A stretch of 64,000 nucleotides of DNA from positions 5,127-69,126 of the forward strand of contig JAOACZ010000128.1 in NCBI GenBank assembly GCA_026417575.1, read 5' to 3'. The translations under genes and the position numbers were made by a program. The notes beneath the pieces were generated by a model, which worked only from the letters and a program-made list of their open reading frames with translations, was not told the DNA's origin and did not search any database. Below are positions 1 to 64,000 of this stretch, piece by piece; position 1 is the first letter of the stretch, and the number at the start of each line of letters is the position of its first letter. This DNA is from a bacterium (GTDB lineage: Bacteria > Auribacterota > UBA3054 > JAPLST01).

Positions 1-350
1 ATAAGAAAGTTGGTCCAGAAGGGCACGATGGTGAGGAGTAAGAGCGCATTGCGCAGGCCCGGCGTCGCCCGCGCAATGTAGTATGCCATGGGAATAGACA
101 GCACCAGTGAGATTAAGGTGGCTGCCGCACTCAGCCAGATCGTGCGCCAGATAATTGCCGGGTAGTTGGGATTGGCCAGGTGGCGCAATGTCTCGAGTGT
201 CCAGCCTGGGCCGAGTCCGCCATACATGTCTGCTGGCTTAAAGGTCATGGCAAAGACGATCAACGTGGGAACACAGAATAAGACCGAGAGCCAAACAAAC
301 GATGGTGTGGTGACCAGAATTTCATGGAGAGTGCGGCGAGAGGGAGCCAT
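1..350 (-). CDS. potB: Spermidine/putrescine-type ABC transporter permease, N-terminal part (continues past window start)
   Basis: My translation of the minus strand from ATG at 350-348: MAPSRRTLHEILVTTPSFVWLSVLFCVPTLIVFAMTFKP...IVPFWTNFL. This is a membrane-permease N-terminus, starting 1 nt after the potA stop. Confidence 0.65.
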   Translation of the reverse strand, partial: MAPSRRTLHEILVTTPSFVWLSVLFCVPTLIVFAMTFKPADMYGGLGPGWTLETLRHLANPNYPAIIWRTIWLSAAATLISLVLSIPMAYYIARATPGLRNALLLLTIVPFWTNFL

Positions 351-351
351 G

Positions 352-1536
352 TTATACCTCCGCTCGCGGCGGCGCTGGTACCGCGCCATTTTGGCCCACT
401 TCTTCGGGTGGAGTCTGGATCAGCAGTTCGTCAGCTTCGCTATAACGCTCGAGCATGTAGCCATCATCAGCGTGCCACCAAATCCAGACGTCATCTTTCC
501 AACGAATGGGTTGTTCGTCGAGGAGAAAGCGGCCATGTTGTTGCGAAATCGCCAGACGATATTCATCTACGCGCACCCAATACTTTGTGTGCGAGCCGAG
601 ATAGATAATGTCTTCCACATTCGCGGAGATGAGGTTATAGCGCCCGTCTAGCTGGGGGCGCTCGCGCGAGATACGGAACTTTTCTGGCCGCACACTGAGG
701 TAGACGAGGTCGTTGACCTTCATCTTTTTATCGTTGAAGCAGACCACAGAAGGGAATCCGTCAATCTGCATTAAAATGTAATCATCATTGATAATCTCGG
801 CTACGCGCCCCTCGAAGAAGTTGGTGTCGCCGATGAAGGCGGCTACAAAACTACTGCGCGGCGCTTCGTACACTTCTGCGGGGGTACCGAGCTGCTCAAT
901 GCGGCCCTGGTTCATCACGGCGATGCGATCACTCAAACTCATCGCTTCGCCTTGGTCGTGTGTGACGTAGAGGAAGGTGATACCGACCTGGTCGTGGATG
1001 AGATCGAGTTCGATCAGCATGCGCTGGCGCAGCTTGAGATCTAGCGCAGCCAGGGGCTCGTCGAGAAGAAGCACGCTGGGTTTGTTGATCAGGGCGCGGG
1101 CGATGGCAACACGTTGTTTCTGCCCGCCGCTAATCTGGTGGGGTTTTTTGTGGGCGTGTTCTTCCATTTGGATGAGCGCGAGCATGCGTTCTACTTCATT
1201 GAAAATTTCGCGGCGTGGCCGCTTGGCGACGCGCAGGCCAAAGGCAATGTTTTCCCAGACCGAGAGGTGGGGAAAGAGGGCGTAGTTTTGGAAGATGGTA
1301 TTGACCTGACGGCGATTGGGCGGGAGATCGGTGATATCTACGCCATCGAGATAGATTCGTCCCGTGTCGGGTATTTCGAAGCCGCCGAGCATGCGAAGCA
1401 GGGTGGTTTTGCCGCAACCACTCGGGCCGAGAAGTGAAAAGAATTCGCCACGGCGCACGCCCAGGGAGACATGATCCACGGCGCGTAAACGGCCAAAGGT
1501 TTTGGACACGTCAACAAATTCGAGGAACTCCGCCAT
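352..1536 (-). CDS. potA: ABC importer ATP-binding protein, spermidine/putrescine (PotA) type
   Basis: 394-aa ORF with Walker A GPSGCGKTT, ABC signature ISGGQKQR, Walker B LLLDEP and a C-terminal TOBE-like extension. Confidence 0.85.
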   Translation of the reverse strand: MAEFLEFVDVSKTFGRLRAVDHVSLGVRRGEFFSLLGPSGCGKTTLLRMLGGFEIPDTGRIYLDGVDITDLPPNRRQVNTIFQNYALFPHLSVWENIAFGLRVAKRPRREIFNEVERMLALIQMEEHAHKKPHQISGGQKQRVAIARALINKPSVLLLDEPLAALDLKLRQRMLIELDLIHDQVGITFLYVTHDQGEAMSLSDRIAVMNQGRIEQLGTPAEVYEAPRSSFVAAFIGDTNFFEGRVAEIINDDYILMQIDGFPSVVCFNDKKMKVNDLVYLSVRPEKFRISRERPQLDGRYNLISANVEDIIYLGSHTKYWVRVDEYRLAISQQHGRFLLDEQPIRWKDDVWIWWHADDGYMLERYSEADELLIQTPPEEVGQNGAVPAPPRAEV

Positions 1537-1564
1537 GTACGTGCTGCAGGTTCCGTACGGGTAC

Positions 1565-1656
<92 letters not shown>

Positions 1657-1706
1657 CGCCGTTCTGCGGGAGCGCCGCCGCGCCGGCGCCCACAGCCCAA
1701 AACACA

Positions 1707-1782
<76 letters not shown>

Positions 1783-1820
1783 ACGCGCGCTCGTCAAGCG
1801 TTGTCCACTACAAGAAATGC

Positions 1821-1849
1821 ATTGTAGCAAAAAGCGACGGTGCTGTCAA
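1821..1849 (-). promoter_or_regulatory. sigma70-type promoter for the tRNA-Lys/tRNA-Ser unit
   Basis: Minus strand reads TTGACA-17 nt-TACAAT, about 38 nt upstream of the tRNA-Lys 5' end. An A-tract (CAAAAAAAC) upstream resembles an UP element. Confidence 0.6.
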
Positions 1850-2388
1850 AGTCCAAAAGTGCGTAGCTGGTGTTTTTTTGCCGTGAACCGATGAGCACTA
1901 GCGATGTGCGTACTGATAAGTTCCGTGGCGCTTTCCTCGAGCAGGCTTGAAGTGAAGCGTTCTTTAGTACTCCCACGTGCATGCTACCCGTGTTGAATCC
2001 GCGCAGTCCATGTTCCTCAGGCGAGACGGCGCGAGGCGTGGAAGGCAGTACATTACCTGAAACGCGTTCATTCGTATGGCACGGATGGACCATCACCGGC
2101 ATCGCTTGCTCACCCAGCTGGGCGAAGAGTTCGTCCGCCCAAGCGACGTGCTGGTGAAGATTTCAATCGGCTGGTGAAATAAACATGCGTTCGTGTTTGA
2201 GATTCGCGGGGGTGTAAGGTTGCGCACGGAAAAAAAGTGCGCCAACGCGCGGGTCGTTCCCAGCACCATTCAAGTGCGGGCACTGAGGTTCTGGAGACGG
2301 CTGGTGTGACTGCCGCGTGCTCTCCGCAGAGCTCGCTTCGAGAGTCTTGCCGCAGAAGCGCGCGGGTTCCGCTACATCTTGGGGGGAC

Positions 2389-2417
2389 TTGATTTTTGAA
2401 CCACAATGTGCTACACT
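2389..2417 (+). promoter_or_regulatory. sigma70-type promoter of the candidate sRNA
   Basis: TTGATT (2389-2394), 17-nt spacer, TACACT (2412-2417). Predicted TSS is near 2424. Confidence 0.45.
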
Positions 2418-2423
2418 ATACGC

Positions 2424-2586
2424 ACGATGGCGAGCGAGATGCGGCATCCTTAGATGGATACACGACAAACAGCAAGTCCCTCCTCCACAAACCGATATCC
2501 ATGGCCGCATCTCAACGCTCAACATCATTCAGCCACCGCGGCTGGGAACGTCACCCCCAGGACAAGTACCAGCCGCTTTTTATTTC
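2424..2586 (+). ncRNA. Candidate structured small RNA (about 160 nt), family unknown
   Basis: Bounded by a promoter and a terminator. Long imperfect helix: GATG/CATC, GAGC/GCTC, GAGATGCGGC/GCCGCATCTC (2426-2445 with 2504-2526). Inner 7-bp helix ATGGATA/TATCCAT (2454-2460 with 2496-2502). The 35-nt apical loop contains CCCUCCUCC (2478-2486). No credible ORF. Confidence 0.45.
2538..2586 (+). terminator. Rho-independent terminator-like hairpin plus U-tract
   Basis: GCGGCTGG (2538-2545) pairs with CCAGCCGC (2569-2576). An inner CTGGG/CCCAG pairing is possible. Followed directly by TTTTTATTT. Confidence 0.5.
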
Positions 2587-2645
2587 TTCGTGACGCGCGC
2601 TACCGCGCTTCACGCTCATGACGTCTCGCAGGCGAGCGCTTTCGC

Positions 2646-3569
2646 ATGCCAACGCCCGCTCACGAAAATCCGCTCCACACCGCAGTTCGCCAGTTCGTCC
2701 TTCATCTTCAGCTCGAACGTGGGTTGGCGCGCAACACCTGCCTGGCTTACGAAAACGATGTGCGGCTCTTCGGCGCGTTTCTGGCCCGGCATGGTATCAA
2801 TGCCTGGCACGAGGTCACACCTGCACATATTACTGACTTTCTCACCGAGCGCCATGCTCTCCGGCGTAGCGTGAATACTGTTTTGCGCGAGTTAATTGCC
2901 TTGCGCGTGTTCTTCCGATATCTGGTGCAAGAGAGAACGGTTCAGGAGGACGTGACCGCACGCGTGGAAGCACCTAAAGTGTGGCGTCTATTGCCAGAGG
3001 TGCTGAGCGAAGGGGAGATGCAACAGCTTCTGACAGCGCCGGATGAGCGCACGTGGCGTGGAGCGCGAGACAAAGCCATGCTTGAGTTGTTGTACGCGAC
3101 GGGTCTGCGGGTGAGTGAACTTGTGACCCTACGACTAGGTGACGTGGATTTGGAGAGCGGATTCTTGCGGTGTCGCGGGAAAGGCGGAAAAGAGCGTGTG
3201 GTTCCGATTGGCGCGCCGGCACGTGCGGCGCTGCGAGCTTACCTGTCATGGCGCGGATCGGGAGCGGGAGCCGAACCCCTTTTTTGTACCTCACGGCATA
3301 CAGCCATGACGCGTGTGAACTTTTGGAAACGCATTACTCAGTATGCAAAAAGGGCTGGGATTCTCAAGGCCGCGCATCCACACATCGTGCGCCATTCCTT
3401 TGCCACGCACTTACTTATGCATGGCGCTGACTTACGCGTGGTACAGGAGCTTCTCGGGCACGCAAACATCACGACCACGCAACGATACACGCACGTGGAC
3501 CATCAACGTTTACGCGCTGTGCATCGCCAATTCCATCCCCGTGCGCGCTTGCCGCGCGGTGAGGTATGA
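2646..3569 (+). CDS. xerD: Tyrosine site-specific recombinase XerD
   Basis: 307 aa. Contains RDKAMLELLYATGLRVSELV, HIVRHSFATHLL, LLGHANITTTQRYTH and ends HPRA, close to the E. coli XerD motifs as I recall them. Confidence 0.8.
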   Translation: MPTPAHENPLHTAVRQFVLHLQLERGLARNTCLAYENDVRLFGAFLARHGINAWHEVTPAHITDFLTERHALRRSVNTVLRELIALRVFFRYLVQERTVQEDVTARVEAPKVWRLLPEVLSEGEMQQLLTAPDERTWRGARDKAMLELLYATGLRVSELVTLRLGDVDLESGFLRCRGKGGKERVVPIGAPARAALRAYLSWRGSGAGAEPLFCTSRHTAMTRVNFWKRITQYAKRAGILKAAHPHIVRHSFATHLLMHGADLRVVQELLGHANITTTQRYTHVDHQRLRAVHRQFHPRARLPRGEV

Positions 3570-3679
3570 GGGAAAGGCAAGCCCTCGTCAGCGAGTGTTT
3601 TGACACAGATGCGAACGTCGGGACAATGCCTCGTGGCGAAATGAACATTTGTCGTGAGGGTGGGAAAGGTGCCTTGGAT

Positions 3680-4759
3680 TCATTGATTTTTGACGACGTC
3701 ACTGAACGTTCTCTTTTTCAGGCCGTGATGGGCGACGGGGTCGGAAGCAAGAGGAACGCGTGTTGCAGCTACCATGGCCACCACGTTAGCAGGTTGCGTG
3801 TTTGGGAGCATGGCTTTGTGGCTGGGACCCACAATGATGCGTTCAGCACACGCACGCCGGAGCTCGCGCAGCGCTGCCGTGACCTCGGCAGATGTGGAAT
3901 GAACCAGCAGATCCTGCGTGTCCACCCCGCCCATAAAGACAAGCCGCGAGCCAAAGCGGGCGGCCTGGTCGGCGGGAACCATCCCCTTGGCACGTGTTAG
4001 CATGTGACGCTGGCAATCCACACCAGCTGCAGTCGGCTCGTCAATGTGTTCGCTGATAGCGCCGCATGAGTGCGGGGCTAAGACATACCCGTGCGCGTGT
4101 GCTTGTGCGGCAAATCGCGCATTCCAGGGGCGGAAGAAGGCGCGAAACACCGCGGGTGACATTAATAACCCAGTTTGCGTGCCGAAATCATTGCCCATGA
4201 AGCTGGCATCCATGCGCACCAGCTGCGCGATAGAACAGTTCGTTGACATCGCAGTAGAAACTGCACATTCGCTCGAGCGCCGCGTTCACCACGTCTGGCG
4301 CGAGGAGGAGCAAGGAGAGCAAATCTTCCGTGCCAAACAAATAGCACAGGTCATGAAAGAACGGTGTCCAGAGGCCACTCATGCGATAGTAGGGCCCGCA
4401 GGCGTCGAGGTGGGCAGGCGTCTCGTTAAAGTCGAGGTAACGAGCGTCAGGGAACGGCAGGTATCAACATCACCACGGTAGCGGGCAAAAGCCCTTTGCG
4501 CGCTAAGCCGTGGGAGGGTAGCTTCTCACCAGGGGCGCATGCTCATACCGGCGGGGTGGCTATACGTGGAAGCAAAGTGCTGCGGGCCGATCCAGCACAC
4601 GTTATCGCCCAGAAATTGCAGAAGTTCTTCGAGCGAGGTGCTGCCGAGCACGGTATGAAGCGTGGCTTGGATTTCTTGGGGAGGGCACCCGAGCCAGAAA
4701 GCGCAACGCTCCACCGGCACGCCAGCGATGAGGGCGTGCACGCGCGCACGGGGCGTCAC
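3680..4759 (-). pseudogene. Uroporphyrinogen decarboxylase (URO-D/MtaA-like) family gene, frameshifted
   Basis: Consecutive minus-strand pieces in different frames read as one protein of about 360 aa: 4759-4526 MTPRARVHALIAGVPVERCAFWLG...HPAGMSMRPW stop; then ...LPFPDARYLDFNETPAHLDACGPYYRMSGLWTPFFHDLCYLFGTEDLL... (to 4188); then 4249-3680 ...FMGGVDTQDLLVHSTSAEVTAALRELRRA.... At least 3 frame disruptions. Confidence 0.7.
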
Positions 4760-5691
4760 GCGAGTCCTCCTACCGAGCCCCGCTGCAGCGCGGAGATTTC
4801 CTCACGCCAGTGACAGGAGGGGATCGTGTCGGGCTTGGTGAGCGAGAGCGTAGCCGCCGCGTGCTCGAGGCGCAATGCCGCCGCCAACTCCATGCTTTCC
4901 GCAAGACCACCCCGATAGGCCGCCGGTAAACGCATCGCCAGCACCCACGGTATCTACCGCGATCAGGGGCCAGGTCGGCACGCTCACCGGCAACATGGAC
5001 ATGCTCTTGTAGCCACAACGGCCTGCCGCGTCTTGTGTGGTAACCACCGCCCGGCATCCAAGCGCCTGCAAGCGCCGCATCGCGGTCACCAAATCATCCC
5101 CCGACATACCCGCGCACACTACTGTTTCCGTTTCGTTCGGCGTGATGATATGAGCGCATGACAGATCACAAGTGGAGAGATCATGAGCAGGTGCAGGATT
5201 AAAGATCGTTTGCGCGCCGCACACCTCACCTAAACGCATTGCTGCCAGTGCGGCTCGAGATGAGTGTCAAGCTGCGTGATGATGACCACAGCATGCTCAA
5301 ACAGCTCACGCTGCGCCGCCAGATCATCCGGTGTCAGCGCACTATTTGCGCCCGATGACGGCAATGGGATTGTGCCGTTCGGTGTCCACGATGATGAAGC
5401 CCACACCAGTAGGTAAGTCTGCATGACGTTGCACGCCGCGAGTGGCTATACCTTCGTCGGCCATCAAGCGAAGCATGGCGTCCCCGTAGGCATCGTTGCC
5501 TACCGCGGCAATAATGCAGTGGATGCGCCCAGACGTGCTGCTTGTGAAGCCTGGTTAGATCACTTGCCGCCAAGCACGGCGCGAAATGAATTTCCAATAA
5601 CGGTTTTGCCGCTCACCGGCAGGCGTGGTATTTGGATGACTAGGTCCGTTGCATAGCTGCCCACGACGAGGATGCGTGCAGAAGAGGACAT
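4756..5691 (-). pseudogene. PfkB/ribokinase-family carbohydrate kinase gene, frameshifted with an internal stop
   Basis: From ATG at 5691: MSSSARILVVGSYATDLVIQIPRLPVSGKTVIGNSFRAVLGGK then TGA. Shifted frame: IIAAVGNDAYGDAMLRLMADEGIATRGVQRHADLPTGVGFIIVDTERHNPIAVIGRK stop. Pieces 5230-5424 and 4802-5239 carry DTVGAGDAF. The C-terminal piece 4756-4944 is in yet another frame. Confidence 0.7.
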
Positions 5692-5866
5692 AAAGCAGCT
5701 CATTTACAGCTTACTGCAGCGCACGGGAAAGCTCACTCCAGTTGCTTAGCATGCGCGTTACCCAGCGCATGTGAGCGGAGGACAGGGCGGGAGACAACGG
5801 CATCAAGATCGCCGAGCGGCTGCGCAGGCGCCATATACTCCCGCCGCTGCCGGTGCGTCGCACACA

Positions 5867-8800
5867 TCAGCGTAACTCCACGTCCACGCGGGCCACCTCA
5901 CCTGTGCGCAAGCGCAGAGCAAGCTCAGTTGGTAGCCAGGGGCCCGCCACCGTGCAGGTGCTACCGTCGCGCATGCGGACGTGATACGTTGCCGGCGTAA
6001 CGGCGCGGGGCCCGAAAGTCGCGCGTCGTTGCGGATTGTGATAGACGAGGAGCGTGCCACCCAGAATGACGAACGCGCAGGCGTGCGCAGGAATCGTCAC
6101 CGTTTGCCTGCCCTCTAACGATTCCCACGTGCGCGTGACGGCGCGCCGCGTAAACAATTCCGCAGGAAGAATCGGTTGGAAACGCGCACGCAGCGCCCCT
6201 TGTGCGTCCAGAGAAAATATCCGCGCCGCGCCGCTCAGCTCTAACCACATACTGATGAACTCTACCGTTGCCCCGCTCAAGCGCGCGTAGAAACCGGTAC
6301 CATGAATGCGCCGATCTTCGTGCGCACTGCTGGCGATGAACGACGCATGCTCAAGCGGACTACGCCCGTAGCGCTGCGGCGGCTGGTAGGGCACAAGCGC
6401 GTCACGCGCCACAGCAAAAAATTGCTCGTATAGACCAGCGCGGAGCAGTGCAAAGAAATACTTGTACTCCATGTGCATCCACACGGATTGATTTTCGAGC
6501 CAGCCGGGCGGAAAGATATTTGCGCGGCCGATCTCCTGTGTGATCCGCGCCAACGGCGCGTTGAGCACGAACATGCGCAAGGTGCGGTCGTAGAGCGGGC
6601 TGCGAAGCACAGCTCGATGCAGCGCACGTGCTGCCGCGGGTCCCTCCAGCACATACATTACGCGCACCTGCGGCTCAAGAAACGGCGGCAAGGTTACGCG
6701 CGTGAACGACTCAGGCCAGACACACGGATGCCCGTCATGCCGACGCGGCGCACCGTCTGGGCCAGGGAGGACGCGGTACTGCGTCACGTTATAGAAAAAA
6801 TATCCGTGGTACAAGCCAGTGCGCTCGTCTCGGGCGCGGCGAATGGCACTCTGCAGCACCGTTTCCCACATTGCAAGCGTTTCTTGCAATTCATCCATGG
6901 TAATCGTTGTCGTCGCGCCGTCAACGCCGAGCCGCGTGTCAGTCAAGTAACGCTCCAGAGCGTCGTTACGCGCATGCCAGCGCGCGAGCGCTGTAGCGGA
7001 CGCATCCCACGAGGCTCTGAGATCGCGCACCAACTCTGCCAGTTCCACGCAACAGCTAATTCCACCGTGCGCCGGCAGGTGCGCGTGCAAAAACCGCACC
7101 AAGCGGAGTAATTCAGCCGTCTCGTTAATTGAAGAGCCGATAAGCCCCGGGAGGCCATTGAGGGCGTCGTTCCACCCCGGCCTGTTGCCACGCATTTCCA
7201 GCCCAAGTTCTTCAGGATCAAGCAAAGCCATCTTCACCGCTACCACGGAGAGAATCTTCTCGGACAACGTGGTGCGGTAGACCACGCCCTTGCCGTGCTC
7301 GGTGCGGACGCATGTCGGATCGTCTCGCCGCGCTGCAATTAACGCAGCTTTCTCAGGGTCGCGGGTGAGGGCATTGTGTTGGCGCACCACGCCACGCGCT
7401 TCGTCCAGGGTAAACCGCGTGTCGCGCGGCAGCATTATTTCGGGATTATCGTGATACGTATAGCTGCAGTCTTTAAAGAGAGCTGCAGCGGCGTGATCAG
7501 GATACACGGCGAGGTAATTTTCGAGTAAATCGAGGCAGTAGACCCAATGGTCAGACCAGTAGCCGTCGCTCCCTCCGAAGCGATCCACGCGGCGTGCGTG
7601 CGCCAGTAGGGTTGCAAGGACCTGCGGCGGGGGAAGTTTCTCTTGTAGCGCTGCGCGGGCGAGCTCCCCTGGTGTCGTGAGTGCGCCGGCAAATTTTGTT
7701 GCAAGTGTGCGGAGCTGCGCAGGCAGCGCACGTGTAGGCAGATCTATTGGGAGCGCGAACGCGGTGCCAAGGTAGACCAACGGATTGTTGCCATCCAGCT
7801 GGAGCGCGTTAAAAAATGTGCGCACGTTGGTCAATTCCACCGGCGGATGAAAGAGCACATCAGCGCGGCGATTCTGATTGATGTCGCGATAATTCGCATT
7901 GCCCTGAGAGTAATAGGCTGGCTCGAGCGCGAACCAGTTGTAATCGCGTTCCATGTCGCCATGCTTGCGAAAATAGAGATGAAAAATTTGCCGCCCCAGT
8001 GACACAGGGAGGCCACCACGCAGGACATTATCCAAATATGTTTGGCGGCAGTAATAGTCGAAGGTTGGCTGGGATGTCACCGTCCACATGCGGTCTTCAA
8101 TTTGGGCGATCAGACGCGCATTTTCGTCGCGCTTTTTGGCAAGCCAGTCTGGTTTTGCGAGCAGGGTCCGCAACCGTGTTACGTCGCGCGGCGCAGCGAC
8201 ATTGCCAACACAACTGAACCAGGTGCAACTGCTTCCTGCAGGCAGGTTCCGCGCAAAGCAAGCAAACGCACATGGCATAAACCCACGCGAGCGGAGAGCT
8301 CCGCGCCGCACCCGCCCATCGCGTGCCACCCAGGCTTGCGGCATATGCAGATCTCCGCCCTCATCGAAAATCTCGCGCGGATCGCCAATCATCTGCACCT
8401 GCGGTTGCCCCGCGCCCGTCACCACCGTGGTCAAGTAGTTAAAGGTTGTGTTGAAATCCGGCGTGACGGTGTCATAGTGAATGACGCGTGCGCGACTCAC
8501 CAGTACTCCCGGCGCTGGCGTGAGCGTCTCAATCACCCCAGCCTCCGTGTTGCTCATGTGCACATAGTCAGCCACGCACACACTGCCGGGGACAAAGCGC
8601 GCCACACCGTCCGCAATACGTACCAGCCGTGCTCGCCGGCTCGTGTTGGTAAGTGTCACCCAGCGCACCAGGGCGCCCCACGGCATTTGCGGCAGGGTAA
8701 AGTAAAGCACATGCACCCGCCACCCTAGCGACGGGTTGTCATCTTCAATCTCCAGCTCATGTGCGCGCACCCACAGGGTCTGTCGCGCTCCTTTCGCTCC

Positions 8801-9130
8801 CACGCGGAAAGGCTCATACACCTCGCCCGCGCTCCAAATGAACGTGCGGAACCCTTCCACACTCACACGCTGGTACGCTGTGTTGGCCGGATGATATGCC
8901 AAAATCGCTCCGTCTTTGTCGCGTGTCCCACAACTAGTAATCGCCTGACCGCGATTGCAATAGAAGACCCACATGGGAATGCCGTGCTCGCCTGCAATGC
9001 CGGGAAGGAAACTGGCAAATGGCCGTGCCTGGTGGTAGTTGTGTTGGACAAATGTGCCGTCCTGAAGCAGCGCCGAGTGGAACGTCGTCGCACCGGGTTT
9101 CATGGAGAAGAGAATAATCGCTGTGAACAA
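5867..9130 (-). CDS. Large (alpha/alpha)6-barrel glycoside hydrolase/phosphorylase-like protein (GH94/cellobiose-phosphorylase-like)
   Basis: Intact 1087-aa ORF with no signal peptide. The RPGWNDALNGLPG motif resembles the GDWND catalytic region of GH94 enzymes, and GYWSDHWVYCLDLLENY is also present. Family assignment is from memory only. Confidence 0.4.
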   Translation of the reverse strand: MFTAIILFSMKPGATTFHSALLQDGTFVQHNYHQARPFASFLPGIAGEHGIPMWVFYCNRGQAITSCGTRDKDGAILAYHPANTAYQRVSVEGFRTFIWSAGEVYEPFRVGAKGARQTLWVRAHELEIEDDNPSLGWRVHVLYFTLPQMPWGALVRWVTLTNTSRRARLVRIADGVARFVPGSVCVADYVHMSNTEAGVIETLTPAPGVLVSRARVIHYDTVTPDFNTTFNYLTTVVTGAGQPQVQMIGDPREIFDEGGDLHMPQAWVARDGRVRRGALRSRGFMPCAFACFARNLPAGSSCTWFSCVGNVAAPRDVTRLRTLLAKPDWLAKKRDENARLIAQIEDRMWTVTSQPTFDYYCRQTYLDNVLRGGLPVSLGRQIFHLYFRKHGDMERDYNWFALEPAYYSQGNANYRDINQNRRADVLFHPPVELTNVRTFFNALQLDGNNPLVYLGTAFALPIDLPTRALPAQLRTLATKFAGALTTPGELARAALQEKLPPPQVLATLLAHARRVDRFGGSDGYWSDHWVYCLDLLENYLAVYPDHAAAALFKDCSYTYHDNPEIMLPRDTRFTLDEARGVVRQHNALTRDPEKAALIAARRDDPTCVRTEHGKGVVYRTTLSEKILSVVAVKMALLDPEELGLEMRGNRPGWNDALNGLPGLIGSSINETAELLRLVRFLHAHLPAHGGISCCVELAELVRDLRASWDASATALARWHARNDALERYLTDTRLGVDGATTTITMDELQETLAMWETVLQSAIRRARDERTGLYHGYFFYNVTQYRVLPGPDGAPRRHDGHPCVWPESFTRVTLPPFLEPQVRVMYVLEGPAAARALHRAVLRSPLYDRTLRMFVLNAPLARITQEIGRANIFPPGWLENQSVWMHMEYKYFFALLRAGLYEQFFAVARDALVPYQPPQRYGRSPLEHASFIASSAHEDRRIHGTGFYARLSGATVEFISMWLELSGAARIFSLDAQGALRARFQPILPAELFTRRAVTRTWESLEGRQTVTIPAHACAFVILGGTLLVYHNPQRRATFGPRAVTPATYHVRMRDGSTCTVAGPWLPTELALRLRTGEVARVDVELR

Positions 9131-9199
9131 CGCCTTTTGGTTACATGACGCTTGGGCTGCGCTGCCAACGTGCGTGTGGGTGACGCAGCGAAATAGCTA

Positions 9200-9228
9200 A
9201 GTATAGTCCTTCCTGTCGTACAAGTCAA
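9200..9228 (-). promoter_or_regulatory. sigma70-type promoter of the 1087-aa gene
   Basis: Minus strand reads TTGACT-17 nt-TATACT, 69 nt upstream of the start at 9130. Confidence 0.5.
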
Positions 9229-9373
9229 AAGGAGCGCGAACCACTAGGTCGGGCACGGTTGATTTCGCCACCGCAGCGACGGAAGTGATACAGCGCCACG
9301 AACATAAGCCCGCCGGGCCGGCATTCTCTCACAGGTGCAATACGTAAAAGCAGCCGTCACTGTGCGCAGTCAT

Positions 9374-9402
9374 TTGACGAAGTGCGATGAGTGTGATATA
9401 CT
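9374..9402 (+). promoter_or_regulatory. sigma70-type promoter of the MBL/photolyase pair
   Basis: TTGACG (9374-9379), 17-nt spacer, TATACT (9397-9402), 41 nt upstream of the ATG at 9444. Confidence 0.5.
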
Positions 9403-9443
9403 AGACTGGACAGTTACCATACTTACCCCACGAGTGTCCGACG

Positions 9444-10172
9444 ATGGATCGTTTCTTTTGGCTCGCTCCATGTGCTCTGCTTCCCTTTAGTGCCAACGCC
9501 GCAGCACCCTTCCCCAGCGATGACATCACCACATCAGTAGGTGTGGTGCGCATTTCGTTCCTGGGGCACGGCACCCTCATGCTCACGCATGGTCAAACGG
9601 TCATCCACGTGGATCCGTTTGGGCAGGTGGCTGATTACGCGTCGTTGCCCAAAGCCGATCTTATTCTCATTACACACGAACATTTCGACCATCTCGATCT
9701 GGCCGCAATCAAGAAAATTCGTACCGACAAAACGGCCATCATTGCTCCACCCATCTGTGCGAGCAGCCTGCCTGAAGCAATCCTGCTGCGCAACGGCGAG
9801 CACACCACCAAAGCCGGTATTGTCATCCACGCCGTGCCGGCGTACAACATCAAGCATGAACGTGCGCCTGGCAAACCGTTCCACCCACGCGGCGTGGGGA
9901 ACGGCTACATCCTCACCTTTGGTGACACTCGTCTTTACATCGCCGGTGATACGGAAAACACACCCGAAATGAAAGCTCTGACCAACATCACGGTCGCTTT
10001 TCTCCCAATGAACTTACCCTACACGATGACACCCGAAATGGTTGCCGACGCGGCGCGGGCATTCAAGCCAAAAATTCTCTATCCATATCATTACGGCGAT
10101 ACAGATCCAACACGGCTGACAAAGCTGCTGAAAGACACGGGCATTGAGGTGCGGATTCGCCCGATGCGATGA
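9444..10172 (+). CDS. MBL-fold metallo-hydrolase with signal peptide
   Basis: 242 aa. N-terminal signal-like MDRFFWLAPCALLPFSANAAAP and the HxHxDH motif HEHFDHLD. Confidence 0.8.
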   Translation: MDRFFWLAPCALLPFSANAAAPFPSDDITTSVGVVRISFLGHGTLMLTHGQTVIHVDPFGQVADYASLPKADLILITHEHFDHLDLAAIKKIRTDKTAIIAPPICASSLPEAILLRNGEHTTKAGIVIHAVPAYNIKHERAPGKPFHPRGVGNGYILTFGDTRLYIAGDTENTPEMKALTNITVAFLPMNLPYTMTPEMVADAARAFKPKILYPYHYGDTDPTRLTKLLKDTGIEVRIRPMR

Positions 10173-11650
10173 GCAGCGCCACGGTCATTTTTCCGCACCA
10201 GTTGTTCGCAGACCATCCCGGGTTAGATCGTGGGCGGCGCATCGTTCTGGTTGAAGATCAGCTCTTCTTTCGTGATTGGCGGTACCCCGCGCGGTTTCAC
10301 AAGCACAAGTTGATCCTCCATCGCGCGAGTATGCGCGCCTACGCCACCCTGCTGCGCCAGCGTGGCTACGATGTCAGCTACCTTGAGTATGCGCCGGACC
10401 GCGAAATGTCCTATTTGTTTGCGCCTTTGCGCCGCGCAGGTGTGACTGAGATAGTCGTCGCGGAGGTGTGTGACTTCATGTTGGAAAAACGCGTGCGCCG
10501 CTACGCTAGGCAACACGGCATACGCATTACCGAGCTGTCGTCCCCTGGGTTTCTCACCCCACGTGATTGGCTGCTCAACCGACTACAAGGCAAGCAGCGC
10601 CTCAGCCTGACATCTTTCTACATTGCTCAGCGCAAACGTATGGGCATCTTGTTGGATAACGGCAAGCCACGCGGCGGCCGCTGGACGTATGACACCGCGA
10701 ATCGCCAACCGCTGCCCAAGAACCTTCCTGTTCCCCCACTTCCAACTATCTCGCCCTGCCCAGAGGTACGCGCGGCGATAGCCTACGTCACTCAGCACTG
10801 GCCTGACCACCCGGGTGAACCGTCGGCATTTTGGCTTCCGATCACACACGCAGCTGCAGCACAATGGCTCCAGCACTTTCTAGAACACCGTGTGATGCTG
10901 TTCGGCCCTTACCAAGACGCCATGCGTCGGGAGGAGCCTTTCCTCTTTCACTCAGTTCTCTCACCTCTGCTCAACATCGGCTTACTCACGCCCACCCAAG
11001 TGCTCGAGGCCGTGATAGCCGCCGCGCGTGAAAAGGATGTACCCCTTCCATCATTGGAGGGCTTCATCCGTCAGTTGATAGGTTGGCGTGAATTCGTCCG
11101 CGGCGTTTATCTTTTGCACGGCGTACGCCAGCGCACCAGTAATCACTGTGCTTCCACGCGGCCTATGCCAAGCGCGTTCTATCACGGAACTACGGGCCTC
11201 CTGCCCTTTGACACTGTCGTCGCGCGCGTGCAACGCCTGGCCTATTCTCATCACATTGAACGACTTATGATATTGGGGAACCTCATGCTGCTCTGTGGCA
11301 TTCATCCTGACGCAGTTTATACCTGGTTTATGGAGCTGTTCCTGGATGCCTACGATTGGGTCATGGTCCCAAACGTGTACGGCATGAGCCAGTATGCCGA
11401 TGGTGGCTTAATGACCACAAAACCCTACGTGTGCAGTTCACGCTATATCCGCAGGATGAGTGATTATCCTCGCGGTGCCTGGTGTGAAGTGTGGGATGCG
11501 CTCTACTGGCAGTTTATTGATCGGCAGCGCGCCACCCTGGAGGGCAGCCCGCGCACCGCAGTGATGCCGCGCATGTACGATCGGTTTACACCTTCGCGCC
11601 GAGCCGAGCTTGCACGCAAAGCAGAACAATTTCTCGCGCAGCTTACGTAA
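10169..11650 (+). CDS. Cryptochrome/photolyase-family protein, FeS-BCP/(6-4) photolyase PhrB-like (COG3046 type)
   Basis: 493 aa. N-terminus MSSATVIFPHQLF...HKHKLILHRASMRAY is typical of photolyase-related COG3046. The C-terminal Cys pattern TKPYVCSSRYIRRMSDYPRGAWC matches the Fe-S cluster region as I recall it. ATGA overlap with the MBL gene. Confidence 0.7.
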   Translation: MSSATVIFPHQLFADHPGLDRGRRIVLVEDQLFFRDWRYPARFHKHKLILHRASMRAYATLLRQRGYDVSYLEYAPDREMSYLFAPLRRAGVTEIVVAEVCDFMLEKRVRRYARQHGIRITELSSPGFLTPRDWLLNRLQGKQRLSLTSFYIAQRKRMGILLDNGKPRGGRWTYDTANRQPLPKNLPVPPLPTISPCPEVRAAIAYVTQHWPDHPGEPSAFWLPITHAAAAQWLQHFLEHRVMLFGPYQDAMRREEPFLFHSVLSPLLNIGLLTPTQVLEAVIAAAREKDVPLPSLEGFIRQLIGWREFVRGVYLLHGVRQRTSNHCASTRPMPSAFYHGTTGLLPFDTVVARVQRLAYSHHIERLMILGNLMLLCGIHPDAVYTWFMELFLDAYDWVMVPNVYGMSQYADGGLMTTKPYVCSSRYIRRMSDYPRGAWCEVWDALYWQFIDRQRATLEGSPRTAVMPRMYDRFTPSRRAELARKAEQFLAQLT

Positions 11651-12107
11651 CTTTTCCAACACTTCAGTCGGTTTTCGGCCAGAAGCACGCACCGCATGAC
11701 CTCTGCGCGGTTCGCTACGGCACAAAGTGTGGTGTCCCGCACTTTGACAGAGCTGACGCCGTGCTGCTAGGAATAAGAGTGTGTGTCGCACATCACATTA
11801 GGATAAGAATGTTCCTCCGACACTCAGAGGTTTTGGCACCGCTGATCCGTGTTGATCACGAGCGTGGGGTACACATGCTGCGTATTTACCCTGACAGTCC
11901 CCGGTGCCTCTTTTCGGCAGGCACACATACCCTCACTTATTCTCGGACCGCGCATCAGACGCAGAACTGGAGTGTGTCTGTTTTGGCCCGCAGCAGACGC
12001 AGGGGGTTCCAGATACCGCTACCGGGTAGTGTAGGAACGCAGTCCGAGGGCTGTGAAGCCCTGGAGGCTGCAACCTGTTGATGATGCTCTAACGCCAAAG
12101 CACTGAT

Positions 12108-13028
12108 TCACGCGCGGGTCTGCGCGCGCATAGGCGCGACAGCAAAGCCATTCGGAAACTCCTCTGAGAGTTGGTATTCGGCGACCCGTTCACAGAATTT
12201 CAAGTACTCAATACCGTCCTTCGCTGCCGTGTCGGCATCGGGGATCATGGGCGCGCTTTCAATCGTGCAGTAGCCTGTGTAGTTGATTTTTTTTAAGGCG
12301 CGCATGACGGCCTTGAAATCCACTGTGCCATACCCCGGGGTCAGTGAGTTCGAGTCGCGGAAGTGTACATGCCAGAGCAGATCGCCCGCGTCCATCACAG
12401 CTTCGTAAGGATTGAGCTCTTCAAAGTTAGCGTGAAACCAGTCAAGTTGGATGCCGATATTGTCACATCCGGTGGCACGGATCATGCGGCGGTGGTTCAT
12501 GGCGGTGTTGACATATTTGCCCATCTCCAAATGGTTGGTGGCCTCAAAGACGAGGCGCACGCCGCAGGTGCGCGCGTACTCGGCCATGCGGCGCAAGGCA
12601 TCCACCGCGATGGCGGTACACGCGGCCACATTGTCCGCAGTGATGTCGGCATGAATGGCCGCGGCGACCGTGACCAGGGGCGCACCCACTTCGGCGGCAA
12701 AATCAATCGAGGTTTTTGTTTCCGCCACCGCCAACTCGGCCGTTCGTGGTTCCGTGAGCGTTTTGAAGGTTGGCGAATAGGGATCCCACATCGCGCCCCA
12801 GCATTCATTAATGCAAGAGATCTCCATGCCGAATTCCTGTTTGAGCGCGCGGTGGGTGCGGGCATAGGCCGCCATGCTGACGCCCATCCCATAGCGTCCT
12901 TTCGGCGGCGTGAGTTCGATGGCATCATAGCCGAATTTCTTCAGGCGCTGATACGTCCGTTCCGGATGCAGGTAGGTTTCTTCCTGCCCGAAAGTCAACT
13001 GAAAATAGGAGTATTTGAAGGGCGGCAT
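12108..13028 (-). CDS. Sugar phosphate isomerase/epimerase (xylose isomerase-like TIM barrel)
   Basis: Start revised to MPPFKYSYFQLTFG... (ATG at 13028), preceded by AAGGAG. The 375-aa version in the track would overlap the upstream gene. Contains ...FGYDAIELTPP..., ...WHVHFRDSN.... Confidence 0.8.
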   Translation of the reverse strand: MPPFKYSYFQLTFGQEETYLHPERTYQRLKKFGYDAIELTPPKGRYGMGVSMAAYARTHRALKQEFGMEISCINECWGAMWDPYSPTFKTLTEPRTAELAVAETKTSIDFAAEVGAPLVTVAAAIHADITADNVAACTAIAVDALRRMAEYARTCGVRLVFEATNHLEMGKYVNTAMNHRRMIRATGCDNIGIQLDWFHANFEELNPYEAVMDAGDLLWHVHFRDSNSLTPGYGTVDFKAVMRALKKINYTGYCTIESAPMIPDADTAAKDGIEYLKFCERVAEYQLSEEFPNGFAVAPMRAQTRA

Positions 13029-13050
13029 AGGTGGCTCCTTATGCGGGCGC

Positions 13051-14463
13051 TTAGTTGTGACGAAACACTTCCCATCCCAGATACTTCTCGGCCGCTTCCG
13101 CCAGGGCTTTTGCCACATGGCCACGCACCATGGCGACGTGATGCTCGAAGCCGTTTTGGCACAGCATGTCCAGCAGCTCCTGCAGGCGTTCCACATAGCA
13201 GACTGCCACGCCACCCACCGTGTCGGTGGGATCATTGGTGAATTCGCCTTCGCCGACGTACATTTTGATCACGCCGCGCGTGTCGTCGGTGGAGATTTTC
13301 AGGAAGGTCATTGGGCCGGGCGCTACATTGCCTTTGACGGCGCCAAAGCAGCGGTCCGCACCTAGGGCTGCGCCGAGAATGTCGAGCGTGCCGATCTCGC
13401 GGATGTGGCCGATGAAACTGCGCGGATAGTTTGAACAGTGGATGTTAATACACTTGTTTTCCTCATCATCGTAGTTGTTATTCCAGTCGAGGTAGCCCGG
13501 GGCATTACCTGTGGCCAGGCGCAGCATGTACATAGAGAGCGCGCCCATAACGTCCGTTTCGCAAGCACACGGCGTACCTTTTTCACCGAGCATGCTCATC
13601 GTGAGACAGGCCGCACAGCCGTAATTGTTCTGAATTGAAGCCCAGCATTGCATTGCGGCGGCGTCGCACTCATTGGCGGTGATCCATTGCTCGACAGCAA
13701 GGGAGAGTTTAGCCTGGCGCAGCAGGTGCTCGCTGGGCGTGCCCGGCGCGACCGGCCCGTAGGCCTGAATTTCGGCCACCCGCTGGCGCACAGCGTCGGT
13801 TTCGCCCATTGCCTGCGCCGCCGCAATAATCTCTGACAAATCCACAGCGCACACGTGCACGCCTGAAGCTTCGAGCAGCTTCTCGGAGAAACGCACGGTA
13901 TTAAATGGATCGGGCCGCTGGCCGATCATGCCAATGCGCGCCGTAGAAATACCCTTGACGATGCGGCAGACAGTGGCGAAGTAGTGCAAATCCGCGGTGA
14001 ACTCTTCGCTAGCAATATCGCACGTGTGGCGCGAGGTGTTGGTGATAGCGAAACCGCGCTGGTATAGATTGTTGCACACGGACAGTTTGCCGCAGAAGGC
14101 GTCGCGCCGGCGCGCCATGTCCATCTGAGCGACGCGGTCGGGGCTGGCCTGCACCATGATCGGCACATCCAAGCCGGCACGGGTGATCGTCTCAACCACG
14201 CCCAGTTCATCGCCGAAATTCGGCAAGAGGACAAGAATTCCGTCAATCTCCTCCGCGTGCTCGCGGAACAGCTTAGCGCAGATCTTGGCATCCGCTACTG
14301 TCTCGATGGCTCCGTGCGGTGTTGCATCTTCGGGTGGCAAAATAGCGCCGTAGCCAAGTTGGGCAAGTTTAGCTAGAATGTCCTTGCGCCCTTGCACGGC
14401 CAACGAGGCCGGGAAAAAGCCACGCGTGCCGACAATAACGCCAAATGTTACCCGTGTTTTCAT
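13051..14463 (-). CDS. L-fucose/L-arabinose isomerase family protein
   Basis: Start revised to MKTRVTFGVIVGTRGFF (ATG at 14463, SD AAGGAG). 470 aa. Contains PCACETDVMGALSMYML, typical of the FucI-like family. Confidence 0.75.
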   Translation of the reverse strand: MKTRVTFGVIVGTRGFFPASLAVQGRKDILAKLAQLGYGAILPPEDATPHGAIETVADAKICAKLFREHAEEIDGILVLLPNFGDELGVVETITRAGLDVPIMVQASPDRVAQMDMARRRDAFCGKLSVCNNLYQRGFAITNTSRHTCDIASEEFTADLHYFATVCRIVKGISTARIGMIGQRPDPFNTVRFSEKLLEASGVHVCAVDLSEIIAAAQAMGETDAVRQRVAEIQAYGPVAPGTPSEHLLRQAKLSLAVEQWITANECDAAAMQCWASIQNNYGCAACLTMSMLGEKGTPCACETDVMGALSMYMLRLATGNAPGYLDWNNNYDDEENKCINIHCSNYPRSFIGHIREIGTLDILGAALGADRCFGAVKGNVAPGPMTFLKISTDDTRGVIKMYVGEGEFTNDPTDTVGGVAVCYVERLQELLDMLCQNGFEHHVAMVRGHVAKALAEAAEKYLGWEVFRHN

Positions 14464-14588
14464 GGGAGACTCCTTGAGGGGTGAAAAGGATGGTGGTGGC
14501 CGCTGCACAAAAAAACGTAGGCAAGAAAAGGCGGTGCGCACGCTCGGTGCGGCGCACGGAGAGACGGCGAGAGAGCACTAGCAGCGCG

Positions 14589-14909
14589 TTATTTTGTCGT
14601 ATCCTCATAATCAAACACGAGCACGGATGCGAGCCCATCTTCTAGCGCTGGGATGACAACATCAGTGGCGAACGCGACGTGCGCCGGGTGCGCCAGGTAG
14701 CGTTCGCGCGCCTCAATGCTGTCAAATTCCACGCGGATACCTTCGCGAAAACCCTTGTCCAAGTTTTCCGTGCTGTTGTTGTACACCCAGCGGAAGCTGC
14801 GGATTTCGGGAATAACGGCTTGCAGTGCGGCAAACTCTTCGCGCAGGCGCTGGAGCGTGGCGGAGTCCAGCTCCCTCTTCCACTTGAAAAACGCGTAGTG
14901 GACAATCAT
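14589..14909 (-). CDS. Dabb (stress-responsive alpha/beta barrel) family protein
   Basis: 106 aa: MIVHYAFFKWKRE...YLAHPAHVAF. ATGA overlap with the upstream VOC gene. Confidence 0.75.
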   Translation of the reverse strand: MIVHYAFFKWKRELDSATLQRLREEFAALQAVIPEIRSFRWVYNNSTENLDKGFREGIRVEFDSIEARERYLAHPAHVAFATDVVIPALEDGLASVLVFDYEDTTK

Positions 14910-15430
14910 GATTCCTCCTTGAATGCCGCCTGTTCTGGCGGCGGGAAGATGCGTTCTGGCGGATTGCGGCGTTTCGGGCGCTCAATCAGTTCGAGTGTGG
15001 TGCCGATCAAGTTTTCCGTGTCCAAATAGGCATAGTGGCCGTCATCGTCGGGGCCGAAACCGGCGCCATCTTGCGTCATCACAAGCCCACACGCGCGCGC
15101 TTGTTCGAGCGCGCGCTGCATATCGTTGGTCAGCACGCCGATGTGATGCACGCCGTAGCCGTGTTTTTTAACGAACTCGGCGTACACGGTGTCGCCTTCC
15201 AACGGTTGAATCAACTCAATGCGCATCGCGCCCACGTTGGCCAGCGCCACGCGCATGCGATACTCGGTCGGCTTGCCGTTGCGGGTCATGCGCTTTACCA
15301 GCGGTTTACCGTAGGTGTAAATGTGCCATGGCCCGACGCCGAACCGTTCCCAGTAATTCCGCACGGCCGCATCTAAGTCCGGGACGATGATTGCAATTTG
15401 CGCAATGTTATCCAATGGAAATGTCCTCAT
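14906..15430 (-). CDS. VOC (glyoxalase/dioxygenase-fold) family protein
   Basis: 174 aa. IAIIVPDLDAAVRNYWERFGVGPW, IELIQPLEG and HHIGV are typical VOC/epimerase-like motifs. Confidence 0.7.
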   Translation of the reverse strand: MRTFPLDNIAQIAIIVPDLDAAVRNYWERFGVGPWHIYTYGKPLVKRMTRNGKPTEYRMRVALANVGAMRIELIQPLEGDTVYAEFVKKHGYGVHHIGVLTNDMQRALEQARACGLVMTQDGAGFGPDDDGHYAYLDTENLIGTTLELIERPKRRNPPERIFPPPEQAAFKEES

Positions 15431-15440
15431 TCCTGACTCC

Positions 15441-16505
15441 TCACGCGCGGCAAGAGCGCTCTACGTGATTGGTGAACACCACTTTCAGCGCGCGGCCTTC
15501 CGTGGCTTCCTTGACGCCGTCGGCAAAGGCGCTGAGTGGAAAACGGTGGGTGACGAGTTTGTCGCCGGGGATGCGGCCGCTGGCCAGCAACTGCAAGGCG
15601 CGCCCGTGATGGCGCGGAGCAAAGATCGTCGTGCCCATCACGTGCAGGGCGTTATAGTGGATCAGGTTGGTATTGAGGCCGGGGCGGCAGCGGTCGGCCG
15701 GCAAGCCGCCGAAGAGCAGTACCCGGCCGCCTTTGCGGGCGATTTCCAGCGCCTGCACTTGCGATTCAGGCGCGGGGTTGGCTGTGATCACGACGTCGGC
15801 GCCACGCCCGCCCGTGATCCGGCGCACCTCTTCAACAAGATCTACCTGCGCTATGTTTATCATGTGGTCAGGATGGAACTGTGTGCACAATTGCAGCCGC
15901 TCCGCAGACACGTCGGCGATAATCACAGTAGTTGCGCCGCGTGCGCGCGCCAACAACAGGTGAAGGCAGCCGACGGGCCCGGCGCCCAGCACCGCCACCG
16001 TGTCGCCCAACCCGACGCTGCCCGTCTCCTGCGCGTGAATGCACGACGATAGCGGCTCGGCCACAGTCGCCACCACCGGGTCGAGCCCGGCAGGAATGCG
16101 CCGAATCGTCCCGCGGTGCACGGCCTCGGCCGGTATGGCCACATATTCCGCAAAACCGCCTGGCCACACTTGCGCAATCTCACGGTAGCCGCTGCACAGC
16201 TCGAACCGTCCTTCCACGCAAAACTCACACACGCCACAATACACAAGCGGCGCAACGGAGAGCAGCTCGCCGCGCTGCCACGGCCCGCTGTACTGCGCGC
16301 CTGTTTCCACTACCACACCGCTAATCTCCTGCCCCACGACAAACGGCAGGGTAACTCGGTGATGGCCGTGACGCAACGTGCGCAAATCGCCGCCACACAG
16401 CCCGCACGCCAGGACCTGCAGCAACAGACCGCCAGCCGGGCAGGCGGGCGTTTCCAGTTCCACCAGCCCGTACTCACCAGGCGCGCGAATCAGAATTGCT
16501 TTCAT
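15441..16505 (-). CDS. Zinc-dependent alcohol/polyol dehydrogenase (MDR family)
   Basis: Start revised to [12 protein letters not shown] (ATG at 16505, ATGA overlap with the upstream stop). Contains [22 protein letters not shown] and GAGPVG. Confidence 0.85.
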
Positions 16506-17794
16506 GCGGGGTGCAACCATTTGTCCTGCTGACGGCGTAATTCAGCGATGAATGTATCTGTGCGTGCCATAAAATTCGCGGTGGTCATCGGCTGGCCTGC
16601 TGGAATATCAGCCGTGGCCCTGCCGCCCGGGGCAAGTCCGATGGGAATCATGCCGCCTAAACGTGCCTCAGCATACGTGTAAATGCGCCCGTAAATGTCG
16701 GCGCTGCCAATACCGCCCACTTGCTCACCTGCGCGAATCGGCCGCTTCGCCACGCACACCACTTCCGCGTGCATTGTCTGCGCCGCCACGGTCACTTCCT
16801 TCAACAGCACCGCCTCGGCGATGGATTGCGGCGTTTCAATGTCGCACAAGTGATACGGGCGGAAGAGCAGATAGTACGGCCCGCGCGCCTTCGTAATGAA
16901 CTCCATGTCCTTGCGCATGCGCGGGCTGTCGGTGTAGACGATGGCAAATACCCCGGGCGCGATGGCGCCAGTCGTGAAGTCCACGCAGCCGCGCCGCGAG
17001 AAGATGCCGCCGTCAGCTTTGGGGATGAATGTGGTCACCAGTTCATCTAATTCAGCCTTCGGGCCGTGCATGCCCGGCACGTCAGGCAACAGCCCGGTGG
17101 CGTTGGCAACTGCGGCCATCTCCACCATCGTCTTGGTGCCGTCTTTGAATGCTGCCAGCATTTTGGGATTCATGTCTTTGGCTGCGGCTTCTGCGGCACA
17201 ACGCTCAGGCGTAGCAGCGAAATCGATCGGATTGTTCTTGCCCTTGCCCAGACAAATCACTTCAAACCCCATCAGCACGGCTTGTTCGTACAGCATGGTA
17301 CACACACCCGGCTCGTCGCCCGAGGCGCCTGTGTACACCGCGCCGCGCGTGCGCGCCAAGTGGCTCAGGTACGCACCCACGGTGACATCCGTCTCAGCAT
17401 TGAGCATGATGATGGGTTTACCGTAATGAATAGATTCGTAGGCCACGCGCGCGCCGATGTCCGGCACGCCTGTGGCTTCCACATTGGCTTCAAGAGCTTC
17501 TAGGCGCGTCAGCAACAACGCGTCGGCCGTCACCAGCCGTTTACCCTGTCGCAGCGCGTCCTGCGCTTCGTTTTCGTTGTCAGTGACAACGATTTCGTCG
17601 CGCGGACACCCCAGCTCGCACAGCGTGTCTATGCCGCGCTGCGGCGCAATGTCGGCAATCGCGGCCACACGCATGCCTTCAACGCGCGCGACTACGTGCG
17701 CCAGCCCCGAACCCATCTGCCCGCAGCCTACAATGCCTACCCGTATCGGATCGTTCTGCCCAGCGCGTGCCCGCAACTTCCGTATCAACTCCAT
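16502..17794 (-). CDS. NAD(P)-binding oxidoreductase with C-terminal SAF domain (COG4091, homoserine-dehydrogenase-like)
   Basis: Start revised to [12 protein letters not shown]...[14 protein letters not shown] (ATG at 17794, SD GAGGAG). 430 aa. Confidence 0.7.
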
Positions 17795-17804
17795 GCTACG
17801 CTCC

Positions 17805-19361
17805 TCATATTGAACGTGCCCGCAACCGGGCCAGTTCACGGTAATCCTCTTTGACGTGCTCGTACAACCGCTTGTACAACGCAAAATATTCTTGATACCG
17901 GGCATGCGCCGCCGCATCCGGCTCAAGTGGTTCGACTAGCTCCACCCATTCTTTCGTCACTGAGAAATCCTTAAACACGCCCGTAGCAACACCGGCCAGG
18001 ATGGCATCGCCGTAGGGCGCGCCAACGCGGCTCTTTACCAGCACCGTGGGCACGTTAAACACATCAGTGATGATGCGGCGCCACAGCGCGCTCTTCGCCC
18101 CACCTTCATTCAACACAATCGGTCCACGAATTTGTTGCCCCGCCGCCGTGATGATGCGAAACGAATCGTACAGCGCGTACGCCACGGCCTCCATGGCAGC
18201 GCGCGCCACGTGCCCGCGGGTGTGGTTGAGCGACAGGCCGAAGATCACGGCGCGCGCGTGCACGTCCCAGATGGGTGTGCGCTCGCCCATCAAGAATGGT
18301 AGCATCACCAGCCCGCCGGCGCCGGCCGGCACGGCCGCCGCTTCACGGTTGATCAGCTCATACGTGTCCGTGCCGGTGGTGCGCTCTGCCGCCTTTTCGG
18401 CTAGGTAGAAATTGTCACGCAGGTAGCGCAGAAGCTGCCCGCCAGTCGTAGTCGTCGGTATGGTAACGAACACGGGCTGCTCCACCGTATCGGTCGTGTA
18501 ATTGCACGCAATCATACTGTCATGGAACGTCGGCGCGGTGTGAATAATGCCGAAATTGCCGCACGTGCCAAGATTCATTTGAATGTCACCATCCGCAATG
18601 GCGCCGGCGCCGCTCCAGCCAGCGTTGCAGTCCACCTGGCCGGCGGCCACTGGCGTTCCCGGCGCCAAACCAGTAGCTTCCGCGGCTGCGGCCGTTACTT
18701 CGCCCACCACGGCCGTACACGGATACAGGTCCGGAAACAATTCACGCGGGATGCCCACAGCGTCCAGCATAGGTTGGTTGAAGGTACGACCCAACAAATC
18801 ATACGCCACGCCGTAGAATGCCGCGCCGGAGTAATGCCCCGTGGCCACACCGGTTAGTTTCAGCGTAATGAAGCCGTCAATCGTCAACGCCTTCCACACA
18901 CGGCGAAACTGATCCGGGCGATTATCTCGCTCCCACATCAAGTTGATGATCGAGGGGTGGTCGTCGAGGCGGTTTTTGGTGACCGCGAATACGCGCGCTT
19001 CGCCCAGCAGATCTTTTACAGCCTGCACCTGGCGTGTGGCGCGGCGGTCCATCAGATTGTAGGCATTGCCAATCGGATTGTGCGCGCGGTCCACCATCAC
19101 CAGCGATGGCAGCGCGGACGACACAGCAACGCCACCAATTTCCCGGGCGGGGACACGCGCCTCGGCCAGCACCTGGCGGATCATGCGGCAGGCGGCGTCC
19201 CAGTAGCGTGCTGGCTCATGCTCCGACCAGCCTGGATGTGGTGTGAGAATAGGAAACTCTTCAAACGCGTAGGCACGCGTGCGGCCTTCACAGTCAATCA
19301 GCGCCGCTTTCGCGCCGCCGGTGCCATAGTCCAAGCCGAGTAGGTAGGGTCGCATTGTCAT
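17805..19361 (-). CDS. FGGY-family carbohydrate kinase (xylulokinase-like)
   Basis: 518 aa with N-terminal [16 protein letters not shown] and overall FGGY architecture. Confidence 0.85.
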
Positions 19362-19379
19362 TGTGTGTCACCGTGGTAT

Positions 19380-19409
19380 TTCCAGGTTCACGGGAGCCTC
19401 TCCCTGGAA
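19380..19409 (-). promoter_or_regulatory. Dyad symmetry in the 5' leader of the sugar operon (operator or RNA hairpin)
   Basis: TTCCAGG (19380-19386) and CCTGGAA (19403-19409) form a perfect 7-bp inverted repeat between the -10 box and the start codon. A competing inner GGGAG/CTCCC hairpin lies at 19392-19404. Confidence 0.4.
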
Positions 19410-19416
19410 GTAGCCC

Positions 19417-19445
19417 ATTTTACAAAATACATCGTAGAATTTCAA
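19417..19445 (-). promoter_or_regulatory. sigma70-type promoter of the seven-gene sugar operon
   Basis: Minus strand reads TTGAAA-17 nt-TAAAAT, about 55 nt upstream of the FGGY start. Confidence 0.55.
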
Positions 19446-19974
19446 GTAGATCTTGCATCCAAAAAAAACGCGCAACGTCCCTACGGCGTGTCACCCATTA
19501 TCGACAGCAGCGCATAGGTCGAATGAGAAAAAGCACAGCGATGGGTATAACCTGACTGGCCGAAACGATCCGTAACGCAGCTGTATGTGTCGTTACGCGG
19601 GACTGATAATGGAGTAAGGATAAGGACAGTAAAAATCCTGCTAACACGTCCCTCCTGTCAGGGGCCTGGTACCATAGGCACGCAAAAGACCGTGCGACTG
19701 CATCGGGGTGCGCAACGTAAAAAGTTTAGCATGTGCTGCTCATTGTGTTCAGCAAGGGCGTAAAGAAACTGCTGCTACCGACCTCACAGGCAGCGCTCTA
19801 CAGCTATCAGGGGCTTTTACCGCTCCTACGGTACGTCATCGCCACACCAATTAGGCGCGGCAAAACAGTCCCGGTGGTCACGCCCCGGATTACCGCACTC
19901 GGCGCAGTTGATGCAGAGCGCTGAGTGTTTTTTCGCACAGTGTTTGCAATGGCCGCAACGTTCTGGATGAGCGG

Positions 19975-21810
19975 CTAGTCTGCTTTTGCTGGCTCCAAGC
20001 GTGCGGGGCTCAACTTGTAGAGGGGAACATGCGCTTTAGCAGTCTGCATGCTCTTTCGGCATACTGCGTGTCTCCGTTGGAACGTGCGCATGAGCAGAAG
20101 GCAAACGCCACAGAGGAGCACGTGACCCGGCTCGGGGATATCGCCCACAAACACAGCGCTCATCGGCCCCCAGTTGCCCAGAGCGTCTTGACCGCGCACA
20201 TATACCAGCGCCTCCGGTCCGCCCAACATCGTGCTGTCCACATAGCCCACGACAGGTTCATAGACTGAGTCAAATGCTCCATCGGCGGCACTCATGGGAA
20301 TTGGCACCACCTGGGGATGAGTGAATGGAAGCAAAGCGCACTCTGCAGCGGCGACGAGATTGCTTCCCGTGCCGCGCTCGTCAATCACGGCCGAAACAAC
20401 AACCATGTTGCTCGGCGTCGGGACGAGTTCGAGCGCCAGCGCATCAGGCCCGGCAACTAACATGTATGGCGCGCGGGCGATCTTCGCAGCATAGATGAGA
20501 GCGCCGCGATTGGTCGGCCACTGGTCAGCATCAATGGCACTGTATGCCGGCATGAACGAAGTGCCCACTTCGAAGGTAAAGGCTGGAATACCGAGCTCGC
20601 CGTAGGCCCAATCCGTGCTATCACCGCTGGTCGAGTAAAGCGACGTACTGCTTTGACCAGCGCGGTAGCGATTGTAGCGTGCGAACTTTAATCCGATGGC
20701 GCGGAGCTCATTTGCATTCGGCGCTGGCGCGGCTGTGTCGCCCCACGGCCACAGGACGTAACGGCCGTAACTATGCAGCGAGATCAATAACCCGGTGGTG
20801 TTACTCGGGGCAGGGTCAGTGAGCAAAGGACCGCGCTGATCGGGAATCAGATTAGTTACCAACGCTTGCAGGGCGGCCACTTCCGGCTCTGACGCAGGGG
20901 CTGTTCCGCAGTAGACAAGACTACACGGAGCGGTGCTAATGCCGACGGTGCCCCAATGAAATGAGTGGTTGCGATTAAGGTCAATCCCATACTGGGCCCA
21001 GTCATCGGGTGGCCATGCGCTACAGCGATCCTGATGGGCATTTTTACGCTGCATGAAGGGCGGGCCATTAAAAGGCGGCAGCGTGCCGAGCGAGACGAGC
21101 CAATGTGCTTCGGGATTAACTAGTGGCACAATCCATGTTTCTTGTTCGTTGACAAGCCACGTGGCGTCTGGATCGTGTCCGTAGCCTTCAAGGAGCCAGT
21201 GCGCGAAGCGGATGGCCAATTCGGGCGTGGTAATTTCACGGGCATGAATTGCGGCCATCAGGAAGAAAACGGGCTTGGGGCCCGGCGTGTTGGTGGCGGT
21301 GATGCACAGGGCAAGCAGGTCATGCAACTCTTGTGTTTGCCCGCCTGGCGTTACGGTGCCACCTACTGACTTACAGTAGGCGTCGCCGTAATCAACGAGC
21401 CGAGCTAGGTGAGGGTAGGCAGCTGTCAGCGCGTTCAGGTGAGCGACAATCTCCTGCGCGGTTTTGTAGGCACCGTAAAACTCCTGCGGTGCGAAGCCCG
21501 CCGGCCGGCGCATAAAACGCGCCTGCGGGTGGGTTAGCTCGGCACTGCGTTCAGCGTCAATGCTCACACGCCATCCTTCGGCTTCCAGTTGAGCCAGCGT
21601 GCGGGGAGAGGCCGTGACGAGGACGTATCCCTCCTCGCGATCATTGAATTCATGCACATCGTAGCGTGCCACCAGGTCCTGCAACGCCGCCTCGGTCGGA
21701 TAATAGACGCGCGCCACGTAGAGCGGGGGCAGCTGTACGAGTTCTTGCTGCGCTGCAGCGACGAAGACGTTCAGGAGTAGGGCATAACCGAGGGCAAGGG
21801 AACACCTCAT
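19975..21810 (-). CDS. Secreted M14-family zinc carboxypeptidase with PEP-CTERM-like C-terminal anchor
   Basis: 611 aa. Signal peptide MRCSLALGYALLLNVFVAAAQQ, zinc motif AAIHAREITTPE, and near the C-terminus IPEPGHVLLCGVCLLLMRTFQRR followed by 31 further residues. Confidence 0.8.
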   Translation of the reverse strand: MRCSLALGYALLLNVFVAAAQQELVQLPPLYVARVYYPTEAALQDLVARYDVHEFNDREEGYVLVTASPRTLAQLEAEGWRVSIDAERSAELTHPQARFMRRPAGFAPQEFYGAYKTAQEIVAHLNALTAAYPHLARLVDYGDAYCKSVGGTVTPGGQTQELHDLLALCITATNTPGPKPVFFLMAAIHAREITTPELAIRFAHWLLEGYGHDPDATWLVNEQETWIVPLVNPEAHWLVSLGTLPPFNGPPFMQRKNAHQDRCSAWPPDDWAQYGIDLNRNHSFHWGTVGISTAPCSLVYCGTAPASEPEVAALQALVTNLIPDQRGPLLTDPAPSNTTGLLISLHSYGRYVLWPWGDTAAPAPNANELRAIGLKFARYNRYRAGQSSTSLYSTSGDSTDWAYGELGIPAFTFEVGTSFMPAYSAIDADQWPTNRGALIYAAKIARAPYMLVAGPDALALELVPTPSNMVVVSAVIDERGTGSNLVAAAECALLPFTHPQVVPIPMSAADGAFDSVYEPVVGYVDSTMLGGPEALVYVRGQDALGNWGPMSAVFVGDIPEPGHVLLCGVCLLLMRTFQRRHAVCRKSMQTAKAHVPLYKLSPARLEPAKAD

Positions 21811-21816
21811 ACTCCT

Positions 21817-21825
21817 AGTATACCA
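21817..21825 (-). promoter_or_regulatory. Extended -10 element (TGgTATACT) placed for a leaderless M14 transcript
   Basis: Minus strand reads TGGTATACT-AGGAGT-ATG. The A of the start codon lies 7 nt after the -10 hexamer. The -35 is weak. Confidence 0.35.
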
Positions 21826-22000
21826 CTATTACGTGGTGAATTGTTAGCGCGAGAGCAGGGTGTACCGTGAGGCGTGGTTAGGCTGTGCGTGTGTGGAGGC
21901 GCTGAGCGCTAGGCTGGCGACACTGTTTGCAGCGGCGCGTGCGGAGGAGCCAAAAGCGCGTTTAGCCCTGGCGTAATGTTTCCGTCGAGCGGAAACGCGG

Positions 22001-22029
22001 TTGCACTTTTGAGAGACTTTGAGTATAAT
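22001..22029 (+). promoter_or_regulatory. sigma70-type promoter of pcrA
   Basis: TTGCAC (22001-22006), 17-nt spacer, TATAAT (22024-22029). It lies inside the 5' extension of the track ORF, which supports the start at 22057. Confidence 0.55.
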
Positions 22030-22056
22030 TTGCTAGTTGAAGATAGGTATACTGCA

Positions 22057-24282
22057 ATGAGCGCTAGGCATACCCGACAAGGAGGGAGCATCTCCGTGGG
22101 CGGCACGTCACGTGTTGTCGGGGTGGATTTTCGCGCGGCGCTGAATGAGGTGCAATATGAGGCAGTAACGCACGGGGAGACGCCGTTATTAGTTGTCGCC
22201 GGAGCGGGCAGTGGCAAGACGCGGATACTGACGTATCGTGCGGCTTACTTGGCGGCGCAAGGGGTGCCGCCGGAGCAGATCTTGGCCGTCACTTTTACGA
22301 ATAAGGCGGCGGATGAGATGGCACGGCGGGTACACCAGCTTGTGAATGCGCGTGTTCCTGTGTCAACGTTTCACTCGTTGTGCCTACGGATGTTGCGCGA
22401 GCAGAGTGCGCGGATTCCGTATAGGCCCAACTTCGTGGTGTACGATAAGAGTGACCAGCTTGCGCTGATCAAGGAATGCATGCGACGTGTGCATGTTTCG
22501 GAGAAACACGCCAAGCCGCGTGCGTTTGCGAATGCCATCAGTCGTGCGAAGGATCGTTTGCTTGATGCAGCCCAATTTGGCGCGACGGTAAAGAGCTATT
22601 TAGAGGAAGCGGTTGCGCTGGTGTACCGGGAGTATGAGCAGGCGTTGCAGCGGGCGAACGCGATGGATTTTGACGATTTGATCATGCAATGCGTGCGGTT
22701 GTTGGAGCGGGTACCGGAGGTAGCGCAGTATTATCAGCAACGTTACGCGCACGTACTTGTGGACGAATTTCAAGACACGAACTACGCGCAGTACGTGCTG
22801 ATGAAGATTCTTGTGGCACCGCATCGGCGAGTAAGTGCGGTGGGAGACCCGGACCAGTCTATTTACCGCTTTCGCGGGGCAGAGATCCGGAACATTCTTG
22901 ATTTCGAGCGTGACTTTCCCGAGGCGCGGGTGATCACGCTGGAACAGAATTACCGGAGCACGGCGACGATTCTTGCCGCGGCCAACCGGGTCATCGCGCA
23001 CAATGTGGAGCGCAAGGAAAAAAGACTGTGGACACAGAATCCGGCAGGTGTGCCGGTGCAAGTATACCGCGCAGCGGACGAACATGATGAGGCGCGCGAG
23101 GTGGCGGCGCGTATACAGGCATTGGAACGAAATGGTGCGATTCGTTCGCTGCGCGATGTGGTGGTGTTTTATCGTGTGCATGCGCTTTCGCGCGTGTTTG
23201 AGGAGGCGTTTCGGCACGCACGTTTGCCGTACGTGATTGTGGGGGATGTAAGCTTTTATCAGCGGCGCGAAATAAAGGACATTGTGGCCTATTTGCGCGT
23301 GCTGGTGAATCCTGCAGACGACGTAAATGTGCGGCGGGTGTTGAACGTGCCGCCACGGGGGATTGGGGAAGCGACGGAGGAGATGATTGCGGAATGTGCG
23401 CAAGCGCGAGGGTGCTGCTTTTACGCGATGTTGGAGCAACCGGAGCAGTTGCCGCGGATGACGCCGACGTTGCGGCGGCGGTTACAAGAATTCACGGGGA
23501 TGATCGCACGCCTGCGCGCGGCGCGCGGGGAGGCGTTGCCGACGGAGCTGATTCGGCGGGTGCTGGACGAGACGAACTACATCGCGCAGATGTGCGGCTC
23601 CGATGATGTGCAGGATGTGGCGCGGCGAGAGAATATTCAGGAATTTCTCTCTGCGGCTGCAGACTATGAGAATAGCTGTCCGGAAACGGTGGCATCGCTC
23701 GAGGGCTTTTTGCATTCGATTGCCCTCACGGCGGAAATTGACACCTGGAACGACAGCGCTGACGCGGTGACGTTGATGACGATTCACAATGCCAAGGGGC
23801 TAGAGTTTCCGGTTGTCTTCATGGCGGGGCTGGAAGAGGATTTATTTCCGCACTACAACTCGCTGGAAGATCCTACGGACATTGAGGAAGAGCGGCGGTT
23901 ATGTTACGTTGGCATGACACGTGCGCAGGAACGGCTGATTTTGACCACGGCGGCACATCGGACTATTTTTGGGCTGCGCAAGGTGCGTGAACCTTCGCGT
24001 TTTTTGAGGGAATTGCCGGCGGAGGACGTTGAAACGACGTACAGTACGCAGCATGAGTTGATCAGCGCGCCAGAACCGCGGGCGCGGGTGTCACGTGCCA
24101 CGCCTGGCACAAATGGCGAGTACACGGCGGGAATGCGTGTGATGCATCATGTGTTTGGTCCGGGGCGGATCGTGTCTGTATGCGGCTCGGGCGACGCGGC
24201 GCGCTTAACGATCGAGTTTGAGCGCCTGCCGACGCCGAAGGTGCTTGTGGCGCAGTACGCGAAATTGCGGGTGGTAAAATGA
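22057..24282 (+). CDS. pcrA: ATP-dependent DNA helicase PcrA/UvrD (SF1)
   Basis: AGAGSGKTRILTYR (Walker A), VLVDEFQDTN, NYRST, and the C-terminal GMRVMHHVFGPGRIVSV domain. Start moved to the ATG at 22057, downstream of the promoter. Confidence 0.85.
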   Translation: MSARHTRQGGSISVGGTSRVVGVDFRAALNEVQYEAVTHGETPLLVVAGAGSGKTRILTYRAAYLAAQGVPPEQILAVTFTNKAADEMARRVHQLVNARVPVSTFHSLCLRMLREQSARIPYRPNFVVYDKSDQLALIKECMRRVHVSEKHAKPRAFANAISRAKDRLLDAAQFGATVKSYLEEAVALVYREYEQALQRANAMDFDDLIMQCVRLLERVPEVAQYYQQRYAHVLVDEFQDTNYAQYVLMKILVAPHRRVSAVGDPDQSIYRFRGAEIRNILDFERDFPEARVITLEQNYRSTATILAAANRVIAHNVERKEKRLWTQNPAGVPVQVYRAADEHDEAREVAARIQALERNGAIRSLRDVVVFYRVHALSRVFEEAFRHARLPYVIVGDVSFYQRREIKDIVAYLRVLVNPADDVNVRRVLNVPPRGIGEATEEMIAECAQARGCCFYAMLEQPEQLPRMTPTLRRRLQEFTGMIARLRAARGEALPTELIRRVLDETNYIAQMCGSDDVQDVARRENIQEFLSAAADYENSCPETVASLEGFLHSIALTAEIDTWNDSADAVTLMTIHNAKGLEFPVVFMAGLEEDLFPHYNSLEDPTDIEEERRLCYVGMTRAQERLILTTAAHRTIFGLRKVREPSRFLRELPAEDVETTYSTQHELISAPEPRARVSRATPGTNGEYTAGMRVMHHVFGPGRIVSVCGSGDAARLTIEFERLPTPKVLVAQYAKLRVVK

Positions 24283-24317
24283 GGTTGGAGGGTGCGCGGG
24301 GACGCACCTAGGCTGCC

Positions 24318-25562
24318 ATGTGCATGCTATCCGCGAGCGATCATCGGGTGAGCATCCAACCGTGTGCGACGTATGAGCGCGGACAAGTATTGGCGGCGCT
24401 GCGGGCGTGCTTAGGGCCATGGGGCGGGATGGGGGCGTTTGTGCGGGCGGGACAGCGAGTGCTGGTAAAGCCGAATTTGCTCATGGGAATAACACCGGCG
24501 GCGGCAGCGACGACGCATCCGGCAGTGGTTGATGCGGTACTGACGCTCGTGCGCGAAGTGGGTGGCGAGCCGATGGTGGGCGATAGTCCTGGGATCGGCG
24601 TGTTGGAACAGGTGATTGGGCCGACAGGAGTACGGGAGGTGATAGAAGAGCACGGGGCGGAGGTAGCCGATTTTACGCGCGAACAGGTGTTTGTCTGCGA
24701 GGACAATCTGATTGGCAAGCGCATTGCGTTGGCACGAGCACTCGCCCAGGCTGATGTGTACATCACGGTACCGAAGCTGAAAACACACGTGCAGTTGGTC
24801 CTGACGTGTGCGATCAAGAACCAGTATGGATTGATTCCGGGTGCGCGCAAAGGTGAATATCACATGCGCTTGCGGGATCGTGACACGCTGGCGGAGCTAC
24901 TGATTGATATTAATCGGATCGCGAAGCCGGCGCTGGGCATTGTGGATGCGATCGAGGCAATGGAGGGGGATGGGCCGAGTGGGGGGACACCACGGCACGT
25001 GGGATTGCTGCTTGCCGGCGCGGACATGACGGCGCTGGACGTGGTGGCAAGTGAACTGATCGGGTTAGACCCGGCGCACGTACCGACGATTCAGGCGGCG
25101 CGGCGGCGCGGGTATGGGGCGACATCACGGGCAGTTATTCAGGTGATTGGGCCGTGCTTAGAGGAGGTGCGTCCGGCAAGTTTTCGCCATGTAGGGCATT
25201 TGAAGGATATCCAATCGATTGTACCGGTACCGAAGTTTCTGCTGGGGTGGATACGGCGGCATTGGGCGCCGCGGCCGCGGATTGTGGCAGAGGCATGCAT
25301 TCGATGTTTTGCGTGTCGGAATGGGTGCCCGGTGCGGCCGCCGGCGATTGATCCGGCGCGGCCGGTGCGGCAACAAGTGGACGACCGGACGTGTATTCGT
25401 TGTTATTGCTGTCATGAGTTTTGCCCGGCGCATGCGATCGTATTGAAGCGGACGTGGTTAGCGCGGGTGATTTCTTTTACGCGGGTATTGGATTGGGTGG
25501 CGCGGCATTTGGGGCGCGTCGTGCAGTTGGTGGTGCGCCTGCGAGGGCCGGCGCATGTCTAG
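24318..25562 (+). CDS. DUF362 domain protein with C-terminal 2x[4Fe-4S] ferredoxin motifs
   Basis: 414 aa with a DUF362-like N-terminus (VLVKPNLL...PKLKTH), then CIRCFACRNGCPV and CIRCYCCHEFCPAHAI. Confidence 0.7.
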   Translation: MCMLSASDHRVSIQPCATYERGQVLAALRACLGPWGGMGAFVRAGQRVLVKPNLLMGITPAAAATTHPAVVDAVLTLVREVGGEPMVGDSPGIGVLEQVIGPTGVREVIEEHGAEVADFTREQVFVCEDNLIGKRIALARALAQADVYITVPKLKTHVQLVLTCAIKNQYGLIPGARKGEYHMRLRDRDTLAELLIDINRIAKPALGIVDAIEAMEGDGPSGGTPRHVGLLLAGADMTALDVVASELIGLDPAHVPTIQAARRRGYGATSRAVIQVIGPCLEEVRPASFRHVGHLKDIQSIVPVPKFLLGWIRRHWAPRPRIVAEACIRCFACRNGCPVRPPAIDPARPVRQQVDDRTCIRCYCCHEFCPAHAIVLKRTWLARVISFTRVLDWVARHLGRVVQLVVRLRGPAHV

Positions 25563-25613
25563 AGTCGGACGGGTCGGACGAGCTGGTCGGAGGAGTAAGG
25601 CGCACGTTGGGCT

Positions 25614-26618
25614 ATGAGGAGTGGGCGTGGCTGGGTGGTTGTGCGGTGTGGGGTGTACGTAGCTGTGGCGGGGTACGCGATGAGCTTGCTTGTGCGCATG
25701 CCTGGGGAGAGTTGGCGGCGGCCGCTTCCGCCGCTGACTGAGGTGCACGCTGCGCTGGCAGAAGCTCTGCATCGTGATGTGACTTATCTGGCTGGGGAAC
25801 TCGGGCCACGGCATGTGTGGCGACCGGAATATCTTGCAGCAGCACGTTCGTTTATCTCGGCGGCATTGAGCAACGCTGGGTTGATGGTGGCTCACTATGA
25901 CTATGTCGTGGTGTCAGTGACCTGCACGATTATTGAAGCCACGTTGCTTGGGCATAGGCGTCCAGAAGAGATCGTTGTAGTGGGGGCGCATTATGACACA
26001 ATCGAGGGAACACCTGGTGCGGATGATAATGCCTCAGGCGTAGCAGCATTGCTGGCGCTGGGTCGTTTGCTGGCATCACATCAGCCAGCGCGCACGATTC
26101 GGTTTGTGGCGTTTCCAAATGAAGAGCCGCCCTTTTTTCAAACCCGCGAGATGGGGAGCAGAGTGTACGCGGCACTGTGCCGGGGACGGGGCGACAGAAT
26201 ACAAGCCATGCTGGCACTTGAGATGCTGGGCTACTACAGCGAGAAGGAAGGTTCACAGGGATTTCCGCCGCTGTTGGGGCCATTCTTGCGTCCGTGGTAC
26301 CCATCGCGGGGAAATTTTGTCGGGTTTGTAAGCAATCTTCGCTCGCTGTGGCTGCTACGGCGCGTGGTGGGAACGTTTCGCCGTGCGGCAGAGATGCCTG
26401 CAGAAGGCGCGGTCTTACCAACGGTGCTAAGTGGCTTGTCCGACAACTGGTCGTTTTGGCAAGAAGGGTATCCCGCAGTGATGGTGACCGACACGGCTAT
26501 GTTTCGTAACCCTCACTATCACTTGGCGAGCGATCTTCCTGAGACGTTGGATTACGAACGTATGGCACGAGTGGTCGGCGGTTTAGAAGTGGTGGTCCGT
26601 GCGTTAGCCAACGAGTAG
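25614..26618 (+). CDS. M28-family metallopeptidase
   Basis: GAHYDTIEGTPGADDNASGVAALLALGRLLA and FVAFPNEEPPF. The exact start is uncertain; an alternative Met lies at residue 23. Confidence 0.75.
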   Translation: MRSGRGWVVVRCGVYVAVAGYAMSLLVRMPGESWRRPLPPLTEVHAALAEALHRDVTYLAGELGPRHVWRPEYLAAARSFISAALSNAGLMVAHYDYVVVSVTCTIIEATLLGHRRPEEIVVVGAHYDTIEGTPGADDNASGVAALLALGRLLASHQPARTIRFVAFPNEEPPFFQTREMGSRVYAALCRGRGDRIQAMLALEMLGYYSEKEGSQGFPPLLGPFLRPWYPSRGNFVGFVSNLRSLWLLRRVVGTFRRAAEMPAEGAVLPTVLSGLSDNWSFWQEGYPAVMVTDTAMFRNPHYHLASDLPETLDYERMARVVGGLEVVVRALANE

Positions 26619-26772
26619 GGTGGATGTGCCGCTATCGCATGGTGGGAGGGCGCGCGCAAACACTTGGGCGGGAGGGGACCGAACCGAGAAAATGTTATAC
26701 TAGGTGTGGGCGCAACATAAGCCCAAGGCACGCTCTTGTCCTACCGTTGTGTCACACACTCAAGGATCTGCC

Positions 26773-28779
26773 ATGAAAATGCAGCTTTTGCGGTGGTTGC
26801 GAGATGCTTCTCTCTGTGGCGTCGCGTTGGTCTTCTGCTTTATCCTCAACGATAATAGCCTTGCGGCGCCAGTGAGCACGCCGCAGGCGTATACAGCTGC
26901 GCTGAGCTTTGTGTGCCTGCGTTTTCCGGCACGGCCCGGGGCGGCGGTGCGCAGTATCACGGCACGAGGGCGTTCGGCCCTGGGGATTGCACGAGTGGGG
27001 CGCATGCGGGGTTCTGGGGGGCGCACGATCGCGTTTCTCGCGCAGTTGACACCGCGAGGTTTTGTCCTTTTGCGTGCGGATGACGAGCTCCCTCCGCTCA
27101 AGCTGTACAGCGACACGACGATGTTTGAGAATCTGCCTGGATGGGCGCGGAGGGTGGTGGCCGAGGAGTTAGAGGAGGAGCTCCTGGAACTTTTGCGACG
27201 ACGGACCGGGGGCGTGGTGCGGGTGCGCTCATTTACTGGCGCGTGGCAGGCGTTAGCTGGGAACGCGGGGGAGAACGGGGCTCATGGTACTGAGGAGTGG
27301 GTGGGGGCAGCGGCGGTGGGGCCGTTGTTATCGACGGCGTGGGATCAAGGTGACCCGTACAACCTGCACATGCCAACGGTAAGTGGGGCACCGAGTGGCT
27401 ATGGTGGTCGTGCGCCGGCGGGGTGCGGAGCGATCGCGTTAGCACAAATTTTGCGTTATCATACGAAACCCGCCCAGATTGCGAGTGACGAGACGTACAC
27501 AGACAATAATGGCTCGTGTCGCGGCACGCATTCGGCGAGCAAGGCTGGCCTGACACCGTATGATTGGGCGAATATGCCTGCAAGCGTGACATCGGGAAGT
27601 TCTGCGGTGCAGAAGAACGCGGTGGCGCAGCTGATTTGGCATTGTGCCGTTGCCCTGCATATGGACTTTGAAGCGAACGGGAGCGGGTCGTCGACCAGCG
27701 CGGCGGTGAGTGCCTTACGTACACTTTTTGGTTACACGTGCGACAACTACGTGACCCGTAGTGGGTTCAGTGATAGCGCATGGTTTGCCAAACTGAGCAA
27801 CGATATCAACGCGGCCAAACCGGTAGAGTATGTAATTACCTCGAGTGAGGGTGGTCACATGGTAGTGTGTGATGGGGTGACAGGGACGAGTCAGATTCAC
27901 CTCAATTTTGGGTGGGGAACGTTTTTGCCTGGCGCGACCGCGTGGTACGATTTGAACAGTATCGTCGCGGGCGGCTCGACGTGGACGACGCATGGTGCGA
28001 TTTTCAACATTACGCCGCCGACGAGCGGCACAGCGCCGACGGTTACGGCTTTTAGCATCAACAATGGGGCGGCATCTACGTCCACGCGTACGGTAAGCTT
28101 GAACAATACGTGTAGCGGATCGCCGACAGAGTATATGGCAAGTGAGAGCAGCAGTTTTTCTGGGGCGAGCTGGCTGCCGTACAGTCCAGCGCCCAGTTTC
28201 ACGCTGAGCAGCGGCAATGGGACGAAAACGGTGTACTTTAAGGTACGAAATTCATTTGGCACGTCGAGTGCGGCGGCGGACACGATTACGCTCAATGAGA
28301 GCAGCTATCCGCCTCTGGTGGTTTTGCGGATGCGGGAGAAGATCAATTGGGCCAAAGGGGGTGTGGGGTCGGGGGTGGTAAGCGTGGCGGTGCCGACAGC
28401 TTTGACGAGTTTGGCGTCCTTTCTCCCGTCGTACAGTGAGGTCATGCGCATTTCTGCGGATGGCACGCAGTGGTTGCTCTGCCCGAGCGGTGAGTTTATC
28501 AAGGCTGATAAAAACTACACCAAGTTAGTGTACTTTTCAAAGAGTGGCGCGTCGTTCCGTAAGACGGTAATGCGCCTCGCTGGGGGGTATTTGTTCATTA
28601 CGCGGACGCATGCGAATGCACTGAACCGCGAGTTTGGGTATCAGGTTACTTCAGCGGGGACGGCGGGGTGGCAACAAAAGACCGTGTATGTACGCGTGAA
28701 TTTCAGTGGTGTACAGGGGGAAGGTACGCACACGATTACGTATAAGACCGTAGACGGCCTGGTTACCACAATTAAGTGA
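26773..28779 (+). CDS. Secreted C10-family (streptopain-like) cysteine peptidase with N-terminal pro/inhibitor-like region and C-terminal extension
   Basis: Start revised to MKMQLLRWLRDASLCGVALVF. Contains WDQGDPYN...APAGCGAIALAQILRYH (catalytic Cys context) and later HMVVCDG. About 230 aa of extra C-terminal sequence. Confidence 0.7.
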   Translation: MKMQLLRWLRDASLCGVALVFCFILNDNSLAAPVSTPQAYTAALSFVCLRFPARPGAAVRSITARGRSALGIARVGRMRGSGGRTIAFLAQLTPRGFVLLRADDELPPLKLYSDTTMFENLPGWARRVVAEELEEELLELLRRRTGGVVRVRSFTGAWQALAGNAGENGAHGTEEWVGAAAVGPLLSTAWDQGDPYNLHMPTVSGAPSGYGGRAPAGCGAIALAQILRYHTKPAQIASDETYTDNNGSCRGTHSASKAGLTPYDWANMPASVTSGSSAVQKNAVAQLIWHCAVALHMDFEANGSGSSTSAAVSALRTLFGYTCDNYVTRSGFSDSAWFAKLSNDINAAKPVEYVITSSEGGHMVVCDGVTGTSQIHLNFGWGTFLPGATAWYDLNSIVAGGSTWTTHGAIFNITPPTSGTAPTVTAFSINNGAASTSTRTVSLNNTCSGSPTEYMASESSSFSGASWLPYSPAPSFTLSSGNGTKTVYFKVRNSFGTSSAAADTITLNESSYPPLVVLRMREKINWAKGGVGSGVVSVAVPTALTSLASFLPSYSEVMRISADGTQWLLCPSGEFIKADKNYTKLVYFSKSGASFRKTVMRLAGGYLFITRTHANALNREFGYQVTSAGTAGWQQKTVYVRVNFSGVQGEGTHTITYKTVDGLVTTIK

Positions 28780-30157
28780 TCTCACTGCCACGCAGGGTGG
28801 TTGCGCGCCGCTGCAAGCAGAGCAGGAGCAGCGCGGCGAGCACCGTTGGCAGGAACCCCTCAGGGACCGTTTCATAGCAGCCCATATCGACATGCTGGCC
28901 TTGAATGCGAGGCTGGTGGTCTAAGTCCCAGGGGAGGGCGGCGGCGGTGTCATCGCCTGCTTCAAGGCAGGGCGAATGTGCCTGAAGATGAAAGTTACCG
29001 GCGAGGCTGTTGACGAAGAGGGGCGGATTAGTGATGTTGCCTAGGCCGGTGAGGGCGATTGGTGTGCAGGAGTAATGGGCTTTGAGACCGCTGGTATTTA
29101 CTTCGGGGGAGGAGTTTTCATAGACGATGCTGTTGGTCAGCCCGCCGCCACCGATCCCGCCAGGATTGCCGTGATTGCGGGCAATGGTACAGTTGACGAG
29201 GGAACAGGCGGAGGCGCCGCCGAAGCCTTGGGCGGCCTCGTTATAGGCGAGGAGGCAGTTGTACAGGCGGGCGGCCGCGGCGCCGCCGGCGAAGTTGCTG
29301 TTACTGCTGATATTAGCGATAAAGCGGCAACGCTGGTAGGTACCGCCGCTGGCGCCGCCATGACCAAGTAGGCTGACGTTGCTCGCGATGAGGGAATCGA
29401 AGGCGAACGTATTCAACGTGCCCGCGGCGGTGCTAGCGCGGTTCGCGGTGACGATGCAGTTACTTATGAAGCTGGCATCGGCGCCGCCCCCTGCCAGGGA
29501 TTCATTTTCGCTGATGAGGCAGTTTTGCGCGGTAACAGAGTAGCATCCGCCACCGCCACTGGCGGGGCTGTTTTGGCCGCGGGCGAAATTGCCGGTGAGG
29601 ATGCAGTCTGCGAGGTCACTGAAGGCCGCGCCGCCACCAAAACCGACTGAGCCGGTGTTGGCAGTATTTTTGATAATGCGGCAGTTGCGGACGGTGCCGT
29701 AGTAGACGCCTCCGCCGCGTGCGGCGCCGCGGTTGTGTGCAAGTACGCAGTGACGAATCAGCGGGTTGGTGCTGGCACATTCTATGCCCGCGCCGAACCC
29801 GCTGTAGAAGAAATTGCTGACCGTGAAGGCAACGAAGGTACCGTTGTTGCTGCCGAGGTACACGCCGCCGATATAGGTGAAGGGCCTGGGGGTGATGACC
29901 GTCCATGCAGCACCGAAAGCGCCGCTGACAGTGAGCTGGTTGGTAATAATGAGCCTGGCGGCAAGGCGATAGATGCCGCTGTAGACCAGGACGAGATCGT
30001 TTGGCATAGCGAGGTCTACCGCTGATTGAATGTTCGTGGCGGCGCCGGCCCAGCCATTCGTAAATGGTGGGATGTGGGCACCGTGTAAGGCGACGTAGCG
30101 AGTTGTTGCGGAGAGTGGCAGCACTGCGAGCAGGCAGAAGAAGACGTAGCGTTTCAT
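28772..30157 (-). CDS. Secreted right-handed beta-helix repeat protein with PEP-CTERM-like tail
   Basis: Signal peptide MKRYVFFCLLAVLPLSA. Repeats of the type GGGVYYGTVRNCRIIKNTA / GGGCYSVTAQNCLISENES / GGGADASFISNCIVTANRA. C-terminus VPEGFLPTVLAALLLLCLQRR plus 12 aa. Confidence 0.7.
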   Translation of the reverse strand: MKRYVFFCLLAVLPLSATTRYVALHGAHIPPFTNGWAGAATNIQSAVDLAMPNDLVLVYSGIYRLAARLIITNQLTVSGAFGAAWTVITPRPFTYIGGVYLGSNNGTFVAFTVSNFFYSGFGAGIECASTNPLIRHCVLAHNRGAARGGGVYYGTVRNCRIIKNTANTGSVGFGGGAAFSDLADCILTGNFARGQNSPASGGGGCYSVTAQNCLISENESLAGGGADASFISNCIVTANRASTAAGTLNTFAFDSLIASNVSLLGHGGASGGTYQRCRFIANISSNSNFAGGAAAARLYNCLLAYNEAAQGFGGASACSLVNCTIARNHGNPGGIGGGGLTNSIVYENSSPEVNTSGLKAHYSCTPIALTGLGNITNPPLFVNSLAGNFHLQAHSPCLEAGDDTAAALPWDLDHQPRIQGQHVDMGCYETVPEGFLPTVLAALLLLCLQRRATTLRGSEIT

Positions 30158-30412
30158 GAGCGCCCTCGATCTGAGGGAGAAGTAGACCGCGCTCTCGAAG
30201 CAGAGAGCGTGGAGAGATCACCTTGTTTATGAACAGGATAGCATGTTTCAGGCAGTGAGAACAACTATCGAGGCGCGTGTCTGCCTGTGGACTGAATTAC
30301 GAGAAGGGCCGAGCATGGCACCCGACAGGCTTCCCGCGGTAGGACGAGAACGCGCGCAGCACTGCGGTACTCAATTTTAAGGAGGCGCGTGACAGTGCGT
30401 GGAAGCTGAATA

Positions 30413-30421
30413 TGGTATAAT
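30413..30421 (+). promoter_or_regulatory. Extended -10 element (TGgTATAAT) upstream of the M20 peptidase gene
   Basis: tggtataat at 30413-30421, with no good -35. The first ATG (30434) lies 12 nt downstream. Confidence 0.4.
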
Positions 30422-30433
30422 CACAGTCCATGC

Positions 30434-31714
30434 ATGAAGCTTAGGATGACGTACAACGGCACTGATATGAAGTGGCAAGAAGCCTTAGCCGCGTGGTTTA
30501 CGCAGCATACGGAAGAGGGTGTCGCTCTCTTACGTGACTTAGTGCGCCAGGACACGGTGAATCCGCCTGGCAACGAATACCGCGCCGCGGAAGTGGTGAC
30601 GGGGTATCTGCAGCGCTACGGGATTCCCTCCACGTGCTACGAAGGTGCTCCGGGGCGAACCAACGTGCTCGCGCGCATTGGAGATGGTGCTCCTGTGGTG
30701 TTCGTGCCGGCGCACACGGATGTCGTGCCAGTGGGTGACGGTTGGACACACGATCCGTTCGATCCTGTCGTACGTGATGGTTTTATCTACGGGCGCGGGG
30801 TAGCAGACGACAAGGGGCCGCTGACCTCGCTGCTGATGCTGGCGGCATTTTTGAAGCAGTACGAGGGGGCGTTTCGCGGTACGTTGCTTGCAGGGGCAGT
30901 AGCAGATGAGGAGTGCGGGTCGACTTATGGACTTGGGTACCTTCTGGAGCAGAAGTTAGTCTCGGCCGATTATGCCATTGTGCCTGATACGGGCGCTTCG
31001 ATATATCGCGTTTCATGTGGCGAGAAGGGGTTGTTGCACGTAGAAGTGACGTTCACCGGCGCGCAGGCGCACGGCTCGACGCCGGAACAGGGATGCAATG
31101 CCGCCTGGGCGGCGTGGGAGTTTCTGGCGGCGCTGCGGGCAGAGTTCGGCGACCAGATCGGGTACTGCCCTGCGAGTGCGCATGCGTGGTTCACTCCAAC
31201 CAGCATCAATCTTGCCCAGGTGCAAGGCGGGGAGGTGTACAACATTGTTCCTGGTCAGTGTCGCGTGCGCTTGGATATTCGCTATGTTCCGGGCGAAACG
31301 CAGGAGGCTTGGTTGGCACGCCTGCGTGGCTACGCCCAGCAGGTGCGCGACCGCCAGCAGTGCCGTGGGTTCGACGTGCGTGTGGCGGCGCACATGCCTC
31401 CTTATGTTGTCGAAGCTGACAGCCCGCTCATCACCGCAGTGGACAAAGCCGTGCGGGCTTTCACTGGGCGCCGGATTGAGTGCGTAGGGATGAGTGGTAC
31501 GACCGTATGCAAGCAACTTATCCAGCACGGGATTCCTGCAATCGGGTGGTCGCAGGACTCCCAGCACCAGGCGCACATGGCCAATGAACGACTGGCTTTG
31601 TCAGAGTTGCGTACATTTGGCGTCGTCCTTGGCTTAGCATTTCTCGCTCTGGGTAACAATCTCGAGGCCATTCGCGATGGCTGCACGTCCGAATATTCTG
31701 GTGATTCTCACTGA
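30434..31714 (+). CDS. M20-family metallopeptidase (ArgE/DapE/ACY1 type)
   Basis: PAHTDVVPVGDGWTHDPF and GRGVADDKG motifs. The start is ambiguous (30434, 30446 or 30467). Confidence 0.8.
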   Translation: MKLRMTYNGTDMKWQEALAAWFTQHTEEGVALLRDLVRQDTVNPPGNEYRAAEVVTGYLQRYGIPSTCYEGAPGRTNVLARIGDGAPVVFVPAHTDVVPVGDGWTHDPFDPVVRDGFIYGRGVADDKGPLTSLLMLAAFLKQYEGAFRGTLLAGAVADEECGSTYGLGYLLEQKLVSADYAIVPDTGASIYRVSCGEKGLLHVEVTFTGAQAHGSTPEQGCNAAWAAWEFLAALRAEFGDQIGYCPASAHAWFTPTSINLAQVQGGEVYNIVPGQCRVRLDIRYVPGETQEAWLARLRGYAQQVRDRQQCRGFDVRVAAHMPPYVVEADSPLITAVDKAVRAFTGRRIECVGMSGTTVCKQLIQHGIPAIGWSQDSQHQAHMANERLALSELRTFGVVLGLAFLALGNNLEAIRDGCTSEYSGDSH

Positions 31715-33194
31715 CCAGCAGCGCTACGACTCGATCAGCGCGCTCGGCAATTCGATTATTCGTACACCGCACTATGACCGCGTTGTTCGCGAGGGTACGA
31801 CGTTCACTGAAGCGTACACGCCCTCTCCTGAATGTGTGCCTGCGCGGTGTTCCTTTACGATGGGGCAGTACCCCGCCCGCACCGGCTGTTACGCGAACGG
31901 GTATGACTGGCCTTTTGAGCAGAAAGAAACTCTGATGGCCGCTCTGGCGCGCACCGGTTATTACACGCATGGCGTCGGCAAGATGCATTTTGAGCCGGCA
32001 GCAACTGCGCATGAACTTCACGGCTTTCACGCGCGTGAACGCCAAGAGGAAATTGTCAAGCGCCCGGAGCATGATGACTATCTCCAGTATCTGTGGGCTC
32101 ACGGGTACACCCATATTACTGACCCGCATGGTGTGCGTGGGGAGATGTACTACATACCGCAGCCCGCGCAAATGCCGGCCGCGCTGCACCCAACGCAATG
32201 GGTGGGTGATCGTGCTGAGGCGTTTCTGCGTGCGCGTAAGCGCGGTGACGGTCCGTGGTTTCTGTTCGTCTCGTTCGTCCATCCGCATCCGCCGTTCTGC
32301 CCACCTGCGCCGTGGCACAAGCTCTATCGCGATTTGGACGTGCCGCTGCCGTTCATTCCACCGGACGCGCAACGCCTCTGGCTTTTCGTCAACCATGCGC
32401 AGAATCGCACCAAGCGGCGCGATCGTGGCATGGACTTGAATCTGCTGCGCGTGCAGCGCGCCTATTACTACGCTTGCGTTTCTTTTATTGATTACCAAAT
32501 TGGGCGGATGCTGGCAGCGCTGGAAGAAACAGGCGCTTTGGATGACACGATGATTGTGTGCACGACGGATCATGGTGAGCTGCTCGGGGACTACGGTTGT
32601 TATGGAAAGCGGAGTTATCATGATCCGGTGACACGGATTCCGTTGGTTATTCGTTATCCGCGCCTATTCGAGCCCGGCGCGCGCTGTCGCACGCCTGCTT
32701 CGTTGCTTGATGTGACTGCAACCATTCTCGAGCTAGCTGGCGCATCTTTCGCCACGCATAGTTGCGACGGCGTCTCGCTTTGCGCGCTTGCGGGTGGCGC
32801 GTATGCGGATCGCACGGTCTTCGCGCAGCTCAACCAAGCTGGTGATGGGATCTATATGGCTGTGAATCGTGAGTGGAAATATGTGTACAGCGCACCTGAC
32901 CAGCGCGAACTTCTTTTTGACCGCGTGCGCGACCCCTACGACACGATTGACTGCGCGGGGCAATGGCAACGCAGCCTGCCATGGAAAAAGGCGCAGGAAG
33001 AGCTACGTGCGTCGCTGCTTGCCTTTCTTCGTGAGGCAGGTGAAACGGATGCACTCGATGGTGACCACTGGCGTGTGTACCCGAAGAAAACAATGCCCGA
33101 CAACCCTGACGCAGGTCTACTTTACCAGGATCATCCCTGGGCGGAGCAGTTCATCCCCGGCTATTCGCGTCACGAACGTCCATTTGCGTCATAA
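31677..33194 (+). CDS. Sulfatase (formylglycine-dependent, arylsulfatase A family)
   Basis: NILVILTDQQR and SPECVPARCSFTMGQ (the C-x-P-x-R motif). No obvious signal peptide. 38-nt overlap with the upstream gene. Confidence 0.85.
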   Translation: MAARPNILVILTDQQRYDSISALGNSIIRTPHYDRVVREGTTFTEAYTPSPECVPARCSFTMGQYPARTGCYANGYDWPFEQKETLMAALARTGYYTHGVGKMHFEPAATAHELHGFHARERQEEIVKRPEHDDYLQYLWAHGYTHITDPHGVRGEMYYIPQPAQMPAALHPTQWVGDRAEAFLRARKRGDGPWFLFVSFVHPHPPFCPPAPWHKLYRDLDVPLPFIPPDAQRLWLFVNHAQNRTKRRDRGMDLNLLRVQRAYYYACVSFIDYQIGRMLAALEETGALDDTMIVCTTDHGELLGDYGCYGKRSYHDPVTRIPLVIRYPRLFEPGARCRTPASLLDVTATILELAGASFATHSCDGVSLCALAGGAYADRTVFAQLNQAGDGIYMAVNREWKYVYSAPDQRELLFDRVRDPYDTIDCAGQWQRSLPWKKAQEELRASLLAFLREAGETDALDGDHWRVYPKKTMPDNPDAGLLYQDHPWAEQFIPGYSRHERPFAS

Positions 33195-33217
33195 CACGCC
33201 TACCACACTTACGCATT

Positions 33218-34051
33218 ATGCCACGCATTCATCCATTAGCCGTCGTTGATCCGCACGCGGAAGTGGCCGATGATGTGGAGATCGGGCCGTTCTGTATCAT
33301 TGGGCCGCATGTGAAAATTGGCCCGCAAACGCGCCTGATTGGCCAGTGCTACATTACAGGGCATACCACCATCGGAGCGCGCAACGTAATTTACCCGAAC
33401 GTGTGCATTGGGGCTGAGCCGCAAGATTTCGCTTTTGATCCTGCAACAATTTCGTATGTGCACATTGGAGACGAGAACGTCTTCCGTGAGGGGGTGACGA
33501 TTCATGCTGGCACGAAGCCTGAATCTGCGACAATTATCGGCAATCGTAATTTTCTGATGGTGAATTCGCACATTGGACATAACTGCCGGATCGGGAATGA
33601 GGTGATCATGGCCAATTGCGCGCTGATGGCGGGGTACGTGGAGGTGCAAGACGGATGCTTCATCTCAGGCCTGACAGCAGCGCGGCAGTTTTGTCGAATT
33701 GGGCGTTTAGCGATGATGTGGGGCCTCTCAGCTATTTCTAAGGATCTGCCGCCGTTTATGATAGTGAACGGGCGGAACGGGGATGTAGCAGGTGTAAACG
33801 TCGTGGCGTTACGGCGGCGCAAGTATCCGCCAGCGACCATCAACGCGCTGCGGAAGGTGCATACGATTTTTTTCCGCAGGGGGCGGAGCGTGAGCACAGC
33901 TTTGGAAATGATTCGCAAGGAAGTGCCACAGTTACCCGAAGTAGAGGAATTTATTCGGTTTGTCGAGAGCAGTGAGCGCGGGGTGTTGTTGGGGCGCGAT
34001 GCGCGGGCCAAACGCCTGGCGGGGGAGCGCGATACGACAGACGAGGGGTAA
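33218..34051 (+). CDS. lpxA: Acyl-ACP--UDP-N-acetylglucosamine O-acyltransferase
   Basis: IHPLAVVDPHAEVADDVEIGPFCIIGPHVKIG hexapeptide repeats, HIGHNCRIGN, and a C-terminal helical domain. Confidence 0.85.
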   Translation: MPRIHPLAVVDPHAEVADDVEIGPFCIIGPHVKIGPQTRLIGQCYITGHTTIGARNVIYPNVCIGAEPQDFAFDPATISYVHIGDENVFREGVTIHAGTKPESATIIGNRNFLMVNSHIGHNCRIGNEVIMANCALMAGYVEVQDGCFISGLTAARQFCRIGRLAMMWGLSAISKDLPPFMIVNGRNGDVAGVNVVALRRRKYPPATINALRKVHTIFFRRGRSVSTALEMIRKEVPQLPEVEEFIRFVESSERGVLLGRDARAKRLAGERDTTDEG

Positions 34052-34374
34052 AAGCGTGGGGCGGTGTTTTTGTTGCCAGCGCGACGTGGCTTAGCGGCGG
34101 GGGCAAGGCAGTCAGAGAGCAGACACGCTAGTCTGCGTGGGGGAGGAGTGTATGAGCTTGGCCATTTACCTCGTTACCTGGGTGGGTGGAAGCGTGAGGA
34201 GAACATGATCGTGCGTGCTATCCTCCAGGGATTGCGCGTGTGGCGAGGCTGAGACAAGCTGCGTGCTAGGCGAGGGTGAGAATGCGTATTGTTACGCGGT
34301 TCGGCGAGGGCGGGCGTATCACAGGCAGAAGGAAGCGTTGCTTTCCGTGCTGTGGGATGCGCGTGGGTGGGAGA

Positions 34375-34403
34375 TTGAAATTTGGCCGAAAATGCGGTAA
34401 AAT
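34375..34403 (+). promoter_or_regulatory. sigma70-type promoter of gltBD
   Basis: TTGAAA (34375-34380), 17-nt spacer, TAAAAT (34398-34403). Confidence 0.55.
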
Positions 34404-34497
34404 TTTTTTAAGCAGGAAAGGTAGGTGATGACGACAACAAGAAGGACACGTGTTGAACGATGGAACGAGTGAGCCGTACCAGCGAGAGGCGGCGGCC

Positions 34498-37400
34498 ATG
34501 CCGGCGCCGTATGGGCTGTACGATACGGCATACGATCATGATAGTTGCGGAGTTGGGTTTGTTGCCGATCTGAGCGGGGAGCCGCAGCACGAGCTAATTG
34601 AAGCGGCACTGCAAGTATTGGTGAATTTGGAGCATCGCGGAGCGATCGGGGGCGATGCTGCGACGGGTGACGGGGCGGGGATTTTATTGCAGATGCCGGA
34701 CGCGTTTTTGCGCGGGGAGTGTGCGGGGATAGGGATACGGCTGCCGGAGCGTGGGCGTTACGGGGCGGGGTTAGTGTTTTTGCCGCGGGAGGCGGGGCGG
34801 GCGGAGGTATGTCGCAAGATTTTCGAGCAGGTAGTTGAGGAAGAGGGGTGTGAGGTGTTAGGGTGGCGGGTGGTGCCGATGGAGGCGGGCGGGCTGGGGG
34901 TGTTGTCGCGGGCGACGCAGCCGACGATGGAGCAGTTGTTTGTGGGGTGTGGGAGGCGGACGGTGGAGGAATTTGCGCGTCGGCTGTACATCATTCGGCG
35001 GCGGGTAGAGAACGCGGTGGCGGCGCGGCGGGATGGCGATTACAGTCAGTTTTATGTACCGAGCTTATCGCCGCACACAATTGTGTACAAGGGGATGCTC
35101 ACGGGGACGCAGTTGCAGCAATTTTTCCCTGAATTTCATGATGCGCGGTTTGCGGCGGCGTTTGCGGTGGTACATCAGCGCTTTAGCACGAACACGTTGC
35201 CGACGTGGAGTTTGGCCCAGCCATTCCGCTATGTAGCCCACAACGGTGAGATCAACACGCTGCGCGGAAATGTGAACCGGATGCACGCGCTGGAGGCACA
35301 GTTTGCTTCACCATTGTTTGGGGAAGACATAGAAAAGATCAAGCCGGTGATTGTAGAAGGGGGGAGCGATTCGGCGATGTTTGACAATGCGCTGGAATTA
35401 CTGATCATGGCGGGGCGCTCGCTGCCTCATGCGGCGATGATGATGGTACCGGAGGCGTGGGGCCCGAAGTACACGATGAGTGAGGACAAGCGCGCGTTTT
35501 ACGAGTACCACGCGGCGATTATGGAGCCATGGGACGGGCCGGCGGCGATGGTGATTACTGATGGACGCTACATTGGCGCGTTGTTGGACCGGAATGGGTT
35601 GCGGCCAGCGCGGTACACGATAACGCGGGACGGGCTGATTGTGATGGCCTCGGAGACTGGGGTAATCGAGATGGAGGGGGCGCGGATTCAGAAGCGCGGG
35701 CGGTTGCAGCCGGGGAAGATGTTCTTGGTGGACATGGTGCAGCGGCGGGTAGTTTCGGACAGCGAGATTAAGGGACAGATATCGCGGCAGAAGCCGTACC
35801 GGCGCTGGGTACGCGATAATGTGATCCACTTGCGGGGATTGTTTGCGCCGTCGGAGTTACCGGTGCCGTCACCGGCGGAGCTGTTGCAGTGGCAGCATGC
35901 GTTTGGATATACGGAAGAAGAGCTGAAAATGATTTTAGCGCCGATGGCGTCGCAGGGGCAAGAGCCAGTGGGATCGATGGGCAATGATGCAGCGTTGGCG
36001 GTGTTGTCGAATAAGCCACGGCTGCTTTTTGACTACTTCAAGCAATTGTTTGCGCAGGTAACGAACCCGCCGATTGATCCTTTGCGGGAGGAGTTGGTGA
36101 TGTCGTTGATGAGCTTTATCGGGCGGGTGGGGAACATTTTGGAGGAGAAGCCGGAGCATTGTCGGCAGCTAAAGTTGCCCCATCCGATTTTGATGCCGGC
36201 GGATGTGGATCGGTTGCGGGGAAGCAAGCATCCGGGGTTGGTGGTGCGGGAGTTGGAGATGCTTTTTCCGGCGGGGGGTGGGGGCGAGGAGCTGGCGGCG
36301 GCACTGAATGCGCTGTTTAAGGAGGCGGAAGAATGTGTGCGCGCGGGGGCGACGATTTTGATTTTGAGTGACCGTAACGTGTCTGCGAAGCGCGCGCCAA
36401 TACCAGCGTTGCTGGCGGTATCGGGATTGCATCACTATTTGATCCGCAAGGGGCTGCGGACGTTGTGTGGGCTGGTAGTGGAGACAGGAGAGGCGCGGGA
36501 AGTAAATCATTTTTGTTTGCTGATTAGCTACGGGGCGAGTGCGATCTGCCCCTATGTGGCGTTAGCGACGGTGCGGTCGTTGGCGGAGCAGGGGTTGTTG
36601 GAGCACCCGATGACAGCGGACGAGGCAGTGGATGCATATGTGACGGCGGTGAAAAAGGGGATTTTGAAGACGCTAAGCCGGATGGGTATTTCGACGGTGC
36701 GCAGCTATCGCGGGGCGCAGATTTTCGAAGCGATTGGGCTTGCGAAGGAAGTGACGGAGATGTATTTTGCGCGGACGGCGTCGCGGATTGGGGGTGTTGG
36801 GTTAGATGTGATTGCGCGGGAAGCAAACATGCGCCATGCGGGCGCCTTTCCGAAGGTGGGGGCGCCGTCGGTGTTGCTGCCGGTGGGGGGTGAGTATCAC
36901 GAGCGGGTGGAGGGCGAGCGGCACTTGTTTACGCCGGAGGCGATTTACTTATTACAACTGGCGACACGGACGAACGACTACAGCGTCTATCAGCGGTATG
37001 CGCGGTGTATTGATGATCAGTCGGAGGCCCGTGTGACGCTGCGGAGTTTGCTACGGTTCAGGCCGGGGACGCCCGTGCCGGTGGAGGAAGTGGAGCCGGT
37101 GGAGGCGATTACGCGGCGGTTCGTGACTGCGGCGATGTCCTACGGTTCGATTAGCAAGGAGGCGCATGAAGCGATTGCGATTGCGTTGAATCGGATTGGG
37201 GGGCGAAGCAACTCGGGCGAAGGGGGCGAAGATCCGGAGCGGTATATTCCGCTACCAAATGGGGATTTGCGCGTATCGCGGATCAAGCAGGTGGCGTCGG
37301 CGCGGTTTGGTGTGACGATTGAGTACTTGATTAACGCGGATGAGTTGCAGATAAAGATTGCGCAAGGAGCGAAGCCAGGGGAGGGGGGACAATTGCCGGG

Positions 37401-39039
37401 TCACAAGGTGAGTGAAGACATAGCGCGGGTGCGGCACACGACGCCGGGGGTGACCTTGATTTCTCCGCCGCCGCATCATGACATTTATTCAATTGAGGAC
37501 CTTGCGCAGCTTATTTACGATTTAAAGATGGCCAATCCGCGGGCGAAGGTGTCGGTGAAGCTAGTGTCCGAAGTAGGTGTCGGCACGATTGCTGCGGGTG
37601 TGGCGAAAGCGAAAGCGGATTTGGTGTTGATTGCTGGCTACGATGGAGGGACGGGAGCATCGCCGCTGACGTCGATTAAGCATTGCGGGCTACCGTGGGA
37701 GCTCGGGTTAGTGGAGACGCAGCATGCATTGATTGCGAATCATTTGCGCGATCGGATAGTGGTGCAAGCAGATGGGCAGATGCGGACGGGGCGGGACGTT
37801 GTGATTGCGGCATTGCTGGGCGCGGAGGAATACGGTTTTGGGACGGTGATTTTGGTGACGCTGGGGTGTATATTGATGCGGAAATGCCATTTGAACACGT
37901 GTCCGGTGGGGGTGGCGACGCAGGATCCAGTGTTACGGTCGCGTTTTACGGGGAGTCCGGACTATGTGGAGCGCTACCTGCGCTTTGTGGCGCGGGACGT
38001 GCGCGAGCACATGGCGCGGTTAGGGTTCCGCACAATGGATGAGATGATTGGGCGGGTAGAGATGCTTGATTTCGAGCCGGCGGTGGAGCACTGGAAAGCG
38101 AGGGGGGTGGATTTGCGGCCATTACTGGCGCCGCCGCCAGGGAATGGCATGGTACGGCGGTGTGTGCGCGGGCAGGAACACGAGGTCAACAAGTCGCTGG
38201 ATGTAGAGTTAATTCAGCTGGCCGCGCCGGCGTTTGAGGATCCGCCACGGGCGGTAGCGCAGAGTTTACGGATTCGGAATGTGCATCGGACGGTGGGGGC
38301 GATGTTAAGTGGTGAAGTAACGCGGCGTTGGGGGGCGCGTGGGTTGCCACGCGATACGATACGGTTTACGTTTACTGGGTCGGCGGGGCAAAGTTTTGGT
38401 GCGTTTCTTGCGCCGGGGATCACGTTGCGATTGGAAGGGGACGCGAATGACTATGTGGGCAAGGGTCTTTCTGGCGGGACGATCATCGTGGTACCGCCGC
38501 GAGATGCGCACTTTGTGGCGCATGAGAACATCATAGTGGGTAACGTGGTGTTGTACGGGGCGACATCGGGAGAGTTGTACGTGTGTGGGATGGCAGGGGA
38601 GCGTTTTGCGGTACGGAACAGTGGGGCCATTGCGGTAGTTGAGGGTGTGGGTGATCACGGTTGTGAATACATGACGGGAGGGCGGGTGGTGGTATTGGGG
38701 CAGACCGGTGTTAATTTTGCGGCGGGGATGAGTGGAGGAATAGCGTACGTGTATGATGAAAACGAGCTGTTTGGCACGCGCTGCAATTTAGATATGGTTG
38801 ATTTAGAAACTGTGTGGACGGAAGCGGACCAGCGCGAATTGCATGCGCTGATTACGCAGCATTTAATGTACACGGGGAGTGCACGTGCGCAGTACATACT
38901 GGACAATTGGGAGACGTGTTACCCCTTATTTGTGAAGGTGATGCCGATGGACTACAAGCGCGTGCTGGAACGAATGCGGGTGCAGGAGCATACAGATAAC
39001 GAAGCGGTGCCGGCGACGGAGGAGGTTTTCCGTGGGTAA
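34498..39039 (+). CDS. gltB: Glutamate synthase large subunit
   Basis: About 1510 aa. [22 protein letters not shown] gives the amidotransferase Cys after a short propeptide, followed by FMN and GXGXG domains. An alternative GTG start lies at 34450. Confidence 0.9.
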
Positions 39040-40462
39040 GCCAACAGGGTTCATGGAATATACGCGTGTTGATCCGCCGAAGGAGCCGGTAGCGGAGCGC
39101 CTGCAGCATTATCACGAGTTTGAGAAGCTGCTTCCAGAGGCGGAACTGCGGCGGCAGGCGGCACGTTGCATGGATTGCGGGATACCGTTCTGTCACATGT
39201 ATGGCTGTCCGGTGATCAATTTGATTCCGGATTGGAACGACATGGTGTATCGGGGGCAGTGGCGGAAGGCGTTAGAGTTGTTGCATGCGACGAATAATTT
39301 GCCGGAGATCACGGGGCGGGTGTGTCCGGCGCCATGCGAGCCGGCGTGCACGCTGTCAATTAATCAGCCGGCGGTGACAATCAAGCATATTGAGTTAGAG
39401 ATAATTGAGCGAGGGTTTCGGGAGGGGTGGGTGGTGCCGCAGAAGGCGCCGGTGCGCACACACAAGCGAGTAGCGGTGATAGGATCGGGGCCGGCGGGGC
39501 TGGCAGCGGCGCAGCAATTGGCGCGGCGGGGGCACACAGTAGTGTTGTTTGAGCGTGACGACCGTGTGGGCGGCCTGTTGCGCTACGGGATTCCGGATTT
39601 TAAGTTAGAGAAATGGGTGTTGGACCGGCGGATGGAGCAACTGGCGGCGGAGGGGGTGGTGTTTGAGCCGAATGTGAACGCGGGCGTAGATATTACGCCA
39701 GCGGAGTTACGGCGGCGATTTGATGCGGTGTTGTTAGCAACGGGGGCGGGGGTGCCGCGCGATTTGCGGGTACCGGGGCGGGAGTTGGCTGGGGTGCATT
39801 TTGCGATGGAGTTTTTGACGCAGAACAACCGACGGATTGCGGGCGACACGATTGATCCTGTGCGGATGATTACAGCGAAAGGGAAGCACGTGGTAGTGAT
39901 TGGTGGGGGAGACACTGGGTCAGATTGCATAGGTACGTCGTTGCGGCAGGGGGCGGTCAAGGTGACGCAGTTGGAGCTCTTGCCGAAGCCGCCGGAGCAG
40001 CGAAGTGAGCGGAATCCGTGGCCGGAGTGGCCTTGGGTGCTGCGGACGTCGACGTCGCACGAGGAGGGCTGCGAGCGGATGTGGAGCGTGGATACGAAGG
40101 AGTTGCTGGGGGATGGGACGCGCGTGACGGGGCTACGCGCAGTGCGGTTGGAATGGAGCGATCCAGATGCGCAGGGGCGGCGTACGTACAGAGAAATAGC
40201 AGGATCAGAGTTTGTGTTGAAGGCGGATTTAGTATTGTTGGCGATGGGGTTTGTGCATGTGGAGCACGGACCTCTGGTACGGGAGTGGGAGCTGGCTTTA
40301 GATTCGCGTGGGAATATAGCGGTCGATCGGTCGTACATGACGTCGTTGGCGGGGGTCTTTGCTGCGGGCGACAGCATGATGGGGGCATCGCTGGTGGTAC
40401 GCGCAATCAATCACGGGCGCCGCGCGGCTGCGGCGATTGACGCGTACTTGCAGCAAATCTAG
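39032..40462 (+). CDS. gltD: Glutamate synthase small subunit (NADPH)
   Basis: 476 aa with a GTG start overlapping the gltB stop by 8 nt, SD GGAGGAGG upstream. Contains [15 protein letters not shown] and [14 protein letters not shown]. Confidence 0.9.
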
Positions 40463-40524
40463 CCTGGGCACTTCAGCGTAGTTGGCCTAGTCGTGGAAAG
40501 CAGTAGCAGCGCGGAACGGGGGAA

Positions 40525-41751
40525 TTATTCCCTGGCGAAGGCAGCGACACGGGCGTCTGTGTCGTTCGTCAGGCGCGCGAGAAGAGCACGGGCTGCCTGA
40601 TTTGTTTCCATGCGCAGGCGGAATGCAAGGAAGCGCCGTGTATCTCTATCCTGCTCGCGCACAACTGGCGCGAGGAGGTGAGTGGTACGGGGAAGAGAAG
40701 CGAGGCAATCAATGGCTGCCGCGCGCGCCGTGAACGAGGTGCTGCGCAGAGAGGGCTGAACGTCGGCTAGTTTGGCCGAGAGTTGACCTGGTAAGCGCCA
40801 GAGGGTGAGGACGAGCATTGCTTCTGAGGAGATCGTGTTAATGGTAAACAGAATGGAAGAGGGTTGCTCCCAATTCCAACGGCAGGTATCGCGATCGCGG
40901 TTGCGGTTGGCGCGTAGGGCACGCCGCAACGTGGCGGCGCGCTGATCGGCGGACATTCGGAGGTTATAGACGGCGCGATACACAGGTTTATCCCAGAGGA
41001 ACGCGTAGGGATGCTGGCAGAGTAATTCAAGTGGTTGCAACGCCTGCGGCGCGCGAGAATGATCGAGGAGCACAGCGGCCGTGGTGAGGGCTTCCAGGGT
41101 CGTCCGCACGTCGAAGATCGTGTTGTTTCCAGCGGAGCGGTGTGGGAAGTCTAGGTCGGGAGCAGCTCCTGAGGGAGAAGGTGTGGCGCCCTGTAGATCT
41201 GGAAAAAGCTCTGGCCGAGCACGTACGGCAAACGCCCAAGCTGGTGTGAGGGGTTCGAGGCTACGCACATAGATAACGGGGGGAAGTGTGTGGAGTAAGC
41301 GCGTGATTTCTGCTGCGATCAACTCGTACACAGCAGGGTAGCGTGCGCGGTAGAGAGCCACGCAGGCAGCGGGCGTTAGGCGAAAGTGGTCGCGAATTAC
41401 GCTGTCAGCAGTAGGGTCATGAGTGCGCAGAGTAGCGAGCGCATGCAAGGCGTAGCCACGTGCAATATCAAGACTTTTTGGGTTGACCGTAGCGATTGTA
41501 CCAGCTTCGAACTCGTCACATCGTTGCAAGATGGCAGCGAGGGCGCGTACGCTGCGCTGATCGGGCAATTGAGCGAGGCGTATGGCATACTGCCGGAGTT
41601 CACTTGGAGAGAGAGCCAGGCGAGCGGCGTGCTCATACCGCTCGATTTCAGCCAGCTGGTCAGGGGAGAGAGCTGGCGCTGGGATGGCGCAGAGTACGGC
41701 GAGGAGTGCGCCAAGGAGTGATCGCCAGCGGGGGAATGGGCGGGAGGTCAT
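40525..41751 (-). CDS. Secreted hypothetical protein, helical-repeat-like
   Basis: Start revised to MTSRPFPRWRSLLGALLAVLCAIPAPA (ATGA overlap with the upstream stop at 41748-41751). No recognisable catalytic motif. Confidence 0.55.
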   Translation of the reverse strand: MTSRPFPRWRSLLGALLAVLCAIPAPALSPDQLAEIERYEHAARLALSPSELRQYAIRLAQLPDQRSVRALAAILQRCDEFEAGTIATVNPKSLDIARGYALHALATLRTHDPTADSVIRDHFRLTPAACVALYRARYPAVYELIAAEITRLLHTLPPVIYVRSLEPLTPAWAFAVRARPELFPDLQGATPSPSGAAPDLDFPHRSAGNNTIFDVRTTLEALTTAAVLLDHSRAPQALQPLELLCQHPYAFLWDKPVYRAVYNLRMSADQRAATLRRALRANRNRDRDTCRWNWEQPSSILFTINTISSEAMLVLTLWRLPGQLSAKLADVQPSLRSTSFTARAAAIDCLASLPRTTHLLAPVVREQDRDTRRFLAFRLRMETNQAARALLARLTNDTDARVAAFARE

Positions 41752-44700
41752 GGGGCGCTGGGCGAAGAGGAAAGCAGGATGGTGCGCATGGAGGCGTGGG
41801 TGAGGCGGTGGTTGGCATCGAGCAAGGCGGGGTACGTGTCTGGGGGAAAGACAGCAGGGCGTAGGCGGAGGTCCTGGGTCATGGGGAGGAGGTTGGTAGC
41901 ACTGCAATGCCACTTGGCACTGCAGCGGACGAAGCCAGTTTGTTGGGGGGCGTACCATGTGTACGTGGGCGGAAGTAACTCAGCGTGAGCGAAGGAAGTG
42001 GGCAGGTGTACGTGGGTGGTGATGGTTATTTCGTTGTCGCTGTCCCAGTAATACGGAGTTGAGCGTGTATCAGCCCGCAGGCCGGGCAAGCTGATTAAGC
42101 CGGCAGGCAAGGTGCCGTACAAACTTGTGCCGTCACGTACCAAGTAGCGTGGCACGTGGACAGTAAATTCCTCGACGCCCGGGTAGCGCTCGTGCTGGGT
42201 GTGGAGCGGGCCGATGGCGCGGGCGGCTTGAGAGATGTTAGCGACGAGTTCCAGGTAATGGCGACGGCGCTGTTCGGGCGTCATCTCAGTGTACTGTTTG
42301 CGAAACGCGCCGAACGAGGTGCCGTAGTAGACGCGCCGATACGTGAGGCGCGCGTCGCCTTGCTCGTCGACGGAGAGGTCGTAGAACAGTTCGGTGTGAG
42401 AGCGGCAGCGGCGGGGTGCGCGCACGCGAGTAAGCGTACCGGCCGGCAAGAGCAGCGCGGGCCGGCCATCATGACGTGTGACACCTAATTCGGCGTATTG
42501 GTCGGTGTCATTTAAGTACCACGTTTCGGCGCCACACAGGACGCGGACGAGGACGGTGGGGAACACGTGACGTTGCGGGCAGAGGAGGCGTGGGTTGTTT
42601 GGCCGGGTGAGGCGTGGCTCACTTGAGGCCAGGACGAATTCAGCTGTAACGCCGATGGCGCGAAGCATAGAGAGGTAAAGGATCGCGCGGTCTGCGCTAT
42701 GACCATAGCCATCATGGAGGGTGCGATCGGCGGGGGAGAGGGAGGTGAGTGGCATGGCAGGGAAGGGAGGCCCGGCGGCACGGATGTGTGTGGCGATGAA
42801 ATCACGCACCGCGCGGATTTTGGCGCGGCGACACGCGAGCCCCGCGGTGAGGGCTTGTGCGCGGGCGATCGCAGCGGTTTGCCCCTCGGTAGCACGGAGC
42901 AACGCGGCGTGCACTTCCGCTGCGTAGCGCTTCCAGGTACCGCAGGAGGCCACGACACCTGGGGCGAACATCCAGAGCGGGGGCTGATTTGGTTCTGGAG
43001 TGATTGGCGGTTGATTGGTCATTTCCCAGGTGTACTCGATGACAGCGTGGTTGCTGGCGATGGTTTCCATGACCTGGCCGCCGGGGGTGAAACAACGTGT
43101 GAAAGGCAACTCGAGCGGGACGCGGCAGCGCACACGCTTACGCTGGATCGGATCGAACGTGCGGAAGAGTGCGTAAAGGTCGCATGAGGGCCGGTGGCGC
43201 TGTGTGCGCTCCACGCAATACTCGATCGTACTGCCGATTTCCACGCCGGGCAAATTTACGACGAGGATTTTCTCGCCTGGGTAGCGCGGGGCCCTCCCTA
43301 CCCATGGGGCGTCCATGTAGTTGATTTCATTGGTGCTGGCAGTGAAGAGGCGGCCATCGGGCGTTGTCACGCGGGCGTAGTGGAGGGTGACCGTGTCCCA
43401 CACAGGATTGAAGGGAACTTTCAATTCGGCATGTTGTTTCTTACCGGCGTAGGTGAGGATCTGCTTTTTGACGCGTGTGAGGACACGTTGGGTGTGCGCA
43501 TCATGGACTTCATACAGTTCATCGGCGTCGTGAATAACGACGTCTCCGCGAGATGGGTCGGCCTCGCGCGCGAAAATAGCGCGTTTGCGGCGGTCGAACT
43601 CGATTGAGCGTAGAGCGTCTTTCAAGGCACGGTAGTCCTGAGGCGAGAACTCGACCAGGCGGAGTTGCTGGAGGGCGTGCGCATGGAGAACGCCGTCACG
43701 TACGGTCATCTGAGCCTGCCACACGAGGGAGGACGAGATGATGGCTTCGATGTGGGGGAGCGTGTGGACCGGCCCGGCCGCGCCATCCATGGTCAAACGG
43801 ATATTCTCGGAGACGCCGCAGGCGTACTTTGTTTCGAGGGGATACTTGCGCTCGTCCAGACCGGTTGCGCCAATGACGAAGTTGATCAGGCCGACGGAGG
43901 TGCCGAACCACAGAGGCGGCAACATGACGACTTGGGGGCCGACGATGGGGAATTCACGGGCTTCGTAGGTTAGGTGGACATGGAGGGGCTTGCTCATGTC
44001 GCGCAGTTCTCGTGGCGTGATTTCGCACGCGAGGATGCGTGCGCCAGGCACGACACGTTTGACGAGACCTTCAAACATGTGGCGGCGTTCTATTGGTTTC
44101 ATGCGCACCAGGGCGCTGCGGTACGCGTTGTCGTTAATACCGTCAAAGGAAAGCCGGGTTTGGGCGCGCAGCGTACCGTCGCGAGAAAGCTCCCCGGTCG
44201 TTTTGATGCGCATCATATTGGCCTCGGCTGGTATGATTGGGGAGACGCGTAAACAGTCGCCCGCGGGCTTCGCAACTAAATAACTCCGATCACATAAGTA
44301 CGCAGGGAGAAGTTCTTTGGTGGTTTCGTCGGTAGGATCCATGAGTGTGTACGAGCCGTCGGCTTCTTCCACAGCGACGACGGCGTGATTAAAGAAGGGC
44401 TGAGGCACCTCAGGATCTTTCTTGGGACCGATGTACATGAGGACAGGGTAGGCTTTGAAGCCAGCGAGGCGGAGCAAGGCAACTAGTAATGCGCCTTTGT
44501 CGCGACAGACACCGTATTTATTTTCGAAGGTGACGCAGACATCGTGGGGTTCGTAGCCGGGAGCTTCAGTTTCGGTGGTGATACCCATGTAGCGAATGTT
44601 TTGAGAGACGTAGTAGAAGAGGGCTTCGAGGCGGGCGCGGTCGTTTGTCAGGCCGGCGGTGAGTTCGGCGACGAAGTTGCTCATTGCGGGGGTGGTGGCG

Positions 44701-45539
44701 GCGAGGCGTGGAGCACAGAGGGCGTGATACCAGCGGGAGACCGTGGCCCAATCAGGAATGGTACTTACGAGCAAACGTTGTACGACGGTGTGGAGCGCGG
44801 GCATGTTTGGTTCTGGAAACATTCGGGGCACATTGCGTACTTTCCAGAGGTAGAAGTTAGTGCCGCCAGCCGAGTGCATGCTTGCGACGACGGTATTGGA
44901 CACAGGGGCCTTAATCACGAGGTGAACGAGGGGACGGCTGGTGGGCCCCCAAATTTCGTAGGTGCTATGGAGGATTGGTGAAGTGAGTTCGAAGAGGGTG
45001 TAATCACTGAAGGTGTCGGGCATGCGGGCTTTGGTGGTAATACGACGCACGACGTAGCGGCACAAGTCACCTGGTTCGAGCCCGGGGATGCTGACATGGA
45101 GGACTTTGCTCTGGGGGTCGAAAATATTTTTGTTCATCTGTGCATCATCTATGGTGATGCGACTTTGGGCGCTGAGATTGACAGGGATGATGCGGCCGTC
45201 TGGTTTGAGGAGTTCCACGAGCTCCACCATGGCGGTGCCGTAGCTGACATTAAAATGAATGGAGAGTGTGCGATTATCGCGCGCGCCTTTATCGGTGAGG
45301 ACTTTCACACAAGTGTCGGCGAGGCTTTCCCAGGTTCCGTTCGCGGCGTAGATGATGCGGGTGTGGTCGTCGACAAGGACGTCATCGGCGTCAGGGAAGG
45401 CAGCGCGGGTAATGTGAGCGCTCGTACGTTGCAAGGATGCGCGGTCGAGCAGGCCGATGGAGGGGGTGCTAAGGGCAAGGTGGGCTCCCAAGAGCACCGC
45501 GACGAGCACGCTCACGGCGTGCTTAGATGCAGTCTTCAT
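41748..45539 (-). CDS. Secreted DUF3857 / transglutaminase-like / DUF3858 protein
   Basis: 1263 aa with a signal peptide. The transglutaminase-core triad context is YGVCRDKGALLVALLRLAG ... FNHAVVAV ... LMDPTDE. Confidence 0.7.
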   Translation of the reverse strand: MKTASKHAVSVLVAVLLGAHLALSTPSIGLLDRASLQRTSAHITRAAFPDADDVLVDDHTRIIYAANGTWESLADTCVKVLTDKGARDNRTLSIHFNVSYGTAMVELVELLKPDGRIIPVNLSAQSRITIDDAQMNKNIFDPQSKVLHVSIPGLEPGDLCRYVVRRITTKARMPDTFSDYTLFELTSPILHSTYEIWGPTSRPLVHLVIKAPVSNTVVASMHSAGGTNFYLWKVRNVPRMFPEPNMPALHTVVQRLLVSTIPDWATVSRWYHALCAPRLAATTPAMSNFVAELTAGLTNDRARLEALFYYVSQNIRYMGITTETEAPGYEPHDVCVTFENKYGVCRDKGALLVALLRLAGFKAYPVLMYIGPKKDPEVPQPFFNHAVVAVEEADGSYTLMDPTDETTKELLPAYLCDRSYLVAKPAGDCLRVSPIIPAEANMMRIKTTGELSRDGTLRAQTRLSFDGINDNAYRSALVRMKPIERRHMFEGLVKRVVPGARILACEITPRELRDMSKPLHVHLTYEAREFPIVGPQVVMLPPLWFGTSVGLINFVIGATGLDERKYPLETKYACGVSENIRLTMDGAAGPVHTLPHIEAIISSSLVWQAQMTVRDGVLHAHALQQLRLVEFSPQDYRALKDALRSIEFDRRKRAIFAREADPSRGDVVIHDADELYEVHDAHTQRVLTRVKKQILTYAGKKQHAELKVPFNPVWDTVTLHYARVTTPDGRLFTASTNEINYMDAPWVGRAPRYPGEKILVVNLPGVEIGSTIEYCVERTQRHRPSCDLYALFRTFDPIQRKRVRCRVPLELPFTRCFTPGGQVMETIASNHAVIEYTWEMTNQPPITPEPNQPPLWMFAPGVVASCGTWKRYAAEVHAALLRATEGQTAAIARAQALTAGLACRRAKIRAVRDFIATHIRAAGPPFPAMPLTSLSPADRTLHDGYGHSADRAILYLSMLRAIGVTAEFVLASSEPRLTRPNNPRLLCPQRHVFPTVLVRVLCGAETWYLNDTDQYAELGVTRHDGRPALLLPAGTLTRVRAPRRCRSHTELFYDLSVDEQGDARLTYRRVYYGTSFGAFRKQYTEMTPEQRRRHYLELVANISQAARAIGPLHTQHERYPGVEEFTVHVPRYLVRDGTSLYGTLPAGLISLPGLRADTRSTPYYWDSDNEITITTHVHLPTSFAHAELLPPTYTWYAPQQTGFVRCSAKWHCSATNLLPMTQDLRLRPAVFPPDTYPALLDANHRLTHASMRTILLSSSPSAP

Positions 45540-45564
45540 AGCGAAGCCTCGTGGTTACGCGTTC

Positions 45565-45593
45565 ATTATACTGATTCTGCCTTGCACAGGTAA
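45565..45593 (-). promoter_or_regulatory. sigma70-type promoter of the DUF3857 gene
   Basis: Minus strand reads TTACCT-17 nt-TATAAT, 25 nt upstream of the ATG at 45539, with ACGAGG as SD. Confidence 0.45.
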
Positions 45594-45815
45594 AGGAGAG
45601 GCGGCCGGCAGGCGAGAGATGTAGCGATGCAGCGGGAGGGAGAGGAACGCGTGCTGATTGTGTGACGGAGCGGCGATTTTTGCGCAAAACTTGCTCGGGA
45701 AAGTGTTGCATGGAGAGCTTTCAACAATTGATGGTTTTGACGTGAGTGATGCGGAGATGGGGGGACGAACATTGCGGCGGAAGCGATCAAGCGACAAAAA
45801 GAGGAGATTGCAGAT

Positions 45816-46053
45816 GACAAAAAATGTCGTTTGAGACGGCGAGGTGTTGAGGTAGGTAGTGCGAAAGCGACGCGGGCAACGGGCTGGTTCCTGCAAAGGC
45901 TTCAGTCAACGAAAAATGTCGTTTGCAATCGGCAAAAAGTGTCGATTGAAGAGCGGGTAGTGGCGGCGTATGGAGTTCAGATGAACCTGGCTGGGGAGTG
46001 GAACAAATGTTCTTTGGCCAGCAAATTGGAACGACGAAAAATGTCGTTTGCAG
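45816..46053. repeat. Cluster of 4-5 copies of a 14-17 nt dyad-symmetric motif (core AAAAATGTCGTTTG)
   Basis: Copies: 45816-45836 gacaaaaaatgtcgtttgaga; 45907-45928 caacgaaaaatgtcgtttgcaa; 45931-45950 ggcaaaaagtgtcgattgaa; 46033-46053 gacgaaaaatgtcgtttgcag. A degenerate palindrome gaacaaatgttc lies at 46001-46012. Confidence 0.7.
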
Positions 46054-46132
46054 AGGAGCTGAAAGGCCGATTAAGAGGATACGAGAGGTGGTTGACAGCG
46101 ATTTGATCGCGCGGGAGGGCAGGGCCGGCGCG

Positions 46133-49100
46133 TTACTGTTTTTTCTCCGGGGGGGGTAAGGGGATGTTGTCGAGCAAACCGCGGATCATCTTCACACCCG
46201 TGCCGAGTTCCTTGCGAATAGCTTCCGTAGGGAGTTTGTCGATGACATTTTGGAACAGGGCGCGCGGGTCGAGGCCGAGGAGGGGCATGAATTGGTCAAG
46301 TAAGGAGTTGTAGGGCAAGCCAATTTGTGGCTCTTTGAAAGTCCCGGTGATGGGGATGGGGAGGGGCAAATCGTAGTAGCGGCCGAGCTCGCCCGAGAAA
46401 GGCAGTTTATTATCGAGGAGATCGGTGATGCCTTTGGCGGTGAGGGCGAGATGCATCATCAGGTCGAGTTGCTGAGCGAAGGTGACGTTGCCACGGAGAC
46501 TGATGCGCGCGAGTGGGCCCTGCAAGGCGACAGAGGTAAGATGGACGATGCCGGTGTGAATGGAGATGCGAGCGAGGGCATCGCCGACAGTATAATTCTC
46601 GAGGGCTTCGAGATGCAGGGCGCGACCGACGGCGGAGAGGACGGGGACGTTGACGAGGCGGCCATTTGTCATATCGGCGTTGAGTGAGCCGCGGAGGTTG
46701 CGGGAGAGACTTGGGAGACGGATGCCGCGACCGGCGAGTGTGAGCTCTGTGGCGAGCAGGCCGTCAATGGTATCGCGGCGGTCTGGGGTGAATGTATTGA
46801 AGATAGGTTGGAGGGGGAGGTTGGTGAGGGAGAGGGCGAGGCGATAAGCGTAGCCAGTGAGAGTGAGATCAGCGTCTGCGGAGAGGTCAATCCGGCCGCC
46901 ATTGAGGCGGAGTTCTGGTGTACGGAGGGTGAGTTGGCCATTGTTGAGAGAGAGGTCGAGGTAGAGGGGGAGGAAGAGGAGCTCGCGGGCGCGGAGTTCT
47001 TCAATGCGTACGCGGACAGAGGCGTCACGGCCGTAGAGGGGGAGGGGTGGAGGTTCAGGTGCTGGGGTGGTGGTAGGCGGAGTGTGGGGGGGTGAAGATT
47101 CGCGGGGAGTGGGAGTGGGCTGAGGGGGTTTTGGGGGCATAAAGGTATCGAGCAACACGGTTGCATCGAATTGAGGGGAGGAGAGGGTAAGTGAGGTGGG
47201 AGCGTTGGTGGGCACGAGCATGACTTCGCCGTGGAGGCTGAGTTTGTTGTCGCTGAAGCGGGCGGGCTGGAGGTCGAGGGTACAGCGGGGGAGGCGAAGG
47301 AGGTCGGGGCGGAGTGCGGCGTGAAGATTGAGGCGCAGCTTATCCCAGTCTGAGGATGTGCGGCGGGCGGTGTTTTCGATGGCGAGGTCGAGGCCGATTT
47401 GTTGGGCTTTGCGGCTGGGGTCAGCTTTTTCGGTGAGAAGCTGGAGGGTAATATCGAGGCCTGCGAGGCGAGGGTTCTGTCTTTTTGGGTCGAGAAGTGG
47501 TTGGAGGACGGTGCTGGAGAGTTTAGCGATGGCGAGAGCAAGGCGATTTGTGCCGGTGGGCAAGTCATAGAAACCACCGAGAGCGATTTGGCCAGCGGGA
47601 ATGTTGTCGTTAGCGATTTGGGCACTGGCGCGGTCTATGACGATGTGCTTGAACTGAGACAGGTTGGCGGCCCAATTGAGGGCGAGATCGAGGTCATTCC
47701 AGTGCGCCTGGTGGAGCTGGAGATTGAGGTCGCCGATAGAGAGGGAGCCACGCGCGGCGAGTGAGGAACCGAAATCGACAACATCGCAGGTGGCGCGGGC
47801 GGAGCAGACACCGGCATTGAAGCGAGAGGGGGTTGAGCGGAGGAAGGCGTTAAGTTGGGATAGATCAAAACGGTCGAGGACGAGCTCGAGGGAGGCTTTT
47901 TCGGAGGTAGCGCGGCGGGCAGCGGTTTTCCAGCAGAAGGTGACGGGTTGGAGGGTACGGGCGGTAAGCAACGTACGTTGGTGTTGGGCTGCGGTGATGA
48001 GGAGATCGGGGAGGGCGAGTTGGCCGAGACGGAGATCGAGAGTGGTGGAGGTGCGAGCGGTGAGGTCGAGCGGGGGCAAGAAAGAGCCATCGGGGGCACG
48101 CAGGCGGAGTTGTGTGAGGCGAGCGGAGAGCTGGGCGGTGAGGGTCTGGGCGTCGGCGCGAGCGAGGGTAGCGAGGGTCACATCGGCGCGAGTGTCACTG
48201 ATGTCGAGCGGTGCGGAAGGCCCGAGCAGGGCCTGCCAGAACGGGCTGGCGTTAAGTTTTAACATGAGTTGATTGTTAATGAGCTGCTGGGCGACGTCAA
48301 GCGAGCCTGTGAGGGAGAGGAAGGCGAGGAGGTCGTTCTGCCAGCGCAGGGTGGCGTCACAGCGGCTCAATTCGAAGCGATCCACACCGCGCTGATGGAG
48401 GTCGATGGAGCAGAGCAGGGTGAGTGGCGTGACATCAAATTGATCGAGGCGACCGAGCAAATTAGAGGCAGTGCAAGAGAAAGTGAGGGAAGACGGGATG
48501 ATGGTGTCTTCAAAGCGCGTATCGAGGCGCAAAGAGAGGGGGACGCGGGAGAGGAGGATGCGGTGGCCATCGGTGAAGGCGAGGGAAGCATCGAGGACAA
48601 GTGAGCCGCGGCGATGGGGGCCGATGCGCTGGGCGGTGAGAGAAAGGCCGGTGATATCGGCATGGGTTCCGGAGAGATCGAAGTAGGTGATGCGGGCATT
48701 GCGGACACGGAGTTCACCGATTGCGACGGGGACGGGGATATTGGGCAAGCGCGGGGGCGGGATGGGTTGTTCGGCACGTGGTGGGCGGGGTGGTGGGGTG
48801 GGGGGCTCGGCGGGTGCTTCTGGGGGGCGCGCGGCGAGACCGATGACGGGGCGGTCAATGATTATGCGATCAATGTGGAGGGGGGAGTCGAGGAGGGCGG
48901 GCAATGTATAACGGACATCGAGTGAGTGAACTTCGATTAGCACGTTGGTCGCGGCGTCGTCGGGCGAGATTTGCTGGATCCGCAGGCCTTCGAGCGCCAG
49001 CGATGACCAGAGGCGTAGGCGCCAGCCTGCGAGACTAACATGATAGGGCGTGAAGCGATTCACTATCGGGACAACGATCCTGCGGACAACAAAGGAGGAG

Positions 49101-49192
49101 TGAATCGCGAGAACAATCAGTACAAGCAGCACCACAACCGCGCCGCCGCCGCCGCCGACGATCCGTAGAACACGCCTGAGCCAACGTTTCAT
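46133..49192 (-). CDS. AsmA-like / DUF748-type large envelope protein
   Basis: 1019 aa. N-terminal TM anchor (RIVGGGGGAVVVLLVLIVLAI), a long beta-rich body, two Pro-rich linkers, and an AsmA-like C-terminal region. Family assignment is by architecture. Confidence 0.55.
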   Translation of the reverse strand: MKRWLRRVLRIVGGGGGAVVVLLVLIVLAIHSSFVVRRIVVPIVNRFTPYHVSLAGWRLRLWSSLALEGLRIQQISPDDAATNVLIEVHSLDVRYTLPALLDSPLHIDRIIIDRPVIGLAARPPEAPAEPPTPPPRPPRAEQPIPPPRLPNIPVPVAIGELRVRNARITYFDLSGTHADITGLSLTAQRIGPHRRGSLVLDASLAFTDGHRILLSRVPLSLRLDTRFEDTIIPSSLTFSCTASNLLGRLDQFDVTPLTLLCSIDLHQRGVDRFELSRCDATLRWQNDLLAFLSLTGSLDVAQQLINNQLMLKLNASPFWQALLGPSAPLDISDTRADVTLATLARADAQTLTAQLSARLTQLRLRAPDGSFLPPLDLTARTSTTLDLRLGQLALPDLLITAAQHQRTLLTARTLQPVTFCWKTAARRATSEKASLELVLDRFDLSQLNAFLRSTPSRFNAGVCSARATCDVVDFGSSLAARGSLSIGDLNLQLHQAHWNDLDLALNWAANLSQFKHIVIDRASAQIANDNIPAGQIALGGFYDLPTGTNRLALAIAKLSSTVLQPLLDPKRQNPRLAGLDITLQLLTEKADPSRKAQQIGLDLAIENTARRTSSDWDKLRLNLHAALRPDLLRLPRCTLDLQPARFSDNKLSLHGEVMLVPTNAPTSLTLSSPQFDATVLLDTFMPPKPPQPTPTPRESSPPHTPPTTTPAPEPPPLPLYGRDASVRVRIEELRARELLFLPLYLDLSLNNGQLTLRTPELRLNGGRIDLSADADLTLTGYAYRLALSLTNLPLQPIFNTFTPDRRDTIDGLLATELTLAGRGIRLPSLSRNLRGSLNADMTNGRLVNVPVLSAVGRALHLEALENYTVGDALARISIHTGIVHLTSVALQGPLARISLRGNVTFAQQLDLMMHLALTAKGITDLLDNKLPFSGELGRYYDLPLPIPITGTFKEPQIGLPYNSLLDQFMPLLGLDPRALFQNVIDKLPTEAIRKELGTGVKMIRGLLDNIPLPPPEKKQ

Positions 49193-50781
49193 GGCGATGT
49201 GCTCTCTGGCTGAAGGATTAAGAATGTTGGCAGTCCTTTCACGCCGAAGTAGGCCAGGATCTCTTTTGTCGGGGACTGGGTAGGAACTTCAGCTATGTAC
49301 TTAATTTTAATATAGCGCACTAAGCGCTCGTTCACCCGTGCATTTCGGAAGGTGGTTGCGTCCATGGCGAGACAGTTTTTACACCAGGATGCCCAGAAGT
49401 CGAGGAACACCGGCTGGCGTGTGCGTTGAGCGATAGTAAGGCCTTCGACGAGAGAAGTTACCCAGCCGGGATGAGCCGACGGCGTTGGGGAAACGACGCG
49501 CGAGCGTGCGCGCAAGAGACGAACGCCCTCATACCCATACCAAAGCGCAATAATGAAGATAAGCGCGCCGAATGCGTATTTGACCTTGTTCATCCACGCA
49601 CCAGGCTTCGGCAAAAGGGTCAAGCCAGCCCCGGCGAGCGGCCAGGGTAAAGCCATGCCAAGCCCCAAGATGAATGGAAGGAGCATACCCGCCCATAGAC
49701 CGCGCGCGTACATGTCCATCGCCAGCACGAGAACTTGAATGACGACAGGGGCGACACATGCGCCAGCTAAAAGGGCAGCGATGGCGCCTAGCACAAAGGC
49801 CACGATCAACGATCCTTGCTTTGGTGCGACGGCGATCTGCCCCCGATACCGTGTGAAGTCGATGGTGATTACATCACACATAGCGAGTGCCAGGACGCCA
49901 AACAAGAGAGCGACGGCAAGATTGAACCATGGTGAGGCGTTAAGCGTGCCAAACTGAGCCCCAGTCAGTGCTACGACCACGCCCAGGGTACCGTAAGCGA
50001 GGGCCATACCGGCGCCGTACATGGCGCCGAGGAAGAAACCGCGCATGCGTGAACCCGCACGCGCGCCCGCACCAAGTACGGCGAGATTGACGGGAATCAT
50101 GGGCAACACGCAGGGCGTTAAATTTAGTGCGACACCACCGAGCAGGATGAGCAGTAAAGAAAGCCAGATACGTTGGCGCTGGAAGCGACTGAGGACAGAT
50201 TCTTCAGGTGGGGCGGAGCCTTCTGCACGATCCAGGAAAGCGAGAAAGTCACGGGCTGCGAGGTAACCGGAGGCTGTGCCGACGACGCGGAATCCACGCG
50301 CGAGAGTCTGCCAGTCTGCATCGAGAGGGGCCCCCAGTGTTGCAGGACGAACGACCGCGGATATCATGCCGTTGGGGCTGACGTTAAAGTGCCGTGTTAC
50401 GGGCGGGAAGCAAATCAGCTCGGCAGCGCTGCAGCCTTGGTACTGAACCGTCACAACCGTGGTGGTGGGTGGGCCTGTCAGGAAGTAGCGCGCTGTGAAA
50501 GATTCGTGATAGAGCGAGGTTTCTTCTTGTGTAAGGGGATCGAGTTTCCTGACGGGTGCAGGGATGTCGAGCGGTGCGAGCACGTGCGGCGGATTCGCGG
50601 CTACGCGGAGTGTATGCGCATAGAGATAATGCTGGGGTGGAACGACGTAGGTAACCGTGAGGACCGTACCGGAGGGTGTCTGTGCTTCGGAGGCAATGTG
50701 CACATCGAAAGGTGCATCGGCGCGGACAGCAAGTGCAGGAATCGCGACAAGCAAGACGAGTGAGCACCACATGAAGCGCAT
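49189..50781 (-). CDS. dsbD: Thiol:disulfide interchange protein DsbD (three-domain)
   Basis: Alpha domain YQGCSAAELICFPP, TM domain LNLTPCVLPMIPV and AGACVAPV, C-terminal thioredoxin FLDFWASWCKNCLAMD. Confidence 0.8.
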   Translation of the reverse strand: MRFMWCSLVLLVAIPALAVRADAPFDVHIASEAQTPSGTVLTVTYVVPPQHYLYAHTLRVAANPPHVLAPLDIPAPVRKLDPLTQEETSLYHESFTARYFLTGPPTTTVVTVQYQGCSAAELICFPPVTRHFNVSPNGMISAVVRPATLGAPLDADWQTLARGFRVVGTASGYLAARDFLAFLDRAEGSAPPEESVLSRFQRQRIWLSLLLILLGGVALNLTPCVLPMIPVNLAVLGAGARAGSRMRGFFLGAMYGAGMALAYGTLGVVVALTGAQFGTLNASPWFNLAVALLFGVLALAMCDVITIDFTRYRGQIAVAPKQGSLIVAFVLGAIAALLAGACVAPVVIQVLVLAMDMYARGLWAGMLLPFILGLGMALPWPLAGAGLTLLPKPGAWMNKVKYAFGALIFIIALWYGYEGVRLLRARSRVVSPTPSAHPGWVTSLVEGLTIAQRTRQPVFLDFWASWCKNCLAMDATTFRNARVNERLVRYIKIKYIAEVPTQSPTKEILAYFGVKGLPTFLILQPESTSP

Positions 50782-50799
50782 GTCGAGGAGTCCCGCCGG

Positions 50800-51030
50800 C
50801 TATCCGCTCATTTTACAACTTCCGCAGCCGGCAGAGGGGCATGTAGGCAATTGCTCCCGCATACCACACGCAGTCGGGGCATTAGTTGTGACGGCGAAGG
50901 TAGTCAACTGAAGTGTAACCTCGCGGCTGTTGCAGTGCGGGCAACGCTGTTTATTGCGCTCCTTATAACTTGGCACGAGGATTTCTGACTGATTTCCACA
51001 AGCGCGACAATGATAGACGTAGAGAGGCAT
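50800..51030 (-). CDS. FmdB-family zinc-ribbon protein
   Basis: MPLYVYHCRACGNQSEILV...CPHCNS (CxxC...CxxC) with a Cys-rich tail CPSAGCGSCK. Confidence 0.75.
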   Translation of the reverse strand: MPLYVYHCRACGNQSEILVPSYKERNKQRCPHCNSREVTLQLTTFAVTTNAPTACGMREQLPTCPSAGCGSCKMSG

Positions 51031-51048
51031 AGGGTAATTGAGAAAGGG

Positions 51049-51597
51049 TTACTTACGATGTGGTGGAATGGTGCCTGGAGCGAGCAGTTTGGTTTCAATC
51101 ATGAAGGCAAGGCGATCAGGCTTCGTAGTACCAACGAGGCGATACTGTTCACGGCCGGCGCGGAAGAAGACAAAGGTCGGAACAGAGAGGATAGTGTATT
51201 GAGGTTCGAGCTTGCGCAGGGCGGGCTTACTGATGTCCACTTCGGCCACGCACACTTGGTCAGCAAAGTCACGTGCCATGCGATGCAGAGTGGGGAGCAT
51301 CATGACGCAGGGTGCGGACTTGCGCTGATGAAACATGACCAGGACAGGGAAGGAGTTACTAAGGACTTCGCGGACAAACTCAGCGGGTAGTTCGACGGAG
51401 AACACCGCGCCGGTGGTACTGGTGCGGAGAGGTTGGCCAGTGGCCGGCGTGACGAAATTAGCGAGTGTGGTGGTTCCTTGTGCTGTGGGAGGGGCCGCGG
51501 GCGGCGTGGTGGTCGGGTTCTCGCGTGAACAGCCGGCCATCACGCCGATCATCGTCATCGCGCTCAGCCACGCTGTGCCAACCTTCCGCGCCCGCAT
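51049..51597 (-). CDS. Thioredoxin-fold lipoprotein, monothiol (SxxC) active site
   Basis: Lipobox VMAGC. The Trx-like core VLVMFHQRKSAPCVMMLPTL has Ser in place of the first active-site Cys, and VPTFVFF is present. Confidence 0.6.
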   Translation of the reverse strand: MRARKVGTAWLSAMTMIGVMAGCSRENPTTTPPAAPPTAQGTTTLANFVTPATGQPLRTSTTGAVFSVELPAEFVREVLSNSFPVLVMFHQRKSAPCVMMLPTLHRMARDFADQVCVAEVDISKPALRKLEPQYTILSVPTFVFFRAGREQYRLVGTTKPDRLAFMIETKLLAPGTIPPHRK

Positions 51598-51621
51598 CAG
51601 ACCCCTGACGGTGCGATTAGT

Positions 51622-52137
51622 TTATTTGCATTCGCCGCACGGGGGTGGACAGGCTGGAGGACAGCTCGGCGGGCACGGCTTCTTCCAGGACTTTTTGCCC
51701 TTGCACGGGTAGGGGCAGGGGCGGCCCTTGGGTGCGAGCGGGATGCAGCCTTGCCGTGGATTTACGTACGTTTGCTTTGTGGGTGGGATCCAGCGCGCAT
51801 CCCACACAAAATCTGGCACGAGGTCATGGTAGTACAGGCCTTTGCCCGTCAGCCCGAACGTGACGACATCTGTTACGCCTGCGAGCTCACGCCAGGTTGT
51901 TAAAAAAGCACCTTTGATCGGCCCGCTGAGGAAGCCTACGATCGGGATGCGGGAGTTTTCATAAATCAGGCCACGCGGAATTTCGAGCCAGCCCGTCATG
52001 ATGTTCGCGAAACCGCGCGCCACCCCGTAAGCCGGGTTGATCGGTTTGGCGCCAGACGGCCTCGCCTGGTGCGACTTGCCAGCCATCAATGTCGTTGCTG
52101 CCATCAGAACGGCAAGTGCACATGCGAGTGCTTTCAT
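51622..52137 (-). CDS. Small secreted protein, paralog 1 of the W-x-E-[IL]-PR family (TIGR04073-like), Cys/Pro/Lys-rich tail
   Basis: Signal peptide. Core ARGFANIMTGWLEIPRGLIYEN...AGVTDVVTFGLTG...VPDFVWDARW. Tail CIPLAPKGRPCPYPCKGKKSWKKPCPPSCPPACPPPCGECK. SD GAGGAG. Confidence 0.7.
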   Translation of the reverse strand: MKALACALAVLMAATTLMAGKSHQARPSGAKPINPAYGVARGFANIMTGWLEIPRGLIYENSRIPIVGFLSGPIKGAFLTTWRELAGVTDVVTFGLTGKGLYYHDLVPDFVWDARWIPPTKQTYVNPRQGCIPLAPKGRPCPYPCKGKKSWKKPCPPSCPPACPPPCGECK

Positions 52138-52207
52138 ATCTGCTCCTCAGGTTAGGGTTATGCGCGCCGCACACGGCGGCTGCGCCGGAGAGCTGCGATT
52201 CTGGTGT

Positions 52208-52237
52208 ATTGTACCACACCTCCAGGGCTGTTTGCAA
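52208..52237 (-). promoter_or_regulatory. sigma70-type promoter of paralog 1
   Basis: Minus strand reads TTGCAA-18 nt-TGgTACAAT. It sits back to back with the aminopeptidase promoter. Confidence 0.4.
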
Positions 52238-52241
52238 TGCT

Positions 52242-52270
52242 TTGACTCTCTCACGGCCTTCTGCTATAAT
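52242..52270 (+). promoter_or_regulatory. Consensus sigma70 promoter of the M29 aminopeptidase gene
   Basis: TTGACT (52242-52247), 17-nt spacer, TATAAT (52265-52270). The in-frame GTG at 52278 is 7 nt after the -10. Confidence 0.6.
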
Positions 52271-52277
52271 TTCGCTA

Positions 52278-53366
52278 GTGAGAACAGAATGGATAGAGCG
52301 TTGGGCGCGCTTGTTGGTGCGCCATGCGATACGTGTGACCCGCGGCAGCGTGATTAAAGTTCGCGGTACGGTGGAGGCGCGCGCGTTGATGACCGCCGTA
52401 TACGCGGAACTGCTGCGTGCGGGCGCGCATCCGCGCATGACAGCTGTGCTCCCTGAGTTGACGCATCTTTTCTACACCTTGGCGAGTCGTGAGCAGCTCG
52501 GCTACCTCTCGCCGCTCGACGTGCATGAAGCGCGGCATTGTGATGGCTTTATCACGATCAAAAGCGATACCAACACCCGCGAGCTCTCGACCATTCCAGC
52601 GGAAAAACAGGTTATCACGATGAAAGCGGCGAAGCCACTTTCTGACATTATTATCAAGAACGACAACTGGACACTAACACTCTACCCGACCGCGGCCTAT
52701 GCGCAGGACGCCGACATGGCCATGAGCGAATTTGAAACGTTTGTGGCCAAGGCGTTATTTCTGGACAAATCCGATCCAGTGGCAGCCTGGCAGGAGCAAG
52801 AGCGCTGGCAGGCCAAGCTGGTGCGGCGGCTGGCAGCGGCAAAAACGGTGCGAATTGTCGGTCACGATACGGACCTTTCGCTGAGCGTAGCGGGGCGCAC
52901 GGTCCTCAATGACGGTGGGCATCACAACATCCCCGGGGGTGAGATTTTCACAGCGCCGCTCGAGACAAGTGCAGAGGGACGCATTCGCTACACGTATCCG
53001 GTCGTGGCGTACGGGCGTGAAATCAGCGACATTTATCTTGAATTTGCGCGTGGAAGAGTCGTCAAAGCTAGTGCGGCCAAACATGAGGAATTTTTACACA
53101 AGATGTTAGACATGGATGCGGGTGCACGTTATCTTGGTGAGTTTGGGATTGGTACGAATTATGGCATTCAGCGGTTTGTGCGCAACATTCTGTTCGATGA
53201 AAAGATTGGGGGGAGTGTGCATCTTGCTGTCGGCCGCAGCTATCCGAAGTGCGGTGGCCGCAACAAATCCGCGCTGCATTGGGACATGATTAAGGATCTG
53301 CGTCAAGGTGGCATGTTGTATTTTGATGGAACGCTTGTGCAGCGTGACGGGAAGTTTCTCATTTGA
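52278..53366 (+). CDS. M29-family aminopeptidase (AmpS/PepS-like)
   Basis: NIPGGEIFTAPLE, LGEFGIGTN, LFDEKIGGSVHLAVG. Start moved to the GTG at 52278 (362 aa) because the consensus promoter lies inside the longer track ORF. Confidence 0.75.
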   Translation: MRTEWIERWARLLVRHAIRVTRGSVIKVRGTVEARALMTAVYAELLRAGAHPRMTAVLPELTHLFYTLASREQLGYLSPLDVHEARHCDGFITIKSDTNTRELSTIPAEKQVITMKAAKPLSDIIIKNDNWTLTLYPTAAYAQDADMAMSEFETFVAKALFLDKSDPVAAWQEQERWQAKLVRRLAAAKTVRIVGHDTDLSLSVAGRTVLNDGGHHNIPGGEIFTAPLETSAEGRIRYTYPVVAYGREISDIYLEFARGRVVKASAAKHEEFLHKMLDMDAGARYLGEFGIGTNYGIQRFVRNILFDEKIGGSVHLAVGRSYPKCGGRNKSALHWDMIKDLRQGGMLYFDGTLVQRDGKFLI

Positions 53367-53382
53367 TGCGCAGGAGGCTGGT

Positions 53383-54081
53383 ATGAAAGCGTTCATTACG
53401 TGTGTGATCCTCCTTGTGATGGCAAGCTCGCTTTACGCGGCGCAGGATGTGCTTATTCTCAAAACGAAGAAACGCCTGGTCGGAACGGTGACAAATGTCA
53501 CGGAGCGCGGGTTGAGCATTCGCACGGCTCAGGGACTGTTTACGTATCCGTGGGAGGCGTTGCACGAGCAGTCCTTAAAGATCTACAATCCGCCGATGTA
53601 CGAGAAGCTGATGGAGCAGCGACGCAAAGCGTTTGAAGAACTCAAGCGCAAGCAAGGCCTAGTACAGTACAAAGGGCGGTGGATGACGCCGAAACAGAAA
53701 GAGGCGGCAGAGATGCGCGATAAGGGCATGGATTTGTTTGAGGGCAAATGGCTACCCACTAACGAGATCGCGGCGATTAAATTCCGTCGCCAGATGGAAG
53801 CTGAAGGCAAGATTGAATACAAAGGGCAGTGGTATACGGAAGCTGAACTTGCGGAAGTGAAGGAAATGGAGCGCAACCGTGGTCTGAAGGTGGGCATGAA
53901 AGAAGATGAAGTCATTGCCAAGTGGGGCAAGCCCACGCGGCGAAAGGAGTCTGAGTCATTTAAGGCCCAGCAGATGGAAATGTGGTTTTACGCGCGAGAA
54001 GACGAGGGTGTCGAAGATCGGTTGTTGTTCAAGATGGGTACGCTGAGCGAAATTCAGCTTGACCAACCGTTGTCAGAATAA
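53383..54081 (+). CDS. Secreted hypothetical protein with YKG-x-W repeats and BamE/SmpA-like C-terminus
   Basis: ATG at 53383 with SD AGGAGG. Signal MKAFITCVILLVMASSLYAA. Repeats YKGRWMTPKQKE, FEGKWLPTNE, YKGQWYTEAE. C-terminus GMKEDEVIAKWGKP...MWFY. Confidence 0.6.
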   Translation: MKAFITCVILLVMASSLYAAQDVLILKTKKRLVGTVTNVTERGLSIRTAQGLFTYPWEALHEQSLKIYNPPMYEKLMEQRRKAFEELKRKQGLVQYKGRWMTPKQKEAAEMRDKGMDLFEGKWLPTNEIAAIKFRRQMEAEGKIEYKGQWYTEAELAEVKEMERNRGLKVGMKEDEVIAKWGKPTRRKESESFKAQQMEMWFYAREDEGVEDRLLFKMGTLSEIQLDQPLSE

Positions 54082-54110
54082 CCGTGTAACGTAACCAGAG
54101 GAGCGATCGA

Positions 54111-54263
54111 ATGTCACGTCATCCCAGCTTCGGCAAAACTGGCATTGTCAAGAAACGTAACGTGTTAAAACGCTTTCAACGGATTGATCTTCTAAGAAAG
54201 CAGGGGCGCTTTAAGGAAGGCGACTCTGTCTACGGCTTGCCCAAGACCAAACCGCAGGCGTGA
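54111..54263 (+). CDS. Small basic protein (50 aa), not in the ORF track
   Basis: My translation: MSRHPSFGKTGIVKKRNVLKRFQRIDLLRKQGRFKEGDSVYGLPKTKPQA. GAGGAG lies 6 nt upstream. 14 K/R against 3 D/E. It resembles the PVC 'small basic protein' family from memory. Confidence 0.6.
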   Translation: MSRHPSFGKTGIVKKRNVLKRFQRIDLLRKQGRFKEGDSVYGLPKTKPQA

Positions 54264-54271
54264 GGCCGGGC

Positions 54272-55036
54272 ATGAGGATTCCCGTCATTGCGGGCAATTG
54301 GAAGATGCATAAGACCGTGGCCGAGGCTGTGGCCACGGTGACTGAGTTGAAAAGGCGGCTGGCGGGTGTGACTGGCGTGAAGGTGGTGGTGTGCCCGCCG
54401 TTTCTCGCCATAAAGGCGGTGGCAGATGCTCTCGGTGGTACGGCGATCGGCGTGGGTGCGCAGGATTGTTTTTGGGAAAGCTTTGGCGCGTTTACGGGCG
54501 AGGTGAGCCCGGAGATGATCAAAGAAGCGGGTGCGACGTATGTCATCATTGGCCATAGCGAGCGCCGCCAGTATTTTCACGAAACGAACGAGACCGTGAA
54601 CAAGAAAGTTAAAAAGGCGCTGGCAGCGGGTTTGACGCCGATCGTGTGCGTAGGCGAGACGTTAGCCGAGCGGGAAGCCGGGCAAACGGAACGGGTGGTG
54701 AATGATCACGTGACGAAAGGGCTGGCGGGGTTGAACGCGCATGAGGTAAGGCGGTGTATCATCGCGTACGAGCCTGTGTGGGCGATTGGGACGGGCAAGA
54801 CGGCTACACCCCAGCAAGCGCAGGAAGTGCACGCGTTTATCCGGCAACGCCTTGCGCAGTTGTGGGATTCTGCGACCGCCGCCACGGTGATCATCCAATA
54901 TGGGGGCAGTGTCAAGCCAGAGAACATTAAGGAGCTCATGGCCGAGCCGGACATTGACGGCGCGCTGGTGGGCGGCGCGAGCCTGGAAGCCGCCTCGTTT
55001 GAAAAAATCGTGAAGTACAACGGACCGATGACGTAA
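54272..55036 (+). CDS. tpiA: Triosephosphate isomerase
   Basis: MRIPVIAGNWKMHKT, IIGHSERR, AYEPVWAIGTG. The track start (GTG at 54260) overlaps the small-protein stop; the ATG at 54272 fits TpiA N-termini better. Confidence 0.9.
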   Translation: MRIPVIAGNWKMHKTVAEAVATVTELKRRLAGVTGVKVVVCPPFLAIKAVADALGGTAIGVGAQDCFWESFGAFTGEVSPEMIKEAGATYVIIGHSERRQYFHETNETVNKKVKKALAAGLTPIVCVGETLAEREAGQTERVVNDHVTKGLAGLNAHEVRRCIIAYEPVWAIGTGKTATPQQAQEVHAFIRQRLAQLWDSATAATVIIQYGGSVKPENIKELMAEPDIDGALVGGASLEAASFEKIVKYNGPMT

Positions 55037-55290
55037 GCAGGCGCGTTAAATTACGGAGGAGCCAGAAAAGCCTTGTCGTGAGCACCACGGCGAAACAGAT
55101 GCTTCATGGACGCAGTGGCTGTCGCGAAAGGAGATTGTATCGAAGCCCGCGGCAGCCAGTTGGTGTGAGATTCGTGACGGTCAGGACCCGATTGCCCGTC
55201 TTTGAGTGTGCTTGTGCGGGAATTTTATGTTTACGTTTCTTTCACATCAATTTGCGGTGATCTTTATTTCGGCGACGTAGCATCTGTACG

Positions 55291-56256
55291 ATGCGGTGGT
55301 TTTGGTTAATTTGCGCACTGATGTCGGCCTTGGCAACAAGGGCGTACGCCGCAGGTGAGGGGCCAGGAAGCTTGATAGTGATTACGAATGCGCGCTACGT
55401 TGCGCGCGGCGGGAACGACGGGGATAGTTTTCACGTAGCGCTCGATGGTCAGGTGCGCGCGGTGCGTTTGTACTTCGTCGACACGCCAGAAACGACGGCG
55501 TCAGAACTAACCGTGCGTCGGGTGCGTGAGCAGATGCGCTATTTTGGACACACGAATCCGGCGCACACTGTGGCGTATGGGCATCGTGCGGCGGCGTTCA
55601 CGCGCCGGCTGCTGCGTCAGCCGTTCACTGTCTATACGGCGTTTGCCAATGCGCTCGGCAGCACGGAGGGCGGGCGTATCTATGTGTTCGTGGTGACTGC
55701 GGACGGCAAAGATCTTGGCGAGGAGTTGGTGAGGCGTGGACTGGCACGCGCCTATGGCATGGGCCGCACCACGCCTAGTGGCCTTTCGCGTGAAGAGTAC
55801 GCAGCCCGGCTGTGCGACTTGGAACTGGTAGCGGCGATGACGCGCGCGGGGGCATGGGAGGCGAGCGTACCTGAACGTTTGGTGAAGCTACGCGCGCAGG
55901 AGCGGGAGGAAGCGCAGGGAGTGCGTGCAATCACGAGCTCCCTCGCTGCGCAACATTCGCGCATTAACCTGAACACCGCGACACGCGAGGAACTGATGCA
56001 GCTTAAGGGTGTCGGTGCCAAGCGCGCGGAAGCAATTATGCGTGCGCGGCCCTTTACGTCAGCTGCGGACGTGTTTTCGCGTGCCAGGCTTGCCACGGCG
56101 CGTAACGCACGCGATACTCTCCCAGGTGGAATGGTAAAACTGGGGGCACGGTTGCACTCAGCGCGGGTGAGGCTGCGTAGTGCCCTCTTAGGCCATGCGC
56201 TCGATAACGTGGCGCCCAAACTCCGAACACTTGACTTCGCGGGCTCCTTCCATTAG
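55291..56256 (+). CDS. Secreted staphylococcal-nuclease-like (SNase) / ComEA helix-hairpin-helix fusion protein
   Basis: Signal [20 protein letters not shown]. SNase motifs GNDGDSFHV...[10 protein letters not shown]...GLARAYG. ComEA-like [31 protein letters not shown]. The last 69 nt overlap the 3' end of icd. Confidence 0.7.
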
Positions 56257-57459
56257 TCGCGCAAAATCATATGTGACAATCTTGTCCGCGATAGTGCGCT
56301 CAAGTCCCCGCACGATCAAATCGGCTGCTTCCTGCCACCCCAAGTATTCGAACATCATCACACCGGAAAGGATTACCGAGCCAGGGTTCACGACGTCTTT
56401 ATCTGCGTATTTCGGAGCAGTGCCGTGGGTCGCTTCGAAGATGGCATGGCCGGTCATGTAGTTGATATTCGCGCCGGGGGCAATTCCAATTCCGCCCACT
56501 TGCGCTGCGAGCGCGTCGGAGAGATAATCACCATTCAGGTTCATGGTTGCCAACACGTCAAACTCTCTGGCGCGGGTAAGGGTCTGTTGGAAGCAAATAT
56601 CGGCGATGACATCCTTGATCAAAAGCTTGCCAGCAGCAAGTGCGGCCTGCTGTTCTGCGTTTGCCGCGGCCTCGCCGCGTTCTTTCTTTGTGTGTTCCCA
56701 TTGCTGCCAAGTATAGACCTTGTCAGCGAATTCACGCTCGGCCACCTCATAGCCCCAGGTGCGGAAGGCTCCTTCGGTGTACTTCATAATATTGCCTTTG
56801 TGAACCAAGGTGACACTGCGGCGCTTGTGCTTAAGGGCGTAGGTGATGGCGGCGCGGACGAGGCGCTCTGTTCCTTCGCGTGAGACGGGCTTGATACTGA
56901 TGCCCGCGGTGGCGGGGAAGCGTATCTTGGCAAACTCGGCGGGGAAGTGTTCCTTGAGAAGGCCAAGGAAGCGATCGCGCTCTGGCGTGCCGTCTTGAAA
57001 TTCGATCCCAGTGTAGATGTCCTCCGTGTTCTCGCGGAAGATGACCATGTTGACATCTTGAGGGCATTTGACCGGGGAGGGGACGCCTTCAAACCAGCGT
57101 ACCGGGCGCAGGCAGACGTACAAATCAAGCAACTTGCGCAGAGCGACATTTAAGCTGCGAATCCCGCCACCCACAGGTGTTGTGAGCGGGCCTTTGATGG
57201 CCACGCGGTAGGTGCTGATCGCGTCAAGTGTGGCTTGGGGCAGCCAGTCGCCCGTCTGTGCAAACGCCTTTTCTCCGGCGAGAACTTCCAGCCACTCAAT
57301 ACGGCGCGTGCCACGATACGCCAGGCGCACAGCGGCGTCAAACACCGGTTGTGCCGCACGCCAGATATCGCGCCCGGTACCGTCGCCTTCAATGAACGGA
57401 ATGGTGGGCGTGTCAGGTACACACAGCGCACCGCTGGGGTCAAGTACAATTGTTGCCAT
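56188..57459 (-). CDS. icd: NADP-dependent isocitrate dehydrogenase
   Basis: 423 aa with [48 protein letters not shown]. Confidence 0.9.
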
Positions 57460-57468
57460 GAGACTTGT

Positions 57469-58887
57469 TTAGTACCGGTAATGAGGCGGCTTGTACGGTC
57501 CGTCAATGTCAACGCCGATGTACGCGGCCTGCTCGGGGGTGAGCCGCGTCAATTTGGCGCCAAGCTTTTCTAAATGTAGGCGAGCCACTTCCTCGTCAAG
57601 CTTTTTCGACAAGGTGGTCACGCCAATTGGTTTGCGTTCGCGCGCCAAATCAATTTGGGCCATGACTTGGTTGGTGAATGAGTTTGACATGACGAAGGAA
57701 GGGTGGCCTGTGGCGCAGCCTAGATTCACAAGTCGGCCCTCAGCGAGCAAGTAAATCGAGTGACCGTCGGGAAATGTGTACATATCCACTTGCGGTTTGA
57801 TGTTGGTGCGTTTGACGCCGGGTGCTCTCTTCAATGCGTCCACTTGGATTTCGTTGTCGAAGTGTCCGATGTTGCAGACGATGGACTGGTCGAGCATCTT
57901 TTCCATGTGTTCCAAGCGGATGACGTTGATGTTGCCGGTAGCCGTCACAAAGATAGTGGCTTCAGCCAATGCGTCCTCGACGGTGGTGACTTTGTAGCCC
58001 TCCATGGCAGCCTGCAGGGCACAGATAGGATCGATCTCAGTAACTAGTACACGCGCGCCAAACCCGCGCATGGATTGACAGCATCCTTTGCCCACATCGC
58101 CGTAGCCGCACACGCATACCGTCTTGCCCGCGACCATTACACCCAGTGCGCGCTTCAGCCCGTCGGCGAGTGATTCGCGACAACCGTACAAATTGTCGAA
58201 TTTCGACTTGGTAACCGAATCGTTTACGTTGATGGCAGGGAAAAGAAGGGTGCCGTTTTGCAGCATCTGGTACAAGCGGTTGACGCCGGTCGTGGTCTCT
58301 TCCGAGACGCCACGAATCTCCTTGACAATGCGGTGCCAGTACGTGCGGTCGCGCTTCAGCTGCCGTTTGAGAATCGCGTTGACCACAGCAAGTTCTTTGT
58401 TGCCGTTATCATCCTCGAGGATGGCTGGGTTTTCCTCGGCGGCGTAGCCACGGTGAATCAGTAAGGTGGCATCACCTCCGTCATCCACGATTTGATGTGG
58501 GCCTTTACCGCCCGGGAAGCTTAAAGCGCGCCGTGTACACTCCCAGTACTCTTCCAGCGTTTCTCCTTTCCACGCGAAGACAGGAATGCCAGCCTTCGCA
58601 ATTGCGGCTGCTGCGTCGTCCTGGGTGGAGAAAATGTTGCATGAGGCCCACTGCACCTGTGCACCGAGAGCCCGCAAAGTCTCGATCAACACAGCCGTCT
58701 CGGTCGTCATGTGCAACGAGCCAGTGATACGCAGCCCTTTCAGTGGCTGCTCCTTGGCATATTTTTCTCGCGTAGCCATGAGGCCGGGCATCTCATGTTC
58801 TGCAATCGTGATTTCCTTTCGGCCAGCCTCGGCAAGGCGAATATCCGCGACTTTATACTTGAGTTTGCTGTAATCCGGTAATCTCAT
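57469..58887 (-). CDS. ahcY: Adenosylhomocysteinase
   Basis: 472 aa with [34 protein letters not shown]. Confidence 0.9.
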
Positions 58888-58933
58888 AGCATCTCATGGG
58901 TGATAAGTGAGAGAAACAACCAGGGACAAACTT

Positions 58934-59560
58934 TCAGTACGGTGTTTCCATATTTTCTTCGACGGCTTCTTCCTCCTCGAACTCGACTTGGAGGCTTTCT
59001 TCGCCTGGGGCGGGTGGCGCGTAGGGGGACCACTGTGCTGCGAACACAAATTCCGGAAAGAGGTCAGGTGAGAATGCACTTGGTCCGGTCATACCGAACA
59101 TCATGACATCCACAACTCCGAGGACGGCGCGGGAAGTCATGAAGAAGAGACCTTTTAGCAAGCCGCTTCCTATGCCAAGGACCGGAAAATTGACATTTTC
59201 AATAACCAGGTTGCGGGGCAATTCCAGCCAGCAGGTAGAAAGGTTTACGCATCCACGAAAGAAGGCCCAGGGAGGGTTGAGCTCGCGCGGGTAGGTGGGG
59301 CGGGGCGGGGGTGCGGGCGTTGGTACTGGCGTAGGAGTTGGCAACGCCGCAGCCTCTGTCGCAGGCTTGGCAGCCGCTGTTGGCGCTACTGGCGGAGGGC
59401 TCACAGGGGTGGGAGCGGAGGGGGGCGTTGCGAGCGTTGGTGCATTAGTTGCGATTGCATTAGCGCTCACATGTGCCACCGTGCTGATGTTTGTCGCGTG
59501 CGTAAGCCACGCACTGCCCAGGGCAATTGTTAGGCTCGCGATCAAGCGCTGTGTCTTCAT
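58934..59560 (-). CDS. Small secreted protein, paralog 2 of the W-x-E-[IL]-PR family, A/P/T-rich linker and acidic tail
   Basis: Signal peptide, SD AAGGAG. Core FFRGCVNLSTCWLELPRNLVIEN...LGVVDVMMFGMTG...FPEFVFAAQW. Tail EESLQVEFEEEEAVEENMETPY. Confidence 0.7.
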   Translation of the reverse strand: MKTQRLIASLTIALGSAWLTHATNISTVAHVSANAIATNAPTLATPPSAPTPVSPPPVAPTAAAKPATEAAALPTPTPVPTPAPPPRPTYPRELNPPWAFFRGCVNLSTCWLELPRNLVIENVNFPVLGIGSGLLKGLFFMTSRAVLGVVDVMMFGMTGPSAFSPDLFPEFVFAAQWSPYAPPAPGEESLQVEFEEEEAVEENMETPY

Positions 59561-59634
59561 CTGGAACTCCTTGTGACGTCTGGTGTGGCGAATAGCTCAT
59601 CTATGCAAGATGGGTAGACTCCTCCTCATGCAGC

Positions 59635-60042
59635 TTAGTAGAGCTCAGCTTTGTCCGAGAGCCAGGGGTCTTCCCACGGATAATCAGGCACGGCCGTAGC
59701 ATAGCCATAATGGCCCGTGTAACCAACGGAAAGCAGGTCCACCACGCCGAACAGCGTGCGCATCGCAGTCATAGTTGTGCCCATGAGAGGGCCGGTGAGC
59801 ACTGCCGAGAGAGGCCTTCGAGTGAATTCGTAACTTAAATTGCGGGGCAGCTCGAGCCAGCCCAACAGCACATTGGCTGCGCCGCGTTGCATCCCGAAAC
59901 GCATGGCCTCGCCTGTGGTGTCAAACTCGTATTCTGGCATGAGGGCGAAGGCAGCGTCGTCTCCCTCATTTTGGGCGCGCACGAGCGTGGGATTGGACAC
60001 TATGAGAAGAATCGTGACGAGTATTGCTGCAAAAGGTTTCAT
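59635..60042 (-). CDS. Small secreted protein, paralog 3 of the W-x-E-[IL]-PR family (minimal form)
   Basis: Start revised to MKPFAAILVTILLIV. Core MQRGAANVLLGWLELPRNLSYEF...FGVVDLLSVGYTG...VPDYPWEDPW. Confidence 0.7.
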   Translation of the reverse strand: MKPFAAILVTILLIVSNPTLVRAQNEGDDAAFALMPEYEFDTTGEAMRFGMQRGAANVLLGWLELPRNLSYEFTRRPLSAVLTGPLMGTTMTAMRTLFGVVDLLSVGYTGHYGYATAVPDYPWEDPWLSDKAELY

Positions 60043-60069
60043 GAAAGAACGTCTCCGTGACATAAGGGA

Positions 60070-60843
60070 TTACCGTGGGGGGCGGGGTGTGCCGCCGGGG
60101 AGTGTTGGGTCAGCCACGCTAGCTGCTGGTGGCGGAGGGGCAAGGGATGGAGCGCTGCGTACACGTGCATCTGTAGTGCCCACCGTGACGGGGGCTGTGC
60201 CCGGCTGAACAATTTTGCGTGGGGTAGCTGGGCCAACGGGTTCGTCGCTGGTGTGAAGTGTAGGCGGCTGGAGCGTTTCGTGATAGAACCAATCGCCTTG
60301 CCACACGAAGTCAGGGTAACCGCGCGCCAACCGTATGTCGCCGAAGTAACCCAGAGTCACTATGTCGGCCACACCCGCCGACATTCGGCTCATACCGCCG
60401 CCGAGGCCAGCTAGCCATGACGTGCCCAGTGCTTCATACCATGGGCGCTGGCTAGAGAATTCATACGTGAAGCCGCGCACAAGCTCGCCGGGCCAGAGGG
60501 TGAGGTTGGCAAACCCTCGCCAGAGACCGAAACCCATGACACGCCAGAGAGCAGTTGTGCGCATGGGAGGGGCGGTAAGTTCCTGGTAAGCGGATTCGCT
60601 GAGCAGATCGAGGTCCGGCACAGCCGCAGGTTGTGCGCCCGTAGGGCGAGCTTGCCCCAGCTCGGCGCGCGGAACCACAGGCGCGGCGAGCGGCAATCGC
60701 TCGGGAGCCGACGTTGGCGCACTCGCGCCAGCGCGCCCCACTACGCTTGTCGCCGGCTCCAATACCTGTGGTAACAGGACGTCGCCGTGTGCCAGCCATG
60801 CGGTGGCCACTACTGCTGCCCCAAGCCAACGGAGCGTCTTCAT
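60070..60843 (-). CDS. Secreted protein, paralog 4 of the W-x-E-[IL]-PR family (divergent), Pro-rich N- and C-extensions
   Basis: Start revised to MKTLRWLGAAVVATAWLAHG. Core LWRGFANLTLWPGELVRGFTYEF...AGVADIVTLGYFG...YPDFVWQGDW. Confidence 0.6.
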   Translation of the reverse strand: MKTLRWLGAAVVATAWLAHGDVLLPQVLEPATSVVGRAGASAPTSAPERLPLAAPVVPRAELGQARPTGAQPAAVPDLDLLSESAYQELTAPPMRTTALWRVMGFGLWRGFANLTLWPGELVRGFTYEFSSQRPWYEALGTSWLAGLGGGMSRMSAGVADIVTLGYFGDIRLARGYPDFVWQGDWFYHETLQPPTLHTSDEPVGPATPRKIVQPGTAPVTVGTTDARVRSAPSLAPPPPAASVADPTLPGGTPRPPR

Positions 60844-60890
60844 TGTTGTCTTCCCATCATGTCGTGAGTTCAGGGTGAGTCGCCACGCGC

Positions 60891-61469
60891 TTACTCGCGA
60901 AACGACCACCAGTATGCTTCCACGCGGCGCGCAAACACGGGTAAACTTTCGCGCACCGTCTGCTTACACTCCCAACGGGGTTTGGTTAACGACCACATTG
61001 AGTACTGACCATTTCCCTGCGGTGTCGTCACGAATTCCACGTACTCAGGGACGTCCACCTCAATCGCCAGTGCGCGCCATACGCCGTCATCCTCAACCAG
61101 GTGTACATACAGAGCGCCTTTGGTGATGTTGGGGGGCGGTGTCTCACGCACGCACACAAATGGTACCACTGCAAGCATGCCATTCGTGGCTGCGTAGAGA
61201 TTCTGCACTTCCCAGCGCAAGCTCAACACGCTGTAGCGTAAGAGCTGAGTACAACCCGGGAAGTTTGTCAACGCCGCTCGCAAGCTGGGCATACAGTACA
61301 TGCCTGCACGGCGCATATCCCCGCGAGCCACCGCTCGCAACAACCCATTCACAGCCTCTTCCGGCGCTACCTCGCATCCTGCCACGAGCCCAGCTGTAGC
61401 TGCCACTAACGCCAGCACGCATGTGTGCCGTGCGAGCGCCCGACCGCCAGGCTTCGTGTGGCATTTCAT
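60891..61469 (-). CDS. Hypothetical lipoprotein
   Basis: Start revised to MKCHTKPGGRALARHTCVLALVAATAGLVAGC (lipobox). No recognised catalytic motif. Confidence 0.55.
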   Translation of the reverse strand: MKCHTKPGGRALARHTCVLALVAATAGLVAGCEVAPEEAVNGLLRAVARGDMRRAGMYCMPSLRAALTNFPGCTQLLRYSVLSLRWEVQNLYAATNGMLAVVPFVCVRETPPPNITKGALYVHLVEDDGVWRALAIEVDVPEYVEFVTTPQGNGQYSMWSLTKPRWECKQTVRESLPVFARRVEAYWWSFRE

Positions 61470-61479
61470 ACTGCCAGTG

Positions 61480-61508
61480 ATTATAACAAATGCCACGTGA
61501 ATCGGCAA
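61480..61508 (-). promoter_or_regulatory. sigma70-type promoter placed for a near-leaderless lipoprotein transcript
   Basis: Minus strand reads TTGCCG-17 nt-TATAAT-cactggcagt-ATG, only 10 nt between the -10 and the start codon. Confidence 0.5.
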
Positions 61509-61695
61509 GGGCTCGTGATAGCTTGTTAGTAATCTCACTAAAAGAGGCGCAAGCGGATCCCAACAGTCTAGCGAAAAAGAGCCCCGATGAGACAGAACTC
61601 ACAAATTAATTAGAGATGCAACACACTTGGACGAAGCGACGCGCGACAAGGCTCTACATCGGACCAGAGACCGGTATCACCGCTGCAGTTAAGAG

Positions 61696-62352
61696 TTATC
61701 TCTGATGTCGCACAATTCGTCCTTCGATCATGTAAATCAAGTCTTCCGCAATATTGGTCGCGTGGTCGGCAATGCGCTCGAGATGACGCGGAATCATAAC
61801 CAGTTCAATTAAGCCATCGAGCTGCTCTGGTTCGCGCTGAATCATAGCCTTCACGTGATCGTACATTTCACGGCACTGTTTGTCCACCATCGCATCTTCT
61901 TCGCACACACCGCGCGCCGTCGTCGCATCAAAGTTAACCAGCGCATCGAGGCACGCACGCACCATGCGCCGCACACGCTCGGCAATTGTCGAGAACTCGC
62001 GGGGGATCGCACGCGCCGGCAACAGCTCCGTCACGCGCGCCCCGCGCTTGGCAATATGCACGGCAATATCGCCCAGCCGCTCTAAGTCCCCATCCATCTT
62101 CAACACGGCTACGATAAAGCGGAGATCAATTGCCACCGGCTGGTGCAAGGCTAAAATTTTTAAACATTCCTCCTCTACTTCGACTTCCATTTCGTCAATT
62201 ACATTGTCTTGCTCAATCACTTGATTAGCCAACTTGACATCGCGCGTAAGGATCGAGGTCATGGCTCGTTCGAGTTGTTCTTCGACCAGCGCTCCCAAGC
62301 GCAAGATGCGCTTTTTCAAAATATTGATTTCACGTTCCAAATGTAATGACAT
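61696..62352 (-). CDS. phoU: Phosphate transport system regulator PhoU
   Basis: Start revised to MSLHLEREINILKKRILRLG. Two PhoU repeats (DNVIDEMEVEVEEECLKILA; ERIADHATNIAEDLIYM). Confidence 0.85.
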   Translation of the reverse strand: MSLHLEREINILKKRILRLGALVEEQLERAMTSILTRDVKLANQVIEQDNVIDEMEVEVEEECLKILALHQPVAIDLRFIVAVLKMDGDLERLGDIAVHIAKRGARVTELLPARAIPREFSTIAERVRRMVRACLDALVNFDATTARGVCEEDAMVDKQCREMYDHVKAMIQREPEQLDGLIELVMIPRHLERIADHATNIAEDLIYMIEGRIVRHQR

Positions 62353-62380
62353 AGCAAGGCTCCGAGGTGTGACACATAGC

Positions 62381-63160
62381 TTAGCCGAAGCGGCCGGTGA
62401 TGTAGTCTTCCGTCTGCTTTGAGCGCGGACGCGAGAACAGTTCCGTCGTCGCCCCATACTCAATCAAATCGCCTTCATAAAAAAACGCCGTGTAATCAGA
62501 CACGCGCGCGGCCTGCTGCATATTATGGGTGACAATGATAATTGTGTAGCTCCCACGCAACTCGCCGATCAGATCTTCAATGCGCGTAGTCGCGCGGGGA
62601 TCGAGAGCAGACGTGGGCTCGTCCATCAGCAGAATTTCCGGGTCCACGGCCAACGCGCGCGCTATGCACAGCCGTTGCTGCTGACCACCGGAGAGACGTA
62701 AGGCATTTTCGTGCAGGCGATCTTTAACCTCGTCCCAAAGAGCAGCGCGCACCAAGCTGCGTTCAACGATTTCCGCAAGCTCATTCCGCCGCGTGCAGCC
62801 ACGCAGGCGAGGGCCATATGCCACATTGTCGAAAATGCTCTTCGGAAACGGGTTGGGCTTTTGGAAGACCATACCAATGCGCTGGCGCAAGGCGACGACA
62901 TCCACTTGCGGATCATAAATGTGCCACCCATCAAACAGTAACCGCCCGGCGGTGCGGCACGCGGGGATAAGGTCGTTCATCCGATTGATCGCGCGTAGAA
63001 ACGTGCTTTTCCCACACCCGCTCGGCCCGATAATCGCTGTGACATTCCCACGCGAAATATCTAACGTTACTTTGCGCACGGCCTCCATCGCCCCGTAAAA
63101 CACCGAGAAATTCTCGGCACGTACGTGCGGAGTATCAGAAGCAGTCAACACGTCACTCAT
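62381..63160 (-). CDS. pstB: Phosphate ABC transporter ATP-binding protein
   Basis: [30 protein letters not shown], and the PstB-typical C-terminus [10 protein letters not shown]. Confidence 0.9.
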
Positions 63161-63163
63161 ACC

Positions 63164-64000
63164 TTATCCCTTAAGTTTTCGTGCGATGCGTGCCCGCAAC
63201 ATGATTGCTGTCAAATTTAATAATAATACCAGTCCCACCAGTACACATACCATGCCGAATTGCACATGCCGAATTTCATCTACAGCTTCATGTTCCGTGG
63301 ACACATTATAAATGTTCCACGACAGCGCCGGAGTAGGGTGATTGAACACTTCCCACAACTTGAGAGGTACGCCAACACTCACTGCCGCAGTGAAGATAAT
63401 CGGTGCAGTCTCACCAGCGGCACGCCCCATACTGATCACAATTCCGGTAAGAATACCCGGCAGGGCGGCAGGAAGAACGACCGTACACACCGTGCGCCAC
63501 GTACTCGCCCCCAGCGACAAGGCCGCCTCGCGGTAGGTGTGGGGTACCGCGCGAATGGCTTCCTCAGACGCCCGAATTACGGTCGGTAGCACCAACAACG
63601 CGAGTGTAAGCGAGCCCGCCAACACGCTTTTCGAGTGTGATACGTGGAGGGTGTTAATAAAAAACGCCAGCCCAAACAACCCAAATACGATACTTGGCAC
63701 GCCGGCCAGCGTGCTCATACATGAGCGCAGGAAGCGCACCGCCATGTTGTCTCCCGCGTACTCAGCTAGGTAAATGGCTGTCAGCACACCAAGAGGAATA
63801 GCAATCAGCATGGCTCCCACAGTCAGGTAAAACGTCCCCAACAGTTCCGGCATGATGCCGCCGAAGAAGTGGGCATCGCGCGAATCATCTGTAAGAAAGC
63901 CCCAGTACAGTGTGAGGCGCGGACGGAGCATCGCCGACAGATGTGTTTCCACGTACGGGAAAAGCGCAGTGACGCCTAGTCCAGTAAATGCCTCTGCGCG
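63164..64000 (-). CDS. pstA: Phosphate ABC transporter permease PstA (5' end beyond window)
   Basis: The frame stays open upstream of the track start, which is a GTG. Codons 63953-64000 read RAEAFTGLGVTALFPY with no stop. EAA-loop region EAALSLGASTWRTV. Confidence 0.8.
   Translation of the reverse strand, partial: RAEAFTGLGVTALFPYVETHLSAMLRPRLTLYWGFLTDDSRDAHFFGGIMPELLGTFYLTVGAMLIAIPLGVLTAIYLAEYAGDNMAVRFLRSCMSTLAGVPSIVFGLFGLAFFINTLHVSHSKSVLAGSLTLALLVLPTVIRASEEAIRAVPHTYREAALSLGASTWRTVCTVVLPAALPGILTGIVISMGRAAGETAPIIFTAAVSVGVPLKLWEVFNHPTPALSWNIYNVSTEHEAVDEIRHVQFGMVCVLVGLVLLLNLTAIMLRARIARKLKG

What the first reader, a model, noticed from the sequence alone, without database searches (positions are those of the whole stretch)
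2389..2586. Promoter-to-terminator unit folding into a long helix with a CCCUCCUCC loop: candidate novel sRNA
No ORF explains the DNA between tRNA-Lys and xerD. A TTGATT-17-TACACT promoter is followed about 115 nt later by an 8-bp GC-rich hairpin and TTTTTATTT. The intervening RNA pairs its two ends over 18 bp (4+4+10 bp with small bulges) and holds a 7-bp inner helix. The 35-nt apical loop exposes CCCUCCUCC, which is complementary to GGAGG-type Shine-Dalgarno sequences of the kind seen at many genes in this window. C-rich-loop sRNAs that occlude ribosome-binding sites are known in other phyla (the RsaE/RoxS type). I recognise no known RNA family here.
Basis: seen in the sequence. Interest (0 to 1): 0.6.

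Follow-up and report, generated by a model that had tools for sequence, protein, structure and literature searches.

The report
Conserved small RNA in xerD leader
A structured RNA of about 160 nt, with a promoter and a terminator-like hairpin, sits just upstream of the xerD recombinase gene; it is much better conserved than xerD in a few uncultured relatives and matches no catalogued RNA family, but its function is unproven.

Summary
Window 2374-2586 (+) is a sharply bounded conserved block: an upstream motif, a -35/17 nt/extended -10 promoter, a ~100-nt irregular hairpin closing a ~35-nt loop with CCCUCCUCC, an 8-bp GC hairpin with a 23-nt loop, and a U-run.

The same block was found in five other lineages, all from metagenome contigs. 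It is always directly 5' of xerD on the same strand. It is 86-88% identical to four of them, where xerD is 66-69% identical in DNA and 36-43% at third codon positions.

Rfam 15 gives no match. No ORF is conserved. G-U pairs and compensatory changes point to the + strand.

- No other promoter precedes xerD, so the RNA lies inside the xerD leader. A sister clade has a plain promoter-plus-xerD arrangement.
- The most distant lineage (L091) lacks the U-run, its 5' arm has diverged, and its loop reads GCCUUUCUUCCACA. The exact anti-Shine-Dalgarno core is therefore not conserved.

Best reading (about 0.4): a terminated leader transcript that acts as a small RNA through exposed pyrimidine-rich loops. 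Main rival (about 0.3): a purely cis-acting attenuator of xerD. It is a new family of a known kind. No function or transcript has been shown.

The parts
2374..2386 (+). Conserved upstream motif ACATCTTGGGGGG abutting the -35 (possible regulator or UP-like site)
   Evidence: Invariant or nearly so in the five main-clade lineages, while DNA further upstream cannot be aligned. Absent at this position in L091.
2389..2394 (+). -35 hexamer TTGATT (TTGACT or TTGACA in relatives)
   Evidence: The scan finds the homologous promoter in L081, L087 and L091.
2409..2417 (+). Extended -10, TGcTACACT (TGnTACAAT or TGnTATAAT in relatives); 17-nt spacer
2424..2586 (+). Predicted RNA, about 160 nt. The start about 7 nt after the -10 is inferred; the end at the U-run is inferred.
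   Evidence: Covariance model R1 scores 192 bits here and 163-198 bits in four other lineages (58 bits for L091 and L100); there is only one copy in the window. Fold z = -4.15.
2426..2429 (+). P1, 5' strand GAUG
   Evidence: GAU/AUC is kept in all seven sequences.
2432..2436 (+). P2, 5' strand GAGCG
   Evidence: Invariant in the main clade, so uninformative on pairing.
2436..2445 (+). P3, 5' strand GAGAUGCGGC (conserved core GAUGCGGY)
   Evidence: The last pair is C-G in the window and L087, U-A in L081 and U-G in L084. L088 has a G-U inside the helix.
2454..2460 (+). P4, 5' strand AUGGAUA
   Evidence: UGGAUA/UAUCCA is invariant in the main clade. The pair above it is G-C (L081, L084) or U-A (L087) and is unpaired in the window and L088.
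2461..2495 (+). L4, 35-nt apical loop. 33 nt are identical in the five main-clade lineages, apart from a 1-nt deletion in L088 and one substitution in L084.
2476..2489 (+). Pyrimidine-rich segment GUCCCUCCUCCACA (CCCUCCUCC = 2478-2486)
   Evidence: Predicted mean unpaired probability 0.53-0.92 in the main clade. L091 has GCCUUUCUUCCACA, which differs only by C/U transitions.
2496..2502 (+). P4, 3' strand UAUCCAU
2504..2513 (+). P3, 3' strand GCCGCAUCUC
2516..2526 (+). P2 3' strand CGCUC (2516-2520) and P1 3' strand CAUC (2523-2526)
2527..2537 (+). Linker AUUCAGCCACC (AUACAGCAACC in relatives); it repeats the ACAGCAA of L4
2538..2576 (+). P5 hairpin: 8-bp stem (2538-2545 with 2569-2576) and a 23-nt loop L5 (2546-2568) holding CACCCCCAGGAC. 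This is the best-conserved module of the family.
   Evidence: -18.5 kcal/mol. G-C becomes A-U in L091 and L100, and G-U in L081. The loop is nearly invariant in all lineages; the pattern used for the scan came from it.
2577..2585 (+). U-run UUUUUAUUU. Terminator function is inferred.
   Evidence: U-runs of 5-7 follow P5 in five lineages but start 2-5 nt after the stem in three of them. L091 and L100 have CCCCCCCUCCCCC instead.
2587..2645 (+). Non-conserved spacer to xerD, with no promoter-like site
2646..3569 (+). xerD (307 aa), probably transcribed by read-through from the RNA's promoter
   Evidence: TIGR02225 XerD equivalog, 341.8 bits against a cutoff of 329.6. Pfam Phage_integrase plus SAM_1.

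Best explanation
Window 2374-2586 encodes a non-coding RNA of about 150-160 nt that lies in the 5' leader of xerD.

Proposed mechanism:
1. RNA polymerase starts near 2424 from a sigma-70 extended -10 promoter.
2. It transcribes a 5' domain (helices P1-P4 closing a 35-nt loop) and a 3' hairpin (P5, 8 bp, 23-nt loop) followed by a U-run.
3. Most transcripts end at the U-run and accumulate as a small RNA.
4. A minority read through and provide the xerD mRNA.
5. The released RNA acts in trans by base pairing. Its single-stranded pyrimidine-rich segments (GUCCCUCCUCCACA in L4, CACCCCCAGG in L5) pair with G-rich, Shine-Dalgarno-like regions of mRNAs and lower their translation. This is how the C-rich-loop sRNAs RoxS/RsaE, the cuckoo RNAs and RepG are thought to work.

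Shown here: the unit, its boundaries, its strand, its structure in the main clade, purifying selection, the absence of a conserved ORF, and the absence of a second promoter-like site.

Inferred: the transcription start, termination, accumulation, trans action and the targets.
For: - Conserved block: blastn finds only 2374-2586 of the 863-bp intergenic region in contigs of XerD relatives (82-85% identity over about 210 nt).
- Selection: the RNA is 86-88% identical where xerD DNA is 66-69% and third codon positions are 36-43%.
- Boundaries: the flanks upstream of the motif and between the U-run and xerD cannot be aligned.
- Promoter: found at the homologous place in all six lineages with a 17-nt spacer and TG.
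- Fold: z = -4.15 for the whole RNA, and -3.3 to -5.2 for the 5' domain in four lineages.
- Pairing: 87.5% of cells are paired and 6 pairs change on both sides, against at most 2 when the partners are slid.
- Strand: the G-U pairs fit only the + strand.
- Domains: the 5' domain and P5 fold independently, and truncated transcripts show no conserved antiterminator.
- Accessibility: both C-rich segments are predicted mostly unpaired.
- Not coding: frames are broken by 1-nt and 4-nt indels and by stops in L081 and L084, and Pfam finds nothing in the overlapping ORFs.
- Analogues: C-rich unpaired regions pairing with Shine-Dalgarno sequences are an established sRNA mechanism (PMC4409812, PMC4615179).
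Against: - The RNA is strictly linked to xerD in all lineages, while both outer neighbours change. No separate xerD promoter-like site exists. This is the usual signature of a cis-acting leader.
- L091 and L100 lack the U-run, so there the RNA would stay attached to the xerD mRNA unless it is processed.
- The CCUCC core is not kept in L091.
- The invariance of 33 and 23 nt exceeds what a seed requires.
- No convincing target was found in the window or in the flanks of relatives. The xerD start regions score -7 to -19.5 kcal/mol against a background of -11.5 +/- 5.
- In three lineages the U-run starts 2-5 nt after the stem, which is poor for an intrinsic terminator.
- There are only 7 distinct sequences, 2 of them near-identical, so covariation statistics are weak.
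- There are no transcript data.
Confidence: 0.4

Rival explanations
1. Purely cis-acting leader or attenuator of xerD. The structured RNA senses a factor (a protein, a ligand or another RNA), and P5 plus the U-run terminate transcription before xerD unless the factor intervenes. The short transcript is a by-product.
For: - The RNA is always directly 5' of xerD on the same strand, in three different upstream and three different downstream contexts.
- The only promoter-like site on the + strand before xerD is the one in front of the RNA.
- In the sister clade (L089) a similar extended -10 promoter sits directly before xerD, so this looks like the xerD promoter.
- A small alternative hairpin CUGGG/CCCAG (2542-2546/2556-2560, -5.9 kcal/mol) competes with the P5 stem and forms first in truncated transcripts. 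In L091 the one change on its 3' side (CCCAG to CCUAG) keeps it as a G-U pair.
Against: - No conserved antiterminator links the 5' domain to P5, and the alternative hairpin is weak.
- The P5 loop is the best-conserved part, which is unusual for an expression platform.
- L091 keeps P5 with a compensatory change but has lost the U-run, so P5 is selected for something other than termination.
- No riboswitch or leader family matches.
- xerD has no known metabolite or attenuation control (own knowledge; no paper found).
- Pairing of the loop with xerD start regions is inconsistent.
Confidence: 0.3
2. A protein-binding RNA (sponge, decoy or ribonucleoprotein component). Its invariant loops L4 and L5 and the repeated ACAGCAA and YAGGAC motifs are recognition sites rather than pairing seeds.
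For: - Long single-stranded stretches are invariant (33 and 23 nt), with no intramolecular partner found.
- In L091 the 3' strands of P1-P4 keep their sequence although the 5' arm has diverged. The homologous fold costs -35.5 against -46.3 kcal/mol for the minimum-energy fold. This suggests sequence-specific constraints.
- ACAGCAA occurs in L4 and again in the linker.
- UAGGAC or CAGGAC occurs in L5 and again 1-3 times in the xerD spacers of L081, L084 and L087.
Against: - No known protein-binding RNA family matches: 6S, SRP, CsrB-like and Y RNA all give no hit.
- There are only one or two copies of each motif, far fewer than in known sponges.
- No candidate protein is linked, apart from XerD.
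Confidence: 0.15
3. An RNA functionally coupled to the XerD recombinase itself, as a cofactor, guide or regulator of Xer recombination. It would be encoded next to its enzyme, as guide RNAs of some transposon-encoded recombinases and nucleases are.
For: RNA-xerD is the only adjacency kept in all six lineages.
Against: - XerD here is an ordinary XerD equivalog.
- Close clades at 57-64% XerD identity lack the RNA upstream of xerD.
- The loops are invariant rather than co-varying with a DNA target.
- No dif-like site is present in the block or the window.
- The linkage is explained more simply by a shared promoter.
Confidence: 0.04
4. Not an RNA at all: a small protein gene, an invertible or mobile DNA element, or chance.
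For: - The window has a stop-free frame across the block.
- The long helix is also an inverted repeat in DNA next to a tyrosine recombinase gene.
Against: - No frame is open in all lineages, and indels of 1 and 4 nt shift frames. Pfam finds nothing.
- All lineages carry the same orientation, and the promoter lies outside the repeat.
- G-U pairs are strand-specific.
- There is no match in plasmid, phage or viral collections.
- Conservation is far above neutral.
Confidence: 0.03

Closest known systems
RoxS/RsaE (Bacillales; Rfam RsaE)
   Same: It is a small RNA of about 100-160 nt ending in a hairpin plus U-run. It has C-rich segments in predicted unpaired regions, including one in the 3' hairpin loop. 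The proposed action is pairing with G-rich Shine-Dalgarno regions (PMC4409812).
   Different: - No sequence or structure match.
- Two C-rich segments here instead of four.
- One large hairpin with a 35-nt loop.
- Embedded in the leader of xerD rather than free-standing.
- Different, unclassified lineage.
- No regulator or target is known.
Cuckoo RNA family (CcsR1-4, NfeR1; Rfam RF02344)
   Same: The loop motif is almost the same: CCUCCUCC is shared by CCCUCCUCC here and CCUCCUCCC there. Both are read as anti-Shine-Dalgarno. Both are genetically tied to a neighbouring gene (PMC4615179, PMC8034643).
   Different: - Cuckoo RNAs are 2-4 adjacent hairpins of 24-50 nt, each loop (9-27 nt) carrying the motif, and were found only in Alphaproteobacteria (PMC4615179).
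- Here there is one motif in a 35-nt loop of a hairpin of about 100 nt, and a second hairpin without it.
- No Rfam hit.
RepG (Helicobacter) and sX13 (Xanthomonas)
   Same: These are sRNAs whose C/U-rich loops pair with G-rich mRNA segments. In RepG the terminator loop does this. They are named as cuckoo-like in PMC4615179; the details are from my own knowledge.
   Different: There is no homology, and here the terminator-like loop is 23 nt and almost wholly invariant.
Leader- or attenuator-derived sRNAs (for example SreA/SreB of Listeria, rnTrpL of Sinorhizobium; own knowledge, not checked here)
   Same: A prematurely terminated 5' leader transcript, made from the promoter of the downstream gene, accumulates and acts in trans.
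   Different: Those leaders have a known cis function (SAM riboswitch, trp attenuator). Here no cis sensor function is known, and the downstream gene is a recombinase.
6S RNA (ssrS-ygfA arrangement; own knowledge)
   Same: It is an abundant housekeeping-type RNA made from a strong promoter and co-transcribed with the next gene.
   Different: The ends do not pair into a rod with a central bubble, and no 6S model matches.

Membership tests
RsaE/RoxS | Match to the family covariance model | tested here: not met
   cmscan of 1750-2700 at E<=10 and of the whole window at gathering score gives no RsaE hit.
RsaE/RoxS | Several (3-4) C-rich regions in unpaired stretches (PMC4409812) | tested here: inconclusive
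   There are two such segments, 2478-2486 and 2554-2558, with predicted mean unpaired probability 0.53-0.92 and 0.65.
RsaE/RoxS | C-rich region pairs with the Shine-Dalgarno region of targets and blocks translation initiation | not testable with these tools
   Only duplex predictions were possible, and they gave no consistent target.
Cuckoo RNAs (RF02344) | 2-4 adjacent hairpins of 24-50 nt, each loop of 9-27 nt carrying CCUCCUCCC (PMC4615179) | tested here: not met
   There is one CCCUCCUCC, in a 35-nt loop of a hairpin of about 100 nt. The second hairpin loop lacks the motif.
Cuckoo RNAs (RF02344) | Match to the Rfam model | tested here: not met
   No hit at E<=10.
Independent terminated sRNA gene (generic) | Own promoter | tested here: met
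   A -35/17 nt/extended -10 promoter is conserved in six lineages.
Independent terminated sRNA gene (generic) | Intrinsic terminator (GC hairpin directly followed by a U-run) | tested here: inconclusive
   The stem is 8 bp at -17 to -18.5 kcal/mol, but the loop is 23 nt. The U-run is adjacent in the window and L081, starts 2-5 nt away in L084, L087 and L088, and is absent in L091 and L100.
Independent terminated sRNA gene (generic) | Discrete transcript of the predicted size | not testable with these tools
   No expression data are available.
Cis-acting transcription attenuator or riboswitch (generic) | Lies in the 5' leader of the regulated gene, on the same strand, with no promoter in between | tested here: met
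Cis-acting transcription attenuator or riboswitch (generic) | Conserved, mutually exclusive antiterminator/terminator pairing | tested here: inconclusive
   Only a 5-bp CUGGG/CCYAG hairpin (-5.9 kcal/mol) competes with P5. There is no pairing between the 5' domain and P5.
Cis-acting transcription attenuator or riboswitch (generic) | Match to a known riboswitch or leader family | tested here: not met
Cis-acting transcription attenuator or riboswitch (generic) | Ligand- or protein-dependent change of termination | not testable with these tools
   This needs in vitro transcription or in-line probing.
6S RNA | 5' and 3' ends pair into a long rod with a central bubble; match to 6S models | tested here: not met
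   The 5' end pairs with nt ~80-103 of the RNA (window 2504-2526), and the 3' 50 nt form a separate hairpin. There is no Rfam hit.
XerD (neighbouring gene) | Score above the TIGR02225 equivalog cutoff | tested here: met
   341.8 bits against 329.6.

The most novel reading that the evidence does not exclude
The RNA is functionally coupled to XerD. It would be a recombinase-associated non-coding RNA that regulates or assists Xer site-specific recombination or chromosome segregation, kept next to xerD for that reason and not only because the two share a promoter.
Probability: 0.05. Interest if true: 0.85.

Novelty: new member of a known kind. Interest (0 to 1): 0.45.

Why it matters
If the RNA is expressed as predicted, it would be a first candidate regulatory RNA for a deep-branching, uncultured bacterial lineage. 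Its XerD is at most 50% identical to that of any GTDB representative returned. The best hits there are labelled Omnitrophota, Kiritimatiellia, Planctomycetia and Aminicenantes.

It would add an independent case of a pyrimidine-rich-loop, anti-Shine-Dalgarno-like RNA outside Firmicutes and Proteobacteria. That would support the view that this design arises by convergence.

The arrangement is also a tidy example of how a new RNA can arise inside the leader of a low-expression housekeeping gene. A strong promoter is followed by a highly conserved RNA, an imperfect terminator and then xerD. A sister clade carries a different hairpin-rich insert at the same place.

The claim is modest. The family is tiny (6 lineages) and confined to metagenomes, and no function has been shown.

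Tried and rejected
- Known families: Rfam on the whole window at gathering score and on 1750-2700 at E<=10 gave only two tRNAs and noise. I checked SRP, 6S and RNase P likeness by eye and rejected them.
- Close relatives in GTDB representative genomes: the XerD-based scan found nothing above 50% identity, and the covariance model found no copy in those 80 loci. That spent the only genome scan.
- More members: the metagenome scan with the L5 pattern gave 5 loci, of which 3 were already known, one matched L081 in the RNA and one was a near-duplicate of L091. The viral scan gave 0. Plasmid and phage blastn gave nothing. XerD relatives at 57-64% identity (L089, L094-L098, L104-L106) lack the RNA. 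P0013 had no DNA on file. The exact look-up of the window's own XerD failed.
- Target prediction: duplex scans of L4 and L5 against the window and against start regions of neighbouring genes in relatives gave no consistent target. The best hit (43982-43994) is antisense inside a gene.
- Cis pairing of the loop with the xerD ribosome-binding site: inconsistent energies.
- Antiterminator search: none found between the 5' domain and P5.
- Loop-loop pseudoknots between L4 and L5: only 3-5-bp matches that are not the same in L091 (by eye).
- Homologous fold in L091: disfavoured by about 11 kcal/mol.
- Coding: no conserved frame and no Pfam hit. The mini-ORF AUG GCG AGC ... at the 5' end has variable length and no stop in L087, so I rejected it as a leader peptide.
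- dif site: none. Inverton and tRNA-island integrase readings were rejected on orientation, context and the XerD equivalog score.
- Literature: no report of a xerD-leader RNA. The STAXI motif is unrelated.

Full report
**1. What is in the sequence**

- TTGATT (2389-2394), a 17-nt spacer and TACACT (2412-2417) are present. TG at 2409-2410 makes this an extended -10.
- RNAfold of 2420-2586 returns the 4+4+10-bp closing helix and a separate 3' hairpin. That hairpin is GCGGCUGG 2538-2545 paired with CCAGCCGC 2569-2576, followed by UUUUUAUUU.
- The fold energy is -53.6 kcal/mol against -36.8 +/- 4.0 for shuffles (z = -4.15, 0 of 200 as good). The minus strand is weaker (z = -2.68).
- The consensus scans listed neither signal. 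The promoter has only 8 of 12 matches, and the hairpin loop is 23 nt where the scan allows 3-8.
- Rfam 15 finds only the two tRNAs in the window. Nothing appears in 1750-2700 even at E<=10.

**2. Relatives and conservation**

The window's XerD has no close relative among GTDB representative genomes. The best is 48-50% identical, and the hits are labelled Omnitrophota, Kiritimatiellia, Planctomycetia and Aminicenantes. NCBI labels the protein itself only as coming from a 'bacterium' MAG.

The large protein collection holds XerD proteins at 71-74% and 57-64% identity. I fetched their contigs.

blastn of the whole intergenic region against these contigs hits only window 2374-2586. Identity is 82-85% over about 210 nt, always just upstream of xerD.

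The alignments show a block with sharp edges.
- It starts with ACATCTTGGGGGG, 2 nt before the -35.
- It ends at the U-run.
- DNA further upstream and the spacer to the xerD start cannot be aligned.

The RNA is 86-88% identical between the window and L081, L084, L087 and L088. In the same pairs xerD is 66-69% identical in DNA and 36-43% at third codon positions. The block is therefore under strong purifying selection.

A covariance model built from five sequences found one more lineage, L091, at 58 bits with xerD 63% identical. It also found its near-duplicate L100. It found no second copy in the window and none in the 80 distant XerD loci.

A metagenome scan with the most conserved 27-nt pattern returned only five contigs, all from lineages already found. 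A viral scan and plasmid and phage searches found nothing.

The family known so far is seven distinct sequences from six lineages.

**3. RNA rather than protein or DNA element**

- No reading frame is open in all lineages, and the lineages differ by 1-nt and 4-nt indels.
- The overlapping ORFs have no Pfam match.
- Several pairs are G-U in one lineage. These would be A-C mismatches on the other strand.
- The promoter is on the + strand in all lineages. The spacer is exactly 17 nt and TG precedes the -10. The scan tool lists it at 10-11 of 12 matches in L081, L087 and L091.

**4. Structure**

In the main clade the 5' domain folds the same way in four lineages, with z from -3.3 to -5.2.
- P1 is GAU(G) with (C)AUC.
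- P2 is GAGCG with CGCUC. It is invariant, so it says nothing about pairing.
- P3 has the core GAUGCGGY with RCCGCAUC. Its terminal pair is C-G, U-A or U-G.
- P4 is UGGAUA with UAUCCA. The pair above it is G-C or U-A.
- P5 keeps 8 bp, with G-C changed to A-U in L091 and L100 and a G-U in L081.

On the model-fitted alignment 87.5% of cells are paired and 6 pairs change on both sides. With slid partners the figure is 0-2. With so few, related sequences, this is supportive rather than decisive.

The loops are the striking part.
- 33 nt of L4 (ACGACAAACAGCAAGUCCCUCCUCCACAAACCG) are essentially invariant in the main clade.
- The 23 nt of L5 (GGGAANGUCACCCCYAGGACNAGUA) are essentially invariant in all lineages.
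- Both C-rich stretches are predicted mostly unpaired.

**5. What the distant lineage shows**

L091 and L100 keep the promoter, the 3' half of the 5' domain, the linker and P5. Three things differ.
- The U-run is replaced by CCCCCCCUCCCCC, and xerD starts 32 nt later.
- The 5' arm has diverged. The homologous fold costs about 11 kcal/mol relative to the minimum-energy fold, and the whole RNA is not unusually stable (z = -1.09).
- The loop motif reads GCCUUUCUUCCACA. All differences from GUCCCUCCUCCACA are C/U transitions. A G-rich partner could still pair through G-U, but the CCUCC core itself is not conserved.

P5 is therefore kept for a reason other than termination alone. The 3' strands seem constrained in sequence, not only in pairing.

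**6. Relation to xerD**

RNA-xerD is the only adjacency kept in all lineages.
- Upstream neighbours are tRNA-Lys, a Lactamase_B_3 gene, a small ORF beside pdxJ, and an STN-domain gene.
- Downstream neighbours of xerD are efp-epmA, a URO-D-like gene, or an NPCBM gene.

No other promoter-like site lies between the RNA and xerD.

In a sister clade (L089, XerD 62%) a TTGCCT-17-TGcTACAAT promoter stands directly before xerD. L104-L106 carry a different insert of about 115 nt, rich in hairpins, right after that -10. That insert is also unknown to Rfam.

XerD here passes the XerD equivalog cutoff.

The simplest reading is that the promoter serves both products. The RNA sits in the xerD leader, and xerD is made by read-through of an imperfect terminator. 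The terminator is imperfect because the loop is 23 nt and the U-run starts 2-5 nt after the stem in three lineages.

**7. Mechanism**

I looked for a terminator/antiterminator switch. Truncated transcripts show no pairing between the 5' domain and the P5 strands. Only a weak 5-bp CUGGG/CCCAG hairpin (-5.9 kcal/mol) competes with P5.

I looked for targets. Duplex scans of L4 and L5 against both strands of the window, and against start regions of neighbouring genes in all lineages, gave nothing consistent. xerD's own start region was included.

GGAGG precedes only 4 of 46 crude gene starts, though GGAG or GAGG precede about 18 more.

My committed view (0.4) is a terminated leader transcript that works as a small RNA through its exposed pyrimidine-rich loops. 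The analogues are RoxS/RsaE, cuckoo RNAs and RepG (PMC4409812, PMC4615179).

The alternatives are:
- a purely cis-acting attenuator of xerD (0.3);
- a protein-binding RNA (0.15);
- an RNA coupled to XerD function (0.04);
- a non-RNA explanation (0.03).

**8. Comparison and novelty**

The RNA is not a member of RsaE/RoxS or of the cuckoo family. It matches no model, and the cuckoo architecture (2-4 short hairpins, each with CCUCCUCCC) is not met. It only resembles them in design.

No paper describing a xerD-leader RNA turned up.

I rate it a new family of a known kind, of moderate interest. It is well supported as a selected RNA, with function and expression unproven.

Noticed in passing
window 1850-2373: About 520 bp between the tRNA promoter and the RNA unit remain unexplained. 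There is no Pfam hit for any ORF, no Rfam hit and no similarity to the upstream regions of relatives.
   Followed up: partly
window 1849-1821 (-): A near-consensus promoter, TTGACA-17-TACAAT with TG (11/12), faces the tRNA-Lys/tRNA-Ser pair. It presumably drives those tRNAs and diverges from the RNA unit.
   Followed up: no
window 3680-4759 (-): The URO-D-like gene (48% identical to the intact 338-aa gene of L088) carries three in-frame TGA codons (4526-4528, 4379-4381, 4286-4288) and a poorly aligned middle part. TGA is a normal stop in 12 of 27 other genes. This looks like a pseudogene or an assembly error, not recoding.
   Followed up: yes
window 43982-43994 (+): GGAGGGGCTTGCT is complementary (13 bp, one G-U) to AGCAAGUCCCUCC of the RNA loop. 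It lies in the loop of a GACATG...CATGTC inverted repeat. It is antisense inside the 1263-aa DUF3857/transglutaminase gene, so it is probably chance.
   Followed up: partly
L081 3957-3979; L084 3960-3983; L087 3927-3932; L088 375-408: The non-conserved spacers between the RNA and xerD hold lineage-specific short repeats. L081 has TAGGAC three times, L084 has TAGGAC twice plus TAAGAC, and L087 has it once. This is the same hexamer type as YAGGAC in the P5 loop. L088 has a 17-nt tandem repeat (GTGTGCCTACGTGCTTT twice).
   Followed up: partly
L105 2636-2750; L104 2887-3001; also L106: In a sister clade an insert of about 115 nt with five short hairpins sits between the xerD promoter's -10 and xerD. 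Two of the hairpins are GGGAGU..ACUCCC and one is AUGGAGGC-UGU-GCCUCCAU. L089 lacks the insert. It has no Rfam match. It may be a second, unrelated leader RNA or a small mobile insert.
   Followed up: partly
L089 2818-2874: The NCBI MAG contig (GCA_026398485.1) has a run of 38 N directly followed by ACGTGTGCTCTTCCGATCT. From my own knowledge this is Illumina adapter sequence, so it looks like a scaffolding or contamination artefact just upstream of xerD.
   Followed up: no
L104 3001-3957; L089 3001-3966: The called XerD starts (318 and 321 aa) begin inside the promoter or leader. Comparison with the window's N-terminus (..ENPLHTAVRQF..) suggests that the true start is a downstream GTG or ATG.
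   Followed up: partly
window 2427-2453: A mini-ORF starts 3 nt after the predicted transcription start (AUG GCG AGC GAG AUG CGG CAU CCU UAG). It has 6-8 codons in four lineages and no stop in L087, so it is probably a by-product of the P1-P3 sequence.
   Followed up: partly
L084 2780-3742: A stretch of about 960 bp without called genes lies upstream of the RNA. Only its two ends resemble the shorter region of L081.
   Followed up: no
window 9444-11650 (+): The Lactamase_B_3 and DPRP gene pair lies directly upstream of the RNA in L081 and L084. In the window it is 7 kb away on the other side of xerD. This shows local rearrangement around a constant RNA-xerD pair.
   Followed up: partly

Follow-up and report, generated by a model that had tools for sequence, protein, structure and literature searches.

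The seven-gene operon on the minus strand of the window (the whole 64,000-nucleotide stretch of DNA analysed here) is real and widely conserved, and we put at about even the chance that it is a D-apiose catabolic cassette, which would share the first step with the known non-oxidative apiose pathway and then diverge through a DRL enzyme. Judged from the sequences, the route is likely new and built on a relative of the isoprenoid-synthesis enzyme DXR-II/DRL. The features of the operon, from the promoter candidate to the last gene, are:

19417-19445, minus strand: sigma-70-like promoter candidate, TTGAAA-17 nt-TAAAAT (consensus match only)
17805-19361, minus strand: FGGY kinase K, 518 aa, xylulokinase-like (Pfam FGGY_N 152 bits, FGGY_C 91 bits)
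16502-17794, minus strand: DRL_cat/SAF oxidoreductase D, 430 aa (Pfam DRL_cat 209 bits)
15441-16505, minus strand: Zn-dependent medium-chain dehydrogenase Z, 354 aa (Pfam ADH_N + ADH_zinc_N)
14906-15430, minus strand: VOC/glyoxalase-fold protein V, 174 aa (Pfam Glyoxalase_4 73 bits)
14589-14909, minus strand: Dabb (dimeric alpha/beta barrel) protein B, 106 aa (Pfam Dabb 68 bits)
14464-14588, minus strand: 125-nt intergenic gap between B and F, containing a GC hairpin and a U-rich stretch as well as the ribosome-binding site (AAGGAG) of F
13051-14463, minus strand: FucI-family isomerase F, 470 aa (Pfam Fucose_iso_C 104 bits)
12108-13028, minus strand: xylose-isomerase-like TIM barrel T, 306 aa (Pfam AP_endonuc_2 129 bits)

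All seven open reading frames are on the minus strand in the order given by the first-pass annotation, each family backed by Pfam, and direct reading of the sequence shows both reported ATGA overlaps (16502-16505 and 14906-14909), through which Z is translationally coupled to D and B to V. The junctions measure, from K to T, 10, -4, 10, -4, 125 and 22 nt; the gaps of about 10-45 nt described outside the overlaps are found at three junctions (10, 10 and 22 nt) but not between the Dabb and FucI-like genes. This 125-nt gap makes a single transcription unit less certain than was first claimed, and it is a possible sub-operon boundary. Its fold is not significantly more stable than those of shuffled sequences (z = -1.2), and an Rfam search of the gap returned no match. 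F starts at the ATG at 14463, preceded by the Shine-Dalgarno sequence AAGGAG; an upstream GTG start would shrink the gap to 47 nt, but this GTG is without support. The promoter-like site is present where it had been placed (19445-19417), 55 nt 5' of the kinase start codon; it matches the consensus at 10 of 12 positions and ranks first among six sigma-70-like sites in the region, compared to 3.3 expected from shuffles. The operon is flanked by unrelated genes (photolyase-related, metallo-beta-lactamase fold, M14 peptidase and UvrD).

Comparison of gene neighbourhoods identified the cassette kinase-DRL-ZnDH-VOC(-FucI-TIM) in 83 further loci from about eight phyla. The Dabb protein is present in 2 of the 84 loci (this operon and locus L032) and is a sporadic accessory, not a conserved member of the cassette. 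Of 49 well-flanked loci, 48 have D together with Z or the Z paralogue Z'; K occurs in 80% of the well-flanked orthologous loci (58-80% identity), V in 78% of loci (58-83% identity), F in 76% and T in 24%. The gene families and the conserved cassette agree with the initial description of a tightly coupled sugar or polyol catabolic set. As also stated initially, the operon has neither a transporter nor a regulator beside it within the window; this is not the case for the orthologous clusters, which contain SorC regulators (61%) and ABC transporters (57%), the latter of the ribose type. At the phycisphaeral locus L002, which has only K-D-Z, the adjoining ABC system with DUF2291 is 35-45% identical to the apiose transporter of E. 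coli and Rahnella. No recurrent aldolase was found in the cassette neighbourhoods, and transketolase genes are present in only 4 loci; L019, L066, L067 and L071 have AptAB-like split transketolases close to the cassette, and AptAB-like genes are absent from the window and from 95% of the loci.

The upper step of the pathway, which had been left wholly unassigned, is assignable from F. Its placement in the FucI family stands, but the first-pass annotation missed the subfamily: by sequence, F falls within the subfamily of ApsI, the D-apiose isomerase, whose genes occupy the apsI position in known D-apiose clusters. Across four canonical apiose clusters, the full-length identity of F to the resident FucI-family gene is 44-46%; it is 44% (466 aa, E = 1e-142) for the copy that sits between aptB and aplK in Rahnella and Sodalis and 46% for the copy of the Chondrinema apiose cluster. 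The plasmid homologues that come next do not exceed 27% identity. The SBP-DUF2291-ABC system, AptAB and a GlpK-like kinase are all present in the Rahnella, Sodalis and Chondrinema clusters, with a SorC regulator additionally in the first two; in the fourth, an 11.6-kb Klebsiella record, only an AplK-like kinase is adjacent. The same FucI-family gene is exactly the one missing from the apiose cluster of E. coli, which is growth-validated and reported without apsI (PMC13001218).

The non-oxidative D-apiose pathway ApsI-AplK-AptAB was reportedly described by Carter et al. 2018; it corresponds to MetaCyc PWY-8089, with clusters in Pectobacterium, Rahnella, Sodalis, Chondrinema and E. coli ST131. 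The operon resembles it in F, in the presence of an FGGY kinase and, at orthologous loci, in the SorC-type regulator and the ribose-type ABC system with DUF2291. However, the lower pathway differs: neither an AptAB transketolase nor a RuBisCO-like protein is present in the operon, K resembles XylB and shares only 22-23% identity with the GlpK-like AplK of E. coli and Rahnella, and the cassette has the DRL enzyme, the Zn-dehydrogenase and the VOC protein instead. The earlier remark that the genes fit no described pathway agrees with the searchable literature, which yielded no match, and no published description of the apiose route proposed here was found in the literature searched (Carter et al. 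2018 lying outside that search).

D had been called a SAF-domain NAD(P) oxidoreductase, which holds for the family but misses a full-length homology to the reductoisomerase DXR-II/DRL (E = 2.6e-95, 323 bits, residues 3-427, against the Brucella DRL structures 3UPL and 3UPY). Seven residues (K191, K193, D167, E168, E232, G121 and R320) are invariant among the 85 members of the D clade, T229 is kept in 84 and H250 in 81; the roles of the DXR-II residues, including the fosmidomycin/phosphate anchors K191, K193 and T229, have been described (PMC3847144), and we take D167, E168 and E232 to be metal ligands. D belongs to a separate clade (mean identity 61%) that is about 40% identical to Brucella DRL and shares 73 identically conserved columns with the DXR-II group, with only three clean class-specific changes (A31C, T36S and V329T). 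The conservation of the DXR-II anchors and acidic residues indicates that D should act on a phosphorylated C5 compound closely resembling MEP or DXP. With no recurrent aldolase and few transketolases, D is also the sole conserved candidate for the obligatory carbon-skeleton step. Brucella abortus DXR-II shares with D the DRL_cat + SAF architecture and the catalytic and phosphate-anchoring residues, but is an alternative DXP reductoisomerase of the MEP pathway, whereas the context of D is catabolic and D is proposed to act oxidatively, from branched to linear, on a hydroxymethyl analogue. A paralogue, D', which groups with the Brucella and Rhizobium DXR-II, often occurs at the same locus as D.

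From sequence and gene context we infer the substrates of each enzyme, the order of the steps and the direction of D. F would convert D-apiose to the achiral ketose apulose; apulose (or apiose directly) would be reduced to apiitol by Z, the proposed apulose/apiose reductase; and K, the proposed kinase for apiitol or a related C5 compound, would phosphorylate the C1 hydroxyl. The product, apiitol 1-phosphate, would be 2-C-hydroxymethyl-tetritol 4-phosphate, the hydroxylated analogue of methylerythritol 4-phosphate (MEP). D, as the proposed branched polyol-phosphate oxidoisomerase, would then run the DXR reaction in reverse, oxidizing a branch CH2OH to an aldehyde with NAD(P)+ and converting the product by a ketol (retro-aldol/aldol) rearrangement to a linear pentulose 5-phosphate, ideally D-xylulose 5-phosphate, that would enter the pentose phosphate pathway. 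Z followed by D would be redox-neutral, and an aldolase, a transketolase or a RuBisCO-like enzyme would be unnecessary. The model fits the earlier suggestion that a rare sugar is converted to a phosphorylated ketose, and a protein with a KdsD/GutQ-like pentose-5-phosphate isomerase domain, present in 22% of the loci, fits C5 phosphate intermediates.

Two known systems bear on these steps. In the apiose cluster of E. coli ST131/ST1193, two SDR oxidoreductases replace ApsI (PMC13001218), which implies an apiose-apiitol-apulose redox shuttle and makes apiitol a plausible natural intermediate; this cluster shares its transporter and regulator types with the cassette loci, but uses SDR instead of Zn-MDR enzymes and AplK + AptAB in the lower pathway. 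ApnO (EC 1.1.1.421), the D-apionate oxidoisomerase of the oxidative apiose pathways, resembles the proposed D in combining NAD+-dependent oxidation with migration of a carbon substituent that linearizes the apiose skeleton (PMC12994016). The substrate of ApnO, however, is an acid sugar without phosphate, and the enzymes that act after it, a DUF1537 kinase and RuBisCO-like enzymes, are all absent here. DLO-type distant relatives of D adjoin OtnK-type kinases, which is only a hint with respect to the ApnO likeness.

The remaining enzymes are less specifically assigned. K scores 292 bits against NCBIfam XylB, under the cut-off of 380, and all NCBIfam equivalogs of Z are under their cut-offs (Tdh 180/458, IolM 164/450). 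T is a putative ketose-3-epimerase or IolO-like protein (IolO 118 bits vs. a cut-off of 300; best PDB matches D-tagatose 3-epimerase and TM0416, about 73 bits). IolM and IolO of the Thermotoga maritima inositol pathway are best or near-best NCBIfam matches of Z and T, but these scores are far under the cut-offs, IolG and IolN are absent here, and the cassette context points to apiose. V, the nearest solved structure of which is 3GM5 (of unknown function), is a candidate enediolate-type isomerase or epimerase; the VOC, TIM-barrel and Dabb proteins may be isomerase, epimerase or mutarotase helpers.

Apiose as the substrate is supported by GH140 genes (Pfam 263 bits) inside or beside the cassette in 18 of the 83 orthologous loci (Kiritimatiellia, Planctomycetota, Bacteroidota, Spirochaetota, Chloroflexota and Bacillota); to our knowledge, apiosidase is the sole characterised activity of this family. 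Among the 20 GH140 genes, 18 have the same orientation as the nearest core gene, 11 are within 300 bp of a core gene and 7 are inside the cassette, as in Anaerobaca lacustris (K-GH140-D-Z-V, gaps of 13 nt and 23 nt). Several observations count against the apiose model. The window contains no GH140 gene, and no transporter or regulator; V is as conserved as the kinase but has no necessary role; and a second paralogous set, Z'-D'(-K'), present in about 31% of loci, is left without explanation. Because the DXR equilibrium lies on the side of the branched alcohol, the reverse direction would need a downstream pull. D-apiitol 1-phosphate belongs to the L-series of the MEP analogue, and the stereochemistry would work only if apulose reduction sets the configuration or extra epimerases act.

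An unlikely alternative is a role of the cassette in salvaging or catabolising 2-C-methyl-D-erythritol or 1-deoxy-D-xylulose, with K making MEP or DXP and D being a genuine DXR-II, with DXP going to acetyl-CoA and glyceraldehyde 3-phosphate or to isoprenoid, thiamine or PLP synthesis. D has an active site that hardly differs from that of validated DXR-II, K is xylulokinase-like, and E. coli XylB phosphorylates deoxyxylulose. Furthermore, acetoin-dehydrogenase-like E1/E2(/E3) genes, which suit a methyl ketone (DXP) better than xylulose 5-phosphate and hence count against the apiose model, lie inside or directly beside the cassette in five loci (L006, L019 and L066-L068), with E2-like genes nearby in two others, and the same complex accompanies 40-44% identical homologues in Rhizobium and Priestia, along with a kinase, a SorC regulator and a transporter. 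However, E1/E2 genes are found at only about 8% of the loci, the polyol would need only the kinase and D, leaving over the near-universal Zn-dehydrogenase, the ApsI-subfamily isomerase and the GH140 apiosidases, and D' is a better candidate for MEP/DXP chemistry.

Slightly less probable is apiose catabolism in which D is a plain polyol- or ketose-phosphate dehydrogenase without rearrangement and C-C cleavage is encoded elsewhere, for example by a housekeeping transketolase with apulose 4-phosphate as its substrate. K might be an apulose kinase of non-orthologous origin, the few AptAB-like split transketolases would fit, and the DLO-type relatives appear to be ordinary acid-sugar dehydrogenases; these, however, have lost K193, T229 and H250, whereas D keeps every such DXR-II signature residue. 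Apulose 4-phosphate, with its phosphate one carbon nearer the carbonyl than in DXP or MEP, would fit the site of D poorly, and most loci have no AptAB-like genes. It is distinctly improbable that the substrate is hamamelose (2-C-hydroxymethyl-D-ribose), aceric acid or a linear rare pentitol, with the apiose links secondary: hamamelose 5-phosphate has an aldehyde on the tertiary carbon, on which a DXR-type isomerisation could be direct, T resembles ketohexose 3-epimerases, and RG-II releases aceric acid too, but T is infrequent, GH140 points to apiose, and the four closest plasmid relatives of F are in or beside ApsI-AplK-AptAB genes (the Klebsiella member only next to a kinase). That D is a housekeeping DXR placed among sugar genes by chance is extremely improbable, even though DXR-II replaces DXR-I in some bacteria (PMC3847144), given its ATGA overlap with Z, its position 10 nt after the kinase, the persistence of this arrangement across about eight phyla with SorC regulators, transporters and glycosidases, and the low likelihood that an essential gene would be under sugar-inducible control. 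If the proposed apiose route is correct, a relative of DXR-II/DRL, known only from isoprenoid synthesis, would act in sugar breakdown.

Seven minus-strand open reading frames lie within positions 12108-19445 of the window, and their Pfam families are those named in the first-pass annotation. The features are as follows, with the gene letters used below.

Operon features (genes by Pfam family; promoter by consensus match only)
19445-19417, minus strand: sigma-70-like promoter candidate, TTGAAA-17-TAAAAT
17805-19361, minus strand: FGGY kinase (K)
16502-17794, minus strand: DRL_cat protein with a weak SAF oxidoreductase match (D)
15441-16505, minus strand: Zn-dependent dehydrogenase (Z)
14906-15430, minus strand: VOC/Glyoxalase_4 protein (V)
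14589-14909, minus strand: Dabb protein (B)
13051-14463, minus strand: Fucose_iso_C protein (F)
12108-13028, minus strand: xylose-isomerase-like TIM barrel (T)

The promoter proposed in that annotation outscores the other sigma-70-like sites in the region and stands as a candidate, and both ATGA overlaps were found where it had placed them. The successive junctions (10, -4, 10, -4, 125 and 22 nt) bear out the tight coupling it described, except that the B-F gap exceeds the 10-45 nt it gave for the non-overlapping junctions. Ribosome-binding sites (GAGGAG or AAGGAG) precede D, V, B, F and T. A GC hairpin and a U-rich run lie in the 125-nt gap, whose fold was not significantly better than that of shuffled sequences (z = -1.2), so we claim no terminator or attenuator; an Rfam scan of 11600-20100 gave no match. 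The operon is flanked by unrelated genes (a photolyase-related protein, a metallo-beta-lactamase fold, an M14 carboxypeptidase and UvrD), the remaining genes of the window are housekeeping genes, and the operon has no transporter, regulator or glycosidase gene next to it there.

Several other features of the window were recorded. The 613 bp between the M14 peptidase gene and the K start (19362-19974) contain no convincing open reading frame and no Rfam match, and the promoter-like site and 5' UTR account for only the last ~85 bp. An XerC/D-like tyrosine recombinase/integrase (2646-3569, plus strand) lies ~9 kb past the operon end, adjoining a MalK-like ABC ATPase (352-1536); nothing was found in the window that would place the operon on a mobile element, and GC content is uniform. 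Three long minus-strand open reading frames (5867-9130, 28772-30157 and 40525-41958, encoding 1087, 461 and 477 aa) had no Pfam match at E ≤ 1e-3 to 1e-4. Plus-strand GC skew is persistently and strongly positive from 22000 to 56000 (0.13-0.41 per 2-kb bin) and near zero or negative before 22 kb and after 60 kb. Exact-sequence look-ups of the window proteins matched no record.

The first-pass label of D, 'SAF-domain oxidoreductase', missed its identity as a homologue of DXR-II/DRL, the alternative DXP reductoisomerase of Brucella. D scores 208.8 bits against DRL_cat (PF21135; cut-off 27) and is ~40% identical to Brucella abortus DRL (PDB 3UPL/3UPY; E = 2.6e-95, 323 bits), with residues 3-427 aligned full-length to chain residues 10-436 of 3UPL. 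A seven-residue signature (K191, K193, T229, H250, G121, R320 and V351) distinguishes DXR-II from its uncharacterised relatives DLO1/DLO2, with K191, K193 and T229 anchoring fosmidomycin and the substrate (Carretero-Paulet et al., PMC3847144). Among the 85 members of the D clade (the window protein and 84 others), K191, K193, G121 and R320 are invariant, as are D167, E168 and E232, which we take to be metal ligands; T229 is present in 84 of the 85 and H250 in 81, and position 351 does not retain Val, being His in the window protein. The DLO-type controls L087 and L088 (L-numbers denote comparison loci) lack K193, T229 and H250. Between the D clade and the group formed by Brucella, Rhizobium and D' (a second paralogue, described below), 73 alignment columns are identically conserved and only three clean class-specific changes were found (A31C, T36S and V329T). 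Retention of the signature residues and of these columns argues that D should act on a phosphorylated C5 compound closely resembling MEP or DXP. In a neighbour-joining tree without bootstrap, which does not include all of the validated Chloroflexus and Listeria DXR-II sequences, D stands in a clade of its own, D' falls with the Brucella and Rhizobium sequences, and the Priestia sequence branches beside the D clade. The closest relative of the window protein is from a Kiritimatiellia bacterium (81% identity), and the 64-kb window contains no dxr.

In a pattern scan covering a single genome from each species, at least 505 relatives of D were identified. Identity is 55-68% for the best 80 loci, which are spread over Planctomycetota, Bacteroidota, Spirochaetota, Chloroflexota, Bacillota, Verrucomicrobiota, KSB1 and Calditrichota; D also has thousands of close metagenomic homologues. 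Searches with the seven window proteins (tblastn) showed that K, D, Z and V recur in this order, with F and T frequently next in line, across these eight phyla at 50-83% identity, which answers the question, raised in the first-pass annotation, of whether the gene set is conserved as a unit. We calculated the frequencies of the elements from the 49 loci that had at least 6 kb on both sides.

Frequency of elements among the 49 loci
Z or its paralogue Z': 98%
K: 80%
V: 78%
F: 76%
SorC-type regulator: 61%
Ribose-type solute-binding protein: 57%
GH140: 29%
T: 24%
KdsD/GutQ-like SIS isomerase: 22%
Dabb: 2%

The earlier statement that the operon has no transporter or regulator holds for the window but not for the loci elsewhere, where the SorC-type regulator and the solute-binding protein are common, so their absence is a peculiarity of this genome. 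The Dabb gene is a sporadic passenger. In its smallest version, in a complete Phycisphaerales genome, the cassette consists of K-D-Z divergent from genes for a solute-binding protein, DUF2291, ATPase and permease, and this transporter is 35-45% identical to the apiose transporter of E. coli and Rahnella, with the same four-gene architecture. Overall, the cassette is very probably conserved as a catabolic unit that acts on a branched C5 sugar. A single-domain SIS protein of ~205 aa adjoins the cassette in 18 loci (for example L061 12386-13000, L053, L056 and L065); it scores 125 bits against the KdsD arabinose-5-phosphate isomerase model and lacks the CBS domains. DUF6786 proteins (10 loci) and DUF4432 proteins (5 loci) also recur near the cassette.

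The first-pass annotation, in calling F FucI-like, did not recognise its relation to apiose clusters. The FucI-family gene that Rahnella aquatilis and Sodalis praecaptivus have between their aptB and aplK genes shares 44% identity with F over 466 residues (E = 1e-142), and its counterpart in Chondrinema litorale shares 46%; the Chondrinema cluster comprises the F-like gene, AptA, AptB, a solute-binding protein, DUF2291, an ABC component and a GlpK-like kinase. In the plasmid collection the identities are bimodal, with four matches at 44-46% (ApsI-type clusters) and the rest at or below 27%; the genes of Rahnella, Sodalis, Klebsiella and Chondrinema match at 44-46% across at least 94% of the length. 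A PDB sequence search with F returned no FucI or AraA match at E < 1e-3. The growth-validated apiose cluster of E. coli ST131 is reported to be without apsI, the gene for the D-apiose isomerase (PMC13001218), and in our comparison this cluster (L089) contains all other components and misses only the FucI-family gene, which by subtraction identifies the latter as ApsI. By sequence, F is a member of the ApsI subfamily, the name apsI itself depending on that subtraction.

D-apiose is a signature sugar of rhamnogalacturonan-II and of seagrass and duckweed apiogalacturonans, and apiosidase is to our knowledge the only characterised activity of GH140. Of 83 loci, 18, distributed over six phyla, carry GH140 genes (Pfam Apiosidase, up to 263 bits). 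Of the 20 genes, 18 are co-oriented with the nearest core gene, 11 are within 300 bp of it and 7 are located within the cassette itself. One example is Anaerobaca lacustris, whose locus reads ABC transporter, SorC, K, GH140, D, Z, V, gaps of 13 nt and 23 nt separating GH140 from its neighbours. On the combined evidence of GH140, an isomerase of the ApsI subfamily and a transporter and regulator of the apiose type, D-apiose is by far the best-supported substrate, and we consider it the likely one. The solute-binding proteins of the clusters show only remote likeness to solved ribose-type binding proteins, and for this reason we dropped inference of their ligand.

Four apiose pathways are said to have been described by Carter et al. 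in 2018, and we know of no others. Papers from 2025-2026 likewise give the Carter et al. set as the only known bacterial apiose enzymes. The known non-oxidative pathway (ApsI-AplK-AptAB) differs from the present operon in its lower steps, since the apulose kinase AplK and the split transketolase AptAB are missing here: AptA and AptB queries from E. coli and Rahnella (tblastn) had no match in the 64-kb window, and AptAB-like split transketolases occur only in L019, L066, L067 and L071. K is not an AplK orthologue (identity 22.5% with the E. coli enzyme and 23.5% with that of Rahnella), AplK being GlpK-like (495 bits) and K XylB-like (292 bits). The oxidative pathways (ApsD-ApnL-ApnO-OiaK-RLP/OiaC) differ in their DUF1537 kinase, RuBisCO-like protein and lactonase; no such domain was found in the seven proteins or the flanking genes, and none of these, nor an aldolase, is recurrent among the neighbours of the orthologous loci. 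The literature that we searched on apiose and DXR-II contains no description of the present route, the known pathways being taken from secondary accounts. The upper step is known, and a lower pathway on a DXR-II-like enzyme appears to be undescribed.

Entry of apiose into central metabolism requires C-C cleavage or a skeletal rearrangement, for which D would be the only conserved candidate, as judged from the repertoire of its family. In the route that we propose, F would convert apiose to achiral apulose, and Z would reduce apulose to one apiitol enantiomer, or would reduce apiose itself; interconversion of ketoses and polyols is typical of Zn-MDR polyol dehydrogenases. K would phosphorylate C1 to give apiitol 1-phosphate, in constitution a 2-C-hydroxymethyl-tetritol 4-phosphate, i.e., MEP with CH2OH in place of CH3. 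Working opposite to the DXR direction, D would oxidise the branch hydroxymethyl group to an aldehyde and then, by a ketol (retro-aldol/aldol) rearrangement, form CH2OH-CO-CHOH-CHOH-CH2OP, a pentulose 5-phosphate and the hydroxy analogue of DXP. Because the reduced nicotinamide cofactor used by Z would be regenerated by D, the sequence would be redox-neutral. As to stereochemistry, D-apiitol 1-phosphate maps to the L-series; the achiral apulose stage would let Z set the configuration for D-xylulose 5-phosphate, and otherwise epimerases would be needed, a role that V, T or the SIS protein might fill. Two oxidoreductases have been proposed in place of ApsI in E. coli ST131 (PMC13001218), which independently suggests an apiitol intermediate. 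The full step-by-step model is tentative, and we rate its chances slightly short of even.

Several observations fall outside this model. V is conserved like K, yet has no necessary role in it. A second module, Z'-D'(-K'), stands beside K-D-Z-V in ~31% of the loci (e.g., L031 7417-11271, L008 7958-11886 and L043 13155-15496), with Z' and D' ~40% identical to Z and D and K' 25-29% identical to K, and the co-occurrence of two DRL enzymes is likewise outside the model. Acetoin-dehydrogenase-like E1/E2(/E3) genes lie inside or directly beside the cassette in L006, L019 and L066-L068, and E2-like genes are nearby in two further loci; L006 (12898-18044), L019 (4499-8292) and L066 (11335-14780) have a fused E1alpha-beta gene and E2, with E3 too in L006. 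With V, the Z'-D' module and the E1/E2 loci left unexplained, three rival explanations are kept alive. Metabolism of methylerythritol or deoxyxylulose draws on the E1/E2(/E3) complex, which is not predicted by the apiose model and would fit a methyl ketone (DXP) better than xylulose 5-phosphate; the apiosidase genes and the ApsI-subfamily isomerase favour apiose. Another branched sugar as the substrate has these same apiose-type genes against it. Finally, D could be a simple dehydrogenase, a reading that has against it the signature residues kept by D and lost by the DLO-type controls. A Thermotoga-type inositol pathway was rejected, the scores against the NCBIfam equivalog cut-offs being 164 vs. 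450 for IolM and 118 vs. 300 for IolO. K belongs to the FGGY family and scores 291.9 bits against the XylB equivalog TIGR01312, below the cut-off of 380.25; PDB sequence searches with K, Z, V and Dabb returned only uncharacterised or generic relatives.

DXR-II-type genes were also observed in other catabolic settings. On plasmids of Priestia aryabhattai (L085, 1-12212) and Rhizobium sp. N324 (L086, 1892-15137), genes 40-44% identical to D are accompanied by SorC, a transporter, an FGGY or PfkB sugar kinase and all of E1alpha, E1beta, E2 and E3 of an acetoin/pyruvate-dehydrogenase-like complex; this gene content suggests that methylerythritol is catabolised through MEP and DXP, giving acetyl-CoA and glyceraldehyde 3-phosphate. 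In Listeria monocytogenes (L090, ~6793-11566) and on a Ligilactobacillus salivarius plasmid (L091, 8001-15572), DXR-II genes that keep all signature residues are in operons with a glucitol/sorbitol-type PTS (IIA, IIC, IIB), GutM and a SorC-type regulator, followed in Ligilactobacillus by fsa and tkt. Distant DLO-type relatives (24-26% identical and annotated 'FlgA' or 'SAF domain') in Rhizobium bangladeshense (L092, 2828-8344) and Alloyangia pacifica (L093, 6950-13450) have TCT transporters alongside, with PdxA in the former and OtnK (DUF1537 kinase) and a class II aldolase in the latter; these proteins resemble acid-sugar dehydrogenases, with a possible relation to ApnO, and their annotation as 'flagellar biosynthesis protein FlgA' is almost certainly wrong.

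In the 2013-2026 literature that we searched, DXR-II appears only as an isoprenoid enzyme, its patchy distribution unexplained. A broader reading, which we put forward as possible but on balance unlikely, is that the DXR-II/DRL family is primarily catabolic, that its isoprenoid role in Brucella and others is a secondary recruitment, and that the clade in the window represents a fifth apiose route. Its members would then be branched-chain polyol-phosphate oxidoisomerases that linearise MEP-like compounds, converting hydroxymethyl-erythritol phosphate (from apiose) to xylulose 5-phosphate and methylerythritol phosphate to DXP. The fifth route would be redox-neutral, cleavage-free and widespread in anaerobic polysaccharide degraders, and a primarily catabolic family would explain the patchy, 'redundant' distribution.

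Known pathways do not account for the way in which Planctomycetota, Kiritimatiellia, Bacteroidota, Spirochaetota, Chloroflexota and many Clostridia would use apiose. If the proposed route is true, three labels in routine use ('homoserine dehydrogenase-like', 'SAF domain protein' and 'FlgA') would need correction, and the findings would bear on the specificity of fosmidomycin-type inhibitors and would provide a natural enzyme, useful in biocatalysis, that interconverts branched and linear C5 phosphates. A short pathway of isomerase, reductase, kinase and oxidoisomerase would then carry apiose carbon straight to the pentose phosphate pathway, and there would be a first physiological rationale for DXR-II-like genes in genomes whose isoprenoid synthesis needs none.

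Follow-up and report, generated by a model that had tools for sequence, protein, structure and literature searches.

A same-strand run of genes encoding DsbD-, AsmA- and transglutaminase-like proteins in an uncultured bacterium very probably comprises two independent operons

Does a run of seven minus-strand open reading frames (A to G), which includes genes for a DsbD, an AsmA-like protein and a giant transglutaminase-like protein, constitute one functional block? The run occupies positions 40525-52137 of a 64,000-nucleotide stretch of contig JAOACZ010000128.1 (assembly GCA_026417575.1), referred to here as the window, and was read in the initial annotation as an 11.6-kb block joining a periplasmic redox module to the giant proteins. 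As a description of the sequence this reading is accurate. The same-strand run is present, the ORF positions confirm the seven genes at the coordinates claimed for them, the domain assignments were recovered by profile searches with the exception of DUF3858, and the two ATGA overlaps lie exactly where they had been placed, at 49189-49192 between the stop of D and the start of E (...CCATGAAACG) and at 41748-41751 between the stop of F and the start of G (...CCCATGACC), where the start of G was fixed by orthologue alignment. The intergenic spacings are 24 nt (A-B), 18 nt (B-C), 18 nt (C-D), -4 nt (D-E), 593 nt (E-F), and -4 nt (F-G). All products except C look extracytoplasmic, as judged by a by-eye reading of signal peptides and membrane anchors in the N termini only. 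The features are listed in Table 1.

Table 1. Genes and other features of the seven-gene region, in window positions
Feature	Position	Strand	Description	Basis
Promoter-like site of A-E operon	52208..52237	-	TTGCAA, 18 nt, TACAAT, TG before -10	Consensus scan
A	51622-52137	-	171 aa; signal-peptide-like, TIGR04073 ("exosortase system-associated")	NCBIfam profile
B	51049-51597	-	182 aa; thioredoxin-fold lipoprotein	Pfam Thioredoxin, 47.6 bits
C	50800-51030	-	76 aa; FmdB-family zinc ribbon	Pfam Zn_ribbon_8, 47.7 bits; TIGR02605, 45.4 bits
D	49189-50781	-	530 aa; three-domain DsbD: alpha domain, 8-TM core, C-terminal Trx	Pfam DsbD_N, DsbD_TM, Thioredoxin_7
E	46133-49192	-	1019 aa; AsmA-like, N-terminal TM helix	Pfam AsmA
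Dispersed ~50-nt intergenic repeat array	45794..46052	-	Paired CGACA..T-rich..GYCG imperfect palindromes	
Promoter-like site of F-G operon	45565..45594	-	TTTACC, 18 nt, TATAAT	Consensus scan
F	41748-45539	-	1263 aa; secreted (by-eye signal peptide), tandem [DUF3857 + transglutaminase-like core] x2	Pfam profiles
G	40525-41751	-	408 aa; signal-peptide-like N terminus, no family	Pfam search without match

Gene order in related genomes divides the run in two. The genes A-B-C-D-E stay together in five other neighbourhoods of the same uncultured clade, and in the relatives compared for this group (L001/L002, L003, L004/L005, and L093) the D/E ATGA overlap is retained with it. The flanks vary: an M29 peptidase in the window and, depending on the relative, DUF1844/PanC, a convergent S8 peptidase, or a Y1 transposase with HflX. 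Genes F and G are kept with their ATGA overlap in three other genomes (L010/L011, L091, and L092), between unrelated flanks and never beside A-E. Conservation of gene order beyond this genome, which the initial annotation had proposed as its own test, thus holds for the D/E and F/G pairs, each of which is kept with the same ATGA in several related genomes with rearranged flanks, but A-E and F-G are adjacent in none of the related genomes examined. In the one sample that yielded both L092 and L003, the F-G unit (L092) and the A-E unit (L003) are on different contigs. The region is therefore very probably made up of two independent transcription units, A-E (unit 1) and F-G (unit 2), that are neighbours only in this genome. 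With about five or six genomes, whose proteins are 54-71% identical, the clade is a narrow one, so that part of the operon conservation may be inheritance and not selection.

Promoter-like elements, which were called as consensus matches plus conservation and are not mapped starts, accompany each unit. Upstream of A, the promoter-like site is followed by a conserved GC-rich leader that ends ...GGCGCGCATAAC...GAGGAGC before the ATG, and the TTGCAA and TG-n-TA(C/A/G)AAT elements, together with the leader, recur ahead of the A orthologue in L001, L003, L004, and L093. The TATAAT of the F-G site precedes the start codon of F by 25 nt, and all four genomes compared (the window, L010, L091, and L092) have an exact TATAAT at a distance of 25-30 nt upstream of F, where the surrounding sequence is otherwise unrelated. 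The 593-nt gap between E and F contains no gene in the public annotation and carries the repeat AAACGACATTTTTYGT three times, against a chance expectation of 0.03. The repeat unit is also present in L092, at two unrelated intergenic places; it has no match in Rfam and belongs to neither operon. On the two-unit reading, and with the same high probability, unit 1 is a compact operon of five genes that has a conserved promoter and leader of its own and has been passed on intact within one uncultured PVC-type clade.

The same observations bear on the reading of A-G as a single envelope super-operon whose redox module would act on both giants, with DsbD, for example, keeping Cys345 of F reduced. 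The shared strand and the extracytoplasmic appearance of every product but C are in its favour, as is the need for the invariant catalytic cysteine of F to stay reduced outside the cytoplasm. No convincing intrinsic terminator was found after E, so transcription may read through from E into F. This reading is nevertheless very improbable, because F-G adjoins A-E in no relative and lies on a separate contig in the shared sample, a separate, conserved -10 box precedes F, an unrelated dispersed repeat lies within the gap, and no DsbD or AsmA-like gene is located within 10 kb of the F orthologues across the PVC phyla. The super-operon is thus largely refuted by synteny. The block is less unusual than first thought because it represents two independently conserved operons that are side by side only here, and these are clade-specific operon variants of known families.

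In unit 1, D has the three domains and all six catalytic cysteines of the E. coli-type DsbD, in which electrons pass from thioredoxin to the TM cysteine pair, the gamma domain, and the alpha domain, and from there to DsbC, DsbG, or CcmG. The alpha domain (PF11412, 47.2 bits) contains Cys117 and Cys124 (GC-x6-CFPP), the TM core (PF02683, 126.7 bits) contains Cys224 (LTPCVLPM) and Cys342 (GACVAP), one in each half, and the C-terminal Trx domain (PF13899/PF00085) contains Cys467 and Cys470 in the sequence WCKNC (residues 466-470); all six are invariant in the seven clade members. The score against the NCBIfam DsbD model NF001419 is 230.8 bits, under the cut-off of 330; D is a member of the DsbD family but falls short of the curated enterobacterial model. 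It has 7718 homologues, and those closest to it from beyond the clade are DsbDs of PVC bacteria, with 45-51% identity. D differs from the E. coli-type system in three respects: (i) no gene for a client of the DsbC, DsbG, or CcmG type is near it; (ii) the sole adjacent Trx-fold protein, B, lacks a CxxC motif; and (iii) its gene overlaps with an AsmA-like gene, which is seen in this clade only and at none of the other PVC DsbD loci sampled. DsbD orthologues outside the clade (38-51% identity) are followed by genes for G6PD, Ig-domain proteins, or others.

B matches the thioredoxin fold and has SAPC in place of CxxC. It had been labelled a monothiol protein, a label that does not survive comparison with the relatives: SAPC is replaced by SAPS in L003 and L093, Cys116 is replaced by Arg in L093, and no cysteine of B other than the invariant lipobox Cys23 is conserved in the clade. 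From these substitutions, B is judged to be redox-inactive. C has no signal sequence, as expected for a cytoplasmic protein, and is conserved in all relatives.

The core domain of A matches TIGR04073 with 50.0 bits, exactly the cut-off of 50, and its membership is supported by three paralogues nearby; several paralogues per genome are typical of this family, and the window holds four. A differs from the family in having a Cys/Pro-rich C-terminal tail, in which 8 of the final 32 residues are Cys, and in its fixed place at the head of the DsbD operon. The tail is present in all A orthologues and absent from the other three paralogues in the window. It is thus limited to the paralogue beside DsbD, which argues for at least a functional tie between A and DsbD.

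E scores 53.8 bits against PF05170 (AsmA; cut-off 29.8) and 43.5 bits against DUF748, below the cut-off of 50. Its AF2 model (pLDDT 77) comprises a helix (residues 4-47) followed by about 45 beta-strands, with two Pro-rich linkers. A Foldseek search of the PDB with the model ranks the LPD-3 bridge-like lipid-transfer complex first (E=2.2e-7), with the low TM-scores expected for elongated folds. E shares with AsmA, TamB, YhdP, YdbH, and the eukaryotic BLTP1/LPD-3 an N-terminal anchor, a long repeating beta-groove, and the AsmA C-terminal region, and on the basis of the model it is predicted to have an inner-membrane-anchored, bridge-like lipid-transfer fold. It differs from these proteins in that its nearest homologues outside the clade are only about 22-25% identical, its two Pro-rich linkers are long, and no gene for a TamA/BamA-type partner adjoins it. 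A cysteine pair, Cys463-x5-Cys469, is invariant within the clade. Distant AsmA-like homologues of E have no DsbD upstream.

From family knowledge, D would pass electrons from cytoplasmic thioredoxin to periplasmic clients, the most likely of which would be the Cys-rich tail of A, with the Cys463-x5-Cys469 pair of E as a possible further client; if these are clients, B would be a non-catalytic adaptor. E may act in phospholipid transfer to the outer membrane, for which the AsmA-like family provides precedent. The D/E overlap probably couples translation; however, 4-bp overlaps are a common form of gene packing, and translational coupling alone is no proof of a functional link between DsbD and the AsmA-like protein. 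The initial annotation knew of no description of the D/AsmA-like or DUF3857/partner pairings. In the library searched, no paper names an AsmA-like protein together with DsbD, and DUF3857 receives no more than a passing mention, in two papers. Neither the D-E nor the F-G pairing was found among the homologues examined outside the narrow clade. This favours the possibility that both overlaps are accidents of packing without functional significance, in which the ancestor of a narrow clade acquired compact operons of unrelated genes that have not yet separated. Overlaps of 4 bp are not rare in the window, a further one being at 10169-10172. In L044 and L059 the DsbD orthologue overlaps an unrelated downstream G6PD gene by 4 bp, and there are F orthologues that overlap a Methyltransf_16 gene by the same length. 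However, the flanks of each unit have been reshuffled repeatedly (four or five neighbourhoods) and the units, overlaps, and promoters are intact; moreover, the Cys-rich tail is specific to the DsbD-linked paralogue. We regard accidental packing as possible but doubtful.

An unlikely proposal in the opposite direction is that A-E is an integrated, redox-controlled envelope module in which DsbD sets the disulfide state of the A tail in coordination with outer-membrane lipid supply through E. The maintenance of A-E as a unit, the completeness of DsbD, the restriction of the Cys-rich tail to the linked paralogue, and the invariant cysteine pair of E are consistent with it. Chlamydiae, which are also PVC bacteria, have disulfide-cross-linked cysteine-rich envelope proteins, which would be a possible analogy. 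Against the proposal, its basis is purely gene linkage and composition, B is unable to serve as a redox relay, and the other PVC DsbD loci sampled lack the arrangement.

In unit 2, the two halves of F match DUF3857 and Transglut_core with 63.2 and 41.4 bits (first half) and 81.8 and 25.0 bits (second half). The Cys345-His385-Asp401 triad of the N-terminal half is intact and is invariant in 119/119 family members, whereas the second core has lost its Cys (replaced by S/T/N/A) and His, and these positions are variable across the family. DUF3858, which had been assigned to F, gave no PF12970 match in either half, even at E<=1. The closest known system is the DUF3857/transglutaminase-like "putative protease" of Bacteroidota (PDB 3KD4), a single unit of about 500-650 aa that matches residues 679-969 of F directly in sequence. 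F has the same combination of DUF3857 and Transglut_core but differs in being a tandem duplication with the Cys-His-Asp triad only in the first core, and DUF3858 is not detectable in it. The double form is conserved over its full length, with 43-53% identity across phyla, in Lentisphaerota, Kiritimatiellia, Verrucomicrobiota (including MAGs labelled Akkermansia), and Planctomycetota. Downstream of 23 F orthologues from across the PVC phyla lie genes for methyltransferases, decarboxylases, or others. A literature search found no characterised member of this double (~1260-aa) family. F thus belongs to a family that is very large, PVC-wide, and strongly conserved, and whose members are predicted to be secreted, pseudo-dimeric transglutaminase-like enzymes of the papain type (Cys-His-Asp). 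Because one half appears active and the other degenerate, the most likely role of F is to cleave or cross-link a substrate in the envelope or outside the cell.

The description of G as a secreted helical protein stands in part: the N terminus is signal-peptide-like by eye, and the helical nature rests on a low-confidence model (pLDDT 51). G has weak NblB/HEAT similarity and is predicted to be all-helical with a HEAT-like C-terminal part. Its family is tiny, as 1.84 billion proteins include no more than 10 representative clusters of it, and its distant homologues have no F nearby. G is predicted to be a helical-repeat protein that is restricted to the clade; it would be produced at a fixed ratio to F and is probably a binding partner or regulator of it.

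The block as a whole matters little, being a chance juxtaposition in which every protein is assigned to a recognisable family; its two units are of interest separately. The most extended interpretation, which we consider improbable, is that A-E is a dedicated lineage-specific module in which DsbD would control disulfides of a cross-linkable A tail, comparable with the chlamydial cysteine-rich proteins, and DsbD output would be tied translationally to the AsmA-like bridge, with the F family separately a core envelope enzyme regulated by the clade-specific G. If this were true, envelope redox state would be linked to outer-membrane lipid supply. Unit 1 ties a complete DsbD to a TIGR04073 protein with a Cys-rich tail and to an AsmA-like bridge. 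It thereby offers a concrete candidate for a DsbD client in an envelope of the PVC type and gives the uncharacterised TIGR04073 family its first functional hint. The F family, which is conserved, has an invariant triad, and has no studied member, is a reasonable target for research on the PVC envelope.

The seven genes A–G lie on the minus strand in a single run, and the initial annotation described this sequence correctly: the ORFs are present, and the ATGA overlaps that join the DsbD gene (D) to the AsmA-like gene (E) and the DUF3857/transglutaminase gene (F) to its partner (G) fall exactly at the positions that it had assigned. The spacings, in order from A to G, are 24, 18, 18, -4, 593, and -4 nt. 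The public annotation of this MAG lists E and F as consecutive proteins (MCX7847588.1 and MCX7847587.1) and thus places no gene between them. The closest homologues of D and F suggest that the source organism belongs to the PVC group.

Genes and other features of the A–G region (window positions unless a contig is named)
Feature	Position	Strand	Remark
A, TIGR04073 protein	51622-52137	minus	171 aa
B, thioredoxin-fold lipoprotein	51049-51597	minus	182 aa
C, FmdB	50800-51030	minus	76 aa
D, DsbD	49189-50781	minus	530 aa
E, AsmA-like	46133-49192	minus	1019 aa
F, DUF3857/transglutaminase	41748-45539	minus	1263 aa
G, partner of F	40525-41751	minus	408 aa
gltB/gltD	34450-40462	plus	convergent with the block, beyond the G end
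M29 peptidase, unknown gene, triose-phosphate isomerase	52089-55036	plus	divergent from the block, directly 5' of A
Same trio in L001	17888-20582		~5 kb 3' of E, opposite strand
Repeat array in the E–F gap	45794-46052		three units
Repeat in L092	2478-2620; 15040-15090
TIGR04073 paralogues in tandem	58934-59560; 59635-60063; 60070-60909	minus	~7 kb from A
Alternative-frame ORFs within E	46669-47625; 47635-48099; 48367-48858	minus	154-318 aa, Pro/Ser/Thr-rich

Comparison with the close relatives, a narrow uncultured PVC-type clade, divides this run into two units. The order A-B-C-D-E and the ATGA junction between D and E are kept in every related contig (L001/L002, L003, L004/L005, and L093; L037/L038, found again through D, are contigs already counted). 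The surroundings of this unit vary: E is followed by small ORFs and a DNA glycosylase, by a convergent S8 peptidase, or by HflX, and A is preceded by the M29 peptidase in the window and by DUF1844/PanC or a Y1 transposase in the relatives. Neither F nor G stands beside A–E in any of the related A–E contigs examined. Close orthologues of F (67-71% identity) occur instead in L010/L011, L091, and L092, each followed by an orthologue of G (54-59%) with an ATGA overlap, and their flanking genes are unrelated (C10 peptidase and Fic; a giant laminin-G protein and a histidine kinase; DAHP synthase and an S8 peptidase). In one sample, the two units lie on separate contigs (F–G on L092 and A–E on L003). 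The D/E and F/G pairs proposed in the initial annotation are therefore both conserved across related genomes, whereas the single 11.6-kb block that it had drawn does not survive the comparison, because A–E and F–G are never adjacent in the relatives.

The upstream sequences also differ between the units. Upstream of A, five genomes share a TTGCAA element, a TA(C/A/G)AAT box with a TG extension, and a GC-rich leader whose end reads GGCGCGCATAAC...GAGGAGC; four genomes have a perfect TATAAT 25-30 nt 5' of the F start codon (45565-45570 in the window), and the sequence around it is otherwise unrelated. Because the units are kept apart in the relatives and have their own promoter elements, A–E and F–G appear to be two independently inherited operons that became neighbors in this genome only. 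The trio that runs from the M29 peptidase to triose-phosphate isomerase lies at a different position in L001, which indicates that rearrangement breakpoints flank the A–E operon and have left it intact.

Neither pairing extends beyond the clade at the distant D, E, F, and G loci examined. A metagenome scan with D gave 51 loci, and relatives of E, A, B, or C were present in only the two that belong to the clade; in the other 49, tblastn gave no match to E, A, B, or C near DsbD, and an HMM of the E family found no AsmA-like relative. No DsbD gene lies 5' of the distant E homologues P0007 and P0009. Pfam searches of ten ORFs located 3' of non-clade DsbD genes identified glucose-6-phosphate dehydrogenase (G6PD), Ig-domain proteins, or nothing; next to the PVC DsbDs that are 38-51% identical to D, the downstream gene encodes G6PD at three loci, an Ig-domain protein at four, and an unknown product at others. 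G6PD directly follows DsbD in the PVC-type loci L039, L044, and L059, with a 4-bp overlap in the latter two, an adjacency that would tie a source of NADPH to the DsbD electron pathway. Around F, tblastn detected no homologue of G in 23 distant species-representative genomes. At five of those loci F is followed, with a 4-bp overlap, by a Methyltransf_16 gene and at three by a gene for a PLP-dependent decarboxylase; elsewhere the next gene encodes another or an unknown product. A positional analogue of G was rejected since these downstream genes are unrelated. Distant homologues of G (37-39% identity) likewise have no F beside them. The ~215-aa Methyltransf_16 (lysine methyltransferase-like) genes are in L022, L026, L031, L032, and L035, which are MAGs labeled Verrucomicrobia or Akkermansia and unclassified ones; a methyltransferase gene is also found 3' of the F–G pair in L010, and a recurring association with the F family is possible. 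As orthologues of D and F often overlap unrelated partners by 4 bp, such an overlap is by itself weak evidence that two genes are functionally linked.

A scores exactly at the TIGR04073 cut-off, has a signal peptide-like N terminus, and ends in PCPYPCKGKKSWKKPCPPSCPPACPPPCGECK. The window has four TIGR04073 paralogues, and only A, the first gene of the DsbD operon, carries this Cys/Pro-rich tail; in all orthologues of A the tail is Cys-rich and variable in length. The three tandem paralogues have Pro/Ala-rich or acidic extensions without a Cys-rich tail. B has SAPC in place of the CxxC of a redox-active thioredoxin. The initial annotation had taken it for a monothiol protein; this reading was rejected because L003 and L093 have Ser in place of the one Cys left in the motif, and L093 also has Arg in place of Cys116, so B cannot be a redox relay. 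C is a zinc ribbon protein of the FmdB family, and D is a full three-domain DsbD, in which the Cys pairs 117/124, 224/342, and 467/470 are invariant in seven clade members. E belongs with the AsmA-like proteins, exceeding the Pfam AsmA threshold, with a subthreshold match to DUF748 at its N terminus. Its AlphaFold model (11 sequences, pLDDT 77) comprises an N-terminal helix followed by ~45 β-strands, and among its PDB matches LPD-3, a bridge-like lipid-transfer protein, ranks first (E=2e-7), with low TM-scores, as expected for an elongated fold. Three Cys residues of E, including the Cys463-x5-Cys469 pair, are invariant within the clade. Close homologues of E form only five clusters (58-64% identity) among 5.8 billion proteins; the next matches are at 22-25%. 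The most economical mechanistic account of unit 1 would have three parts. (i) DsbD would give reducing power to the Cys-rich tail of A and perhaps also to E. (ii) B would be a non-catalytic adaptor. (iii) E would be a lipid bridge of the AsmA type whose synthesis keeps pace with that of DsbD.

The 593-nt gap between E and F bears repeats, as first described, in the form of three units of a ~50-nt element, each with a pair of imperfect palindromes (CGACA/T-rich/GYCG) spaced by 23 nt. L092 has three copies of the unit, two between the convergently oriented HU and radical-SAM genes and one at the 3' terminus of the G orthologue; its identity between the genomes is 82-87%, against only 55-70% for their proteins. 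The other clade loci examined (L001, L003, L004, L010, and L091) lack it. This distribution indicates a lineage-specific dispersed intergenic repeat that is part of neither operon. The locations of the copies in L092 show that the element does not serve simply as a promoter operator; it may be REP/MITE-like or form an array of binding sites. The gap resembles neither the sequence 3' of E nor that 5' of F in the relatives and, apart from one spurious lncRNA match, gave no Rfam hit at the gathering threshold or at E<=1. The stretch after E has an unexceptional RNA fold (z = -1.8), and a scan found no clear terminator there.

From ~22000 to 56000, in contrast with 1-20000 and 56000-64000, the window has an extreme strand-specific GC skew that is independent of gene orientation (0.13-0.41 per 2 kb on the plus strand), with sharp boundaries near 21 and 56 kb. 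The third-codon-position skew of the coding strand is +0.61 in gltB and +0.64 in gltD but -0.66 in E and -0.48 in F; the E orthologue of L003 has the opposite sign (+0.48). This pattern suggests that replication-strand mutational bias is unusually strong in the lineage. The alternative-frame ORFs inside E are most simply a by-product of a C-rich, stop-poor coding strand and not genes.

F is a tandem duplication of a DUF3857 plus transglutaminase-like core, and residues 679-969 match PDB entry 3KD4, a "putative protease"; no DUF3858 domain, which the initial annotation had named, was detected. All 119 aligned homologues keep Cys345, His385, and Asp401 in the first core, whereas the second core has Ser, Thr, Asn, or Ala at the Cys position and lacks the His. 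F is thus a pseudo-dimer with one half predicted to be active, and an invariant triad of the papain type suggests that this secreted protein cleaves or cross-links a substrate, which may lie in the envelope or outside the cell. G has no family assignment. It shows weak HEAT-like similarity at the C terminus, its single-sequence AlphaFold model is all-helical and of low confidence (pLDDT 51), and a complete HMMER search against 1.84 billion representatives placed its family in only 10 clusters; it may be a stoichiometric binding partner of F. The F family comprises at least 1968 proteins, 43-53% identical over their full length, in Lentisphaerae, Victivallales, Kiritimatiellia, Verrucomicrobia, Planctomycetota, and Armatimonadetes.

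No paper in the literature searched links an AsmA-like protein with DsbD. The same literature yielded no paper that mentions the TIGR04073 family and none on transglutaminase-like proteins, Akkermansia, and the outer membrane; only two proteomics papers name DUF3857, both in passing. Every protein of the block was judged to have a recognized family, although G matched none. The finding comes down to two operon variants of known families, both specific to the clade, and F points to a PVC-wide enzyme family that is unstudied in the literature searched.
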